DNA from: a bacterium
GTDB lineage: Bacteria; Patescibacteriota; Minisyncoccia; Phycocordibacterales; UBA5272
Assembly: GCA_043765155.1 (NCBI GenBank)
Contig: JAYUJP010000043.1
Span: 1 to 47,482, forward strand
Length of the DNA stretch: 47,482 nt
Reading direction: 5' to 3'
Shown: one piece after another, positions 1 through 47,482 of the stretch
How the letters are laid out: every line of letters starts with the position of its first letter
Position numbering within the stretch: the first letter of the stretch is position 1
Notes under the pieces: model-generated
What the model was told of the DNA's origin: nothing
The model's database searches: none
Seen by the model: the letters and a program-made list of their open reading frames with translations, nothing else
Made by a program: the position numbers and the translations under genes

Positions 1-189
1 TGAGCTTAAATCAGACGTATCTGAGCTTAAATCAGACGTATCTGAGCTTAAATCAGACGTATCTGAGCTTAAATCAGACGTATCTGAGCTTAAACAAGAT
101 GTATCTGAGCTTAAACAAGACGTATCTGAGCTTAAACAAGATGTATCTGAGCTTAAACAAGATGTATCTGAGCTTAAATCAGACATGAT
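1..189 (+). repeat. Nine tandem copies of a 21-bp unit (tgagcttaaatcagacgtatc, variant tgagcttaaacaagatgtatc), in frame and coding
   Basis: Direct reading: units at 1, 22, 43, 64 (tcagac type), 85, 106, 127, 148 (caagat/caagac type) and 169 (diverged). The array probably continues upstream of the window. Confidence 0.95.
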
Positions 190-478
190 AATTGTAAAGT
201 CTGATATTGCTGGACTTAAAGTAGAAGTCACTAACATAAATATTAAAATAGATACGCAGACGGAAACAATACTTTCTTCTATTCAGGAAATGTTAGAGGA
301 AAATAGATTAGAATCCTCAGATAGAGTTGAGGCTGCCATGGAGCAATCAGAGGACAGGATGAGTGTTTACGGAAATATGTATTCTGAAAATAGAGTAGAT
401 ATAAAAAATTCAATTTCTAGCTACGGGAACCTTGAGAAAAGAGTTTCAAAATTAGAAGAGTTAGTTTTAACAAATTAA
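2..478 (+). CDS. Coiled-coil heptad-repeat protein, 5'-truncated by the window edge
   Basis: Frame 2 is open from the window edge to the TAA at 476-478. The first ~189 nt translate to ELKSDVS/ELKQDVS heptads, followed by a K/E/S-rich tail. The listed ORF 185..478 is only the part after an internal Met. Confidence 0.6.
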   Translation, partial: ELKSDVSELKSDVSELKSDVSELKSDVSELKQDVSELKQDVSELKQDVSELKQDVSELKSDMIIVKSDIAGLKVEVTNINIKIDTQTETILSSIQEMLEENRLESSDRVEAAMEQSEDRMSVYGNMYSENRVDIKNSISSYGNLEKRVSKLEELVLTN

Positions 479-509
479 AAAATATTATAATATACAATTT
501 ATTTAAAAT

Positions 510-1592
510 ATGAAACATAATATATTTATAACAGGAGGAGCGGGATATGTGGGCGCTATGCTGTGTGAGCAATATCTCAAAAGAGATGATGTTAATATGG
601 TTATAACTTTGGACAAAGAAAATCCAAAAGACATAATGATAGACCTGCTCGAAAATGTAAACTACAAAGATAGGCTAGTATATATCAAGCATGACATGAG
701 CGATGAGGGGTGGGAGGAGAAAGTCCTAAAATATAATCCGGACATTGTAGTGCATACTGCATGGCAAATACGTGAGATATATGGTGATAGAACCCTGTCA
801 TATAAGTGGAATATTGACGGCTCGGATAGAGTTTTTGATTTTGCTTTTGAGAATATTAACATAAAAAAATTAATACACTTTTCGACAGTAGCGAGCTATG
901 GAGCCTTTGCAGATAATAGTGTTGATTATTTTTATACAGAAAATGATAAGTTTAGAAAAACAAAATACCTGTACGCAGAAGAAAAGAAATGGACCGAGGA
1001 ACATCTTGAGGAAAAGTACGCAAAGCTAAGCGAGGCTAGGAAAAATAGCATACAAGTATTTCTGGTGCGCCCAGCTGCGATCACGGGTCCAAGAGGTAGA
1101 GTGGGCAGAATAAGATTTGGACTACAATCTGCCCTTTCAGGTAGTCTAAAGGGGACGTCTTTTGTTAATAATATAGTGTCACTACTGACTAACTTTGTAC
1201 CAGTAACTCCAAAATGGTTAAGGCAGTACATACATGAGGATGATGTAGCTGATATAGTCGCTACTCTTGCTTTTGATAATGTAGAAAAAGAAGGAGTAGC
1301 AGTATATGAAGTATTTAACATATCACCTCCAGGTGAATGCGTAATGGGTCCAGATATGGCCAAGGCTGTGAACAAAAAGTATATAACCATACAACCGTGG
1401 ATGGCTAGGCTAGCATTTTTTACTCTGTGGCATATGACAAGGGGTAAAATACCAACAGCCGAAGGTAGCTGGAAAGGTTACTCATACCCGATAGCAGTGG
1501 ACGGTAGCAAGATAAGTAAAAAGTATGGATATAAATATAAATATCCCAGCAAAGAAGCCTTTGTCAAAAATGAAGGCAGATATGCAAAATAA
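510..1592 (+). CDS. NAD-dependent epimerase/dehydratase (SDR family sugar-nucleotide enzyme)
   Basis: N-terminal Rossmann motif ITGGAGYVG, extended-SDR-like length (360 aa), and an intrinsic terminator directly downstream. Confidence 0.75.
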   Translation: MKHNIFITGGAGYVGAMLCEQYLKRDDVNMVITLDKENPKDIMIDLLENVNYKDRLVYIKHDMSDEGWEEKVLKYNPDIVVHTAWQIREIYGDRTLSYKWNIDGSDRVFDFAFENINIKKLIHFSTVASYGAFADNSVDYFYTENDKFRKTKYLYAEEKKWTEEHLEEKYAKLSEARKNSIQVFLVRPAAITGPRGRVGRIRFGLQSALSGSLKGTSFVNNIVSLLTNFVPVTPKWLRQYIHEDDVADIVATLAFDNVEKEGVAVYEVFNISPPGECVMGPDMAKAVNKKYITIQPWMARLAFFTLWHMTRGKIPTAEGSWKGYSYPIAVDGSKISKKYGYKYKYPSKEAFVKNEGRYAK

Positions 1593-1595
1593 ATA

Positions 1596-1628
1596 AAAGG
1601 GCGTACCGCAGGTACGCCCTTTTATTTA
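1596..1628 (+). terminator. Rho-independent terminator
   Basis: gggcgtacc-gca-ggtacgccc stem followed by ttttattt. Confidence 0.85.
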
Positions 1629-1672
1629 TAACATAAATCTTAACTTGTAAATATATTTAATTTTGCCAAATA

Positions 1673-1681
1673 TGATATAAT
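1673..1681 (+). promoter_or_regulatory. Extended -10 promoter element TGaTATAAT
   Basis: Exact TGnTATAAT about 105 nt upstream of the 1788 ORF. Confidence 0.4.
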
Positions 1682-1787
1682 TAAAATATTATAAATATAG
1701 ATTAAAAAACTTTTTATTTTATAAAGTCTGACCAACTTTGTTATATAAAATAAATAACCCAGTAGGTAATTATACCTAATTAAAAAT

Positions 1788-2408
1788 ATGCAAGAGCTAA
1801 GTAAGTTATTTGGAAGTACAGAAAAAGTAAAACTGATAAGATTTTTCCTAGGCAATGAAAATGGTTTATATGATGTAGATGAGATAGAGGAGAAACTTAA
1901 AATTAAAAAAGAGAAACTACGAGACGATATCTCGGATCTAGAAAAGTCTGAGCTTATTATCAAGTCAAAAGAAAGATTCTCGGTAGAGTATGAATCGGGT
2001 AATGCTATAAAGTCAGGAGTAAGAGAGTATACATGTTATACGCTTAACAAAAAGTTTAGATTCTTAAAGTCCCTCAATGAGCTGATGTTTGATTTTAAAA
2101 ATGCTAATAGGGATGTACTTCTAGATAGATTCAAGTCCATTGGTAGATGCAAGCTGTTTATACTTTCTGGAGTATTTTTAGATAGTGATAAGTCACGTCT
2201 TGACATATTATATGTGGGAGAAGCTATTAAGAGTGGACTTGCGGACAAAGTAGTGGCTGAGCTAGGTATAGAGGTGGGCAAAAAGTTAAACATACATATA
2301 CTAGACCTAGAAGAATTTAACTATAGATATAAGATGTATGACAGATTCCTCCGCGACCTTTTAAAAGAAGATAATGAGGTGCTGATAAATAAAATGGTGG
2401 GTATCTAA
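1788..2408 (+). CDS. Hypothetical protein, possibly with an N-terminal winged-helix-like region
   Basis: 206-aa ORF with a coding-like composition and no recognisable catalytic motif. Confidence 0.5.
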   Translation: MQELSKLFGSTEKVKLIRFFLGNENGLYDVDEIEEKLKIKKEKLRDDISDLEKSELIIKSKERFSVEYESGNAIKSGVREYTCYTLNKKFRFLKSLNELMFDFKNANRDVLLDRFKSIGRCKLFILSGVFLDSDKSRLDILYVGEAIKSGLADKVVAELGIEVGKKLNIHILDLEEFNYRYKMYDRFLRDLLKEDNEVLINKMVGI

Positions 2409-2634
2409 ATTTTGCAAAATTGGGGAATATGTGTTAATATATATTTACTTTATCAAATATTTAAAAAGATAATAGTTGCAAATACGTGATGTATAAGTAA
2501 GACATAAATATAAAAGTTATACATTTTTATAAAAATTTTACCCAATCATGCGTATCGAATAATAGCCTACTTAATCTTCTTACTTTTTATATTAAAAATA
2601 AATTAAGTAGATAGGTGTAAGTAATAAAAATAAT

Positions 2635-3195
2635 ATGAAAACAAACAAATCAGTAAAAGGAAAAGCGGAAGCATCTTTTGATACATTAAAAGGAGCTTTT
2701 GGTTATACTAACAAGTTAGCGGCACCAAAGCTAACAAAAATAAGTGTGTCAGTAGCTACTGGTACTATGATGAGAAAGGACAGAAAGAGGAATGACCTTG
2801 TTATGGATAGAATAGCAAAAATAACAGGCCAGAAGCCAACACTTAGAAAAGCAAAGCAATCAAATGCGAGCTTTAAAATACGTGAAGGGGACCCAATAGG
2901 AGTGTCAGTAACATTACGTGGGGCGCGCATGTATGACTTTATCGATAAGATAATCAACATAGCACTTCCTCGTACCAAGGACTTTCGCGGACTATCTGCG
3001 ACATCACTTGATAATATTGGTAATATGACTTTTGGTATCAAGGAGCATACGATATTCCCAGAGATAAAAGATGAAGAGATCAAGGACGTATTTGGTATGG
3101 CGGTTACTATGGTAACTACTGCCAAGACAAAAGAGGAGGCAAAAGCATTTTTTGACTTAATCGAAATCCCTTTTAAAAAGGAGGCAAAGAATTAA
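2635..3195 (+). CDS. rplE: 50S ribosomal protein L5
   Basis: Clear similarity to E. coli L5, e.g. ITGQKP, FKIREGDPIGVSVTLRG, ALPRTKDFRGLS, IFPEI and TTAKT. Confidence 0.93.
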   Translation: MKTNKSVKGKAEASFDTLKGAFGYTNKLAAPKLTKISVSVATGTMMRKDRKRNDLVMDRIAKITGQKPTLRKAKQSNASFKIREGDPIGVSVTLRGARMYDFIDKIINIALPRTKDFRGLSATSLDNIGNMTFGIKEHTIFPEIKDEEIKDVFGMAVTMVTTAKTKEEAKAFFDLIEIPFKKEAKN

Positions 3196-3240
3196 TTCTA
3201 AATTAATTTGTAATCTTAAATTAATAATAAATTCTGTTCA

Positions 3241-3285
3241 AAATACATAAGCGCCGCCCGTAGGGCGGCGCTTATGTATTTTGTG
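3241..3285 (+). terminator. Rho-independent terminator
   Basis: aaatacataagcgccgccc-gta-gggcggcgcttatgtattt long perfect hairpin followed by a T run. Confidence 0.9.
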
Positions 3286-3292
3286 TTATAAT
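3284..3292 (+). promoter_or_regulatory. Extended -10 promoter element TGtTATAAT
   Basis: Exact TGnTATAAT 28 nt upstream of the ATG at 3321. Confidence 0.45.
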
Positions 3293-3320
3293 AATTTTAA
3301 TAAGTATAAAAATTTAAACT

Positions 3321-4619
3321 ATGAATTTTATAAAGCGAAAAATTAAGACTATTTTATCTCTCTCAATGGCCAGAGAAATGTTTTTATATGGAGTAGCTAA
3401 TACTATAGGCTATATATCTTCTTTTATAGCGGTATTTTTTGTAGCTAGATATTTGGGTCCGGCTAATCTTGGGCTATACAGTTTTGTCCAGAATTATTCA
3501 GCGTTATATATAACCATAGTAGGCGGAGCAGATTATTATTATTCTTGGTCTATTGCTAGGGCCGAGGATAAGTTTGCGTCTATGCGCGAGTATATAAAAC
3601 ACAAATTTTTCCTAGCCTCTTTTTTGACCATTATAGGCATTATACTCGCTTATATAACATTGCCTCATGACGTATTTATATTAGTGTGTATTTTTATGGC
3701 ACCGCTATTTTTACAGAGCTTGTCAGCGTTTCAGCTTTACAGTTTATATGAAAAGAAAGCTAAGCTAGTATCCACAATGCAAAGCATATCTGCGACTATT
3801 TCTCTTTTATTAAAACTTACTCTTATATATTTAGAGGCGGATCTAAAGTATTTTGTTTTTGTCGCCGGCTTAGACGTTGTTATGATATGCGTGCTATTTA
3901 GTATTTATTTTATGAGTAACAGTTATTATAAGAGTAGGCTCTTGCAAATAAATAGGATAAAAATGAGTGATATGTTTATTTATTTTAAAAAAATTAACTT
4001 TTTTAAAAGCGTGAGCGCCAGCACTATATTTTTCTGGAATATAAAAACTAGCATACTCGCTATATTTCTGTGGCAGCTGCTATTACGCGCTGATCAGCTC
4101 ATACTTGCAGCCGTCTCAAATGCTTTTACTATGGGTATATATGCAGCCGCTGTAAAAGTCGCCGAGATACCAAATGCATTAGCGGGTATTATATATTTGA
4201 CACTAATAGGCCGTATGACTCATATGTTAGACGCCAACACAAAAGAGAGCAAGGGTAAAGTCAAAAAGATATTCTATTTTTATATTTTCTTAGGATCTAT
4301 TATTTCTGTGTTTATATTTATATTTGCTCCATTAGTAGTAAACATAATATATGGAGAAAAGTTTTTAGGTGCTGAGAACGTACTTCGTATATACGCGTTA
4401 TCTATACCAGCTATGTACGCCCTATATTATTACTTTTCTGTGTTTGGTTCTCAGAATAGGCATAAGCTGCAGATTATAATATTTGTAATTTCTGTTATTT
4501 TAAATATTATTTTAGTTCTCACTCTTACTCCTATTTTTAGCCTTATCGGTACCGCTTGGGCTACTGTTATATCCTATACCTTCGCCGCTGTTATGTTTTA
4601 TGTGTACTCGGAGAAGTAG
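3321..4619 (+). CDS. Polytopic membrane protein, Wzx/MOP-type polysaccharide (oligosaccharide) flippase-like
   Basis: 432 aa with many hydrophobic segments. Layout and length are typical of polysaccharide biosynthesis/flippase family proteins. It lies in the same region as the sugar epimerase gene. Confidence 0.55.
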   Translation: MNFIKRKIKTILSLSMAREMFLYGVANTIGYISSFIAVFFVARYLGPANLGLYSFVQNYSALYITIVGGADYYYSWSIARAEDKFASMREYIKHKFFLASFLTIIGIILAYITLPHDVFILVCIFMAPLFLQSLSAFQLYSLYEKKAKLVSTMQSISATISLLLKLTLIYLEADLKYFVFVAGLDVVMICVLFSIYFMSNSYYKSRLLQINRIKMSDMFIYFKKINFFKSVSASTIFFWNIKTSILAIFLWQLLLRADQLILAAVSNAFTMGIYAAAVKVAEIPNALAGIIYLTLIGRMTHMLDANTKESKGKVKKIFYFYIFLGSIISVFIFIFAPLVVNIIYGEKFLGAENVLRIYALSIPAMYALYYYFSVFGSQNRHKLQIIIFVISVILNIILVLTLTPIFSLIGTAWATVISYTFAAVMFYVYSEK

Positions 4620-4745
4620 TTATAATAACTTTTACTCCATCTTTACTTTTTATAATTTAAGTAGTAGTATATGTGAGATAGCTCTTTTGGGGGTTAAATT
4701 AAAACATAACCCAGTTCGTTAACGTCTTAAAGATTGGAGATTCTC

Positions 4746-5321
4746 ATGTTTAGCTCAGTCATTTCGGTTATCCAGAAAATCGTTATCGCTTGCCACGTTA
4801 GTGTTTGGCGATTTTTATTAAGAGGAGAAGTAGTAAAAGATAGGCAAGTTGCCATAGCAATGGTGATATCTTACGCTTGCTGCTCAGTAATGTTTAAAGT
4901 TTTTGCAAAATTACAGCCTGCTTGGCCGCCTACCATTATCCTTTTATTTCTTGGCATATTGGGGACCATCAGTTTTCTTGGAGGTATTAATCAAATTAGA
5001 AAAGGGTTAGCCAGAGACATGTGTATCTTATTAACTTCTGGAAGAGGTGAGACACAATTGTCGCGAGATGCATTTTTGATGCAGCTTTGTTTAAGGAGAC
5101 AGTCCCTTCTTTACATACTTTTCATGATACCAATATACCTAGATCAAAAATATGTGACTTTTAATCTTTTGAGTTCTTTAATGTTTTTATTTTTTTTATT
5201 TCACACCCTAAAATCTTTTGTCTTAGTGGGTCTAGTCTTAACAGACAAAGACCCGCCAAAGAAAAAGGAAAAGAAAGAGGAAGACAAAAAGACGGGAGAT
5301 TTTTCTCTTAACGGAGCCTGA
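4746..5321 (+). CDS. Hypothetical membrane protein with a lysine/glutamate-rich C-terminal tail
   Basis: Long open frame (the listed ORF starts at TTG 4734). ATG 4746 is preceded by a ggag SD (attggagattctcATG). Hydrophobic segments are present and a strong terminator follows. The amino-acid composition (Cys, Trp, Arg) is atypical for the neighbourhood. Confidence 0.45.
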   Translation: MFSSVISVIQKIVIACHVSVWRFLLRGEVVKDRQVAIAMVISYACCSVMFKVFAKLQPAWPPTIILLFLGILGTISFLGGINQIRKGLARDMCILLTSGRGETQLSRDAFLMQLCLRRQSLLYILFMIPIYLDQKYVTFNLLSSLMFLFFLFHTLKSFVLVGLVLTDKDPPKKKEKKEEDKKTGDFSLNGA

Positions 5322-5346
5322 GCATATCTGGTTATTGGTCACAATA

Positions 5347-5376
5347 CAAACCCCTACTTAGTAGGGGTTTTTCTTT
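5347..5376 (+). terminator. Rho-independent terminator
   Basis: aaacccctac-tta-gtaggggttt stem followed by ttcttttg. Confidence 0.8.
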
Positions 5377-5446
5377 TGCAAAAGATCTATAAAAAGGTAT
5401 AGTAAGGGCCGGTATTGGGTGTTAAAAATCTTTACGCAAAAGGCGC

Positions 5447-5475
5447 TTGCAATACTAAAAACTTTATGCTATACT
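5447..5475 (+). promoter_or_regulatory. Sigma70-type promoter, candidate rRNA operon promoter
   Basis: TTGCAA, 17 nt, TATACT, with TGc immediately upstream of the -10 (extended -10). It lies about 435 nt upstream of the 23S 5' end. Confidence 0.55.
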
Positions 5476-6407
5476 TGCTCTCACGTTCGTTGACAATTCA
5501 ATCATAAGCAAAGACAATTTATCTCTATGATAATATTATTTATAATTTTATTTTTAGTAGGGGTCTTTTCGGTCTTTAGCTTATATATCACAAAATCCTA
5601 GTTGCTAATGTATAGCAGCTAGGTAGCTCAAATTAAATAAGAAAGAAATAATTTATGAAAGTAAATCATGTTAATTTTGTTTAAGATGAGAAATCACAAA
5701 AATAATAAGATAATAATTAAATTTTTAATTTAAAATTATCAATGAACTTGTAGCAAAGCATGTCTGTATACGAAAGTGTGCAGACAAAAACATGTGAGAG
5801 TAAATTTAAAAGTTATAATGATAATAAATGTCGCAAGATATTTATAGAAGTAATAACTAATATGTTTACAATTATATGTATAAAAATAGTGGAATGTAGC
5901 ATATACATTTCCTAATAGGAAAAATAAGAGCATGGGGTGGATACCTTGGCTCAAGGAAGCGATGAAGGACGTAGTCAGGCTGCGATAAGCCTCGGGTTGA
6001 TGCCTAACAATCTTACCCGGGGATCTCCGAATGAGGAAACTCTACTAGAGTAATGTCTAGTAACCTAAGGCAGCAGTGCCTAGGAGCATACCCACTGAAG
6101 TGAAACATCTCAGTAAGTGGAGGAAAAGAAACTAAATAAGTATTACGCAAGTAGCGGCGAGCGAAAACGTAGAAGCCCAAACCGACATGCTTGCATGTAC
6201 GGGGTTGTAGGGTAGAGACGTAGAATTATCTAGATTAGTCATAAAATATATTGATAGAAGAATAACCTGGAAAGGTTAGCCATAGAGGGTGATAGCCCCG
6301 TAGTCGAAATCTTTATATCTAATTTGTCTCTATTCCTGAGTATCTCAAGACACGAATAGCTTGGGAGAATCTGCCGGAACTAACCGGTAAGGCTAAATAT
6401 TCCTTGA

Positions 6408-6453
<46 letters not shown>

Positions 6454-7762
6454 GGAAAGGGAGTGAAATAGATTTGAATCCCCATGTTTACAAAGAGTAG
6501 AAGAGGACTTGATCCTCGACTGCGTGCCTATTGAAGAATGAGCGAGCGAGTTAATATATACAGCTGGTTAAGTGGAAGAAAGCCACGGAGCCAAAAGCGA
6601 AAGCGAGTGTGAATAGCGCGAAATAATAGTTGTATGTATTAGACCCGAAGCCAGATGAGCTACCCATGGGCAGGTTGAAGTCTGTCGAAAGATAGATGGA
6701 GGACCGAACCGGTAGGTTGTACGACTCCTTCGGATGACCTGTGGGTTGGAGTGAAAAGCTAATCGAATCTGGTAATAGCTGGTTCTCTCCGAAATAGTTT
6801 TTGGACTAGCGTCATGCGCTGATGTGTGGAGGTAAAGCACTGGAAGGTTTTGACTAGTAGAAATACGGCAACGCCTATCAAACTCTGAATGCCACACAGT
6901 GAAGCATGGCAGTAAGTCTGCGGGGGCGAAGCTCCGTGGACAAGAGGGAAAGAGCCCTGATCGCAAGTTAAGGTCCCAAAGTGTATGCTAAGTGTACTTG
7001 AGGATGTGGAGTTTCATTGACAATGAGGATGTTGGCTTAGAAGCAGCCACCATTGAAAGAAAGAGTAACATCTCACTCATCGAGAGATTCTGCGCCGTAA
7101 ATAATCGGGACTAAAGCATACCACCGAAACTGCGGGCTGTAGCATTTTTGCACAGCGGTAGGAGAGTGTTCCACTCTGCGTTGAAGGTAAAGGGGTGACC
7201 CATACTGGAGCGTGTGGAAGTACGAATGCTTGCACAAGTAACCGCAAGGAAGGTGAGAGCCCTTCCCGCCGAAAGACTAAGGATTCCCACGCAACGTTGA
7301 TCGACGTGGGGTTAGTCGGGCCTAAGGAGATGGCTAACGCCGGATCCGATGGACATAGGGTTAATATTCCCTAACTTGGTAAAATTGTGATGGACTGACG
7401 CATTGTTGTAATTCATGCCCCTTATTGGATTGGGGTAGGGTAGCTGATTGTGTATCGCAGGCAAATCCGCGATATAAATGAGAGGCTAAGCTTGAAGGGT
7501 GTAGCAATACACTTGAAAATGGGTGAGCACGGTGCCAAGAAAAGGTTCTACATTCTGTGAATACAGAACATGACTATTAGTCTATATGAGCGTAAGCTTA
7601 TCCGGATTAATAGTTGTGCGTTAATTTTTTATCAATCCGTACCGTAAACCGACACAGGTAGTCAGGTCGAGTAGACCAAGGCGAACGAGTGATTTCTCCC
7701 CAAGGAACTAGGCAAAAAAGCGGCCGTAAGTTAGCGATAAGGCCTCCCTCCATCACTTTGTC

Positions 7763-8199
7763 TTTAAATATATCGTAAGATATTTTTAAAATAAAGTGCA
7801 TGTGAAGGTTCTAGAGAATTGAAAGTCTGTTTAATTACAGCATTATTATATGTGACGGCAATCCATATAATAAGAGACAAATATGTATGTGTATATAATC
7901 ACATACACACAGATTCTCTGAATCTCTGTCATGCATATGTTTAAGTTAGTTTTATGTGTTTAGTGGAGATTATATTCAGCAACTAAAGGAGATCGTAATG
8001 ATGTATCGAGGTGCATGTAATCCCGATTTTTATCGGGGAGTGAAATTCAGTCGAGTAGAAATGACTGTAGGAAATATTGGCGCCACTATAATTTCTTGCA
8101 TTTATTTACTCGTATTTCTTTCCATGGTATTCTGAAGGTCAATCTTTCAAACCCAAGAGACATCTTGGGGTCTCTACTAAACACATAAGACAATTTGAA
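7763..8199 (+). ncRNA. About 437-nt structured insertion at the apex of 23S helix 63 (expansion segment, IVS or intron; unclassified)
   Basis: Flanked by ccctccatcactttgtc (7746-7762) and gataaagtgatggaggg (8200-8216), which pair and align to E. coli helix 63. Internal long-range helix 7952-7969/8171-8188, a GUAA-capped hairpin at about 7768-7790, and several other hairpins. No credible ORF. Confidence 0.7.
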
Positions 8200-8367
8200 G
8201 ATAAAGTGATGGAGGGCGCAGCGAAAGTGTCCCTGCCGACTGTTTATCAAAAACACAGCTCTGTGCGAACTCGTAAGAGGATGTATACAGGGTGACGCCT
8301 GACCAATGCGGGAAGGTCAAATAATGGTGGTGCGATTATATCAAGCTGGCCGTTATAAGCCCCCGTC

Positions 8368-8415
<48 letters not shown>

Positions 8416-9064
8416 TGGTAAGTTCAGACGTGCACGAATGGCGTAACGAGTGGGGAACTGTCTCGGGGAGTAGCTCGGTGAAAATACATTGGGGGTGAAG
8501 ATGCCCCCTACCTGCAGATAGACGAAAAGACCCCGTGAGCTTTACTCTAGCTTGATATTGCGTTTGTTACTTTGTTGCGTAGAATAGTGGTCAGGGGTTT
8601 GATGTTGTGGGTTTTGGCTCACATCTACCCGACAGTGAAATAGCCATCTTCAAAGTGGCAAGCGCTAACGTGTCCGGAAAAAACGGACGCAGACAGTATC
8701 TGGTGGGGAGTTTAACTGGGGCGGTTCCCTCCTAAAAAGTAACGGAGGGGTTCATTAAGTTCAGCTAGGCGCGAATGGAAACCGTGCCGATAGTGTAAGG
8801 GCATAAGCTGGATTCACTGCAAGACGGACATGTCGAGCAGACAGGAAACTGGGACCTAGTGAACCGACAACACGCATTAGATGCGGTTGAAGATTAACGG
8901 ATAGAAGCTACCACGGGGATAACAGGCTAGTTTTGCCCAAGAGTTCATATCGACGGCAAAGTTCGGCACCTCGATGTCGGCTCATCTTATCCTGGTGGTG
9001 GAGAAGCTACCAAGGGTATGGCTGTTCGCCATTTAAAAAGATACGTGAGCTGGGTTCAAACCGT

Positions 9065-9492
9065 AGAGAATTGTATCAGATAGAATTGATAAGCTATACT
9101 AATATTTACATAGTGATGTGTAATTTTATAAAAATATATATCTCATATATTTTTATAAATAATAATTAGTAATGCTATCAGATGTGTTTTATCTAATAGA
9201 ATTCTCTAAGTTTGAACCCGAGGGTTAAGACTTAACTTAACAAAAAAGACATTGATCACGGCGGTTATGTACAGTGATGTATATAAACAAGCTGACTAAT
9301 ATCGGAAAAATCTTGTAAATTTTTTATACAAGACAATTCCGAGGGAATAATATAATTCCAAAATTATATTTGCCCGTAGAGACTACACGTCAGCGTTCTC
9401 GTAAGAGAATATGCTATAGTCCGATTCCTCTGGTGACAGAGGTTGATAATTATTGAAACCAAGATTATCATTTAAAACACAACCTTCACATG
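9065..9492 (+). ncRNA. Group I intron at the 23S L2593 site, ORF-less
   Basis: The exons rejoin to aaaccgt|cgtgagacag (E. coli GAACGU|CGUGAGACAG). The 5' exon ends in U and the intron ends in G (9492). Guide sequence cacg-gcggtt (9257-9266) pairs with the 3' exon cgtg (P10) and the 5' exon aaccgt with a U-G wobble (P1). P3 is gctgac 9291-9296 / gtcagc 9389-9394. P7 is gacta 9381-9385 / tagtc 9417-9421. P8 is gttctc-GUAA-gagaat. P9 is cctctg-GUGA-cagagg. The core resembles the Tetrahymena AGACUA...AUAUAGUC core. Confidence 0.85.
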
Positions 9493-9993
9493 CGTGAGAC
9501 AGGTTGGTTTCCTATCTTCTGCAGGCGTTCGATTGTTGAGAGGACTTGCCCCTAGTACGAGAGGACCGGGGTGAACTGACCTCTGGTGTATCGGCTCTAC
9601 CGCCAGGTGGATCGCCGAGTAGCTATGTCGGGACTAGATAACTTCTGAAAGCATCTAAGAAGGAAGCTACCCTCAAGATTAACAATCGTTGAAGCGTCCT
9701 AAGAGATTATTAGGTTGATAGGAGCTAGATGTAAGCGCAGTAATGCGTTTAGTCGAGGCTTACTAATTACGCGAAATTCCTATTAGGAAATGTGTATACT
9801 ACAAAATAACATTATTTTGTTTTGTTACAAGTTCGTATTAAGTTTGTGAAAAATAAAAGAGTTGAAACACTCTATAAAAATTTTGTGATATAAAGATTGA
9901 ATTAAAATTAACGAACCAAAATATCTTATATTAGATATTATTGTAAATTAAACTTAAAAACTTAATTTATAATATATTTAGAATTTGAATATT

Positions 9994-10110
9994 CTGTTCT
10001 CCTGATTTGCTTGTGGGGTAATACCTTTTCCCATTCCGAACAGAGTCGTCAAGCCCACAATGAGCGATGATAGTGGATTTATCCGCAAAAGTAGTTTTTC
10101 GGGAGAACAG
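9994..10110 (+). rRNA. rrf: 5S rRNA
   Basis: ctgttctcc...ggagaacag terminal helix, and the conserved cccattccgaacagag...gtcaagcc motif. Confidence 0.9.
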
Positions 10111-10291
10111 AGTATTTAAATTATACAGATTTTTACAGAGTATAGCTTAAGCTTAACTAGACAGGTTGCACTTATAATGTGTGTTCTTGAATCTAGGAAA
10201 GTTTTTAGGGTAACATCCTAAGTATAAAGCGTGTTGCCATGAGCAACAAGATTATTGGTTAAATACCAGTTACTCTGACCACTTTGTAGAC

Positions 10292-10321
10292 GCGCCATCA
10301 ATTTTTGATTGGCGTTTTTTA
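10292..10321 (+). terminator. Rho-independent terminator ending the rRNA operon
   Basis: gcgccatcaa-ttttt-gattggcg stem (one bulge) followed by tttttt. Confidence 0.7.
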
Positions 10322-10347
10322 ATGTTATAATTAGATCTATAAATAGT

Positions 10348-11796
10348 ATGTCCAGATTTAAAGTAAAAGGAGGAAAAGAATTAAGCGGAGAAATAGAGCC
10401 GCAGGGTGCTAAGAATGAAGCGCTACAGATAATAGCGGCGAGTGTATTAGTGCAGAAGATTAAGATAGTTAATTGTCCAAATATTTTAGACGTGCGTAAT
10501 TTGCTTTTAATTTTAGAAAATGGAGGGGCGAAAATAAAATGGAATAAAGAAAATGTTAATAAAAATAATTTCAAATTAGAAGATGAAAAGATGGTGAAAA
10601 AAAATATATCAGAGAAAAATGTTCTATATATAGACACTAGAAATATAAATCAAAAATATTTTGAATCCGAAGAATACTTTAAATTAGCAGAAAAATTGCG
10701 CGGCTCACTTATGCTTATGGGTCCACTGCTTGCAAGATATGGAAGGGCATATATACCTCCAACAGGAGGAGACAAAATAGGTAAGAGGCCTATAGATAGT
10801 CACATAACAGGATTTTTAAAGATAGGTGCGGAGCTTAAAAAAGATAACAAGGGTTATGATTATTTAGAACTTAAAAAAGAAAATATAATAAGTGGCACCG
10901 AGATACTTTTAGATGAGTCGAGTGTAACAGGTACAGCTAATGTATTTATGGCTTTATCGCTTAACGCAAACAATGTTACTGTATTTAATGCTGCGTGCGA
11001 GACTTATATAACTCAACTTCTAACTCTTTTTATAAATTCTAATACATTAGATGTGTATGGGCTTGGATCAAACAGAGTTACTCTAAATACAAAAATTAAA
11101 GAAGAAAATAAATATAATAAAGAGGCAATAGAAAAAGAACCTGCGATTAATTCTTTAATTAAAGAGAAAGAAGAATTAGTAGAACATGTTATTTTACCTG
11201 ATTTTATAGAAGTTGCCAGCTTTATATCTCTTGCCATGGCAACAAAAAGTGAGATTACAATTAAAAATGCTGGTGTGAAATATTTAGGTACTACGCTTAT
11301 GGTGTTTGACAAGCTCGGCTGTAAATATGAGATATTAGGAGATAATATAAAAGTTTTAAAATTAGAAAAGTATATAATACAAAAAATGTATGACGGCTCA
11401 ATGACCACCGTCTATAGTCAGCCGTGGCCTAAAATAAGCCCAGACATACTCAGTGTGGGCATAGTAGCGTCTTTACAGTGTGAAGGCTCTATACTTTTCC
11501 ATGAGACAATGTATGAGGCTAGGATGTTTTTTGTAGATAAGTTAGTAGCCATGAAGGCCAGCATTATTTTGTGTGACCCGCATAGAGTGGTAGTAACAGG
11601 TAATGATTGGAAAAGTAGGCTGCATGCGCGCTCTATGACAAGCCCAGACATAAGGGCCGGCATAGCCCTACTAATAGCAGCCCTAGGTGCTGAGGGTGAG
11701 AGCGTGATAGACAACGCGGAGCAGATAGATAGAGGATATGAGAACATAGAGCTACGCCCCGCTGCGCTCGGTGCAGATATTACAAGGGTAGAGTAA
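10348..11796 (+). CDS. murA: UDP-N-acetylglucosamine 1-carboxyvinyltransferase
   Basis: MSRFKVKGGKELSGEIEPQGAKNEALQIIAAS N-terminus, active-site loop GGDKIGKRPID, and C-terminal DRGYENIE...LGADI. Start moved to ATG 10348, because the listed TTG 10309 lies inside the rRNA terminator. Confidence 0.9.
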   Translation: MSRFKVKGGKELSGEIEPQGAKNEALQIIAASVLVQKIKIVNCPNILDVRNLLLILENGGAKIKWNKENVNKNNFKLEDEKMVKKNISEKNVLYIDTRNINQKYFESEEYFKLAEKLRGSLMLMGPLLARYGRAYIPPTGGDKIGKRPIDSHITGFLKIGAELKKDNKGYDYLELKKENIISGTEILLDESSVTGTANVFMALSLNANNVTVFNAACETYITQLLTLFINSNTLDVYGLGSNRVTLNTKIKEENKYNKEAIEKEPAINSLIKEKEELVEHVILPDFIEVASFISLAMATKSEITIKNAGVKYLGTTLMVFDKLGCKYEILGDNIKVLKLEKYIIQKMYDGSMTTVYSQPWPKISPDILSVGIVASLQCEGSILFHETMYEARMFFVDKLVAMKASIILCDPHRVVVTGNDWKSRLHARSMTSPDIRAGIALLIAALGAEGESVIDNAEQIDRGYENIELRPAALGADITRVE

Positions 11797-11830
11797 TTTA
11801 AATATAAAACAAAAATTAAATATAAAAAAT

Positions 11831-12295
11831 ATGCAAGAATTCGAAAAAAAAAATGAGAACAAGATAGATATATATAAAAACTATAAAAATAAAGGTTCTG
11901 GCGTAATAGTTGTAACAAATGATAACCTTGTTGCGTTGCAGCATCGCGATGACGTAGAGGGTGTCTCTTATAGAAATATGATTGGATTATTTGGTGGCGG
12001 CTATGAAGATGTGGACTCATCATTTGAAATGACTGCTCTGCGGGAAATAGAGGAAGAGTTATCAATAAAAATAAAAGAAAAAGATTTAGAGCTTCTTATG
12101 GTTTATGATATACCAAGTATCTCAAAAGTTAGAAAAACTTATGTTATCAGAGGAATAAATAAAAGTAATTTATTTATAAAAGAAGGTCAGGGTATTATTT
12201 TTGTAAAAGATAAAAAAGAGTTAAAAGATCTAAATCTAATACCAGAAACTAGCTTTATCTTAGAGTATTATTTTACCCATTTTAAAAAAGATTAA
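11831..12295 (+). CDS. NUDIX-family hydrolase
   Basis: Degenerate Nudix box GGGYEDVDSSFEMTALREIEEELS (REIEEE core). Confidence 0.65.
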   Translation: MQEFEKKNENKIDIYKNYKNKGSGVIVVTNDNLVALQHRDDVEGVSYRNMIGLFGGGYEDVDSSFEMTALREIEEELSIKIKEKDLELLMVYDIPSISKVRKTYVIRGINKSNLFIKEGQGIIFVKDKKELKDLNLIPETSFILEYYFTHFKKD

Positions 12296-12300
12296 ACCAT

Positions 12301-13125
12301 ATGAAAAATTTTAGAAATAATGAAAAAGAAGAAAATGAGCAAGGAGACTATATGAGAACAGCTGGTAAGCTCACATTAGTGGCAACACCTATTGGGAACC
12401 TAGAAGACATAACTTATAGAGCGGTGCGAGTATTATCTGAGTGTGATTATATAATCTGTGAAGATACTAGAACAACAAGTAGACTACTCGAGCATTACAA
12501 CATAAAAGATCAAGATCCTAATAAGGGGGTAGATGATGTCCAGAAAAATAAAACGCTACTCACTTTTCACGCTAATAGCACAAATAGAGAAATAAATAAA
12601 ATAATAGACCTACTTAAAGAGGGTAAGCATTTGTGTTATGTATCTGATGCTGGTACGCCGACCATTTCTGACCCAGGAGTATTACTAGTTAATAAGATAA
12701 GAGAGATAAATTTAGAGAACTCTTTGGAAATAATTATAGAGTCATTACCTGGAGCGTGCGCCGTGACTACTGCGTATTCACTCTCCGGAGCCGTGGGTAA
12801 TAATTTTACATTTTATGGATTTATGCCTCACAAAAAAGGCCGTGAGACTATGACCAAGGATATTATAGAGAGTGACATGACCAGTATTGTCTATGAGAGC
12901 GTACATAGGGTAGAAAAGTTACTCGAGAGCTTTAGAGATCTGGAAATAAAAGTCGCAGAGGAAAATAATTTAGAGCTATCAGAAATAAAAAGAGAGTATG
13001 TAGTCTGCCGTGAGCTAACCAAAATGTATGAGGAAGTTGTGATCGGTGACATAGATTATGTTATAAATTACTTTGTAAACAATCAAGACAAAGTTAGAGG
13101 TGAATTTGTAATTGTTATAAAATAA
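12301..13125 (+). CDS. rsmI: 16S rRNA (cytidine1402-2'-O)-methyltransferase
   Basis: LTLVATPIGNLEDITYRAVRVLSECDYIICEDTRTTSRLL is the hallmark RsmI/tetrapyrrole-methylase N-terminus. The true start may be the internal Met at about 12352. Confidence 0.85.
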   Translation: MKNFRNNEKEENEQGDYMRTAGKLTLVATPIGNLEDITYRAVRVLSECDYIICEDTRTTSRLLEHYNIKDQDPNKGVDDVQKNKTLLTFHANSTNREINKIIDLLKEGKHLCYVSDAGTPTISDPGVLLVNKIREINLENSLEIIIESLPGACAVTTAYSLSGAVGNNFTFYGFMPHKKGRETMTKDIIESDMTSIVYESVHRVEKLLESFRDLEIKVAEENNLELSEIKREYVVCRELTKMYEEVVIGDIDYVINYFVNNQDKVRGEFVIVIK

Positions 13126-13221
13126 CAATTTTAATTAGATAAAGTTTATAAAATTATTAATAACAAATTTTTAGGTAAATAGATAATCATAAAAAATCAA
13201 AGAGAAATTATGTTGTAAATA

Positions 13222-13230
13222 TGATATAAT
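13222..13230 (+). promoter_or_regulatory. Extended -10 element TGaTATAAT, 6 nt before the ATG (leaderless configuration)
   Basis: TATAAT at 13225-13230 and ATG at 13237. Confidence 0.5.
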
Positions 13231-13236
13231 ATATTT

Positions 13237-14055
13237 ATGAATAATTTTGAAAAAATTAAATATTACTTTTCTAATCTTGACTGGAGCTCTAAAAGACGCT
13301 TAATTTATATAGCTATTTTGACGATGCTCGTACTGGGGTTTATTTTTTATAAGTTGTATCCAACTTTATATCCACAAGCTACATGTTTTGATAAAAAGCA
13401 AAACGGATTTGAGGGTGGAGTAGATTGCGGCGGAGCTTGTAATTTGCAATGTAAAAACACTTATTCAGAGTTAAAAGTTTTGTTACAAAAATCTTTCCCG
13501 GCAGCCGCGTCTTCGAGTGACATAATGATATTGCTTGAAAATAATAATAAGAATATAGCACCTACAAATATTTCGGTCGATATAGATGTATATGACTTAG
13601 AAGGTAAATTCTTGGAGACTATAAACAAGACTACACTTGCAGGTACTCAAAAATATATACCTATTCTGATATCTAATTATAAAAATCAGAATAATAAAAG
13701 CGGCTTGGTTTCAAAAGTTTTTGTTAAAAATATAAGTTATGACATGTATAGTACTTATGGTGCCTATGATGTGGCTCTTATTGATTATAAGCTAGATAAT
13801 GGAGATAGCACTGGATCCATGGATGCTAAGCTAAATATAAAAATTAAAAATATATACAAGCAGGATATTAATGAAAAATTAAGACTATACGTACTGCTTC
13901 GGGACGAACTCGATAATATAGTTGCGATAAATTATCAAGACATAAATAGCTTGGCCTTTGAGGAGGTTAAAAGTCTTAACTTTTTGTGGGTAGATATGAT
14001 AAAAGCCAATGTCAAAAATATAGATATAATTACTGTTTCTAATTTGTATAAATAA
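13237..14055 (+). CDS. Hypothetical membrane-anchored protein with a four-Cys motif after the TM helix
   Basis: N-terminal TM helix, then CFDKKQNGFEGGVDCGGACNLQC. Immediately upstream of the SEDS gene. Confidence 0.6.
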   Translation: MNNFEKIKYYFSNLDWSSKRRLIYIAILTMLVLGFIFYKLYPTLYPQATCFDKKQNGFEGGVDCGGACNLQCKNTYSELKVLLQKSFPAAASSSDIMILLENNNKNIAPTNISVDIDVYDLEGKFLETINKTTLAGTQKYIPILISNYKNQNNKSGLVSKVFVKNISYDMYSTYGAYDVALIDYKLDNGDSTGSMDAKLNIKIKNIYKQDINEKLRLYVLLRDELDNIVAINYQDINSLAFEEVKSLNFLWVDMIKANVKNIDIITVSNLYK

Positions 14056-14058
14056 ATC

Positions 14059-15186
14059 ATGAGTCTACTAGATCAATTTAAAAATATATTTTACAAGAAG
14101 TTTGATTTTTTACTTTTTATACCTATTTTGATACTGTGTATATTTTCTACGCTCTCTCTTTATAATTATAATAGTCAGTCATTATTTGAAAAGCAGCTTA
14201 TATGGGTAATACTTGGAGTGTCGCTATTTCTTATTATTTTTAGGCTCAATTTATCATTTCTACAAAATTCAAAGCTTGTAATAATCATATACGCTTTTGC
14301 CAATGCCTTGCTCTTATATACTGTATTCTTTGGAGCTACCATTAACGGAGCCAAGGCCTGGATTAATTTAGGTTTCTTTTCTTTTCAGCCTGCAGACCTC
14401 GCTAAGCTCGCTATAATATTACTTCTTGCCAAGTATTTCTCAAAACGTCATATGGAGATACAATTTTTAAGGCATATAGTTGTTAGCCTTATATATATTC
14501 TTATACCTGTTAGCCTCATAATGCTGCAGCCTGACTTTGGGTCAGCGATGGTAATTATGTTCATCTGGTTCTTTGTTGTGTTTATGTCCGGATTATCCAA
14601 AAAGCATCTTTTTATTATGTTCATACTCGGTCTTGCTGGCGTACTTCTAATGTGGAATTTTGTATTTGCTGAGTATCAGAAAAATAGAGTACTTAACTTT
14701 GTTAACCCAGTGCGAGATATTAGAGGTAGTGGTTATAATGTCTATCAGGCACTCATAGCCATAGGTAGCGGAGGAACTTTTGGTAAAGGTGTAGGACTGG
14801 GTACTCAGTCTAAGTTTAACTTTCTCCCCGAATATCAGACCGACTTTATATTTTCGGCCTATGCCGAGGAGTGGGGATTTGTGGGGGTTATTATTTTATT
14901 TATTATTTATTTTGTCCTACTCTCTAGGCTTATGTATCTGGCGTATTTTACTAGTGATAACTTTTCTTCTATTTTAACTATTGGGGTTTTTGCTTGGGTT
15001 TTTGTGCATGTATTTATAAATATAAGTATGAATCTCGGCCTATTTCCAGTTACGGGTATACCTCTACCCTTTATGTCTTATGGCGGCTCGCATATAGTGC
15101 TTATGGCCTTGGCCGTAGCAGTGGTATCATCTGCAACAAAAGTTAATTATAAAAATAAGATAAGTAGCGACTTTTCTATATATTAA
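14059..15186 (+). CDS. SEDS-family peptidoglycan glycosyltransferase (FtsW/RodA)
   Basis: Polytopic protein with conserved SEDS blocks: QPADLAKL, LQPDFGSA, LPEYQTDFIFS, GLFPVTGIPLPFMSYGGS. Confidence 0.88.
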   Translation: MSLLDQFKNIFYKKFDFLLFIPILILCIFSTLSLYNYNSQSLFEKQLIWVILGVSLFLIIFRLNLSFLQNSKLVIIIYAFANALLLYTVFFGATINGAKAWINLGFFSFQPADLAKLAIILLLAKYFSKRHMEIQFLRHIVVSLIYILIPVSLIMLQPDFGSAMVIMFIWFFVVFMSGLSKKHLFIMFILGLAGVLLMWNFVFAEYQKNRVLNFVNPVRDIRGSGYNVYQALIAIGSGGTFGKGVGLGTQSKFNFLPEYQTDFIFSAYAEEWGFVGVIILFIIYFVLLSRLMYLAYFTSDNFSSILTIGVFAWVFVHVFINISMNLGLFPVTGIPLPFMSYGGSHIVLMALAVAVVSSATKVNYKNKISSDFSIY

Positions 15187-15232
15187 TTATCTTGTATTTA
15201 TATTTTATTATTACTTATATTTTATTTGCACA

Positions 15233-15262
15233 TTGACATTAAGACTTAAAGTGTAGTATAAT
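15233..15262 (+). promoter_or_regulatory. Consensus promoter TTGACA-18-TATAAT, 6 nt before the ATG (leaderless configuration)
   Basis: TTGACA at 15233-15238, TATAAT at 15257-15262, ATG at 15269. Confidence 0.55.
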
Positions 15263-15268
15263 AATAAT

Positions 15269-15958
15269 ATGAATGAAAATGTTAATACAAAAAACATAAG
15301 AAATAGTACAGAAAAGATAGAGAAAAGCTTTATAATAATGATAGGTCGTTCTGGTTGCGGCAAAGGCACTCAGTCTCAGTTACTTGTAAAGTATTTTGAA
15401 GATAAGTACAAAAGCCTAGAGGTAAAAGACTCTAAAAATATAACACATGTAACAACCGGGGAAGGTTTTAGAAAGCTAATATCTGGAGATACGTACACAG
15501 CAAATATATCAAAGGAAATCACAAACACAGGAGGGCTTAATCCAGAGTTTCTGGCTATTTGGAATTGGGGTAATATTTTTATAAATAACATAAAAGAAAA
15601 TGATAGCATTATTCTTGACGGCGCACCTAGAAAATTGATCGAGGTGCACGTACTTAGTAGCGCTATTAATTTCTATAATTATAAAAATCCTATTGTTATA
15701 TATCTAGATGTGTCAGAAAATTGGGCCAAAGATAGACTTTTAAACAGAGGTAGGGAAGATGATAAAAATGAGGAGGAAGTTAATAGAAAAATGGCATGGT
15801 TCGAAAATGATGTAATGCCGTGTATAAATTATTATAAAGAAGAAAGTTCAAAAGAAAATACAAAAGAAAGTAATAGTTATAAATTTTTACATATTAATGG
15901 TGAGCAGACTCCGGAACAAATAAGCCAGGATATAATAAATAAAATAGAGAGTCTCTAA
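15269..15958 (+). CDS. adk: Adenylate kinase-like nucleoside monophosphate kinase
   Basis: P-loop GRSGCGKGTQ, ILDGAPRK, and an RLLNRGREDD LID-region remnant. Adjacent to map, as in canonical spc-operon ends. Confidence 0.75.
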   Translation: MNENVNTKNIRNSTEKIEKSFIIMIGRSGCGKGTQSQLLVKYFEDKYKSLEVKDSKNITHVTTGEGFRKLISGDTYTANISKEITNTGGLNPEFLAIWNWGNIFINNIKENDSIILDGAPRKLIEVHVLSSAINFYNYKNPIVIYLDVSENWAKDRLLNRGREDDKNEEEVNRKMAWFENDVMPCINYYKEESSKENTKESNSYKFLHINGEQTPEQISQDIINKIESL

Positions 15959-16039
15959 AATAAATCTATAAGTAATTTAAAATAAAAATTAGAAGTGAGA
16001 AATAAAAATATAAATATTTAAAAATAAGAATAAAAAAGT

Positions 16040-16831
16040 ATGTCAAATAAAACATCAAAAATCAGAATCAAAACACCAGAGGATATTAAAAAGCTAAGAA
16101 TAGCTGGTAAGAGATTGGCGCGCATAATCAGAACTGTGGGTGAGAGTGTAAAAGCTGGTATTAGTACAGGTGACCTAGATAGGCTTTTTAATAAGATGGT
16201 AATAGAAGGAGGGGATGTGCCTGTATTGCTTGGCTATAGGCCATTTGGGGCTGAATACCCTTATCCAGCTAGTGTATGCATTAGCGTTAATGACGAGATA
16301 GTGCATGGTATACCCGAGGATGATATTATAATATGTGATGGTGACCTAGTTAAAATAGATGGCTGCTTAGCTCACGAAGGGATGATAGCCGATCATGCTA
16401 TTACTGTAGCCTGCGGTGACATAACTGAGCAGGAGAAGACACTTATGAGCGACACAAAGGAAGCCCGTGCAGCAGGTATAAAAGCCGCTCAGCCAGGTAA
16501 TTATGTTATTGATATAGCGCGCGCGATAGAAGGGAATATAAATAGTAAAAATAAAAATTATGGCATAGTCAAAATATTATCAGGTCATGGTGTCGGATAT
16601 GAGGTGCATGAGGAGCCATTTGTTCCTAATTATGATGACGGGGTTAAGGGTCCCAAGCTTGTGCCTGGTATGGTGCTCGCCATAGAGCCAATGATTAATC
16701 TTGGCACTGATGAAGCGTTAATATGTTCAGATGGTTATACCTTTGTAACCGAAGATGGTAAAAAGTCTTGTCACTTTGAGCACACTGTACTAATAACTGA
16801 AAATGGTCCAGAGGTATTAACGGTGGAGTAG
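16040..16831 (+). CDS. map: Type I methionine aminopeptidase
   Basis: VNDEIVHGIP, GDLVKIDG, GHGVGYEVHEEP, LAIEPM and FEHTVLIT metal-ligand blocks. Confidence 0.92.
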   Translation: MSNKTSKIRIKTPEDIKKLRIAGKRLARIIRTVGESVKAGISTGDLDRLFNKMVIEGGDVPVLLGYRPFGAEYPYPASVCISVNDEIVHGIPEDDIIICDGDLVKIDGCLAHEGMIADHAITVACGDITEQEKTLMSDTKEARAAGIKAAQPGNYVIDIARAIEGNINSKNKNYGIVKILSGHGVGYEVHEEPFVPNYDDGVKGPKLVPGMVLAIEPMINLGTDEALICSDGYTFVTEDGKKSCHFEHTVLITENGPEVLTVE

Positions 16832-16846
16832 AGGCCTCTATCTTTT

Positions 16847-16882
16847 TAAAAACCTGCAAAGCGAAGCTTTGCAGGTTTTTTA
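16847..16882 (+). terminator. Rho-independent terminator
   Basis: aaaaacctgcaaagc-gaa-gctttgcaggttttt. Confidence 0.9.
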
Positions 16883-16898
16883 CTTTTGTACAAAATAA

Positions 16899-16907
16899 TG
16901 ATATCAT
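16899..16907 (+). promoter_or_regulatory. Extended -10 element TGaTATCAT, 6 nt before the ATG (leaderless configuration)
   Basis: TATCAT at 16902-16907 and ATG at 16914. Confidence 0.4.
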
Positions 16908-16913
16908 ATAAAT

Positions 16914-17321
16914 ATGAATATATTTAAAAATATAAAAAATGTACAAGCTTTAAAGATATTTTTGGTCCTAATTTTAATATTAGCTACGCAGATATTTTCT
17001 GAGTTGTTTTTGGTGCCAAATGATATGTATTATATTATACCTTGGCTAGATATACCCATGCACATATGGGGCGGATTTTTATTTGGATTACTTTTTATAT
17101 TTTATATAGATTATAAAAATAGGGGTAAATTATTTTATAAGCAAAACATATTATATATATTTGCTTTTGTATTTGTTATTGGACTAGCGTGGGAGTTATA
17201 TGAATATATTAATGATGTTGTAAATTATAGAGATTGGCGAGGTATTCTAGATACTGTTAAGGACTTATTTGATGATATTTTCGGTTCATTTTTAGCTTAT
17301 ATATTCTTTAAAAGTAGGTAA
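16914..17321 (+). CDS. Small integral membrane protein
   Basis: 135 aa with about 4 hydrophobic segments. No identifiable family. Confidence 0.55.
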   Translation: MNIFKNIKNVQALKIFLVLILILATQIFSELFLVPNDMYYIIPWLDIPMHIWGGFLFGLLFIFYIDYKNRGKLFYKQNILYIFAFVFVIGLAWELYEYINDVVNYRDWRGILDTVKDLFDDIFGSFLAYIFFKSR

Positions 17322-17471
17322 ATGCAGATTCTACTGAACCAAGATAATTATTATTTAAAGTTAAGCTTAAGGTTTAAAATAGTATATTTATCAGATATAA
17401 TTTTATTTTGTATGATATAATATATATAGAAAATATAAATAAAACTTTCTCAAATTAAAGATAAAAATATT

Positions 17472-18848
17472 ATGTCCAAAATAAAAGTAACATTTGCAGG
17501 AGGAGCGAGTACACCGACAGGGTCTAATTTCTTGATTGAAATAGGTGACAAAAAGTTTCTCGTCGACTGCGGATTATATCAAGGTGAGCGTATAGCCGAG
17601 TATGAAAATAGAAAAGCTTTTGCTTATGATGTGACAAAAGTAGATGGGCTATTTGTAACTCATGGCCACCTTGATCATGTAGGACGTATACCAAAGCTGT
17701 ACGCTGATGGTTATACTGGTCCAGTATATAGCACGCCGCCAACCAGGGATATTGGTGAGCTTATAATGCTCGACTCATTACACCTACTTGAAAAAGAAGC
17801 AGAGCGTGAGGGCATAACTCCAATGTATCAGGAGAAAGATGTTATTAGGGCTATGCATAACTGGCACACTCAGAATTATCATGAGGTATTACCAGTGCAT
17901 ACTAGCGAGGGTATATTAAAAGTCAGATTTTTAGATGCAGGACATATTATGGGTAGCTCGATGATAGAGTTTGAGCTGAATGGTAAAAAGTTACTTTTTA
18001 CTGGCGACCTCGGCAATACTCCGTCACCACTACTGCGCGATACAGAGAAAATAAAGGATATAAATTATCTTGTTATGGAAAGTGTGTATGGCGACAGAAA
18101 TCATGAAGATATAAACGACAGAGTAGAAAAATTAAAACAGATAATAATCAAAACTGTTAAGCGGGGTGGTACGCTTATGATACCTGCATTTTCTATAGAG
18201 CGTACTCAGGAGATACTTTTTCAAATAAATAATTTTGTCGAAAAAGGTATGATGCCCAGATGCTCAGTATACTTAGATTCGCCGCTTGGAATTAATGTAA
18301 CCAAAGTGTACAAGAGGTATCTTAAGAGTTATATGAACGGCGATATAAATAATATAGTTAGCGGAGGTGACGACATATTTAACTTTCCAGGTCTCAAGAT
18401 AACAGCAACAAAAGAGGAGAGTATGGCTATAAATCATGACATGGGTGCCAAAATAATAATAGCTGGTAGTGGTATGAGTAATGGAGGGCGTATAGTACAT
18501 CATGAGGCAAGATACTTGTCAGACCCTCGTGCCACCTTACTTCTTGTGGGTTATCAAGCGGTAGGTACACTAGGCCGTAAGCTTTATGAGGGTAATAAGA
18601 AAGTTCTAGTAAATCATCAAGATGTAAATGTAAAATGTGAGATAGCTATGATTGGCGGCTTTTCGGCGCACAAGGATAGTGCCCATTTGGTAGAATTTGT
18701 CGAAAGTAGTGCTGATACTCTTAAGCAAGTATTTATAGTTCTGGGTGAGCCTAAAAGCGCAATGTTTTTAGGCCAGCGCATAAGTGAGAATTATGATATA
18801 CCAGTCAAATTACCCGAGCTTGGTGAGACTGTGGAGCTGGAGATGTAG
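17472..18848 (+). CDS. MBL-fold beta-CASP ribonuclease (CPSF/RNase J-like)
   Basis: HGHLDHVG motif, DAGHIMGS, beta-CASP-length middle region, and a C-terminal GFSAHKD motif. Confidence 0.8.
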   Translation: MSKIKVTFAGGASTPTGSNFLIEIGDKKFLVDCGLYQGERIAEYENRKAFAYDVTKVDGLFVTHGHLDHVGRIPKLYADGYTGPVYSTPPTRDIGELIMLDSLHLLEKEAEREGITPMYQEKDVIRAMHNWHTQNYHEVLPVHTSEGILKVRFLDAGHIMGSSMIEFELNGKKLLFTGDLGNTPSPLLRDTEKIKDINYLVMESVYGDRNHEDINDRVEKLKQIIIKTVKRGGTLMIPAFSIERTQEILFQINNFVEKGMMPRCSVYLDSPLGINVTKVYKRYLKSYMNGDINNIVSGGDDIFNFPGLKITATKEESMAINHDMGAKIIIAGSGMSNGGRIVHHEARYLSDPRATLLLVGYQAVGTLGRKLYEGNKKVLVNHQDVNVKCEIAMIGGFSAHKDSAHLVEFVESSADTLKQVFIVLGEPKSAMFLGQRISENYDIPVKLPELGETVELEM

Positions 18849-18905
18849 TTTTTTGTGCTATAATATATTTACAAAAAAAGTTAATAGAAAATAATAATAT
18901 AATAG

Positions 18906-19475
18906 ATGAAAGACAGAATAACAATATCAATAAGCGGAGCAGCTGAAATCTCGCATTGTGGGCCAAGCATAATATTAAAAGCCTTAGAGGTGGGACGCGA
19001 ATGCGCGCATGCTGGAGTTCAGCTCGCAACTGGGGCTACCTCAGGATTCCCGTTATATGTAGCGCAAGGATACAAAGAAATAGATGGGGCGCCACTTTCT
19101 TTTGGCTTGTCACCAGCAGCTACCAAAAGAGAACATCTTGAGAATTATATGTTACCCATAGATTATATGGATGTTATAATATATACTGGGTTTGGATTTC
19201 CAGGGCGTGACCTTATGCTGGTGCGCTCGTCAGATGCTATTATTATTGGCTGCGGTCGCATAGGTACTATACATGAGTTTACAGTAGCTTGGGAGAGCGA
19301 GATGCCAATAGGTATACTCGAGGGTGAATGGGCTACAGATGAGGTTATCAAAAATATTATCGCCAATAGTAACAGAGAAAATCCACTTGTTGTATTTGAT
19401 TCAGACCCAAAAAGACTAGTAGATAAAATAGTATCTATGTGCAAAGAGAGAGGAGAAAAGCAAAGGAGTTTATAA
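18906..19475 (+). CDS. LOG/TIGR00725-like Rossmann-fold nucleotide-binding protein
   Basis: ISISGAA...GVQLATGATSG...GRDLMLVRSSDAIIIGCGRIGTIHEF pattern, typical of the lysine-decarboxylase-like (LOG/SLOG) fold. Confidence 0.55.
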   Translation: MKDRITISISGAAEISHCGPSIILKALEVGRECAHAGVQLATGATSGFPLYVAQGYKEIDGAPLSFGLSPAATKREHLENYMLPIDYMDVIIYTGFGFPGRDLMLVRSSDAIIIGCGRIGTIHEFTVAWESEMPIGILEGEWATDEVIKNIIANSNRENPLVVFDSDPKRLVDKIVSMCKERGEKQRSL

Positions 19476-19596
19476 TTTTAAATAAACAAGAACACCTAAA
19501 CCAGAACGCTATAAATATGTTTTTAAAAATTGGCTCACGCTGTGCGAAGATTTTTTAAAAATATATTTATAGCACTAATTAAATAATATAGAAAAT

Positions 19597-19625
19597 AAAA
19601 GCAGTGCCGAAGGCGCTGCTTTTAA
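19597..19625. terminator. Bidirectional terminator between convergent genes
   Basis: aaaa-gcagtgcc-gaa-ggcgctgc-tttt. Confidence 0.8.
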
Positions 19626-19647
19626 TTTTTAATACTTTATTGAAATA

Positions 19648-20013
19648 TTACTTTGTTACTTTTGCTATTGGGGCTACAAGCTTTATTATCGCCAGTACTG
19701 CATTTGGATCCTCTTGAGCAAGAGTCGCTAGTATTTTCCTATCTACCATCATGTTAGCAGTTGTAGCTGCGGCTATGAATCTTGAGTAGGTTGTACCATT
19801 TTCTCTTAAAAATGCATTGAGTCTAACTGTCCACAATCTTCTCATGTCTGTCTTTTTATCTTTTCTGTGGGCAAATGCATATGCTCCTGCTTTTCTAATT
19901 GCAACTTTCGCAGCCATTTCTGTTTTAGATCTCTGGAATCTATAACCTTTGGCGGCCTTGAGGACATTACGTCTTCTCTTCATTGCAATTTTATTTCGTT
20001 TTACTCTTGCCAT
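19648..20013 (-). CDS. rplT: 50S ribosomal protein L20
   Basis: MARVKRNKIAMKRRRNVLKAAKGYRF... is a typical L20. Confidence 0.93.
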   Translation of the reverse strand: MARVKRNKIAMKRRRNVLKAAKGYRFQRSKTEMAAKVAIRKAGAYAFAHRKDKKTDMRRLWTVRLNAFLRENGTTYSRFIAAATTANMMVDRKILATLAQEDPNAVLAIIKLVAPIAKVTK

Positions 20014-20077
20014 ATATTTATATTTTTAATATTTTATTATTTGTTATTCACCTTTATATTTTAAATGCGCATTTTGA

Positions 20078-20266
20078 CTATAATGCACCAGGTAAAAATC
20101 TAGCCTTTTCTTTTCCAGTCATTTTGAATTCTTGCATTCTGCGTCCTTTCAATGTTCTGTTACCAGTTGCTCTGGCGTTAAAGTGATTTTGACCAGGTTT
20201 TCTCGCTAAGATTTTTCCATTCTTAGTTATTTTTAACCTTTTGATCAGTGATTTGTTTGTTTTCAT
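20078..20266 (-). CDS. rpmI: 50S ribosomal protein L35
   Basis: MKTNKSLIKRLKITKNGKILARKPGQNHF is L35-like. Start set at ATG 20266; the listed TTG 20305 would add 13 atypical residues. Confidence 0.85.
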   Translation of the reverse strand: MKTNKSLIKRLKITKNGKILARKPGQNHFNARATGNRTLKGRRMQEFKMTGKEKARFLPGAL

Positions 20267-20320
20267 GACAGGTTGTATTCTAACATATTTGAAGCTTTTT
20301 TTCAAGGGCTAAAATGTATG

Positions 20321-21121
20321 CTATTTTTTGACGATTATCACAGTATTACTCATGCCGCTTTCACGCTTTATCTCTTTTATTTCAAGTATAGAGTAGCTTG
20401 ATTTTTCAAATATATCTCTTATCTCGGCATAGTCATAATAATGCACGTAGCGGGTATTTTTGTGATGTACGAACCCTATCACAGCGTCAGCATTTTGATT
20501 TAGATCATAGTTACTTTCTGATAGGTTCCAGGTTGTAAATATAGAAACAGTATTTGTCTTGGTAACTCGGTTAGCCTCTTTTAACCAGGCCACCACATTT
20601 GCAGGTGGTATATGATGCAGTACAGCAATGCTTATAACCTGGTTAAATTCTTCATCTTGAAAATCAGACAAAACTAGACCGTCATAATCACGCAGGTCAT
20701 AACTTGGGTATTTCTCTTTTGCTATTTTAATCAATTCTTTTGAGGGGTCTATTCCAACATAATTAATATTATAATTTTCTGCATATTTTATAAAAGGTAC
20801 CTCTAATTTGTTTTCGTTACTTTTATTTAATTTAGCTATCTCGGGTATTAGCCTACCATTACCGCAACCAAGATCTAAGATTTTATTTTCTCCCAAGGCG
20901 CCGCTATGCGGCGCCTTTATTACATGCTTTGTAATCTCTGATATTAATTCTGGCCAAAAGTTCTGCCTAGTCTTGTCCCATTCATTCGCTACCCTGTCAT
21001 ATCCGTCTATTGTGAATTGTATTTTCTCTTCATCGCTTAACTTTTCAACTAATTCCTTATCCACGTCACGGAGTAGTCCAGGCTTATAGAGTTTTTTGTT
21101 TTCGTTCTGCTTCGGATTCAT
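20321..21121 (-). CDS. Class I SAM-dependent methyltransferase
   Basis: Motif I ILDLGCGNGRL and a Rossmann-like continuation. Confidence 0.75.
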   Translation of the reverse strand: MNPKQNENKKLYKPGLLRDVDKELVEKLSDEEKIQFTIDGYDRVANEWDKTRQNFWPELISEITKHVIKAPHSGALGENKILDLGCGNGRLIPEIAKLNKSNENKLEVPFIKYAENYNINYVGIDPSKELIKIAKEKYPSYDLRDYDGLVLSDFQDEEFNQVISIAVLHHIPPANVVAWLKEANRVTKTNTVSIFTTWNLSESNYDLNQNADAVIGFVHHKNTRYVHYYDYAEIRDIFEKSSYSILEIKEIKRESGMSNTVIIVKK

Positions 21122-21169
21122 ATAGACACTTTAACATATTTATAAAGTTTTAGGAAAATTAAAACCGTT

Positions 21170-21541
21170 TTATTTTATAATCTTGTATGTTAGGCCTGCA
21201 AACACTGGATTTCTATTAAAGAATTTTCCGTCGATCATTCCAAAGTCCGTATTTAACGTATCTTCATTTGAACAGTTCCAGTTTTCCCAAGATACTATTG
21301 AGCAGTCCTTATATTTTTTCATTGGATTTGAATTATACTGCTTAAGTACTGGAATCTCCTCTATAACGTATTGGTTTTTTATATTTACGTAATAAATACT
21401 TTCACTTAAAAGCGCACCGTCTTGGAATCTCCCGACTGTTACCGTTCTTACTTCTTTTTGACTACCGTTCATATTAAAAATTAACACATAAGCGATTATC
21501 GCAAGTAAAATAACAATAATAAAACGTAGTTCTGTTTTCAT
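21170..21541 (-). CDS. Hypothetical membrane-anchored small protein
   Basis: N-terminal TM helix, 123 aa. Confidence 0.5.
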   Translation of the reverse strand: MKTELRFIIVILLAIIAYVLIFNMNGSQKEVRTVTVGRFQDGALLSESIYYVNIKNQYVIEEIPVLKQYNSNPMKKYKDCSIVSWENWNCSNEDTLNTDFGMIDGKFFNRNPVFAGLTYKIIK

Positions 21542-21585
21542 AATATAATCTTAGCATATTATACTAAGATATACCACTTTTTATA

Positions 21586-21594
21586 TGCTATAAT
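21586..21594 (+). promoter_or_regulatory. Extended -10 element TGcTATAAT, 6 nt before the ATG (leaderless configuration)
   Basis: TATAAT at 21589-21594 and ATG at 21601. Confidence 0.5.
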
Positions 21595-21600
21595 TAAAAA

Positions 21601-22794
21601 ATGAAAAAAGTTATTAATTATAAAAATTTTATTATTTTAGCTACAAGCTTATTAGTAATGATACCTCTTGTTATATATTTTAACAATAAAAACCAAAACC
21701 AAGATAAAAGTCAGATCCAGACATATAAAAAAGCACTTTATTTTAAAGATAGTAAAATTTTAGATCTAGCCCTAACCTTAGACTATAGCTTGGATAGCAG
21801 AAGGTTATATTTTGATGGTGAGATAAAAAAATTAAACGGTGCTAGTGTCGATATAAAATTTGTAGAAGATAAACTCCGCTACTTACTGTCTGATGCAGAA
21901 GATAAGGTAAAATCAGAAAGTTTCTCTAAGCGTGGTATAGAAATTAAAAAAACTTTGGATTATGAATCAAAGCCTAAAAAGGGCTGGTATGAAAATGCAG
22001 AGATTACTTATACGCTTGGAGATTATAAATTAGTAGTAGCTTCTCCTTGGGATAAAGAGTATCAATCTTTTTTCTCGGACATTGATGATTTACAATACAC
22101 TAAGCTTACTATATTAAAAGGTGATAAAATAATCTCCTCAAAGGAAATTCCTGCTTTGTATCCAAATAAAATACAAGAATTTTATTTAGATAATACACAA
22201 TATATAAATATTTTTCTTAATGCTGGTGGTATGCATGGATGCTGCAGCACCATTTCTGTTGTCTATGATAAAAGTAAAAACGAGGCCCCAAAAATAGGTG
22301 ACAAAGCTTTGTACTCTGATGAAGCGTATGAACCAGAAATAAACAGTAGAGTATTCTCTAAAAATAATGAATTATACATAGTACTCGTGGGCAATGTTTT
22401 CTCGTATCCAGCCTCAAGAGGTGCTACGGTTCCCATGATATACAGAATAGATAAAAATACAGGTAACCTCATACTTGCAAGCAAAGAATTCTCTAGCTTA
22501 TATATGGAATCTGCTAATCTAATTATGAAGCAATTAGAGGATATGAGGTCAAAATACGACAAAGAAGAATTTAAGGTCGCTTTAAATTATCCACCTAATA
22601 CCGAAGAGATAGAGCCATTCTTTTATTATTATAATGAGATGATACTTCTTGGCAAGACTAATATAAATGAGTACGATCAAGCCATAAAAGATTTTGTATT
22701 AATATATAAAAAGTTTTTTGGAGAAGATAAAGTTCTAGATCAAGAATATTTATATAAGTATAAAAACTGGAGTGCTCAATTATTAAAAAGATAA
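21601..22794 (+). CDS. Hypothetical membrane-anchored or secreted protein
   Basis: 397 aa with an N-terminal TM/signal segment. No recognisable domain. Confidence 0.55.
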   Translation: MKKVINYKNFIILATSLLVMIPLVIYFNNKNQNQDKSQIQTYKKALYFKDSKILDLALTLDYSLDSRRLYFDGEIKKLNGASVDIKFVEDKLRYLLSDAEDKVKSESFSKRGIEIKKTLDYESKPKKGWYENAEITYTLGDYKLVVASPWDKEYQSFFSDIDDLQYTKLTILKGDKIISSKEIPALYPNKIQEFYLDNTQYINIFLNAGGMHGCCSTISVVYDKSKNEAPKIGDKALYSDEAYEPEINSRVFSKNNELYIVLVGNVFSYPASRGATVPMIYRIDKNTGNLILASKEFSSLYMESANLIMKQLEDMRSKYDKEEFKVALNYPPNTEEIEPFFYYYNEMILLGKTNINEYDQAIKDFVLIYKKFFGEDKVLDQEYLYKYKNWSAQLLKR

Positions 22795-22813
22795 AATAAA
22801 AAGCCTTTTTTCC

Positions 22814-22842
22814 TTGACAGATATTTGTTATTAGTATATTAT
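22814..22842 (+). promoter_or_regulatory. Promoter TTGACA-17-TATTAT
   Basis: Read directly. Upstream of the small ORF at 22918. Confidence 0.5.
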
Positions 22843-22917
22843 TAAGAGTAAGAAAGAAAGCTTTTTAAGCTAGAGGTTCTTCTGCCTCAACATTAATAAA
22901 AAATAACCCCACGCAAA

Positions 22918-23178
22918 ATGCAACATAATAATTTTATTTATTTTATTCACAACTTACAAACTCTAAACTTCAATAAAAGTTTTGATAATCTCAATCTTGA
23001 TTATGATATTTTGGTTCCTGATTCTTTAAGGAGATACAGTTTTGTAGCTGTTTATAATATAGATACACATGTTTTATTAGCCAAAGTTCACTCTTTAGAA
23101 GAGATTAAAAATGGAAATAGTATATTTAGTATATATAAAATACCAAAACTATCTCCTTTATGTCATTTTAAAAACTAA
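22918..23178 (+). CDS. Small hypothetical protein (86 aa)
   Basis: ORF bracketed by a near-consensus promoter and a hairpin terminator at 23196-23219. Confidence 0.35.
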   Translation: MQHNNFIYFIHNLQTLNFNKSFDNLNLDYDILVPDSLRRYSFVAVYNIDTHVLLAKVHSLEEIKNGNSIFSIYKIPKLSPLCHFKN

Positions 23179-23458
23179 AGTATAAATAGTTATTAAAAAT
23201 ACTCGAAAGGGTATTTTTAATTTGCCATAACTATTTTTTCATGCTATAATATTTTTAAGTAAAGCTTTTAAAATATAAGCTAAAAGTTTTATTTATCGTA
23301 GGTTAGATGATTATACAAAGCACTTCTTAAAATCTCTTTTATTTTAAATAAAAAATTAAAAAGTGTAATTTATTTTTAAAATTATTTTCTAAAAAAATAA
23401 AATAAATAATAGAGAAAAAAATTTTGTATATTTATTTACTTTAATATAAATAAAATTT

Positions 23459-25420
23459 ATGTCGCAAAATAGTAGCAGAAGTAATCCGCAAGAGATAAGA
23501 ACTGATGACCTTAATCATGATAAGTTAGGAGTTTTTAATATATTTGAAAACATAGATAGTGAGGTAAAAGTGGCCAAGCTTAAGAGATTAATTATGCGTG
23601 ACAAATATTGGCATGACCGCGTACTAAGTGTGAGGAAAAAGATAAATAGTAAAGTCGATAACCCAGGCACAATGCCTAATAATCCAGAATTACTAGCGCT
23701 GTATTATGAGCTAATCGAAGAGAAAGTTTTAAATCAGAGCGGCAGCGTGATAAAAAAGTCTGAGAGTGTGATACAAATCCTAAAAAGACTAAAAGTAAGA
23801 TCTAACTCGGGGGTTGCGGTGATAAGCTTGCTGACCAAGCCTTATACTTGTCCTGGGCGCTGTATATATTGTCCTACTGAAAAGAATATGCCAAAGTCAT
23901 ATCTGAGCCGTGAGCCTGCAGCGGCGCGCGCCCTACTTAATCGTTTTGATCCATATAAGCAGATAAGTATGCGCCTGCGCGCCCTCACTATGAATGGTCA
24001 CCCAGTGGATAAAGTTGAGATGATAATGATAGGGGGTACCTGGAATTTTTACCCAAAAGAATATCAAGAATGGTTCACAAAAGAAAGCTTTCGGGCCTGT
24101 AATAACTGGAAGTCTGTAGAGGAGGGGCGCGAATTTCTAGAGGCTAGTCACAGCAAAAGCCTAGAGGAACTTCAGATTATAAATGAGTCAGTGCATGCGC
24201 GTATCATAGGTCTAAGCATAGAGACTCGCCCAGATTATATAACCGAGTCAGAATTAAAATGGCTACGTATTTTGGGTGTGACCAAGGTAGAACTGGGCGT
24301 CCAGCATCTTGATCAGGGTGTGCTTGATTTTAATAAAAGAGAAATGACTGCAAAAAGTATAGCGGAGGGGAGTGAGATGCTACGTGATTATGGCTTCAAG
24401 GTTGTGTATCATATGATGCCTAACCTGCCGACTAGCAATCCAGAAATGGATGTAGAGGCTTTTAGGCAATTGTATAATGGCCTAGACCATCACCCAGACA
24501 TGATGAAAATATATCCGTGCATGGTACTACGTGGCTCATTGTTATATAAGATGGTAACTCAAAATAAGATAGAGTACAAAGCTTATGACGATATCACCCT
24601 TACCCATGTGCTCGCTGATTGTGAAAAGTATGTACCAAATTATACAAGGCTGATCAGGGTGATACGTGATATACCTGCTGATTATATTATTATTGGATCT
24701 AAAAAATCTAATCTGCGTGAGGACGTAGATAAGTATCAACAGGCCAGAAATGTACCGCAGGTAGACATAAGGGCAAGAGAAATTAGGGACAGAGATGTGG
24801 ACCCAAAAGATTTTAATATGACCGAGACCTGGTATGAGACACGTCATGGATATGAATGCTTTTTACAATTTGAAAATGAAAAAGATGCAAGAGGGCAAAA
24901 TAAATTAGCAGGATTCTTGAGACTTAGATTACCAAAATTTGCAGAAATAAAAAAAGATGCAGATAATAAAACCTTTCAAATAGAAAGAGAGAAAGAGGAT
25001 GCAGAAAATGAAAACAAAATTAGTGATATAGATGAAGTAAAAAATCTAGAAAATTTAAATACTAAAAAATCTCAAAACTGGGGATTAGAAAAGTGGTATA
25101 AGGAGACAGAAGAATTTGCTAAGCTTTACCCGAATAAAATATCACAGCTACTAAGTGAGAGTGCGCTAGTGCGTGAGCTGCATGTCTACGGTACCATGAG
25201 GCGTGTCGGTGAAGAGGGTAATCAAAGTCAGCACACAGGCATGGGTAAGGCTTTGCTTAAAAGGGTAGAGGAGATAGCGGGCGGTGATAATAAATATTTT
25301 AAAAATAACTTGGTACCAAAATATAATAAACTCGCTATTATTTCTGGTATCGGAGTGCGCGAGTATTATAGAAAAAGAGGATATCACCTAGAGGAGACAT
25401 ATATGGTAAAGGAGATATAA
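23459..25420 (+). CDS. elp3: Elp3-family radical SAM / GNAT acetyltransferase (tRNA U34 cm5-type modification enzyme homologue)
   Basis: Radical-SAM cluster motif CPGRCIYCP (from 23849), IGGTWNFYP, IETRPDY, KVELGVQ, and C-terminal RELHVYG...QHTGMGKALL...ISGIGVREYYRKRGY, which matches the Elp3 KAT domain. Confidence 0.85.
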   Translation: MSQNSSRSNPQEIRTDDLNHDKLGVFNIFENIDSEVKVAKLKRLIMRDKYWHDRVLSVRKKINSKVDNPGTMPNNPELLALYYELIEEKVLNQSGSVIKKSESVIQILKRLKVRSNSGVAVISLLTKPYTCPGRCIYCPTEKNMPKSYLSREPAAARALLNRFDPYKQISMRLRALTMNGHPVDKVEMIMIGGTWNFYPKEYQEWFTKESFRACNNWKSVEEGREFLEASHSKSLEELQIINESVHARIIGLSIETRPDYITESELKWLRILGVTKVELGVQHLDQGVLDFNKREMTAKSIAEGSEMLRDYGFKVVYHMMPNLPTSNPEMDVEAFRQLYNGLDHHPDMMKIYPCMVLRGSLLYKMVTQNKIEYKAYDDITLTHVLADCEKYVPNYTRLIRVIRDIPADYIIIGSKKSNLREDVDKYQQARNVPQVDIRAREIRDRDVDPKDFNMTETWYETRHGYECFLQFENEKDARGQNKLAGFLRLRLPKFAEIKKDADNKTFQIEREKEDAENENKISDIDEVKNLENLNTKKSQNWGLEKWYKETEEFAKLYPNKISQLLSESALVRELHVYGTMRRVGEEGNQSQHTGMGKALLKRVEEIAGGDNKYFKNNLVPKYNKLAIISGIGVREYYRKRGYHLEETYMVKEI

Positions 25421-25423
25421 AAT

Positions 25424-25452
25424 AAAAACAGGATTTTATTCCTGTTTTTATT
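25424..25452. terminator. Bidirectional terminator between elp3 and rpsA
   Basis: aaaaacagga-ttttat-tcctgttttt. Confidence 0.8.
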
Positions 25453-25480
25453 TCAAATTTTATTTTTCTATAATTTCTAA

Positions 25481-26578
25481 TTACGCCTTGAATCCTAGAG
25501 TCATTTTTTGCTCATTTGGTTCAAATACATTTATTTCAAATTTGTACATTTTACCAAGTGATATTTTCTCTCTCATTTTTGGCTCATCACCAAAGTCGCT
25601 CATATGTACAAGTCCGGCTACGCCTTCCTCGATAGATACTAGCGCTCCGTGCTTGTTGAACTTGATAACAAGTCCCGAGACTGTATCACCCTTATTGTAC
25701 TTGTTAGTAGCACTAATCCAAGGATTTTCTTTTGTTGCCTTGATTGATAGTGATATCTTGTCCGACTTTACGTCTATGACTTTTGCGTGTACTTTATCAC
25801 CAACTTTTGCATGATTTTTAGTATCCTCAACTAGTCCCCAGTCAATTTCTGACTTGTGTACTAGCGCCTCGATACCATCGCTTAGCTTAACAAATATACC
25901 AAAGTCCACAACTCCAGTAACAACACCGTCTACCTCTTCGCCAAGATAATGCTCAGCACGTGCTGCTGATGTACCTGACTTATCAAAGTTTTTAGATTCT
26001 GATTTATCATAACTATTTGAAGTTGATCCAGACTTGCCGTCCATACCTTTTTGTCCAAATATAAGCTTACCTTCTTTTGGTATAGCCGATATGATGTTCA
26101 TAGATATACGCTTGCCGATGAGTTTCTTTAGCTCAGCAGTAATCTTATCTTTGTCACCATCGTCAACCTTTGGATAATTCTCCTCTGATAATTGTGATGC
26201 TGGTAAGAATCCATTGATACCATTCCAGTCTATGATTAGACCTCCTTTATTTGCCTCTTTTACTACTAGGTCCAGAGTTCTCCTTTCCTTGATAGCGTCC
26301 TCAGCCTCACTCCAGATAAGAGCAGTTCTAGCTTCACGTAGTGATAGCTCGACATAACCCTCCTCATTTTCAGTCATTATAACTTTTGCAGAGATAGAGT
26401 CACCTATATTTATCTTTTTGATAAGCTCACGAGCGTTAATGTATTCTACTCCGTATATCATACCTGTACCATATACTCCTAGGTCTACGTATACAGCTGA
26501 TCTTTCGATAGCAACCACAACACCTTCTACTGTGTCTTGATTGTTGATTGTTTTATTTTCTACTATTTCTTCTGCCAT
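25481..26578 (-). CDS. rpsA: 30S ribosomal protein S1 (short, about four S1 domains)
   Basis: Repeated S1 OB-fold signatures (GVV..I....VYVDLG, GVVTGVVDFGIFVKL, GDKVHAKVIDV, GLVIKFNKHGALVSI). Confidence 0.8.
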   Translation of the reverse strand: MAEEIVENKTINNQDTVEGVVVAIERSAVYVDLGVYGTGMIYGVEYINARELIKKINIGDSISAKVIMTENEEGYVELSLREARTALIWSEAEDAIKERRTLDLVVKEANKGGLIIDWNGINGFLPASQLSEENYPKVDDGDKDKITAELKKLIGKRISMNIISAIPKEGKLIFGQKGMDGKSGSTSNSYDKSESKNFDKSGTSAARAEHYLGEEVDGVVTGVVDFGIFVKLSDGIEALVHKSEIDWGLVEDTKNHAKVGDKVHAKVIDVKSDKISLSIKATKENPWISATNKYNKGDTVSGLVIKFNKHGALVSIEEGVAGLVHMSDFGDEPKMREKISLGKMYKFEINVFEPNEQKMTLGFKA

Positions 26579-26850
26579 ATTTTAAATTTATAAATAACTT
26601 AATATTTAATTTTACAAAAATAAAACTCATGAGCAAACATGAGAAAGTTTTTGCTCGGCTTTTAATTTTCTGTTTTATTTTATAAATATTTTTTAACAAA
26701 ATTTATTAGAGTTAACTAATAGTTTTTATTAAAAGACAGTTATTTTTTGAACAGGGTTAAGATTAAAAGTTTATTTTTAATTGATAATTCTACAATTATT
26801 CAGAGTTTATAACTAGATATTAATAAATGTTACTAATGTGTGGCTAGCTC

Positions 26851-26879
26851 TTGCAAATTTGAATTAAGTATATTATAAT
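26851..26879 (+). promoter_or_regulatory. Promoter TTGCAA-17-TATAAT
   Basis: Read directly. Drives the small ORF at 26945. Confidence 0.55.
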
Positions 26880-26944
26880 ACATTTCCGCTTATTTAGCAA
26901 GCGTATTGCTGTTAAATTAAAAGCGGAAAAAGAGGAGATTGCAG

Positions 26945-27214
26945 ATGATTCAAATCCCGCCACATGAACTGGGCTCAGCCACAAAAGTGTTCAAAAATAT
27001 GTTGGCTGCTGGCTGGAAAATAATTTCGGCTAAAAAGGAAAAAGTTACCAAAGTGACGGTTGTTCTTCAAAAATTAATTAAAGGCTTTTTTGTAGAAAAA
27101 GTTTTAATTGTTGGTCAATGGGCTTTACCCAAAACAGAAAAACGGCCACAGCGCATAAAACAACGTCAACAAAGGCATGGTAGTTCAAAACAAGTACGCA
27201 TGGGTTACTGCTAA
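26945..27214 (+). CDS. Small basic hypothetical protein (89 aa)
   Basis: Strong SD aagaggag 7 nt before the ATG, its own promoter, a 5' UTR hairpin (ttccgctt...aagcggaa), and its own terminator. No recognisable family. Confidence 0.45.
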   Translation: MIQIPPHELGSATKVFKNMLAAGWKIISAKKEKVTKVTVVLQKLIKGFFVEKVLIVGQWALPKTEKRPQRIKQRQQRHGSSKQVRMGYC

Positions 27215-27226
27215 AAATTAATACGA

Positions 27227-27265
27227 GCGGGTAAAAATTATACAAATTTTACCCGCTTTTTCTTT
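27227..27265 (+). terminator. Rho-independent terminator
   Basis: gcgggtaaaa-10 nt loop-ttttacccgc followed by ttttt. Confidence 0.85.
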
Positions 27266-27294
27266 TGCGTAGTCTATATTATTTATACTTGTTG

Positions 27295-27303
27295 TGCTAT
27301 AAT
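27295..27303 (+). promoter_or_regulatory. Extended -10 element TGcTATAAT
   Basis: Read directly. Starts the roughly 225-nt unit upstream of proS. Confidence 0.5.
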
Positions 27304-27320
27304 CTTTTTTGAGGCAAACT

Positions 27321-27374
27321 ATGAACATGAACTCTCTTACAAAAAGTAAGAAGTTAGCAACTCCGAAACCATGA
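27321..27374 (+). CDS. Candidate 17-aa leader peptide MNMNSLTKSKKLATPKP
   Basis: gagg SD 6 nt upstream of the ATG. Two Pro codons in the last four codons. Located upstream of proS. Confidence 0.25.
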   Translation: MNMNSLTKSKKLATPKP

Positions 27375-27500
27375 ACTAAGAACTTTTCACCTCAGGGTTC
27401 CTCTAGCTTTTCGTGAATGGGATGCATATAACGCGTTGTGTGACAGCCGCTCGCCAGAGACCTTTTTTAAGGATCTGACGAATAACACTCTAAAACCTTT

Positions 27501-27536
27501 AACGCGTAAGATTCTGTCTTCGCGTTTTTCTTTTTC
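27501..27536 (+). terminator. Rho-independent terminator upstream of proS
   Basis: aacgcgtaag-attctgt-cttcgcgtt (one bulge) followed by tttttcttttt. Confidence 0.7.
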
Positions 27537-27551
27537 TAAAGATTGTATTTG

Positions 27552-27560
27552 TGTTATAAT
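27552..27560 (+). promoter_or_regulatory. Extended -10 element TGtTATAAT, proximal to proS
   Basis: Read directly, 41 nt before the ATG at 27602. Confidence 0.45.
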
Positions 27561-27601
27561 TATTTTAATAGAAAAATATATAATCGACCTAAACTAAAAA
27601 T

Positions 27602-28888
27602 ATGCAATACTCAAAAATGTTTTCAAAAACCTCTAAGACAGCGCCAAGTGACGAGAGTAGTAAAAACGCACAGCTACTAATACGTGCTGGATATATACAC
27701 AAAGAAATGGCGGGAGTATATTCGTATTTACCACTTGGTCAGAAAGTGTTGCAAAATATTATAAGAATAATAAGAGAGGAGATGAATAATGTAGGAGGGC
27801 AAGAGATATTTATGAGTACGCTCCAAGATAGCGCAATCTGGAAAAAGACTAACAGGTGGAATGATAATCCTGACGTAGATGTGTGGTTCACAACCAAGCT
27901 TAAAAATGACACCGAGCTAGGTATGGGGTTCACTCACGAGGAAGACATTACAAATATCGCTAGTAAATTTGTAAATAGCTACAAAGACCTGCCACTATCT
28001 GCTTATCAATTTCAAAATAAATTTAGAAACGAGACACGCGCTAAAAGCGGCATAATGAGAACTCGCGAATTCATAATGAAGGATCTATACACTTTTTGTA
28101 AAAGCGAAGCTGAGCATAACGCTGAGTATGATAAAATATCAGAAGCGTATATCAGAATATTTAAGAGATTAGGACTAGGAGAGAAAACTTACAAGACATT
28201 TGCAAGCGGCGGAGTATTTGCAAAGTATAGTCATGAATTTCAGACTGTCTGCGAGGCAGGTGAGGACGAGATATATGTGTGCGATAGACTCGGTATGGCC
28301 ATTAACAAAGAAGTTTTAAATGAAGAAGTGCTCGCTGATCTAAAAATTAGTCGTGATGAGCTACGAGTAGAAGTGGCAAGTGAAGTGGGTAATATATTTT
28401 CACTTGGTACAAAGTTCTCATCAGCTCTTGATCTTAATTTTAAAAATGAAGAGGGGATAGAGGTACCTGTAATTATGGGCTCATATGGTATAGGTCCAGC
28501 GCGCGTGATGGGTGTTATGACTGAGCTTATGAGTGACGAGAATGGACTAGTGTGGTCACATGAGGTAGCACCATACGCCATGCATATAGTCTCTTTACAT
28601 AAAGAAGAGGGTGATGAAGTATATAATTACGCAAAGGATATTTATGAAAAGTTAATAAAAGTAGGAGTAGAAGTATTATGGGATGATCGCTCAGGACTGG
28701 GCGCTGGCGAAAAGCTGGGTGACGCTGACCTTATAGGTATACCGATGCGAGTGTTAGTATCAGCTAAGACGATAGCCGCCGAAGGCGGCGCGAGTGTCGA
28801 AGTAAAAGAGCGTAAGGATAAGCTAACTAAAGGCGAACTAATACCGTTAGAAGCATTTCTAAAAAGCTGGACAGAAGGGTGCGAGTAG
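27602..28888 (+). CDS. proS: Prolyl-tRNA synthetase, bacterial-type but lacking the INS editing domain
   Basis: N-terminus and class II motifs align with bacterial ProRS (LIRAGYIHK, FRNETRAKSGIMRTREFIMKD, SHEFQ, GNIFSLGTKFS, GSYGIGPARV). Only about 25 aa occupy the position where E. coli ProRS has its ~180-aa INS. Confidence 0.9.
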   Translation: MQYSKMFSKTSKTAPSDESSKNAQLLIRAGYIHKEMAGVYSYLPLGQKVLQNIIRIIREEMNNVGGQEIFMSTLQDSAIWKKTNRWNDNPDVDVWFTTKLKNDTELGMGFTHEEDITNIASKFVNSYKDLPLSAYQFQNKFRNETRAKSGIMRTREFIMKDLYTFCKSEAEHNAEYDKISEAYIRIFKRLGLGEKTYKTFASGGVFAKYSHEFQTVCEAGEDEIYVCDRLGMAINKEVLNEEVLADLKISRDELRVEVASEVGNIFSLGTKFSSALDLNFKNEEGIEVPVIMGSYGIGPARVMGVMTELMSDENGLVWSHEVAPYAMHIVSLHKEEGDEVYNYAKDIYEKLIKVGVEVLWDDRSGLGAGEKLGDADLIGIPMRVLVSAKTIAAEGGASVEVKERKDKLTKGELIPLEAFLKSWTEGCE

Positions 28889-28899
28889 ATAGAAGTGTC

Positions 28900-30180
28900 A
28901 TGAAAAAAATAATAGAAAATTACATTAAGAGACTAATTATTTTTTATAAAAATAAATTATTTTTTGTATCATTATTCTTTTCTTTAGTTTGTGTTGAGTT
29001 AGCGTATAAGCTTACCAGTTTAAATGGACTAATAGCAACTATATCTTCTAATAAAAATTCTCTTCACGACATTGTTCATGATAATATACCGAGACTAGAC
29101 ACTTCTTTTATTCACGCTGAGTCGACTTTTATAATATCTGATTTTAGATATTACATACTATTCTTTTTTCCTAGATACATACTATTTACTCTAAAAACAC
29201 TAAGTCTTTTTATCTTGGTAAGAGCTATTTTTATAAATTTAACAAGCCTGCCTACACCTCTTGAGTCTTATTTTATAGGGTCTAATTTTACTTTTGGGGG
29301 TGACTTATTTTTTTCTGGACATGTAGCTAATACTTTTTTATTTGGCCTTGTATTTTATAAAAGAAAGCCATTTTTTAGTGCTTTCTTTTTTATTGCATCT
29401 TTTGTCTTAGGGTTTAGTGCTATTTTAGGTAGATATCATTACACGGTAGACGTACTGGCTGCTCCATTCTTTGCTTTTACTATTTTTAGTATAGCAAAAG
29501 TTATTTTTAAGCAAGATTACGAAATGATAGATATAGATAAAATGCCAACAAAAAAGTCTACAATAATATCTGGAGTATTTTTAACTATTGTTATATTAGT
29601 TGCAATTAGCTCTAGTTATTTGTTTAATAAAAGTTTAGATAATAGAGTTCAGAATGACAATATATCTGGAGAAAATAAAATACTAAAAATAAAAACAGGA
29701 ATTAATTTTAATCTTGACCATTGGTATATCTGTAGTGAAAAAAGTTATTTAGACATAGAAAAGTATATAAGCTGTAACTTAAAAGAAGAAATAGAAACAA
29801 AAATAAAAGTAAATAAAGTAAAACTTAATTCAGAAACAGAATTTAATTTTGACGTTTTTTCTATAAAAAAAGGTTCTGATCTAGAAATGCTCAATTCTAT
29901 ATATTTTAATAACATTATTTTAGTTAATGAAAAAAATATAGACGAAAGTAAAGATGAGGAGATTTATAACTGTTTCGATAATTTGGATATATTAAAAGAT
30001 TTAAATTATTATAATTTATTACGTCTAAGCCTAGTGGAGTGCAGCTATGGGGATAGCTATTACATAAGGGTAAGTATGATAAATAGAGAAGTGGATAGAT
30101 CAACAGTTATCTTTATTAAAGATTATAGAAATCAAGATTTACAAAAAGTTAGAGACTTTTTGTTGAGTTTAGACTTTTAA
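28900..30180 (+). CDS. PAP2_C / sphingomyelin-synthase-like lipid phosphotransferase with a C-terminal extracytoplasmic domain of about 220 aa
   Basis: Motifs GGDLFFSGH (D3-like) and GRYHYTVDV (D4-like) sit in a multi-TM N-terminal half. Start set at ATG 28900; the listed GTG 28879 overlaps proS. Confidence 0.65.
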   Translation: MKKIIENYIKRLIIFYKNKLFFVSLFFSLVCVELAYKLTSLNGLIATISSNKNSLHDIVHDNIPRLDTSFIHAESTFIISDFRYYILFFFPRYILFTLKTLSLFILVRAIFINLTSLPTPLESYFIGSNFTFGGDLFFSGHVANTFLFGLVFYKRKPFFSAFFFIASFVLGFSAILGRYHYTVDVLAAPFFAFTIFSIAKVIFKQDYEMIDIDKMPTKKSTIISGVFLTIVILVAISSSYLFNKSLDNRVQNDNISGENKILKIKTGINFNLDHWYICSEKSYLDIEKYISCNLKEEIETKIKVNKVKLNSETEFNFDVFSIKKGSDLEMLNSIYFNNIILVNEKNIDESKDEEIYNCFDNLDILKDLNYYNLLRLSLVECSYGDSYYIRVSMINREVDRSTVIFIKDYRNQDLQKVRDFLLSLDF

Positions 30181-30257
30181 GTATCTTTTATAAAACTGTG
30201 TACAAGTCTAAGGATTGCAGCGTTAAAAAAATGTTATAATTTATCTAGAATAAAAAT

Positions 30258-31460
30258 ATGGAAAATAAACTTGCAAAAAATGATAAAAATATTAAGCTTT
30301 TTCTTGGAGCTATTATAATCTTAGTATTATTAGGTGGTATATTGTATTATGGTTACAGTACAAAATCTCAAAAACTTGTAAAAGGTTGGAATTTACCCAC
30401 TGTAAAGTACATTAATGAGTCTGAGCTTTTAGAGAATAAGATACCTAAAAAGTACAGAGAGGTAGCCAGTATCAAATCATTAGAAGAGTATTTAAAAATA
30501 AAAAAAGATTTAAATACTTATATTGATAATGCTACAAGCGGTTCAAAGTACTCAGTAAATACATTAAGATATGCAGAAGTCAAAATGGACTATAAGTACA
30601 ATAAAGGTGAATTTTTTAAGAATATAAAACCATTACTCGCGAGTGATTTAGCTAGTAGCACAAAATCAGATATTTTATATTTTGTACTTCATAATTTTAT
30701 TGAAACAGGATATTTATTTCCAACTATTTATATGCTTAAAAATACTTCAGGTTTTGAAAATTATATTAAGCTACTAGAATCTTCTCCAGTGTCAAAAGAG
30801 TATGCTGATTTTGTAAAAAATGGTGATAAGCTTGTTTATGAAGATAAGGCAAAAATCCATAATGAGCTTAATTATATTATATCAAAAGACTACCCGTCAG
30901 TAGCAATGAATGGTATGCTGGCACATTCTTTTATGGAAGATTATATTAGGGGTAACAAAAAAGATAATCTGTTAGTTCAGAAAAGTCTAGATAACTACAA
31001 TATAGTTAGAAATATTTTAAGTGAGCAAAAAAAAGACTATATAGTAACTGACTATATAGTGGGTCTTAATCAAATGGCTATGACAAACGTTTTATATAAA
31101 GAAAACTCAGTACCTAATAACAATATAGATAGTTATGAGATGCTAAATAATTCTCTATACTTAACCAAAAAATATAAAACTAATTATACAGCTATGACTT
31201 ATTTTGTTTATAATTATGTGCTTGTCAATGAAGATAAAAAAAATCAAGCAAAAATAGATTATATGTCTAAGAAAATAGTGGGGTCTGTATTTTTTATGGA
31301 CAATTTTTTTAATTTTTCGTATATAAAAAATGAAAGCAAGTATAATCCAGATGACTTTAGGTTGTTTAGCTTAAATACTTTAAAAGATTTTTCTGATAAT
31401 TCAAAAGAGTTTAAGATCTACTTAGAATCAAAGTCTTTTGACTTTAGTAAAATAAAGTAA
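30258..31460 (+). CDS. Hypothetical membrane-anchored protein
   Basis: 400 aa with an N-terminal TM helix; N/K/Y-rich. Confidence 0.55.
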   Translation: MENKLAKNDKNIKLFLGAIIILVLLGGILYYGYSTKSQKLVKGWNLPTVKYINESELLENKIPKKYREVASIKSLEEYLKIKKDLNTYIDNATSGSKYSVNTLRYAEVKMDYKYNKGEFFKNIKPLLASDLASSTKSDILYFVLHNFIETGYLFPTIYMLKNTSGFENYIKLLESSPVSKEYADFVKNGDKLVYEDKAKIHNELNYIISKDYPSVAMNGMLAHSFMEDYIRGNKKDNLLVQKSLDNYNIVRNILSEQKKDYIVTDYIVGLNQMAMTNVLYKENSVPNNNIDSYEMLNNSLYLTKKYKTNYTAMTYFVYNYVLVNEDKKNQAKIDYMSKKIVGSVFFMDNFFNFSYIKNESKYNPDDFRLFSLNTLKDFSDNSKEFKIYLESKSFDFSKIK

Positions 31461-31485
31461 TAAATAATAATTTAAAAATAAATAT

Positions 31486-31875
31486 ATGTTTAAAAATATA
31501 AATAAAAAATTAGCGGGTATAGCAGTAATTTTAACGGTGGTAACTTTTTTAGATCTAAACCTATTAAAAGGTTATGATTCTGAGGGTGCTATATGCTCAG
31601 AAATAGCTTTAGTAACAAGAGCCATATCTTCCAGTGGACCAGGTGGGTCAGGTGGGTCAGGAGGAAATGGAACTTGTAGTGGTGGTGGCGGCTCAGGAGG
31701 TGGAGATGCTGGATATGGCTCAGGTAATGGAAGTGGAGGAGGATGTCCGGCTGGAACTTTTTTTATATTTTCTTTAGGCTTTTGTGATACATGCTTGGTG
31801 GGTGCTACATATGACGGATTTAATTGTATATTTAATGCTTACAAAGGACCTATAGTCAATGTACGTTTTCGTTAA
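31486..31875 (+). CDS. Small secreted or anchored glycine-rich, cysteine-containing protein
   Basis: N-terminal hydrophobic segment, a GPGGSGGSGGNG...GGGGSGGG tract, and a C-terminal region with several Cys. Confidence 0.5.
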   Translation: MFKNINKKLAGIAVILTVVTFLDLNLLKGYDSEGAICSEIALVTRAISSSGPGGSGGSGGNGTCSGGGGSGGGDAGYGSGNGSGGGCPAGTFFIFSLGFCDTCLVGATYDGFNCIFNAYKGPIVNVRFR

Positions 31876-31901
31876 GAGTGGGTAAAAAGTAAAATTTTTA
31901 C

Positions 31902-31930
31902 TTGACATGTATTATTATTAAATGTATAAT
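31902..31930 (+). promoter_or_regulatory. Perfect consensus promoter TTGACA-17-TATAAT
   Basis: TTGACA at 31902-31907 and TATAAT at 31925-31930. Confidence 0.65.
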
Positions 31931-31997
31931 AATAAAGTTGAATTTAAAAAGTAGCAAAGCATTTTGCTTAGCGCTTATCTTTAAACAGGAGATAGTT

Positions 31998-32654
31998 ATG
32001 AAATTTAGCTCTTTTAAAGACAGTGTTTTTCTAAAATTATCTGTTCTTTTATTAGTTTTTAGCTTTGTGGGTCCAGTATCAGCTCAAAGCAAAAGTACAA
32101 ATGCTGTTAACGATTCTGAGTTAGTTGTACTTTACACGTACAGCGATAAAATGCCCAACTCAAACGTTAACCCAGCAGCTCAGCCGCTAATGGTTTACAG
32201 TAAAACAAGTGACGGATATAGCGTTAAAAGGTATGGCAGTAAGACCAAGCATAAAGCAGAAGATCCATTTTTATGGGAAATTTTTTCTCTTGACTCCAAG
32301 ACTCGAAATGGTTATTTTGGCAGAGGCATAGGTCTTGATCATCATCAATACGCCTACAAACACATTTTTATTCCGAGCTCATTGGAGGTAGGTAGCATAG
32401 AAACTCAGCAATCCTATTCGCAAGGAACTAACAAAAACCTCAATGGAAAGTTTAGTTCTGAGATTATGAAAGCTGAAGGCGACATACTATATATTAAGCA
32501 TCGCTTTCCTCATCAAGATGCAGGACAATGGGATAGAGACATAGTATTGAAAATATTGCCTAATGGCGGATTTATATTTCTGCGTGATGAGTTTAAGGTG
32601 TACAATCGGTCAGAAATTTTCCATCACACGGTGTGGGAAATAAAAATTAAGTAA
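31998..32654 (+). CDS. Secreted hypothetical protein with a signal peptide
   Basis: ATG 31998 is preceded by the SD aggag. Signal-peptide-like N-terminus ending VSA-QS. The listed start 31902 lies inside the promoter. A terminator follows. Confidence 0.6.
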   Translation: MKFSSFKDSVFLKLSVLLLVFSFVGPVSAQSKSTNAVNDSELVVLYTYSDKMPNSNVNPAAQPLMVYSKTSDGYSVKRYGSKTKHKAEDPFLWEIFSLDSKTRNGYFGRGIGLDHHQYAYKHIFIPSSLEVGSIETQQSYSQGTNKNLNGKFSSEIMKAEGDILYIKHRFPHQDAGQWDRDIVLKILPNGGFIFLRDEFKVYNRSEIFHHTVWEIKIK

Positions 32655-32682
32655 GCTTTAAAAAGCTTGCAATCAAAATATT

Positions 32683-32722
32683 ACACCCGCTGACTTATTT
32701 CAGCTGGTGTTTTTTATTTTTT
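32683..32722 (+). terminator. Rho-independent terminator
   Basis: acacccgctga-cttatt-tcagctggtgt followed by a T run. Confidence 0.8.
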
Positions 32723-32780
32723 GATAGATTATTTTTGTAATATATAAGATATCTATATGATATAATGTATAAATAAAAAT

Positions 32781-33296
32781 ATGAATACAAAAAACCTTAT
32801 TATGGGTATAGATCCAGGCTATGACAGAGTGGGGATTTGTATTTTGGAAAATGAAAAGGGAAAAGATACTCTGTTATATTCGAACTGTATTATCACAGAT
32901 AAAAAGTTAGCTGATTATGAGCGTGTAAAAGTCGTATGTGACGAGATAGAAAAAGTCATACAAAAATATAGCACAGAAGATAACAGAATATCCTGTGTTG
33001 GCATAGAAACTCTTTTTGTGTTTAAAAATCAAAAGACAGTGATGGGTGTGAGCGAAGCGCGTGGTGCTATCAAGTATATTTTAAATAAAAATAATATAAA
33101 AATAATAGAGCTAACTCCTATGCAGGTTAAAAGTAGTGTCTGCGGTAGCGGTCACTCACACAAAGATCAGGTGGACTATATGGTTAGAAATATTTTAAAA
33201 ATAGATATTACCAAAAAAATTATCGATGACGAGATAGATGCTATGGCTATCGCCCTTACAGCTAGCCTATTCGACAAGAATCAAAATATTTTATAA
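32781..33296 (+). CDS. ruvC: Crossover junction endodeoxyribonuclease RuvC
   Basis: IMGIDPGYDRVG (catalytic Asp), and a C-terminal DDEIDAMAIAL motif. Confidence 0.85.
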   Translation: MNTKNLIMGIDPGYDRVGICILENEKGKDTLLYSNCIITDKKLADYERVKVVCDEIEKVIQKYSTEDNRISCVGIETLFVFKNQKTVMGVSEARGAIKYILNKNNIKIIELTPMQVKSSVCGSGHSHKDQVDYMVRNILKIDITKKIIDDEIDAMAIALTASLFDKNQNIL

Positions 33297-33374
33297 TATC
33301 TAGTTTATTTTTTATAAAAGTATTTATGTTATAATTAATTTTATAAAAATAATAAAAATAGTTAGAATAAAAGT

Positions 33375-33998
33375 ATGAAAAATGTATTTACAAAAATAAA
33401 GTTAAGTTATGTGTTAATATTAATGCTTTTAATACTGGCCACTTATTTTGCTTATAATAATTACACGTTAAATAAAAAAGTAGATTTAAATAATTCTAAA
33501 AACTGTGAACCCAAAAACTTGGAGGAAGTATATTTTAATATATCAAAATATGGTACCACTACAAACCCAAAAAATTGTGGATACGCAGATATAAGACCAA
33601 ATTATAATACTAACTTGCTAGGCCCTACCACTAGCTTGTCTGAGTTCATGACAACTTCTAATCCATTAACCCCTATAAATCAAGAAGCGCAAAAGAAAGT
33701 AGAAGAAATGCGTGACAGTATTATCGGCTGCTACTATATGACAGAAAATGTAAATGAGAGGATCAAGCTGGACAGAAATAATTATTTTTCAAAATTCGTA
33801 GAAGGGTCTACAAGATTTGTTATGGTAAGCGGGAGCTATTTAACCAATTTAGACTTTAAGGGTATATTATTTTCACCTACAGATGAGAGTAACTTTTCTA
33901 TGAAGCTAGAATTTGCGACCGATACAGTTAAGCTTATAGACAAAAATAACAAAGTCTTTGAGAAGCAGATTTGCGCTGATTTTTATACAGGTAATTAA
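33375..33998 (+). CDS. Hypothetical membrane-anchored protein
   Basis: 207 aa with an N-terminal TM helix. Confidence 0.5.
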   Translation: MKNVFTKIKLSYVLILMLLILATYFAYNNYTLNKKVDLNNSKNCEPKNLEEVYFNISKYGTTTNPKNCGYADIRPNYNTNLLGPTTSLSEFMTTSNPLTPINQEAQKKVEEMRDSIIGCYYMTENVNERIKLDRNNYFSKFVEGSTRFVMVSGSYLTNLDFKGILFSPTDESNFSMKLEFATDTVKLIDKNNKVFEKQICADFYTGN

Positions 33999-34063
33999 TT
34001 ATTTATTTAGATTCTAGATAAAATTAGAGTAAAATAGACTTAATTTTTATATTAAGTTTTTTG

Positions 34064-34072
34064 TGATATAAT
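34064..34072 (+). promoter_or_regulatory. Extended -10 element TGaTATAAT for the mreBC-mrdA operon
   Basis: Read directly. It overlaps the listed ATG 34071, which argues for the downstream start at 34113. Confidence 0.5.
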
Positions 34073-34112
34073 GAGTTTAAGAAAATATAATACGCGTAAA
34101 GCTAGAAAAAAA

Positions 34113-35162
34113 ATGTTAGAAAAGCTTAAAAATAAACTATCAAATGATATAGGCATAGACCTGGGGACTGCAAATACGCTAGTGTATGTTAGGGGTCTTG
34201 GCATTGTTATCAATGAGCCGTCAGTGGTTGCGGTTAATATAAAAACAGATAGAATGGTTGCCATAGGTACCGAGGCAAAGCAAATGATGGGTAGGACACC
34301 AACACATATAAAATGTGTGAGACCACTTGTTGATGGAGTGATAAGTGATTATGAAGTTACCGAGGAGATGCTGGGTTACCTCATTAACAAAGCTAATAAT
34401 ATACACAAAAAGTTTTTGGCGCCCCGTGTTGTAGTGGGCGTACCTGTGGGTATTACCAATGTTGAGACTAGGGCGGTGTATGATGCGGCGCGCGCCGCAG
34501 GCGCGCGCGAAGTCTATATAGTCGAGGAGCCAATGGCAGCTGCGATAGGTATAAAGTTACCTGTACATGCTGCAGAGGGGTCGATGATAGTTGATATCGG
34601 CGGCGGTACTACTGACATAGCAGTGATATCACTCTCAGGTGTTGTAAAAGCCAGATCTATAAAAGTAGCAGGAGACAAGATAACCAATGATATTATAAAT
34701 TATATAAAAGATGAGTACAAGTTAATCATAGGCGAAAAGACTGCGGAGGATATAAAAATATCACTAGGCTCTGCTATGGTAGTAGGTGAGGACGAAAGTA
34801 TGCAAGTAAAGGGTCGTGACCTTGGCTCAGGACTTCCAAAAGAAATAATGGTAACTGATAATGATATAAGAAAGGCTATGTATAATAGTGTCACCCTCAT
34901 CGTAGACTCAGTAAAAGAGGTTATAGAGATGACACCTCCAGAAATACTCTCAGATATTATGCGCTCAGGTATAGTACTTGCCGGCGGCGGCTCGCTTATA
35001 CGCGGCATAGATGAACTATTTAGGCTACAGATAAAAGTTCCAATTATAATATGTGATGACCCGCTTACTGCTGTTGCTCGTGGATGCGGCACTATACTTG
35101 AAAATATAGAGATATATAAAAATGTTTTGATAGAGGATAAAAACGAGATAGACATCAGGTAG
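34113..35162 (+). CDS. mreB: Rod shape-determining protein MreB
   Basis: DIGIDLGTANTLVY, EPSVVA, VVGVP, IVEEPMAAAIG, VDIGGGTTD, LAGGGSL: actin-fold motifs. Confidence 0.93.
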   Translation: MLEKLKNKLSNDIGIDLGTANTLVYVRGLGIVINEPSVVAVNIKTDRMVAIGTEAKQMMGRTPTHIKCVRPLVDGVISDYEVTEEMLGYLINKANNIHKKFLAPRVVVGVPVGITNVETRAVYDAARAAGAREVYIVEEPMAAAIGIKLPVHAAEGSMIVDIGGGTTDIAVISLSGVVKARSIKVAGDKITNDIINYIKDEYKLIIGEKTAEDIKISLGSAMVVGEDESMQVKGRDLGSGLPKEIMVTDNDIRKAMYNSVTLIVDSVKEVIEMTPPEILSDIMRSGIVLAGGGSLIRGIDELFRLQIKVPIIICDDPLTAVARGCGTILENIEIYKNVLIEDKNEIDIR

Positions 35163-35211
35163 AGGGATAAGACTAGTTGCAGATAATTTTTAATAACAAA
35201 AAATATAAAGT

Positions 35212-35907
35212 ATGAAAAAGATGTTAACACCAATTGTATTTATAATTAGTATATATGGGATATCTTACTTTTTTAAAAGTGACATTATAAACTTTTATAT
35301 AAAATATTTATCAAAACAAAATATCACAGAGACAGCTTTAATAGAATTAAACTCTCTTAAAAATGAAAATGAATATCTTAAAAATCTTATAAAAAATTCG
35401 ACTAGCAGTAATACTTTTTCTGAGTCAGGTGTAGTTGACCTTATACCTGCTAGCTCTTCTTTTTTAGACAGGTCCAGTTTTATCTATAATAATATTATTT
35501 TAAATAAAGGTAGTGAGGCGGGAGTTAAAAATGATGCTCTAGTCTATGTGCCAGGTCTTAGGCCGGTGGGCATAATTAAAAATACAAATTTAGAGTATTC
35601 AACACTTGAGCTTTTTACTAATTATAAAAAAGAGTTAGAAGTTTTTGTTAATGATAAAAATATTTCTGCCACAAGTACTAATATTTATTTTAATATTATA
35701 GGCGACGGATCTTATGGCTTTTCGGCTAAGTTATTAAAATCTATTTCTGTAAAAGTCGGCGAGGACGTATATATAAAAAATTATCCATCTTTAAAAATAG
35801 GTAAAATCATAGAAATAGAGGATATAAAAAATGAAAACGAAAAAATAGTCTATATCAAGTCTAATTTTACTAGAAATAGTGAAAGTATATTTTATATAGA
35901 AAATTAA
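35212..35907 (+). CDS. mreC: Rod shape-determining protein MreC
   Basis: Position after mreB. N-terminal TM helix, a coiled-coil (LKNENEYLKN), then a beta-rich domain with GSEAGVKNDALV. Confidence 0.65.
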   Translation: MKKMLTPIVFIISIYGISYFFKSDIINFYIKYLSKQNITETALIELNSLKNENEYLKNLIKNSTSSNTFSESGVVDLIPASSSFLDRSSFIYNNIILNKGSEAGVKNDALVYVPGLRPVGIIKNTNLEYSTLELFTNYKKELEVFVNDKNISATSTNIYFNIIGDGSYGFSAKLLKSISVKVGEDVYIKNYPSLKIGKIIEIEDIKNENEKIVYIKSNFTRNSESIFYIEN

Positions 35908-35922
35908 AACATCATAAATAAC

Positions 35923-36087
35923 ATGACAAAAAATATCACAAATAAACTGTCTATTTTTTTTATTACTTTTGTAATAATTCTTTTTATTTTTGTTGATATT
36001 TTGTATTTTGATAAAATCCCTTTTTATACTATAATTATATTAATAATATACTTTTTATATAATGTCATTTCTAAAAATATCAGGTAA
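35923..36087 (+). CDS. 54-aa two-TM mini-ORF at the position usually occupied by mreD
   Basis: ATG 35923 to TAA 36085-36087, read by hand (below the ORF-track cutoff). Very hydrophobic. Overlaps the mrdA start by 26 nt in another frame. Confidence 0.3.
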   Translation: MTKNITNKLSIFFITFVIILFIFVDILYFDKIPFYTIIILIIYFLYNVISKNIR

Positions 36088-37798
36088 GAAAAATAACGTA
36101 GAAATATCACCAGAAGATATATTTTTAGATTCTCGTAATCTTTCGGGTCTGGCTACAGAAAATGCCGCTGCATCTTTTAAAAAGCCTGTATTAAAAGATT
36201 CGCTTCTTTTCTCCTTGTCTTTTCTTATTATAATGTTTTCTGTTTTTACCTATAAGGCATACACACTGCAGATACGAGACACAGAATCTTGGTTGGCAAA
36301 AGCGGAGAGTAATTACACAAACAAGTCCCCGATATTTGCTTATAGAGGTATGATAAAAGATAGAAATGGTGTGCCCTTAGCCTGGAATGACTCGCTTGAC
36401 TCTAAGCTTGAGGCCAAGACCTTGGCTATACCTAAAAGGCATTATATAGAGAGTGAAGGGTTCTCAAATCTTCTTGGCTTTGTCAATTATCCTAAAAAAG
36501 ATAAGAGCGGCATATTTTGGCGTGACGATTATGTCGGTATAGACGGCTTAGAAAAATATTACAATACTAAGCTCTCGGGTGAAAAAGGTGAGAGGGTAGT
36601 AGAGCTAAACGTAAAAGGTGAAATAGTAAAAGATAATACTCTTAATGCAGCAAAAGAGGGCGAGGTATTAGAATTGAATATAGATACTAAGGCACAGAGT
36701 ATATTTTATAATAGGCTAAAAGAAGTGGTCGATGCCCAAGGATTTACCGGAGGGTCAGGAGTGTTAATGGACGTTAATAGCGGTGAGGTGATAGTAGCCG
36801 CTTCTTATCCTGATTATAATAATAATATTTTTGTAAATGCTAGTGGTACGGCCGAGCAAGATATAAAAGAAAATTACCTAAAAGATAAAAAGACCCCAAT
36901 GCTAAATAGAGCCATTAGCGGCTTGTATACTCCAGGCTCGGTAGTCAAGCCTTTTATGGCGTATGCTGCCCTAAATGAAGGAGTTATAGATCAATTTAAA
37001 AGTATATTAAGTACCGGTAAGCTTATAATCAAAAATAGATATGACGGACCAGATACTATATTTCGTGACTGGAAAGCTCATGGATATGTTGATGCCAGAG
37101 AGGCCATAGCAGTATCAAGCGACGAATACTTTTATCAAGTTGGCGGTGGCTATAAAGATCAGCCAGGGCTAGGTATAAAAAGGATAGATAATTATATGAG
37201 TATGTTTGGATTTGCGAGCTCGACAGGAGTTGACTTTGTCTCAGAAAAAGATGGGATAATACCAACCCCAGAATGGAAAAAGAAAAATTTTCAAGAGGGT
37301 GATTGGCTACTCGGTAATACTTATCACTCTTCTATTGGTCAATACGGATTTAAAACTAGTCCCCTAGGACTAGCTAGATCTATTGCTGCTGTTGCTAATG
37401 GTGGTATATTAGTCACCCCTAAAATAGCAAAAGTAAAAGGAGATAGTGAATTTATAAAAAAAGATATAAACCTTAATCTTGATAAAAAGTACCTAGAGAT
37501 TATCCAAGAGGGTATGAACAAGGCAGCTAGCACAGTCGGTACCGCTCATTACTTTGAGGACTTGCCTTTTGAGGTAGCTGCTAAGACAGGTACAGCTCAG
37601 CTTGGATTTAAAAATGAAAAGGTTAATAGCTGGTCTACAGGTTATTATCCTTATAATAACCCCGGCACATCACCCAAATATGTATTTGTTTTTATGATAG
37701 AAAATGGTCCCAGCACTAATACTGTAGGCGCTTCAAAGATAATGAGAAAAGTCTTTCAGGATATGATTGATGCTGATATGGCATATATTAAATTCTGA
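36062..37798 (+). CDS. mrdA: Penicillin-binding protein 2 (class B transpeptidase)
   Basis: SVVKP (SxxK) and KTGTA (KTG) motifs, an N-terminal TM anchor, and operon context with mreBC. Confidence 0.88.
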   Translation: MSFLKISGKKNNVEISPEDIFLDSRNLSGLATENAAASFKKPVLKDSLLFSLSFLIIMFSVFTYKAYTLQIRDTESWLAKAESNYTNKSPIFAYRGMIKDRNGVPLAWNDSLDSKLEAKTLAIPKRHYIESEGFSNLLGFVNYPKKDKSGIFWRDDYVGIDGLEKYYNTKLSGEKGERVVELNVKGEIVKDNTLNAAKEGEVLELNIDTKAQSIFYNRLKEVVDAQGFTGGSGVLMDVNSGEVIVAASYPDYNNNIFVNASGTAEQDIKENYLKDKKTPMLNRAISGLYTPGSVVKPFMAYAALNEGVIDQFKSILSTGKLIIKNRYDGPDTIFRDWKAHGYVDAREAIAVSSDEYFYQVGGGYKDQPGLGIKRIDNYMSMFGFASSTGVDFVSEKDGIIPTPEWKKKNFQEGDWLLGNTYHSSIGQYGFKTSPLGLARSIAAVANGGILVTPKIAKVKGDSEFIKKDINLNLDKKYLEIIQEGMNKAASTVGTAHYFEDLPFEVAAKTGTAQLGFKNEKVNSWSTGYYPYNNPGTSPKYVFVFMIENGPSTNTVGASKIMRKVFQDMIDADMAYIKF

Positions 37799-37847
37799 GT
37801 TAAGTTTTAGGCTGTATATCAGTTTAATTTTATTTTTAGGCTTTTTG

Positions 37848-37856
37848 TGGTATACT
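37848..37856 (+). promoter_or_regulatory. Extended -10 element TGgTATACT
   Basis: Read directly, 47 nt before the greA ATG. Confidence 0.4.
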
Positions 37857-37903
37857 ACAGTTAATAAATTACACGTTAAAAATAAATAACCCAAAATAAA
37901 TAT

Positions 37904-38368
37904 ATGGCAAAAGAATACATCACATTAGAAAAAAAAGCAGAATTAGAAAATGAGCTAGCCGAGCTAAAAGGATCAAAAAGAAAAGAGATTGCAGCAGCTC
38001 TAGAGTATGCAAAGTCTCTTGGTGACCTATCTGAGAATGCTGAGTATAGTCAGGCCCGTGAAGATCAGGCTCATTTAGAAGACCGTATCGCCGAGATAGA
38101 GTATATACTTAAGCATGCTGAGATAGCCGAAAAGCATCATGCTGGACGCGTTGAGGTGGGAGCGACTGTACATGTGGTTAAAAAGGGTGACAGCAAAGCT
38201 AGAGTATTTACAATAGTAGGTAGCGAGGAAGCTGATGTTGAGGGTGGTAAAATATCAAATGAGTCACCTCTTGGAGTTGCTCTTATGGGTAAAGTAAAAG
38301 GTGATACAGTATCTTTTGACACACCTAACAAGACAGTTGCTGAGTATATGATCAAGAATGTAGAGTAA
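37904..38368 (+). CDS. greA: Transcription elongation factor GreA
   Basis: GDLSENAEYSQAREDQ acidic-tip motif in the coiled-coil, and a C-terminal ISNESPLGVALMGKVKGD motif. Confidence 0.92.
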   Translation: MAKEYITLEKKAELENELAELKGSKRKEIAAALEYAKSLGDLSENAEYSQAREDQAHLEDRIAEIEYILKHAEIAEKHHAGRVEVGATVHVVKKGDSKARVFTIVGSEEADVEGGKISNESPLGVALMGKVKGDTVSFDTPNKTVAEYMIKNVE

Positions 38369-38379
38369 TAGCTACTAAC

Positions 38380-39027
38380 ATGTTAGACAGTATATTAAAT
38401 AAAATATTTTCTCATGCGACCATAATTTTAGAAAAAGACTCTTTTAATCTTGATTCTGATTATAATAAATTAAAATTAGAATTATCTAAAGCTGGTATAA
38501 ATTATATTTGTTTTGATACCAATCCAAAAGCAACAGATTCTGATAGTAGAAGCTTAAATTTCAAAATAGATGACTTGCAAAAGATAAGAGATTTTCAAAG
38601 TTCAAAATCTAACCAAAAGAGATTTATAATTACAGATAGGAGTCTACGCAATACAGTAATACAAAATGCACTTTTAAAAATATTTGAAGAGCCAACAGAA
38701 AATACCTTTATTATTATTTTTACAAAAGATATAAGCATGCTATTGCCTACTATATTATCTAGATGTCAGCTCATAAAAGATTTAGAAAAAAGTTCAGGGA
38801 AAAATAATATAAATAACAGTGATAAAAATACTACAAAAGAAGAAGCTCCAAATCAAAAAATAAAAGAAAAAATAATAAATACTAAATCTATAAATGCTGC
38901 AAATAGCGAGGGAGATAAATCTGAAAATAGATTTGAAAAATTAGAGAGATTTCTGATTATAGAAAATCTAAACGAGAGGGGGCTAGTAAGTCAAAAGCAA
39001 TTTGAGGAGTACAAAAATTTGGTCTAG
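38380..39027 (+). CDS. holB: DNA polymerase III delta'-like clamp-loader subunit (no Walker A visible)
   Basis: NALLKIFEEPTENTFIIIFT and LPTILSRCQ (sensor/SRC) motifs. The N-terminus lacks a P-loop, and the C-terminal tail is K/N-rich. Confidence 0.6.
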   Translation: MLDSILNKIFSHATIILEKDSFNLDSDYNKLKLELSKAGINYICFDTNPKATDSDSRSLNFKIDDLQKIRDFQSSKSNQKRFIITDRSLRNTVIQNALLKIFEEPTENTFIIIFTKDISMLLPTILSRCQLIKDLEKSSGKNNINNSDKNTTKEEAPNQKIKEKIINTKSINAANSEGDKSENRFEKLERFLIIENLNERGLVSQKQFEEYKNLV

Positions 39028-39044
39028 AAATTTTCTTAAAAATG

Positions 39045-39053
39045 TGCTATTAT
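39045..39053 (+). promoter_or_regulatory. Extended -10 element TGcTATTAT upstream of the tRNA pair
   Basis: Read directly. Confidence 0.35.
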
Positions 39054-39134
39054 ATGTGTTAGTTCTGAAGGTAAATTCTTTTGGAAAGATCTTAATTTCT
39101 CTAAAGTAAAAGCTTAAGAAAATATACAAAAAGC

Positions 39135-39217
39135 GCCCGGGTGGCGGAATGGTAGACGCAAGAGACTTAAAATCTCTCGAAGATTACTTCGTGCGGGTTC
39201 GAGTCCCGCCCCGGGCA
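39135..39217 (+). tRNA. tRNA-Leu(TAA), CCA not encoded
   Basis: Cloverleaf folded by hand: acceptor gcccggg/cccgggc, anticodon loop ctTAAaa, long variable arm cgaag-atta-cttcg, T arm gcggg-ttcgagt-cccgc. Confidence 0.9.
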
Positions 39218-39257
39218 CAAGCAAAATTAGTCGATAGAGCAGGCCAGTCCTGCAAAT

Positions 39258-39330
39258 GCCCTTATAGCTCAGTTGGTAGAGCAACTCCCTCTTAAGGAGA
39301 TGGTCGTAGGTTCGAATCCTACTGAGGGCA
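39258..39330 (+). tRNA. tRNA-Lys(CTT), CCA not encoded
   Basis: Cloverleaf folded by hand: acceptor gccctta/tgagggc, D arm gctc-agttggta-gagc, anticodon loop ctCTTaa, T arm gtagg-ttcgaat-cctac. Confidence 0.9.
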
Positions 39331-39392
39331 CAATTTTAGAATAAAATTTAACAATGTAAAAAATTATTTTTACCTTATATTTAACTTTCTTT

Positions 39393-39509
39393 TTACTCCA
39401 TATGCACCTCTTCAAAAGTTGAGAGTTTGGTTTTTAACTCTGGGAAATTATCGAGATAAAGGTCATTGCTTATTATCTGCGTCGCATACTTTTTGGTAGC
39501 CTCGACAAG
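39393..39509 (-). pseudogene. Orphan copy of the recG 3' end (last 38 codons plus stop)
   Basis: 111 of 117 nt are identical to 43988-44104. It translates on the minus strand to LVEATKKYATQIISNDLYLDNFPELKTKLSTFEEVHME-stop. No upstream recG body is attached. Confidence 0.85.
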
Positions 39510-39598
39510 AAATATTATTTTTGGCTGACTTGTAATATTTTTATTTTTAGTGTAATATTATAGGCGGACTTATTTTTGCACTTTTTAAAGGAAACGAA

Positions 39599-40729
39599 AT
39601 GATACATGACTTAAACGATCTGCTTAATAAAGTAGATGAACCATATAAATCAGCTTTTTTTAACCATAGGGATACAGCCCTCAGCAGCTATGCGACAGTT
39701 GGTGAAAATGGTGCGCATAGAGAGGCAATATTGGGTACATTAGATTTGTACCCATCCAGAGCCCTTTGCCTAACTAGGCCAAATGACATCATACAACTTT
39801 CTCCAAAACTAGAGAAGTTGTGGAGTTTTATTCAGAGTCACTACAGAAGAGTTGGACTAAAGGTGACACAAGATGTAATCTGGTCTGATAACCTAGATGA
39901 ATACAAAGCCTCAATATATTCCCGCTATGACTTTTCTGGCTTCATGGGAACAGAAGAACTGTTAGAAGCTTATGGTCTTCGACATATTCAAGTGGCAAGT
40001 ACTCTTAACTCAAAAACTAAGTTTATGGAGCTATGTGTTGAATTAGGTATAAGCACTCCAGAAACCTTCTGGTCTAGAGATTACTTATCTAAGAAAGATA
40101 ACTTTCCTGTTTCTGGGTATTTTAAAGCAGACGAGTCAGTTTCCGGACTAGGAGTATTGAAGTATGACTCACCAGAGGAATTAGATGATCTTGTAAAAGC
40201 TTATCGCAGTAGCAGCTGGCAAGTCCAACGAGATGTAATGCCTGTTAAGTTTCTAAATCTGCAATACACGCTAGATGATTTTTCTTGGAAAGCTCTAGCT
40301 ATGACTGAACAGATTCTTAATGGTAATTCTCATGTTGGAAATCAGTTTCCTTCTAGCGTAAGTATTGAGACTAGAGACTACGGAAATATCCTTGACCATG
40401 CACAAAAGTTTGGCTTTAGGGGGGTTTTAGGCTTAGATGTTTTAGTGGACGCAGAAGGTAAAAGTTATGTTTTGGAGTGTAACCCAAGACTTAACGGAAG
40501 CACTTATCCTACCGTAACCGCTAAAAGATTAGGCGTAGTCAAATGGTTAGCCATATCGGTACACTCTTCTTTTAGAGATATTTCAGAAATACTAGAGCGT
40601 CATTCTTTTGATGGCAACAAGGGCGTAGTTGTGTTTAATTGGGGGGCTTTATTGTCAGATAAAGCTGGCATAATGATTGCTGGCGATGATAATTACCAGA
40701 AAGAGATAATGTCTTTATTTACGAGTTAG
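39599..40729 (+). CDS. ATP-grasp fold ligase with an uncharacterised N-terminal domain of about 130 aa
   Basis: C-terminal GLDVLVDAEGKSYVLECNPRLNGSTYP is the ATP-grasp Mg/ATP-binding signature. An SD aagga is present upstream. Confidence 0.65.
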   Translation: MIHDLNDLLNKVDEPYKSAFFNHRDTALSSYATVGENGAHREAILGTLDLYPSRALCLTRPNDIIQLSPKLEKLWSFIQSHYRRVGLKVTQDVIWSDNLDEYKASIYSRYDFSGFMGTEELLEAYGLRHIQVASTLNSKTKFMELCVELGISTPETFWSRDYLSKKDNFPVSGYFKADESVSGLGVLKYDSPEELDDLVKAYRSSSWQVQRDVMPVKFLNLQYTLDDFSWKALAMTEQILNGNSHVGNQFPSSVSIETRDYGNILDHAQKFGFRGVLGLDVLVDAEGKSYVLECNPRLNGSTYPTVTAKRLGVVKWLAISVHSSFRDISEILERHSFDGNKGVVVFNWGALLSDKAGIMIAGDDNYQKEIMSLFTS

Positions 40730-40756
40730 TACTGGAGTCTGTATGATAACCTTAAA

Positions 40757-40787
40757 AGAGAAGTGTTTTGCGCTTCTCTTTTTTTAT
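40757..40787 (+). terminator. Rho-independent terminator inside the cassette
   Basis: agagaagtg-ttttg-cgcttctct followed by ttttttt. Confidence 0.75.
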
Positions 40788-40807
40788 TGTATAATATATT
40801 CACATAT

Positions 40808-41740
40808 ATGAAAAATTATACTTTAATTATCCATGGTGGAGCCGGTCTTGTTTTTAATCATGATAAGTATAAAGACTCTATGCAAAAAGTTTTAGATGTT
40901 GGAGACTCTATGCTATCTCAAGGTCAAAGCTCTTTGGATGTTGTTGAGTGTTGTGTTCGCATGCTCGAAGATGACCCTCTTTATAATGCAGGTTATGGCT
41001 CAGTTCTAACCAGTGAAGGTAATGTAGAGATGGATGCAGCTATTATGGACGGGGCTAATCTCTCTAATGGTGCAGTAGCTGCTATTACAAACGTGAGACA
41101 CCCTATCAGTGTAGCAAGAGCGGTAATGGAAAAAACAAATCATGTTTTTCTGGTTGCAAAAGGTGCTCAGGATTTTATTAATACTTTGGATAACATTGAA
41201 AAATGTAATCAAGATGATCTTATAATAGATTACAGAAGAGAGCAGTTAAAAGAAGCTGTTGCAAAAAATGAAGTTAGACTAGATCACTCTAGTCTAGATT
41301 CAAAAGAAAGAAAATTTAGTACTGTCGGTGCTGTAGCTTTAGATACGTCAGGTAACCTGGCCGCTGCAACTTCTACAGGGGGTATAGTTAATAAAAAGTT
41401 TGGCAGAGTCGGAGATACTCCAATAATAGGGGCTGGCACTATAGCGGATAATAACTCATGCGCTGTATCTTGTACAGGATTCGGAGAGCAATTTATAAAA
41501 ATATCTGTCGCAAAAAGAGTCGCTGACTACATAGAGCTACTTGGTATGAACGCTCAATCTGCCGCTAATAAAGTTAGAGATGAACTGGTGCAGAAAGTTG
41601 GAGGTTTAGGAGGTTTTATAGTTATAGACAAAAATGGGAATATCGGAGTGTCACATTCTAGTCCTTGTATTTTATTTGCAACTAGTAAAAATGGAATCAA
41701 AAATATTGGGGTAAATAGTCAAGACTTGTTAAAAGTTTAA
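40808..41740 (+). CDS. Ntn-hydrolase isoaspartyl peptidase / plant-type L-asparaginase
   Basis: IIHGGAG, DPLYNAGYGSVL, DAAIMDG, the autoprocessing site S-TVGAVALD, and GRVGDTPIIGAG. Start set at ATG 40808, because the listed GTG 40763 lies inside the upstream terminator. Confidence 0.85.
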   Translation: MKNYTLIIHGGAGLVFNHDKYKDSMQKVLDVGDSMLSQGQSSLDVVECCVRMLEDDPLYNAGYGSVLTSEGNVEMDAAIMDGANLSNGAVAAITNVRHPISVARAVMEKTNHVFLVAKGAQDFINTLDNIEKCNQDDLIIDYRREQLKEAVAKNEVRLDHSSLDSKERKFSTVGAVALDTSGNLAAATSTGGIVNKKFGRVGDTPIIGAGTIADNNSCAVSCTGFGEQFIKISVAKRVADYIELLGMNAQSAANKVRDELVQKVGGLGGFIVIDKNGNIGVSHSSPCILFATSKNGIKNIGVNSQDLLKV

Positions 41741-41785
41741 ATTTAGTGTAAAATTGGAAAGGATCATTTTTTACAAAGGAAATAT

Positions 41786-43015
41786 ATGAAAACATTAGAA
41801 ATGCTAAAAAGTAGAGGCCTTGTTCATCAGATTACTGATGAAAAAAGCTTATCAGCTGCTTTTGATCAGGGTCCTGTAACTTTTTACATAGGCTTTGACC
41901 CAACAGCAGATTCTCTGCATGTCGGTAGTTTAAAAGGTATCATGGTGGCTGCACACTTACAACGCATGGGACATGTCCCTGTAATGTTGGTTGGTGGCGG
42001 TACTGGATTAATCGGTGACCCTAGCGGCAAATCAAAAGATCGGAATATATTATCTTCGGAGATTTTGAAGCATAACGAGTCTTGCATAGGTTTGCAGCTT
42101 CAAAAATTTGTTAACACAAATAATCCTGAAGGCTTTTTCTTAAATAATGCAGACTGGTTAAAAAGTTTGAATTATTTAGAATTTCTAAGAGATGTTGGAG
42201 TTTATTTTAGAGTTAACGAAATGGTTAAGAACGACACCTACAGGCTTAAGCTTGATTCTGGTGAAGGTTTATCTTTTGTTGAGTTTAACTATCAGCTCTT
42301 ACAGGCTTATGATTTCAAATATCTTTTTGAAAAATATAATTGTTCTTTACAAATAGGGGGCAGTGATCAGTGGGGAAATATAACCGCAGGTACAGATCTT
42401 GTACGCAGGTCAAATGGCGCAAATGTTTTTGGCTTAACCATACCACTGGCTCAGACTTCAGATGGTAAAAAAATGGGTAAGACGGAAAGCGGCGCTGTTT
42501 GGTTAGATGCAAACAAGACCACGCCTTATGACTTTTATCAGTTTTGGATCAACTGTACAGACGAGGATGTGTTTAACTTTTTAAAAGTTTATACATTTAT
42601 GTCTGTTTCAGATATCGACTCTTTGCCAAGAGTTAGTCATGTTGATCTAAAAAAAGCTAAGGAAACCCTTGCTTATATAGTCACAGAAATCGTTCATGGA
42701 GATAAACTTGCCGATGAAGCAAAAGCAAAATCAAATAGTTTATTTTCTGAAGATGGGGACAAACATGATCTGGCTATACAAGTTGGGGTATCGCGCTCTG
42801 ATGCTGAGTCAAAGACAATTGTTTCTGTTTTGTCAGAAGCAGATTCGTCTGTAAGTAAATCAGAGCTACGTAGGCTTATTACCAGTAATGCAGTAAAAGC
42901 AGACGGGTTAGTCTTGAAAAGTGATGTCTCGCTAGACGAACTTTTTCCCTCAGGTCAAGATAAGATTTTGATTACTGTAGGCAAAAAAAAGTTTTTTTCT
43001 GTTAAGTTAATTTAA
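41786..43015 (+). CDS. tyrS: Tyrosyl-tRNA synthetase (bacterial type with a C-terminal S4-like domain)
   Basis: GFDPTADSLHVGSL (HIGH region), LVGGGTGLIGDPSGK, QAYDF, GGSDQWGNI, and KMGKT (KMSKS region). Confidence 0.92.
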   Translation: MKTLEMLKSRGLVHQITDEKSLSAAFDQGPVTFYIGFDPTADSLHVGSLKGIMVAAHLQRMGHVPVMLVGGGTGLIGDPSGKSKDRNILSSEILKHNESCIGLQLQKFVNTNNPEGFFLNNADWLKSLNYLEFLRDVGVYFRVNEMVKNDTYRLKLDSGEGLSFVEFNYQLLQAYDFKYLFEKYNCSLQIGGSDQWGNITAGTDLVRRSNGANVFGLTIPLAQTSDGKKMGKTESGAVWLDANKTTPYDFYQFWINCTDEDVFNFLKVYTFMSVSDIDSLPRVSHVDLKKAKETLAYIVTEIVHGDKLADEAKAKSNSLFSEDGDKHDLAIQVGVSRSDAESKTIVSVLSEADSSVSKSELRRLITSNAVKADGLVLKSDVSLDELFPSGQDKILITVGKKKFFSVKLI

Positions 43016-43033
43016 AGAAAGTGATGGTGTAAA

Positions 43034-43924
43034 ATGGCTAAAAAAATTATTGCCTATTTAGGGCCAGAAGGAGCTTCTTTTGGTTATCAGGCAGCGGTAA
43101 AGTATTTAGCGATTACCAGTAAACAGAGAGAGTATGCTGCAGTCTCATATAAATCCCATGAAGGAATTTGTGAAGCTGTTGCCCTGGGTAATGTCAGTCT
43201 TGGTGTAGTAGCTATTGAGAATACTGTGGCCGGATTTGTCGAAGAGACACTAGCCTCACTTGCTCATTGGCAGACACTAGAGTCCATAAAAGCGATACAG
43301 GAAGTGTCTCTTGTTGTGGATATACGAGCATACTCAAAAGATGGTAAGATGCCAGCTGATCTAAAGAGAATATTTTCTCATGGTGTTGGCATAACTCAAT
43401 GCTCAAGGTATGTTGAATTGATGCGCTCCAAGTATCCAGAAATGGTTGCTGAGGCTGTTGCTTCAACTGGTGATGCCGCAAAGAGGGCTTCAGAAGTAGC
43501 TGGTTCAATAGCTTTGACTGGTTCAGTTGCTGCAAAAAAGTATAACTTATTTGCAGCAGAGCCAGATCTAAAAACTGATTCAAATAGCCACACAAGATTT
43601 TTCATAGTGTCAAAATCGTCAGATAAGATCGATCCTGAAAAAGTTGATTTTGCAGAATACAAAACTATGATGTGTTTTGAGATGACATTGGCGCAATCTG
43701 GCTGTTTACAAAAAACCCTGAGCTTTTTTTCTAGTCAGGATATAAATATGAGGGTTGTTCATGAAATAAGAACACCTAACCGTTTATGGGAGTATCGTTT
43801 TCTTGTAGAATTTGAATGTCATGTTCATCAAGATTCTTTCAGGAGAGCTTTAGGAAATTTCAACAAAAGTGGCATATCTATGGCACCACCAATAATTTAC
43901 GGCTCCTATTTAAAAGGGATTTAA
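43034..43924 (+). CDS. pheA: Prephenate dehydratase with a C-terminal ACT domain
   Basis: IAYLGPEGASFGYQAA, ENTVAGFV, NSHTRFFIV, and an ACT region EIRTPNRLWEYRFLVEFECH (ESRP-type motif). Confidence 0.85.
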   Translation: MAKKIIAYLGPEGASFGYQAAVKYLAITSKQREYAAVSYKSHEGICEAVALGNVSLGVVAIENTVAGFVEETLASLAHWQTLESIKAIQEVSLVVDIRAYSKDGKMPADLKRIFSHGVGITQCSRYVELMRSKYPEMVAEAVASTGDAAKRASEVAGSIALTGSVAAKKYNLFAAEPDLKTDSNSHTRFFIVSKSSDKIDPEKVDFAEYKTMMCFEMTLAQSGCLQKTLSFFSSQDINMRVVHEIRTPNRLWEYRFLVEFECHVHQDSFRRALGNFNKSGISMAPPIIYGSYLKGI

Positions 43925-43930
43925 TTATTT

Positions 43931-43960
43931 ACAGCAGGTATTAGTACCTGCTGTTTTTAT
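43931..43960 (+). terminator. Rho-independent terminator
   Basis: acagcaggta-ttag-tacctgctgt followed by tttt. Confidence 0.85.
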
Positions 43961-43987
43961 TTTATAGGTAGAAGATTTTATGACTCC

Positions 43988-46240
43988 CTACTCCATATGC
44001 ACCTCTTCAAAGGTTGCGAGTTTGGTTTTTAACTCTGGGAAATTGTCAAGATAAAGGTCATTGCTTATCATCTGCGTCGCATACTTTTTGGTAGCCTCGA
44101 CAAGCTTCAGATTCTGCAGTGCCTGCATACCTAGGTCGCTCATACCCGACTGATTACGTGAGAGCAGTGATCCGATGCCGCGCGTGTTCATGTCTAGCTC
44201 AGCAAGCTCAAATCCGTTTATGGTGGAGCAGAAATTCTTGAGCCTGCCTACACTCACCTCATTAACACTATCTGAAAATAGTATACAGCGGCTCGCATGT
44301 TCTCCGCGCCCAATACGTCCGCGCAGCTGATGTAGCTGAGACATACCGAACCTATCAGCATTTTCTATTATCATGATTGTCGCATTAGGCACGTTAACGC
44401 CTACCTCGACGAGGCTAGTCGCTATTAAGATTTGTATTTTGTTATCCTTGAACTCGCTCATTATCTCCTCCTTGTCTTCGTTTTTAATCTTACTATGTAG
44501 GCCGGCTATATTAACATGGGACTTGTTATTTTTGACTAGATACTTTTCTATACTTTCGACTTCGCTTTCTACTGATCTACGTTCTTTTTTTTCAGGACCA
44601 GAATCTTCTGAAAAACTTTTACTTTTGTTCTCTTCTTTTTCTGCGTCCACTCCTATCTTTGTACAGACTATATATATCTGCCTACCGTTTTCTATTTCAT
44701 TTATCATGTCATCATAAACTTTTTCCCTATCTTTTTCATATTTGAAAAATGTCTTTATCTCTTTTCTTCCTTTTGGCAGCTCATCTATTATTGATAAGTC
44801 TAGGTCGCCAAATATAGAGAGGGCGAGTGTTCTAGGTATTGGTGTTGCTGTCATTGAGAGTAAGTGAGGTATCTCCATTCTTGTATCTCCTTTTTTGTGG
44901 GCCAAGTCTTTACGGGTATTAATACCAAATCTATGCTGCTCGTCTATAATTACGAGCGAGAGGTCCTTGAACTCGACGCGCTTCTTGGTGACGGCGTGCG
45001 TCCCCACCAGTAATGACACCTCACCGCTAGCGACCCACTTTATAAGCTGAGGCTTACTCACACTAGTGTATGAGTCAGGATTAGCTTTGGATGGGAACTT
45101 GAGAGCCTGCTTACCGGATAGATAGCCTACGCTAATACCAGTATGAGCGAGTAATTGTATCAATGTCTCATATTGCTGCAATGCTAATATCTCGGTAGGC
45201 GCAAGGTATACAGCCTGCAGAGGGGTGCCAGCTTTTTTATTGTCTCTCTTACTCTTGATAACTGCGTATATGAGGGCAGCAGCGACAAGAGTCTTACCTG
45301 ACCCCACATCACCTTCGAGCAGTCTTTGCATCGGCCTACCACTTTTTAGGTCTATGAGCATATCACTCAAAACTTTCTTCTGTGCACCTGTTGGAGTGAT
45401 ATTATGCAAAGAGAAAAATTCATCTATATAGGGTTCATTTATAATATACGCCAGTGACCCCTTGGCTAAAAATTTCTCTTGGACTATTTTGAGCTGCACA
45501 TAGAACATCTCCTCAAAAAGAAATCTTTTTTTGGCGGCCTGCGCTAACTTTTCGTCAGTAGGGAAATGTGTATATAACACAGCGTCCCTGATATCAGGTA
45601 GATGTAATTCGTCTTTTATATATTTTGGTACGGGATCCACTAATCCCTTTTTAAAATAGTCGCTACTTATGATCTTTCTTATACTCTCATATATAAACTT
45701 ACTACTTATATTTTTGGTCTCATTGTAGACTGGGGTTAGCTTACCGTATTTTTCAGTTAGCTTATCATTTTCTTCTGAGCTGATTAGATTCTTTTTAGAA
45801 AAAAGTGAGTCACCAGCCTCGGGTATACTGTTAATCTTTTCAATATTAGGATTACTAATAGTCAGTCCGCCTGGCTTTTGCTCAGGCTTACCGCTTATCA
45901 TAACTAGACTATTTTCAGGATACATTTTGCCTATGTAGGGCTGATTAAACCAAAACAACTTGAGCTCCTTTTGCCCGTCACTAAAAGTCGCCTCAGTCAT
46001 ATTTATTTTACTTTTCCAAGCTTTTTTGACTGTCACCTTTTTCATAGTACCGTACAGCGTCACTAGCTCGCCGGGGACTATATTTTCTATACTACTATTA
46101 TCGCCGTACCTAATATATCTTACCGGCTGATAACGCAGCAGGTCATCAACATTCAAAATCCCAAGCCTGTATAGCGCCTCTTTTTGCAGCGGAGTTATAC
46201 GCTTATAAGTCTCAATGTTTCTAGCTATATTCTTTTCCAT
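43988..46240 (-). CDS. recG: ATP-dependent DNA helicase RecG
   Basis: Wedge-domain N-terminus and helicase motifs GDVGSGKT, DEQHRFG, LSMTATPIPRTL, QLHQLRGRIGRG. It also contains a K/E/S-rich insertion. Confidence 0.92.
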   Translation of the reverse strand: MEKNIARNIETYKRITPLQKEALYRLGILNVDDLLRYQPVRYIRYGDNSSIENIVPGELVTLYGTMKKVTVKKAWKSKINMTEATFSDGQKELKLFWFNQPYIGKMYPENSLVMISGKPEQKPGGLTISNPNIEKINSIPEAGDSLFSKKNLISSEENDKLTEKYGKLTPVYNETKNISSKFIYESIRKIISSDYFKKGLVDPVPKYIKDELHLPDIRDAVLYTHFPTDEKLAQAAKKRFLFEEMFYVQLKIVQEKFLAKGSLAYIINEPYIDEFFSLHNITPTGAQKKVLSDMLIDLKSGRPMQRLLEGDVGSGKTLVAAALIYAVIKSKRDNKKAGTPLQAVYLAPTEILALQQYETLIQLLAHTGISVGYLSGKQALKFPSKANPDSYTSVSKPQLIKWVASGEVSLLVGTHAVTKKRVEFKDLSLVIIDEQHRFGINTRKDLAHKKGDTRMEIPHLLSMTATPIPRTLALSIFGDLDLSIIDELPKGRKEIKTFFKYEKDREKVYDDMINEIENGRQIYIVCTKIGVDAEKEENKSKSFSEDSGPEKKERRSVESEVESIEKYLVKNNKSHVNIAGLHSKIKNEDKEEIMSEFKDNKIQILIATSLVEVGVNVPNATIMIIENADRFGMSQLHQLRGRIGRGEHASRCILFSDSVNEVSVGRLKNFCSTINGFELAELDMNTRGIGSLLSRNQSGMSDLGMQALQNLKLVEATKKYATQMISNDLYLDNFPELKTKLATFEEVHME

Positions 46241-46268
46241 ATTTTCTCAGTTTTTATTTTAAATGTAT

Positions 46269-46297
46269 TTGACATAATATTTTTCTTTTGATATACT
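46269..46297 (+). promoter_or_regulatory. Promoter TTGACA-17-TATACT on the plus strand, in a gap between two minus-strand genes
   Basis: TTGACA at 46269-46274 and TATACT at 46292-46297. Confidence 0.55.
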
Positions 46298-46303
46298 ATA
46301 TTT

Positions 46304-46388
46304 AGTGTTTGGGGAGTTCGCTCCCTCACGGCTACAAGCTGTAACCAAGCACTAATAAAGTATCTGTCTATTTTTAGACAGATTTTTT
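46304..46388 (+). ncRNA. Candidate ~85-nt small RNA
   Basis: It follows the promoter above. Closing stem agtgtttgg (46304-46312) / ccaagcact (46345-46353), a UUCG-capped hairpin ggag-ttcg-ctcc, and the terminator atctgtcta-tttt-tagacagat plus a T run. No plus-strand ORF lies downstream. Confidence 0.45.
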
Positions 46389-46390
46389 AT

Positions 46391-46852
46391 TTACTCATCT
46401 ACAAGATTAGTATCGTGTAATTTTCTCTCAGAATTATTTTTATTTTTACCCCAATACGGTATCACGCTCCAGAAAAAAGGAGAAGAATCCTGCACTTTTT
46501 TTATAATAACTTTAATTCTTTTGTCGGCTACAACAGCAAAGAATTCATAATAAGTTATTTTTACTAGTTTCGTATCTGTCCTACTATGTATTCTTATTTT
46601 TTCAAATCCTTGAGTTTCTTGTATACCTTGCAGTGTATGAGATCTGCTAACTATATCACTTACAAGATGTAAATTTTTGAATCTAGAAATTTGATCCTTT
46701 TTGTTTCTTGCTATACGCTCCCTTTTAAATTTAAGATGGTCTAAACCTCTAGAGTTAAAGAGTATATCTTGTTTTAAGAAAGGGCAATATACAGTATCAA
46801 TTTCTTTATACTTTAATTCTGCCTCGTCTTTTATTTTATCAAAATTATCCAT
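46391..46852 (-). CDS. Hypothetical protein (153 aa)
   Basis: ORF with a coding-like composition and no motif I can name. Confidence 0.5.
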   Translation of the reverse strand: MDNFDKIKDEAELKYKEIDTVYCPFLKQDILFNSRGLDHLKFKRERIARNKKDQISRFKNLHLVSDIVSRSHTLQGIQETQGFEKIRIHSRTDTKLVKITYYEFFAVVADKRIKVIIKKVQDSSPFFWSVIPYWGKNKNNSERKLHDTNLVDE

Positions 46853-46867
46853 GTAAATATTTCTTTT

Positions 46868-47242
46868 TTAATAGCCTCTACCTCTACCATATATAATTAG
46901 GAGGGCGATATTGATTAGTATTGATACTATTATGAGCACAGTAGAGGGGCCGTACTTGTTCATGTCAAAGTTAAGATAGACCTCGATCAGTAATACAAAT
47001 AGGGATATAGACAAGAATAATACAGGGCGCGGCCAAAACAATATGAGCGCAGCCAATAGTATAAATGATCCATGCCACAAGTTATAACTAGCTACAGCTG
47101 GTAAGAACTCACTAGTGCAGGCAAATATCTTACCCCCAGTCATCACACCTTTTAATCCAGACAGTAGAGCAGGCAAATGATTAAAAACAAAATACATAGA
47201 GAGAGCAAGACGTAGTATATATGGCCAGGCAGAAGTTATCAT
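46868..47242 (-). CDS. Small integral membrane protein (about 4 TM)
   Basis: 124 aa, hydrophobic throughout. Confidence 0.55.
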   Translation of the reverse strand: MITSAWPYILRLALSMYFVFNHLPALLSGLKGVMTGGKIFACTSEFLPAVASYNLWHGSFILLAALILFWPRPVLFLSISLFVLLIEVYLNFDMNKYGPSTVLIIVSILINIALLIIYGRGRGY

Positions 47243-47331
47243 AGATTTATTTTAGATTTTTAAATTATATTATTAATATCTTTATATCATAATTATAACA
47301 TATTATGTATTATATTTTGTGTTATTTTACC

Positions 47332-47366
47332 AAAACAAAACCCACAATGTGTGGGTTTTGTTTTCG
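47332..47366. terminator. Bidirectional hairpin terminator
   Basis: aaaacaaaacccaca-atg-tgtgggttttgtttt. Confidence 0.75.
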
Positions 47367-47428
47367 ATTTAGCAGAATCGCCTACTGGGTGTTTTTTATA
47401 AGATTAGTATAATTATATTTTTAGAATA

Positions 47429-47482
47429 CTATTCCTGACCTCTACATATAACCTTTACATCTACTGATTTTGAGCTAGTAGC
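47429..47482 (-). CDS. 3' end of an unidentified gene running off the window
   Basis: The minus-strand frame is open from the window edge (ATSSKSVDVKVICRGQE) to TAG at 47431-47429. Too short to identify. Confidence 0.3.
   Translation of the reverse strand, partial: ATSSKSVDVKVICRGQE

Follow-up and report, generated by a model that had tools for sequence, protein, structure and literature searches.

Why does the 3' end of recG occur twice, once at the end of the gene itself and once as a stray fragment beside tRNA-Lys, with an operon of four genes in between, and by which route did the intervening DNA arrive? The question is raised by a contig of a Saccharibacteria-like uncultured bacterium, of which a 47.5-kb window, i.e. 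the whole stretch of DNA at hand (47,482 nt), was analysed. Comparison of filled and empty sites makes a strong case that the four-gene operon was imported together with a recG end between tRNA-Lys and recG. The added DNA is shown to amount to ~4.6 kb (39510 to about 44069-44104), to include the last 117 nt of recG, and to derive from a related strain that is ~6% diverged.

The duplicated recG end and the operon it encloses

Pairwise alignment places two direct repeats at 39393-39509 and 43988-44104, which agree at 111 of 117 positions (BLAST E about 1e-50) and are spaced 4,595 nt apart. In a repeat search, this 117-nt repeat proved to be the sole long dispersed repeat in the window. On one side, the homology of the two copies ends exactly with the stop codon; on the other side, it breaks off sharply between 39509 and 39510 in the left copy and between 44104 and 44105 in the right one. 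The right copy supplies the genuine C-terminus and stop of a 750-aa RecG, and the six differences between the copies comprise three synonymous exchanges (ctt/ctc, gac/gat, acc/act), two replacements (M/I and A/S) and the stop codon (TAG/TAA). The repeats with their abrupt ends, the role of the right copy as the true recG end and the six differences had been described in the first-pass annotation and were recovered by alignment, repeat search and domain assignment. The same annotation correctly placed the orphan left copy downstream of tRNA-Lys, but the distance of 63 nt given there has to be corrected to 61 nt, with the tRNA ending at 39331 according to ARAGORN. All allele differences are confined to repeat positions 1-82, and the last 35 nt are the same in both copies. 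The orphan has no upstream start codon and therefore no ORF of at least 20 aa in its frame, for which reason its translation was rejected. The features between the tRNA pair and recG are as follows.

39135-39218, plus strand: tRNA-Leu(TAA), resident left flank (ARAGORN, Rfam; also in L104, L105 and L109)
39258-39331, plus strand: tRNA-Lys(CTT), whose 3' end borders the variable gap of sister strains on the left (ARAGORN, Rfam)
39332-39392, unstranded: resident spacer of 61 nt from tRNA-Lys to the original recG stop, identical in L104
39393-39509, minus strand: orphan recG 3' end, the displaced resident allele, with 38 intact codons plus TAA, no longer translatable
39475-39509: 35-nt block in its left copy, putative crossover zone, ending at the novel joint 39509/39510 (alignment and allele comparison)
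39510-39598, plus strand: left end of the imported DNA, AT-rich, upstream of the ATP-grasp gene, absent from L104
39599-40729, plus strand: cargo gene 1, ATP-grasp ligase-like, 376 aa (Pfam ATP-grasp_3; weak NCBIfam matches to amino-acid ligases)
40763-41740, plus strand: cargo gene 2, Asparaginase_2 / beta-aspartyl (isoaspartyl) peptidase (Pfam E = 2.5e-100; NCBIfam beta-aspartyl-peptidase)
41786-43015, plus strand: cargo gene 3, tyrosyl-tRNA synthetase (TyrRS), 409 aa (TIGR00234 tyrS, 370 bits; Pfam tRNA-synt_1b)
43034-43924, plus strand: cargo gene 4, prephenate dehydratase-like (PDT), 296 aa (Pfam PDT; NCBIfam PRK11898 below cut-off)
43931-43954, plus strand: terminator-like hairpin where PDT and recG converge, in a spacer common to strain L008
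43988-44104, minus strand: functional recG 3' end, imported allele, with donor-type bases at 43988, 44012, 44045, 44048 and 44069; 44070-44104 is the identical block
43988-46240, minus strand: recG, 750 aa, TAG stop (Pfam RecG_wedge, DEAD, Helicase_C)

The cargo genes are separated by intergenic gaps of 18-89 nt. No promoter was called in 39510-39598 by a sigma-70 consensus scan; the sole promoter-like feature of this stretch is 39527-39559, which resembles 41723-41755 ahead of TyrRS (33 nt, 79%), a segment that in turn overlaps a promoter-like call of the same scan at 41726-41754. For the ATP-grasp gene product, a search of 5.8 billion proteins returned only 18 relatives, and the beta-aspartyl peptidase is 310 aa long in public gene calls, which implies a start at 40808. 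The GC content, GC3 and codon usage of the cargo lie inside the host range and give no foreign signal. Such a host-like composition argues against a distant donor; it does not separate the possible mechanisms. As the first-pass annotation had stated, no integrase lies between the repeats: Pfam and NCBIfam assigned an integrase or transposase domain to none of the four genes of the cargo. Likewise, no recombinase was found among 42 window ORFs scanned with Pfam, where only RuvC and RecG appear; this set consists of all non-overlapping ORFs of at least 120 aa except mreB and PBP2 (precomputed Pfam calls). Short direct or inverted repeats and tRNA-derived att-like repeats were found neither around the insert nor in L105.

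Empty and filled sites among relatives

A search of relatives for the empty site located it in the near-isogenic contig L104 from another sample. L104 is colinear with window positions 37316-39509 (99.95%) and 43989-47278 (99.7%) and is shorter by exactly 4,595 bp, i.e. one repeat unit plus the cargo, which leaves the gene order tRNA-Lys, 61-nt spacer and convergent recG with a single 3' end. This one recG end equals the left copy at five of the six variable sites (repeat positions 1, 25, 58, 61 and 82), which identifies the left copy as the resident end, and equals the right copy only at repeat position 30. The change private to the orphan (39422 A) converts Ala into Ser and is the sole change at a first codon position. 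The right copy differs from L104 at 5 of 82 nt, each time at a third codon position, and the adjoining recG segment 44070-45958 (~1.9 kb), including the 35-nt block, is identical to L104. The left copy is thus resident-type over positions 1-82, where the right copy differs at five sites; the copies agree throughout positions 83-117, and the part of recG past this block is again resident-type. Before L104 was available, an attempt at polarising the six differences by means of the outgroups L008, L009 and L012 had been rejected as ambiguous.

This pattern shows that the right copy arrived with the cargo and now ends the functional recG. Since all five donor/resident differences occupy third codon positions, both the resident and the donor version were working recG ends. 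Hence, two proposals of the first-pass annotation, namely that two once-functional recG alleles are present and that recG received a substitute end from a 4.5-kb insertion, are both upheld, the former with the A/S exchange set aside as private to the orphan and the latter by the empty site together with the allele pattern. L104 could nevertheless have lost the insert secondarily, by deletion through the repeats, instead of being a never-filled ancestor. TyrRS is normally essential, and the empty-site strain would have to carry a TyrRS elsewhere.

Two MEGAHIT assemblies, each from a different sample (L001/L106 and L002/L107), agree fully at both junctions of the filled site. In addition, L108 from another assembly project matches 39431-46167 at 100%, spanning the joint 39509/39510 and the entire right junction; it begins inside the orphan, with the spacer/orphan boundary 39392/39393 outside its coverage. 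Across these contigs, the filled state is the same in three or more assemblies produced by two pipelines; it does not stem from faulty assembly.

The content of the tRNA-Lys/recG gap varies by strain: it is empty, holds one unknown gene, contains the four-gene operon or carries other sets, such as CAP plus PG-binding genes or DUF6176 and neighbours. In the sister strains L105 and L109, homology to the window stops at 39332-39333; a second recG-end copy was found nowhere in the filled gap of L105, nor within the 141 nt available after tRNA-Lys in L109. The four-gene module (ATP-grasp, beta-aspartyl peptidase, TyrRS and PDT) is carried by related CPR contigs at other locations, and on the contigs with module homologues (L015-L019), BLAST detected neither the 117-nt recG end (E 1e-3) nor RecG (E 1e-10). 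In strain L008, TyrRS-PDT directly adjoins recG via the same spacer and with no internal boundary, and L008 may thus be considered a plausible donor type. Synonymous divergence from L008 is mosaic, with 0.11 for TyrRS, 0.20 for PDT, 0.22-0.24 for holB/greA and 0.49 for recG. Short clusters of SNPs between near-identical contigs (45959-46079, 33207-33239 and 37045-37129) point to ongoing recombination with diverged DNA.

GTDB species representatives found by RecG are only 56% identical and present a different context (recG, tRNA-Ile, FtsH), so that they are uninformative on the empty site. Exact pattern scans gave no match for the tRNA-Leu/tRNA-Lys pair in GTDB genomes and none for a 29-nt conserved recG block in JGI metagenomes or GTDB genomes; the lineage is absent from both collections. 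A TyrRS-profile scan of GTDB returned only matches of 41-50% from other phyla, without PDT or ATP-grasp neighbours.

Route of entry

With moderate confidence, we infer that the DNA entered as a circularised fragment from a related strain by one homologous crossover (Campbell-type). The ancestor possessed tRNA-Lys, the 61-nt spacer and convergent recG, an arrangement still seen in L104, and the donor would have been a strain with PDT adjoining recG, as in L008. A donor fragment may have circularised, with uptake probably by natural transformation, and one RecA-type crossover could then have taken place within the 35 nt over which the two alleles do not differ. This crossover would duplicate the 117-nt homology, let the incoming end terminate recG and push the resident recG end beside tRNA-Lys as a dead fragment. 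A crossover located in the 35-nt block would explain why donor sites occur only in positions 1-82 and why recG beyond is resident. A site-specific recombinase would not be required, and recombination of one repeat with the other could remove the insert again. In published experiments, a re-circularised molecule that integrated by single crossover duplicated 109-950 bp of the homologous segment, whereas homology-facilitated illegitimate recombination (HFIR) yielded an insertion plus a deletion (PMC3240628); for Saccharibacteria, natural competence and the integration of DNA through homologous recombination have been demonstrated (PMC10633639).

Several points speak against the Campbell route. 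Firstly, 117 nt at 95% identity, 35 nt of which form a perfect block, offer little homology for a RecA-mediated single crossover. Secondly, an attP that restores its target gene has the same layout, with a core free of mismatches, a sharp boundary and homology that reaches exactly to the stop codon. The possible secondary deletion in L104 and the normally essential TyrRS that is missing from its empty site, both mentioned above, count against this route as well. Overall, the evidence favours homologous recombination with related-strain DNA over a site-specific element. Of the two mechanisms between which the first-pass annotation had left the choice open, homologous import is hence preferred and the attL/attR interpretation is disfavoured, with no recombinase in the insert or the scanned window ORFs.

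Alternatively, the DNA may have entered in linear form by HFIR, whereby the right end of the transforming DNA crossed over in recG and the left end (39510) was joined illegitimately 117 nt inside recG, the duplication then being due to chance. Such an event, which we regard as unlikely, would agree with a lineage that is expected to be competent, with the joint 39509/39510 having no homology partner in the recipient, and with a left copy that is wholly resident-type next to a right copy that is wholly donor-type. However, the typical product of HFIR is an insertion together with a deletion in the recipient, and in one experimental system duplications have been ascribed to circular single crossover (PMC3240628), whereas here the recipient sequence is complete when compared with L104 and has gained a 117-nt duplication. 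Moreover, the exchange would have to resolve within the 35-nt block right beside the illegitimate joint.

It is decidedly unlikely that the insert is an integrase-less (CIME-like) cassette with the 35-nt block as att core and a recombinase supplied from another part of the genome or by a helper element. The attP of this cassette would carry the last 82 nt of recG and thereby restore the gene, and the recombinase would drive both integration and excision. Such a cassette would fit a repeat that carries a core without mismatches at one of its ends, breaks off sharply, reaches the stop codon and no further, and leaves recG intact, as well as the location next to tRNA genes; in addition, a single near-clonal population contains both occupied and empty sites, as reversible excision predicts. 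The att-like form, a 35-nt block without differences next to a recG that remains intact, is compatible with this reading and is equally predicted by a homologous crossover. However, an integrase was found neither in the insert nor in the 42 ORFs scanned with Pfam. The cargo is a conserved operon that occurs elsewhere in related CPR contigs without a BLAST match to recG or its 3' end, L105 and L109 fill the same gap without a recG-end duplicate within the sequence available, and the imported recG end, ~6% diverged at third codon positions only, resembles an ordinary sister-strain allele. We consider it very unlikely that the four-gene module is a mobile cassette that lacks an integrase, targets the recG 3' end and cycles between an integrated form and an excised circle via the 35-nt core, be it by host recombination or by a trans-acting recombinase. 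If it were, a functional aminoacyl-tRNA synthetase would be moved between Saccharibacteria strains, and the coexisting filled and empty sites would reflect ongoing mobility instead of a single past event.

A purely local origin without import, either by tandem duplication of cargo and recG end followed by deletion or by an old decayed duplication, is highly improbable. The cargo composition is indistinguishable from the host, and before L104 was considered, the left and right copies looked mutually closest; against this stand the exact empty site and flanks that are 99.7-100% identical to the empty-site strain, next to a right copy that differs at 5 of 82 nt, all at third positions, changes which decay in situ cannot give so fast in a functional copy. 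Local duplication with subsequent decay was rejected on these grounds. It is scarcely credible that a chimera accounts for the left repeat in the filled contigs or for the empty contig, even though all data are short-read metagenome assemblies and L108 breaks within the left repeat: the filled state recurs across the assemblies and pipelines described above, and L104 has variants of its own (C at repeat position 30 and five synonymous recG SNPs) and, over the six sites, a left-left-right-left-left-left pattern that a single jump between copies cannot yield, on which ground a simple collapse artefact was rejected for L104.

Significance and comparison with known systems

Taken together, the event is a mechanistically ordinary case of strain-to-strain recombination of a known kind and reveals no new mechanism. 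Its value lies in being a natural case with the empty site, the filled site and both alleles in hand. It shows how an ultra-small CPR/Saccharibacteria genome gains a whole operon from a sister strain without mobile-element machinery, for which a very short stretch of homology (117 nt, 35 of them in a perfect block) seems to have been enough. The tRNA-Lys/recG gap is a hypervariable hot spot in this lineage, and its exchangeable content includes an aminoacyl-tRNA synthetase, normally a fixed core gene. As the convergent gap tolerates insertions, it is a candidate neutral site for genetics in competent Saccharibacteria.

Among known systems, the locus resembles Campbell integration, as practised with suicide plasmids and observed for natural re-circularised fragments (PMC3240628), in that a direct duplication of the homologous segment flanks the insert and, with 117 nt, falls in the reported range of 109-950 bp (PMC3240628). 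Common to both are furthermore one resident-type and one incoming-type copy on one side of the crossover, an insert without a recombinase gene, and reversibility via the repeats. In contrast, the present event is natural and concerns a CPR bacterium that has not been cultured, the DNA that came in is chromosomal, stems from a sister strain and bears a housekeeping-like operon, the homology is very short, and the circular intermediate is deduced rather than seen.

Genomic islands, ICEs, prophages and CIMEs integrate in the 3' ends of genes and restore the gene, with attL and attR at their borders. They share with this locus the direct repeats of a gene 3' end, a target gene left intact, unoccupied sites in relatives and the vicinity of a tRNA. 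Unlike in these elements, no integrase was found in the insert or the window ORFs scanned here, the cargo does not resemble that of mobile elements, recG has been restored with an ordinary allele of a sister strain, and other insertions in the gap have no repeat in the available sequence. The similarity to HFIR consists in a one-sided homology anchor in a core gene, extra DNA beside it and a competent lineage, but HFIR normally deletes recipient DNA, all of which was retained here along with a duplication of 117 nt.

Finally, population genomics has revealed flexible genomic islets between core genes that are exchanged by recombination in their flanks. The tRNA-Lys/recG gap, which holds different genes in each strain examined, is similar to such islets; double-crossover replacement, however, leaves no duplicate, whereas the footprint described here would reveal a one-crossover route.

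The duplicated recG end and its cargo

The insertion footprint between tRNA-Lys and recG is real, recent and well resolved. It is framed by two direct copies of the recG 3' end (39393-39509 and 43988-44104), for which an ungapped pairwise alignment returned the 117-bp repeat with 111/117 identities reported in the first-pass annotation. The accompanying assignment of the right copy as the true recG C-terminus and the left one as an orphan holds as well. The former makes up the final 38 codons, with the TAG stop, of the gene for a 750-aa RecG helicase; the latter begins 61 nt past the end of tRNA-Lys(CTT) and is still readable as 38 sense codons and TAA. The orphan lacks a start codon, and its frame contains no ORF of at least 20 aa. 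The repeat limits are abrupt: one coincides exactly with the stop codon, and at the opposite end similarity breaks off at 39509/39510 in the left copy and at 44104/44105 in the right one. Between them lie four closely packed plus-strand genes.

Features of the insertion region
39258-39331, tRNA-Lys(CTT), preceded by tRNA-Leu(TAA)
39599-40729, plus strand, ATP-grasp ligase-like gene
40763 or 40808 to 41740, plus strand, Asparaginase_2/beta-aspartyl peptidase
41786-43015, plus strand, canonical tyrosyl-tRNA synthetase (TyrRS)
43034-43924, plus strand, prephenate-dehydratase-like gene (PDT)
43931-43954, terminator-like hairpin ahead of the convergent recG stop
43988-46240, minus strand, recG (750 aa; Pfam RecG_wedge, DEAD, Helicase_C)

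Domain searches of the four cargo genes revealed no recombinase, in agreement with the first-pass annotation, and a Pfam scan of 42 window ORFs (all non-overlapping ORFs of at least 120 aa, minus mreB and PBP2, for which precomputed Pfam calls exist) found only RuvC and RecG and no integrase or transposase. The composition check proposed at the same time placed GC, GC3 and codon usage of the cargo inside the range of the remaining window genes.

The ATP-grasp protein is rare (18 matches in a large protein search), and its closest relatives lie in the same four-gene order on CPR-like contigs at unrelated sites, after TrpRS in L015-L017 and after an aminotransferase in L018. The order ATP-grasp, beta-aspartyl peptidase, TyrRS, PDT-like is kept in three CPR-like lineages at differing genomic sites (window 39599-43924; L015 10001-14936, with one additional 172-aa ORF; L018 6816-11148). 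The ATP-grasp and peptidase pair without the rest is widespread in Gammaproteobacteria, commonly sulfur-oxidising ones, and two cyanobacterial loci and one further CPR genome also have the two genes side by side; TyrRS-PDT adjacency was seen in this CPR group only. A similar 33-nt stretch (79% identical; GACTTGT..TTTAGTGTAAnATT) precedes the ATP-grasp gene (39527-39559) and TyrRS (41723-41755), the latter copy overlapping a promoter-like call and adjoining the start of homology to the sister strain L008 (41761).

Repeat searches of the whole window found no other long dispersed repeats. In positions 1-231 a 21-nt unit (TGAGCTTAAATCAGACGTATC and variants) is repeated head to tail about 11 times; the repeat search listed this array as 8 overlapping copies of 84 nt spaced 21 nt apart, and it probably encodes a 7-residue repeat of a protein truncated by the window edge. 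The 23S rRNA match (5914-9786) spans 3,873 nt versus 2,925 nt in the model and must therefore contain about 950 nt of insertion(s); a 132-aa ORF inside it (6568-6966, minus strand) has no Pfam match. A 5S gene follows at 9997-10108, and no 16S gene was found in the window, leaving 23S-5S unlinked from 16S within 5.9 kb upstream.

Empty and filled states

An empty site, which the first-pass annotation had suggested seeking in relatives, was found. Members of the RecG 90% cluster include a one-residue variant, M to I, at a site that differs between the repeat copies. This variant sits on the near-identical contig L104 (sample ERZ27314379), which reads 124-aa and 153-aa ORFs, recG, 61 nt, tRNA-Lys, tRNA-Leu, holB, greA, PBP2. 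The alignments of L104 cover window 37316-39509 (99.95% identity) and 43989-47278 (99.7%); since they overlap by one repeat unit, L104 equals the window minus 4,595 bp. As TyrRS is normally essential, the empty-site strain must carry this enzyme elsewhere.

Of the six positions at which the repeat copies vary, L104 has the left-copy base at 1, 25, 58, 61 and 82 and the right-copy base at 30 only, where an A private to the orphan (Ala to Ser) is the sole first-codon-position change. These bases identify the orphan as the resident recG end and the functional end as a different allele; import of DNA is shown as well. The right copy departs from the resident at five sites, every one a third codon position within nt 1-82 of the repeat. 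The exchange was resolved within the terminal 35 nt of the repeat, because neither this block nor the following 1.9 kb of recG differs from the resident sequence. L104 may never have been filled, or it may have lost the insert later by deletion through the repeats. With either origin, the sequences show that the empty configuration preceded the insertion, as the orphan is contiguous with the resident spacer. The left-left-right-left-left-left pattern and five private synonymous recG SNPs show that L104 did not arise by simply jumping from one copy to the other.

The identical RecG protein occurs on contigs of several samples. Both junctions are base-for-base the same in two MEGAHIT assemblies (L001/L106 and L002/L107), and L108, produced with another assembler in a separate project, is 100% identical to window 39431-46167, covering the inner joint 39509/39510 and the right junction. 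These independent assemblies contradict an assembly artefact.

A variable gap in sister strains

In the sister strain L105 (about 90-93% identical), holB and the tRNAs are followed by one unknown gene, about 250 aa long, and by recG with a single end; the gap (2921-3746) contains no recG-end duplicate, and its gene (a 316-aa call that over-runs the tRNA genes) has no Pfam family in the gene table. L008 (RecG 98% aa, 93.5% nt) shares only 41761-46304 with the window, i.e. TyrRS, PDT and recG, and a SpoIIE-like gene replaces the peptidase and ATP-grasp genes upstream of TyrRS. Its PDT directly abuts recG with the same spacer as in the window, the arrangement expected of a donor. In L109, from the sample of L008, holB and the tRNAs precede an unrelated promoter and membrane-protein gene, with no orphan recG end within the sequence available. 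Among 82-83% RecG relatives, recG is followed by CAP and PG-binding genes in one lineage and by DUF6176 and neighbours in another; a 68% relative continues with HisRS, ybeY and ftsAZ. RecG relatives place the host among Saccharibacteria-like CPR bacteria. Since its contents differ between sister strains and RecG relatives, the tRNA-Lys/recG gap is, by gene content, a variable hot spot. Only the window state, among those seen, keeps the duplicated recG end.

Synonymous divergence from the L008/L109 strain is mosaic (TyrRS 0.11, PDT 0.20, holB 0.22, greA 0.24, recG 0.49), which fits repeated recombination in the region. Tight SNP clusters between near-identical contigs and the window likewise point to recombination and look like short tracts from diverged strains. 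The cluster in recG of L104 comprises five synonymous SNPs within 121 nt (45959-46079); L107 has one cluster of eight SNPs within 33 nt (33207-33239) and one of four within 85 nt (37045-37129).

recG is an outlier in composition (GC3 0.43 versus 0.17-0.38 in other window genes) and in divergence from L008 (dS 0.49, above its neighbours' 0.11-0.24), yet the two proteins are 98% identical. A second variable spot lies upstream of recG (window 46241-46852; L008 1-189; 637-1020 in the outgroup L009). A 153-aa ORF (46391-46852; no Pfam match) is present there in the window and L104 and missing from the 83% relatives, in which a 124-aa membrane ORF adjoins recG; L008 has unrelated sequence.

Mechanism of integration

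A single crossover between a chromosome and a circular molecule duplicates the shared segment directly, keeps the recipient DNA and leaves one resident-type and one incoming-type copy. The repeat pattern, as read from its alleles, is the signature of such a crossover, with the circular molecule contributing 117 nt of homology. Most likely is hence Campbell-type homologous integration of sister-strain DNA into the hypervariable tRNA-Lys/recG gap. The incoming DNA would be a circularised fragment that carried the cassette and the final 117 nt of recG, and a single homologous crossover inside the 35-nt identical block would have integrated it. We infer the circular intermediate, the uptake route and RecA dependence; a donor genome was not found.

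An integrase-less (CIME-like) element mobilised by a trans-acting site-specific recombinase also fits the form of the repeats, but the scanned window ORFs encode no recombinase, the boundary, as far as sequence is available, does not recur in other strains, and the cargo lacks mobile-element character. Homology-facilitated illegitimate recombination (HFIR) is possible, but would need duplication instead of deletion; true HFIR in an experimental system gave insertion plus deletion (PMC3240628). Local duplication with decay is contradicted by the five third-position differences in the functional copy and the flanks identical to L104.

Integration of a circularised fragment is therefore favoured by the single-crossover signature together with two precedents: most products of the same HFIR-detection system were re-circularised molecules integrated via single crossover, with 109-950 bp duplicated (PMC3240628), and Saccharibacteria take up DNA by natural competence and incorporate it through homologous recombination (PMC10633639). 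The insertion is a fresh instance of an already known kind of event.

Follow-up and report, generated by a model that had tools for sequence, protein, structure and literature searches.

Two separately conserved gene pairs, encoding an LdmS-like ATP-grasp ligase with an isoaspartyl peptidase and TyrRS with prephenate dehydratase, within an apparent insertion at the 3' end of recG in a member of the Patescibacteria

Results

Four same-strand genes at positions 39599-43924 of the window, i.e., the whole 47,482-nucleotide stretch of DNA analyzed, appear to form two separate two-gene operons within a 4.6-kb insertion at the 3' end of recG (Table 1). Pair A (39599-41740) codes for an ATP-grasp ligase and an isoaspartyl peptidase and pair B (41786-43924) for tyrosyl-tRNA synthetase (TyrRS) and prephenate dehydratase (PDT) with an ACT-like domain. 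The full explanation, in which pair A makes and breaks a dipeptide, pair B is a tyrS/PDT-ACT unit and the block or its parts move by recombination, is favored here with moderate confidence. The initial annotation had described the same four plus-strand genes as a compact unit forming the cargo of an insertion. Its observation was real, and the block does occupy an insertion bounded by a 116-nt repeat. The single unit held up in so far as the gene order recurs in two other lineages but not otherwise, since the genes, which are separated by gaps of 78, 45 and 18 nt, fall into two pairs that are conserved independently and have promoter-like boxes of their own; thus, the interpretation as a whole was partly supported.

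Table 1. Features of the four-gene block and its borders in the window.
Feature	Position	Strand	Remarks
Left copy of 116-nt direct repeat	39394..39509	-	Orphan duplicate of last 38 codons and stop of recG
Promoter-like box upstream of ATP-grasp gene	39527..39559	+	CTTG, spacer, TAGTGTAATATT; consensus match only
ATP-grasp ligase, 376 aa	39599..40729	+	LdmS-like L-amino-acid-ligase fold; PF02655, PDB profile and structure matches
Terminator-like hairpin, ligase-peptidase interval	40754..40782	+	13-bp stem, then T run; consensus match only
EcAIII/IaaA-type Ntn isoaspartyl aminopeptidase/asparaginase (Asparaginase_2), 310 aa	40808..41740	+	PF01112, 336 bits
Promoter-like box upstream of tyrS	41723..41755	+	Similarity to box 39527..39559
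Tyrosyl-tRNA synthetase, bacterial type, full length, 409 aa	41786..43015	+	TIGR00234; HVGS and KMGKT motifs
Prephenate dehydratase, C-terminal ACT-like domain, 296 aa	43034..43924	+	PF00800, 116 bits
Terminator-like hairpin after PDT gene	43931..43954	+	10-bp stem, then TTTTATTTT
recG	43988-46240	-	3' end is right repeat copy
Right copy of 116-nt direct repeat	43989..44104	-	Functional 3' end of recG

The closest solved relative of the ATP-grasp protein, which scored 26.8 bits against PF02655 (cut-off 23.2), was LdmS, the L-aspartate–L-methionine ligase of S. aureus (PDB 7r8p/7r8q, PMC9486568). This enzyme was the top match both in a sequence-profile search of the PDB (7r8p, E 1.6e-10) and in a Foldseek search with the AlphaFold model (E 6.5e-17, TM 0.68 over ~390 aligned columns), where it was followed by a Streptomyces peptide ligase, BesA and PGM1. 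These searches placed the protein among L-amino-acid-ligase-like enzymes and not with RimK-like or housekeeping ligases. The N-terminal domain, previously listed as unknown, corresponded in the comparison with LdmS to the ordinary N-domain of this fold. A family-specific FNH motif is present at the N terminus. The ECNPRLNGS signature noted before was located at residues 293-301. The window ligase has in common with LdmS an E/D-x-N-x-R-x-N-G-S catalytic motif, the N-terminal loop region and the residues of the Asp pocket; thus, Q244, N255, R305, N307, G308 and S309 of LdmS (PMC9486568) align with Q238, N248, R297, N299, G300 and S301, all of which are invariant or nearly so across the window ligase family. 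In contrast with these similarities, identity to LdmS is only about 15%, the score against the NCBIfam LdmS model is 27.5 bits (cut-off 475), and the family is set apart by its own N-terminal h-h-N-H motif, which occurs in 1-4 repeats. This small, uncharacterized family, with no more than 166 clusters when 1.84 billion representatives were searched at E<=1e-30 and with relatives encoded in 291 species genomes, was distributed among Patescibacteria, sulfur-oxidizing Gammaproteobacteria and Cyanobacteria but not Firmicutes. The assignment to dipeptide-forming ligases is also in keeping with the fusion of three family members to a MurF-like ligase, an arrangement that recalls Ddl followed by MurF.

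Identification of the second gene product as an Ntn isoaspartyl peptidase was upheld by a whole-length match to E. coli EcAIII/IaaA (PDB 2zak, 1k2x; E 2.5e-64 against 2zak), with which it shares the autoproteolytic site and Thr nucleophile (KFS-TVGAVALD) as well as the substrate-binding motifs TSTGG and GRVGD. It differs in falling below the NCBIfam equivalog cut-off for EcAIII/IaaA (252 versus 567 bits) and in the systematic coupling of the window-type peptidase to an ATP-grasp ligase gene. We know of no description of such coupling for iaaA, and literature searches for it found nothing. The peptidase open reading frame (40763-41740) would encode 325 aa from GTG at 40763, an alternative start overlapped by the hairpin in the ligase-peptidase interval, while gene callers take ATG 40808.

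Pair A is an independent unit, as was evident from the surroundings of ligase-family genes in other genomes. Asparaginase_2 was encoded directly downstream of the ligase on the same strand at 34 of 35 gammaproteobacterial loci and at 1 of 4 Patescibacteria loci of the same set (several Patescibacteria overall), and was divergently placed beside the ligase at 2 basal cyanobacterial loci. No peptidase gene was directly downstream at any of 32 cyanobacterial loci, and most cyanobacterial members had no peptidase neighbor. Patescibacteria sequences were basal in a neighbor-joining tree of the ligase family, on which an ArgE/DapE-type M20 partner, in place of the isoaspartyl peptidase, was restricted to one Patescibacteria subclade. 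Neither tyrS nor a PDT gene was present near any of 80 ligase-family loci.

Pair B is likewise an independent unit. Its TyrRS scored 370 bits against TIGR00234 (cut-off 113.8) and matched the enzymes of E. coli, S. aureus and B. stearothermophilus at E about 1e-96. The HVGS motif, reported as odd, is real but not odd, the fourth position being S or N in 105 of the 120 closest homologues (S 63, N 42, H 14, T 1). By these sequence comparisons, TyrRS is an ordinary bacterial-type orthologue with an HxG[SN] motif normal for its subfamily, which speaks against the proposal of a self-resistance copy; tyrS is most likely the housekeeping copy and presumably the only one in the genome. The PDT retains the invariant motifs ENT..G.V.E, SH....QC and TRF, matched only prephenate dehydratase models of NCBIfam and, as described originally, has an ACT domain, its C-terminal half being alignable up to residue about 278 with the ACT region of PDT-ACT proteins of solved structure. 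It is a member of a Patescibacteria subfamily whose genes accompany tyrS. Thus, tyrS was directly upstream of PDT at 15 of 18 metagenome loci with this subfamily as opposed to none of 38 with other PDTs, and the pair A ligase and peptidase were absent from all tyrS-PDT loci of the 18-locus set. The two genes are likewise arranged in L092 and L095. A hisC-type aminotransferase gene was nearby in L010, L108 and L113. Against the favored explanation, the window contained no shikimate-pathway gene and no visible prephenate source; the gene at 10309-11796 is murA rather than aroA.

A strain-level swap was noted in sister strain L180, in which RecG, TyrRS and PDT are 98%, 96% and 97% identical to those of the window. 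Homology stops at 41761, just downstream of the promoter-like box that precedes tyrS, and the place that pair A has upstream of tyrS in the window is taken by a PP2C-like gene. The two boxes of the window are 79% alike, and the same pattern was seen upstream of the first genes in L092 and L004.

The two copies of the repeat that borders the block are identical at 111 of 116 positions (96%), and the left copy preserves both frame and stop codon (TAA against TAG), three of the five coding differences being synonymous and two conservative. Repeats of the same kind bound the tyrS-PDT blocks of L092, L097 and L113, where the duplicated sequence is the 3' end of dnaE, the 3' end of iscU and the 3' part of dnaJ, respectively; in L113 the copies differ by 14 synonymous versus 2 nonsynonymous codons. 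Only 14 comparable repeat pairs made up the background in 2.17 Mb of fetched loci. The block was not found 3' of recG in an 83%-identical sister species or a 68%-identical relative, and the same species yielded no empty insertion site. As in tRNA/tmRNA-type genomic islands, the 3' end of a flanking gene is duplicated as direct repeats and the gene is left intact. The blocks described here differ from such islands in lacking an integrase, in targeting various protein genes (recG, dnaE, iscU-like, dnaJ), in having allele-like repeats of 45-332 nt with mostly synonymous differences and in always carrying an aminoacyl-tRNA synthetase gene.

Discussion

The four genes were earlier likened to bacilysin biosynthesis, and pair A may in some way be functionally linked to the Phe/Tyr genes because the four-gene order recurs between unrelated flanks in the divergent Patescibacteria L004 (ATP-grasp 52% identical) and L010 (38%), and because a short PDT and an aminotransferase adjoin the ATP-grasp/M20 pair of L009. 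On such grounds the genes could be read as one biosynthetic module. An aromatic amino acid or derivative would arise from the action of the PDT homologue and an aminotransferase, the ATP-grasp enzyme would couple it to aspartate, and the resulting bioactive dipeptide would be activated or detoxified by the peptidase, with TyrRS as a dedicated or resistant copy. The hisC-type aminotransferase gene directly upstream in L010, the PDT-only protein of L009 (186 aa, TSF rather than TRF) and a ligase that resembles BacD in being L-amino-acid-ligase-like all agree with this reading, as does the proximity of a PDT-fold protein, a ligase-type ATP-grasp enzyme and an aminotransferase in L010 and L009, as in the bac cluster (BacA prephenate decarboxylase, BacF aminotransferase, BacD ATP-grasp ligase). 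We nevertheless consider it unlikely. Pair A occurred without tyrS or PDT at all 80 genome loci, pair B without pair A at 15 of 18 loci, and pair A is missing at the same site in L180. The window ligase and PDT are members of two different pairs, each conserved independently of the other; each pair has its own promoter-like box, and a hairpin lies in an interval between genes. TyrRS is ordinary in motif and similarity, the window lacks equivalents of BacB, BacC and BacG, and the PDT, which matched dehydratase models only, is not a PDT-domain-only protein of BacA size but keeps TRF and the ACT-like regulatory domain (a comparison by size, domains and motif, not with BacA sequences). The mundane alternative offered in the initial annotation, a housekeeping tyrS that was transferred horizontally along with Phe/Tyr and isoAsp genes, fits the evidence better.

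A role in the cell envelope seems improbable. Here the ATP-grasp enzyme would form a dipeptide, much as Ddl forms D-Ala-D-Ala, for attachment to an envelope or polymer precursor by a Mur-type ligase and for trimming or recycling by the hydrolase. A D-aspartate ligase of lactic acid bacteria forms β-aspartyl cross-bridges. This ATP-grasp enzyme (mentioned in PMC4155827) and the abundance of cell-wall genes in the window (murA, rodA/ftsW, mreB, mreC, PBP2) lend the idea some weight, as do the three family members naturally fused to a MurF-like ligase, which by analogy may follow a Ddl-then-MurF logic, the dipeptide being made and then added. These fusions, however, represent 3 of 166 clusters, that of L186 is surrounded by uncharacterized proteins, and no Mur-type gene adjoins the ligase in the window or at the 80 loci. 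The peptidoglycan of the gammaproteobacterial and cyanobacterial carriers of the family is of the standard type. Cyanophycin synthetase resembles the fusions in combining ATP-grasp and Mur-type ligase, and the degradation of cyanophycin ends with an isoaspartyl dipeptidase. The window protein, in contrast, has no Mur domain and did not match the cyanophycin synthetase model (a faint 15.7 bits was seen in the Mur part of one fusion), and no CphA structure was among its PDB sequence matches.

Chance juxtaposition, by which pairs A and B would share neither history nor function and the repeat would be a by-product of local rearrangement rather than of horizontal insertion, is also unlikely. It would account for block GC and GC3 within the range of the 36 other genes, for the lack of an integrase or other mobility gene in the block and for two repeat copies equally distant from the recG of relatives. 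It is at odds with the recurrence of the A-then-B order in L004 and L010, with tyrS-PDT blocks bounded by 3'-end repeats of a neighboring gene in four genomes, with the mainly synonymous differences between repeat copies and with the different neighbors of recG in relatives.

In the favored explanation of two operons, pair A would be a make-and-break unit, the ligase joining aspartate and a second amino acid with ATP and the peptidase hydrolyzing the product. This product would probably be a β-aspartyl dipeptide, linked through the β-carboxyl, because that is the sole bond type cleaved by the partner peptidase, a deduction from the partner and not from the ligase. Against it counts the difference between EcAIII-type enzymes, which cleave β-aspartyl bonds, and LdmS, which makes α-linked Asp-Met. 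The operon of LdmS with the M20 peptidase HmrA in Staphylococcus has the same ligase and hydrolase layout as pair A and a physiological role that is likewise unexplained; the M20 partner in sister Patescibacteria is of the same peptidase class as HmrA, whereas the window partner is an Ntn isoaspartyl peptidase. In pair B, tyrS would be co-transcribed with PDT-ACT, often joined in sister genomes by a hisC-type aminotransferase gene, and PDT-ACT would act as the dehydratase in phenylalanine synthesis, with prephenate or arogenate as substrate. Recombination events in which the 3' end of a neighboring gene is duplicated would carry the whole block, or parts of it, from one related genome to another, and the dipeptide of pair A would serve the cell as a small reserve or buffer.

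Gene content of the window and of the four-gene block

With a mean GC content of 35% in its protein genes, one 23S and one 5S rRNA gene, two tRNAs, cell-wall and translation genes, and a Patescibacteria label on the nearest relatives of its proteins, the window resembles DNA from a Patescibacteria-type (CPR) bacterium with a small, low-GC genome. The four plus-strand genes described in the initial annotation were present at 39599-43924, and profile matches confirmed the family of each. The longest ORF for the Asparaginase_2 protein began with GTG at 40763, and the ATG at 40808 was the start chosen by gene callers. The block is flanked by tRNAs, a holB-like gene and recG. No cupin or SDR genes were found within it, and no shikimate-pathway gene was found within the 47-kb window; an EPSP_synthase-family gene at 10309-11796 was considered as aroA and rejected, the gene being murA. 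Searches of 39000-44300 for a riboswitch or T-box leader (Rfam, E≤1) returned only the two tRNAs and chance-level matches.

Coordinates and profile matches of the four genes, and of the direct repeats that bound tyrS-PDT insertions in the window and in related loci (PDT, prephenate dehydratase)
Feature	Position	Strand	Details
ATP-grasp protein	39599-40729	+	376 aa; PF02655 26.8 bits (cut-off 23.2)
Asparaginase_2 protein	40808-41740	+	310 aa; PF01112 336 bits; EcAIII match E 2.5e-64
TyrRS	41786-43015	+	409 aa; TIGR00234 370 bits (cut-off 113.8)
PDT	43034-43924	+	296 aa; PF00800 116 bits; C-terminal half aligns to ACT part
Left repeat copy	39394-39509		Orphan between tRNA-Lys and ligase gene; in frame, own stop
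Right repeat copy	43989-44104	-	Last 38 codons and stop of recG (43988-46240, -)
L092 repeat	700-743 / 4423-4467		45 nt, dnaE 3' end; bounds kinase, PP2C-like, tyrS, PDT
L097 repeat	4844-5019 / 8936-9112		178 nt, iscU-like 3' end; bounds kinase, HD, tyrS, PDT
L113 repeat	2705-3036 / 8967-9298		332 nt, dnaJ 3' part; bounds aminotransferase, 230-aa protein, M20, LMW-PTP, tyrS, PDT

Elsewhere in the window, the 23S rRNA gene (5914-9786) measured 3873 nt against a model of 2925 positions and thus contains approximately 950 nt of insertions; a search at E≤0.01 identified no intron family in them. The left window edge (1-231) consisted of about 9-10 tandem copies of the 21-nt unit TGAGCTTAAATCAGACGTATC, probably part of a gene truncated by the window end, in which they would encode a heptad repeat. 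An ORF of 153 aa without a family match (46391-46852) lay between recG and a conserved 124-aa gene, which abuts recG directly in a sister species (L181, RecG 83% identical).

The ATP-grasp ligase and its hydrolase partner

The fold, E/D-x-N motif, catalytic Arg and glycine-rich loop of the ATP-grasp superfamily were all found in the first protein of the block, and K176, SVSG 180-183, D280, E293, N295 and R297 were invariant in 17 family members. An AlphaFold model (pLDDT 80.7) used as the query for structural searches matched many ATP-grasp structures with a Foldseek probability of 1.00. The nearest solved structure was the Staphylococcus aureus L-Asp–L-Met ligase LdmS, both by sequence profile (E 1.6e-10, with BL00235 and PGM1 also matched) and by structure (Foldseek E 6.5e-17, TM 0.68), followed in the structural search by Streptomyces peptide ligase 8ynd, BesA and PGM1, with PurK and carboxylases lower. 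Profile and structure together thus placed the protein among L-amino-acid-ligase-like enzymes, in agreement with the initial annotation, and showed it to be neither RimK-like nor a housekeeping ligase. Orthology with LdmS was rejected (NF047900, 27.5 bits against a curated cut-off of 475), as was identity with cyanophycin synthetase, for which there was no model match and no CphA structure among the PDB sequence matches.

The aspartate pocket of LdmS comprises Q244, N255, R305, N307, G308 and S309 (PMC9486568). These residues aligned with Q238, N248, R297, N299, G300 and S301 of the window ligase, all of which were invariant or nearly so across the family, and because of this alignment aspartate is proposed as the carboxylate substrate.

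Only 18 relatives of the ligase were recovered by a word-indexed search of 5.8 billion clusters, while 166 clusters at E≤1e-30 emerged when 1.84 billion representatives were searched in full with an HMM. When one genome of each species was scanned with a pattern, relatives turned up in 291 species, mostly sulfur-oxidising Gammaproteobacteria, filamentous or pleurocapsalean Cyanobacteria, and Patescibacteria. Gene neighbourhoods were compared by running tblastn, with the four window proteins as queries, on the 80 best genome loci. An Asparaginase_2 gene was directly downstream of the ligase gene, and co-oriented with it, in 34 of the 35 gammaproteobacterial loci with enough sequence, and was also directly downstream in one Saccharibacteria locus; it was divergent from the ligase gene in two basal cyanobacterial loci and missing from the others of that phylum. 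Any other neighbour family was common to at most 13 of the 80 loci, and neither tyrS nor PDT was near the ligase gene in any of them. Conserved cyanobacterial neighbours were rejected, the genes there being unrelated housekeeping genes with names read from the sequences (psbD-like, ycf4-like, KAS, ftsH and chlB-like). In one Patescibacteria subclade, the gene downstream of the ligase gene instead encoded an ArgE/DapE-type M20 hydrolase. LdmS is likewise encoded in one operon with an M20 peptidase, HmrA, a coupling of ligase and possible hydrolase that was left unexplained by the authors (PMC9486568). Since a peptidase or M20 partner recurs in this manner, the ligase/hydrolase pair is the conserved unit. 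The window peptidase has the features of EcAIII, with the nucleophile of the autoproteolytic site, T172 (in TVGAVALD), and the TSTGG and GRVGDTP motifs conserved in an alignment to 2zak.

Several further features of the ligase family were noted. Three members (P0285, P0310 and P0384) are natural fusions of 843-853 aa with a MurF-like Mur ligase, an arrangement that recalls Ddl followed by MurF and would fit the predicted dipeptide product. One fusion gene (L186, 8001-10532) was flanked by overlapping genes for proteins of 625 and 346 aa, neither of which had a Pfam or PDB match, and then by an ABC transporter. The N-terminus of the window ligase (39599-39760, residues 1-55; columns 1-95 of alignment A1) carries a short hydrophobic-hydrophobic-Asn-His motif that is present in 1-4 copies across the family, with four in P0010 and P0018, and of which N22 and H23 are invariant. 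Two loci with a Gammaproteobacteria label, L012 and L032, had a GC content of 32% and 40%, respectively, and ATP-grasp proteins that grouped with those of Patescibacteria on a tree; these may be mis-binned contigs. L032 also had the M20 partner and a U32 peptidase, like L007.

TyrRS and prephenate dehydratase

The third protein is a bacterial-type TyrRS, with a TIGR00234 score above cut-off, HVGS and KMGKT signatures, and tyrosine-binding motifs, of which LLQAYDF and QIGGSDQWGNIT aligned with E. coli and S. aureus TyrRS. It matched the E. coli, S. aureus and B. stearothermophilus enzymes over its full length (E approximately 1e-96) and shared 45-60% identity with ordinary TyrRS from a wide range of phyla, so that the divergence expected of a self-resistance copy was absent. 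No second tyrS was found within the 47-kb window. The HVGS form of the HIGH motif, which had been regarded as an oddity, is the norm of this TyrRS subfamily. Of the 120 closest homologues, which came from many phyla, 63 had S at the fourth position, 42 had N, 14 had H and one had T; HxG[SN] was present in 105 and KMGKT in 112.

The PDT subfamily retains the ENT, SH....QC and TRF motifs, with E62, N63, S115, H116, Q122, T187, R188 and F189 invariant, and the regulatory (ACT) half, in which ESRP reads EIRTP. Only prephenate dehydratase models of NCBIfam were matched, all below cut-off (144 versus 219). In the E. coli P-protein, the TRF motif contributes an essential Thr, and decarboxylases of the BacA type are short proteins that consist of the PDT part only. 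The window protein, which has TRF and an ACT-like half and is 296 aa long, did not fit the bacilysin type, BacA having been compared by description only, and tailoring genes of the BacB, BacC or BacG kind were missing from beside the ligase gene.

Outside loci with all four genes, the nearest relatives of the window TyrRS were P0020 (58% identical) and P0024 (48%), both encoded directly upstream of PDT in loci that contained neither the ligase nor the peptidase gene. When metagenome contigs were scanned with an alignment of tyrS-associated PDTs, tyrS was directly upstream of PDT in 15 of 18 loci in which PDT was at least 31% identical and there was room upstream, whereas it was upstream of more distant PDTs in 0 of 38 loci. 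Therefore, tyrS-PDT is also conserved as a pair, independently of the first one, and is confined to this group of Patescibacteria. A lone PDT, the other supposed oddity, is the rule in the lineage rather than something particular to one genome. The usual genes upstream of tyrS-PDT in sister loci encode a small P-loop kinase and an HD, LMW-PTP-like or PP2C-like phosphatase, and some sister loci add a hisC-type aminotransferase, an enzyme type that in Bacillus subtilis doubles as an aromatic aminotransferase. Such genes were located at L092 837-2199, L095 6521-7888, L097 5236-6584 and L113 6143-6577, and in L108. The best matches of the P-loop kinase were weak (PSTK/KTI12, AAA_33).

Association of the two pairs

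Co-occurrence of the four genes was conserved in part. The order ligase, peptidase, tyrS, PDT recurred in two relatives, L004 (ATP-grasp 52% identical; one extra small ORF) and L010 (38% identical; a hisC-type aminotransferase gene in front), the blocks of which had unrelated flanks; by contrast, the pairs were conserved separately across the 80 ligase loci and in 15 of 18 tyrS-PDT loci. Approximately 3 kb downstream of the L010 block (14063-17898) were PALP, ornithine-cyclodeaminase-family, radical SAM and D-Ala-D-Ala-ligase-like genes; the combination of PALP and ornithine-cyclodeaminase-family enzymes is used by SbnA/SbnB for 2,3-diaminopropionate.

Comparison with a sister-strain contig (L180; RecG 98%, TyrRS 96% and PDT 97% identical; DNA 93.6% identical over 4.5 kb) showed a loss of similarity at 41761, 25 nt before the tyrS start. 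In place of the ligase/peptidase pair, this contig carried a PP2C-like gene upstream of tyrS (4732-5111), 64% identical to that of L092, and therefore the site upstream of tyrS is variable between close strains. Similar promoter-like boxes preceded the ATP-grasp gene (39527-39559) and tyrS (41723-41755), and terminator-like hairpins followed the ligase and PDT genes, one after each. Because of this exchange at 41761, the two promoter-like boxes and the two hairpins, the pairs are candidates for separate transcription units that are exchanged separately between close strains.

Repeats bounding the insertion

The four genes, all metabolic or translational, are bracketed by a 116-nt direct repeat, the copies of which were 96% identical (111/116) and differed in coding terms by three synonymous and two conservative changes. 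With respect to which copy is native, both were equally distant from relatives. The gene after recG is a CAP-domain gene in the 83%-identical sister species, and hisS-ybeY-ftsA-ftsZ follow in a 68% relative. No empty site was found in the same species, every contig with identical RecG carrying the block, and the strain with 98% identical RecG also has tyrS-PDT adjoining recG. In other Patescibacteria contigs (L092, L097 and L113), tyrS-PDT insertions, again with no integrase, were bounded by repeats of other housekeeping genes, and comparable repeat pairs numbered only 14 in 2.17 Mb of fetched loci. The L113 copies differed at 14 synonymous and two nonsynonymous codons, and this mostly synonymous pattern means that the copies had diverged as functional alleles in separate genomes before they were joined. 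Direct repeats were also sought on either side of the four-gene block in L004 and in L010, where only AT-rich chance matches came up.

No integrase or transposase was found in or beside the block, which despite its repeats is thus not an integrase-driven island, and the base composition of the block gave no sign of foreign origin. Related strains may supply circularised DNA that integrates at such sites through one homologous crossover with the adjoining gene.

Discussion

We consider it probable that the block is a composite of two pairs. In the first, the ligase would activate aspartate and join it to an amino acid; between them, ligase and hydrolase would fill and empty a small pool of the dipeptide. 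A β-aspartyl product is favoured, as the partner class needs free α-amino and α-carboxyl groups on aspartate and cleaves β-aspartyl bonds, and as the partner in the sister subclade is an ArgE/DapE-type deacylase that removes succinyl-like groups; LdmS, in contrast, makes an α-bond. Within the composite picture, this specific aspartyl-dipeptide chemistry is put forward tentatively, as a suggestion more apt to fail than the picture itself. The second pair would consist of an ordinary bacterial-type tyrS, most likely the housekeeping gene, that shares a transcript with a predicted dehydratase acting on prephenate or arogenate on the way to phenylalanine; in sister genomes the hisC-type aminotransferase is added.

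The reading first offered for the four genes, a bacilysin-like module with a self-resistance TyrRS, found no support. Its mundane counterpart, a horizontally moved housekeeping tyrS with salvage genes, comes closer to the evidence. A looser functional tie between the pairs is kept open because the four-gene order recurs in L004 and L010 and because a PDT/aminotransferase lies beside an ATP-grasp/M20 pair in another relative (L009); we regard such a tie as rather unlikely. It is also conceivable, as a long shot, that the position upstream of tyrS-PDT exchanges cassette-borne make-and-break pairs, all of which would reversibly derivatise Tyr or Phe. The pairs seen there were the ATP-grasp ligase with an isoaspartyl or M20 hydrolase and, in sister genomes, the PSTK/KTI12-like P-loop kinase with an HD, LMW-PTP or PP2C phosphatase; products such as β-Asp-Tyr or O-phospho-Tyr might form a soluble reserve feeding TyrRS, and the cassette, lacking an integrase, would spread by recombining with homologous sequence at the 3' end of the housekeeping gene next to it.

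Literature searches gave nothing relevant on the ATP-grasp/isoaspartyl-peptidase pair or on comparisons of BacA/AerD residues, and no paper describing a tyrS-PDT operon in Patescibacteria or integrase-free, repeat-bounded tyrS-PDT insertions. The ligase/peptidase pair is a small cross-phylum family without a characterised member and, with its tightly coupled isoaspartyl peptidase, a new variant of the LdmS/HmrA layout. Isoaspartyl dipeptides are usually seen as products of protein damage or cyanophycin breakdown. Should the ligase product prove to be a β-aspartyl dipeptide and a substrate of the partner, the pair would be a deliberate enzymatic source of these compounds, and this would also provide a testable function for the equally puzzling LdmS/HmrA layout. 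A useful negative result is that HVGS and a lone PDT, as lineage norms, do not point to a biosynthetic cluster. Finally, the tyrS-PDT insertions of several candidate-phyla-radiation genomes place a gene for an essential aminoacyl-tRNA synthetase between repeats with allele-like differences, which suggests that cassettes of housekeeping genes are exchanged with no integrase involved.
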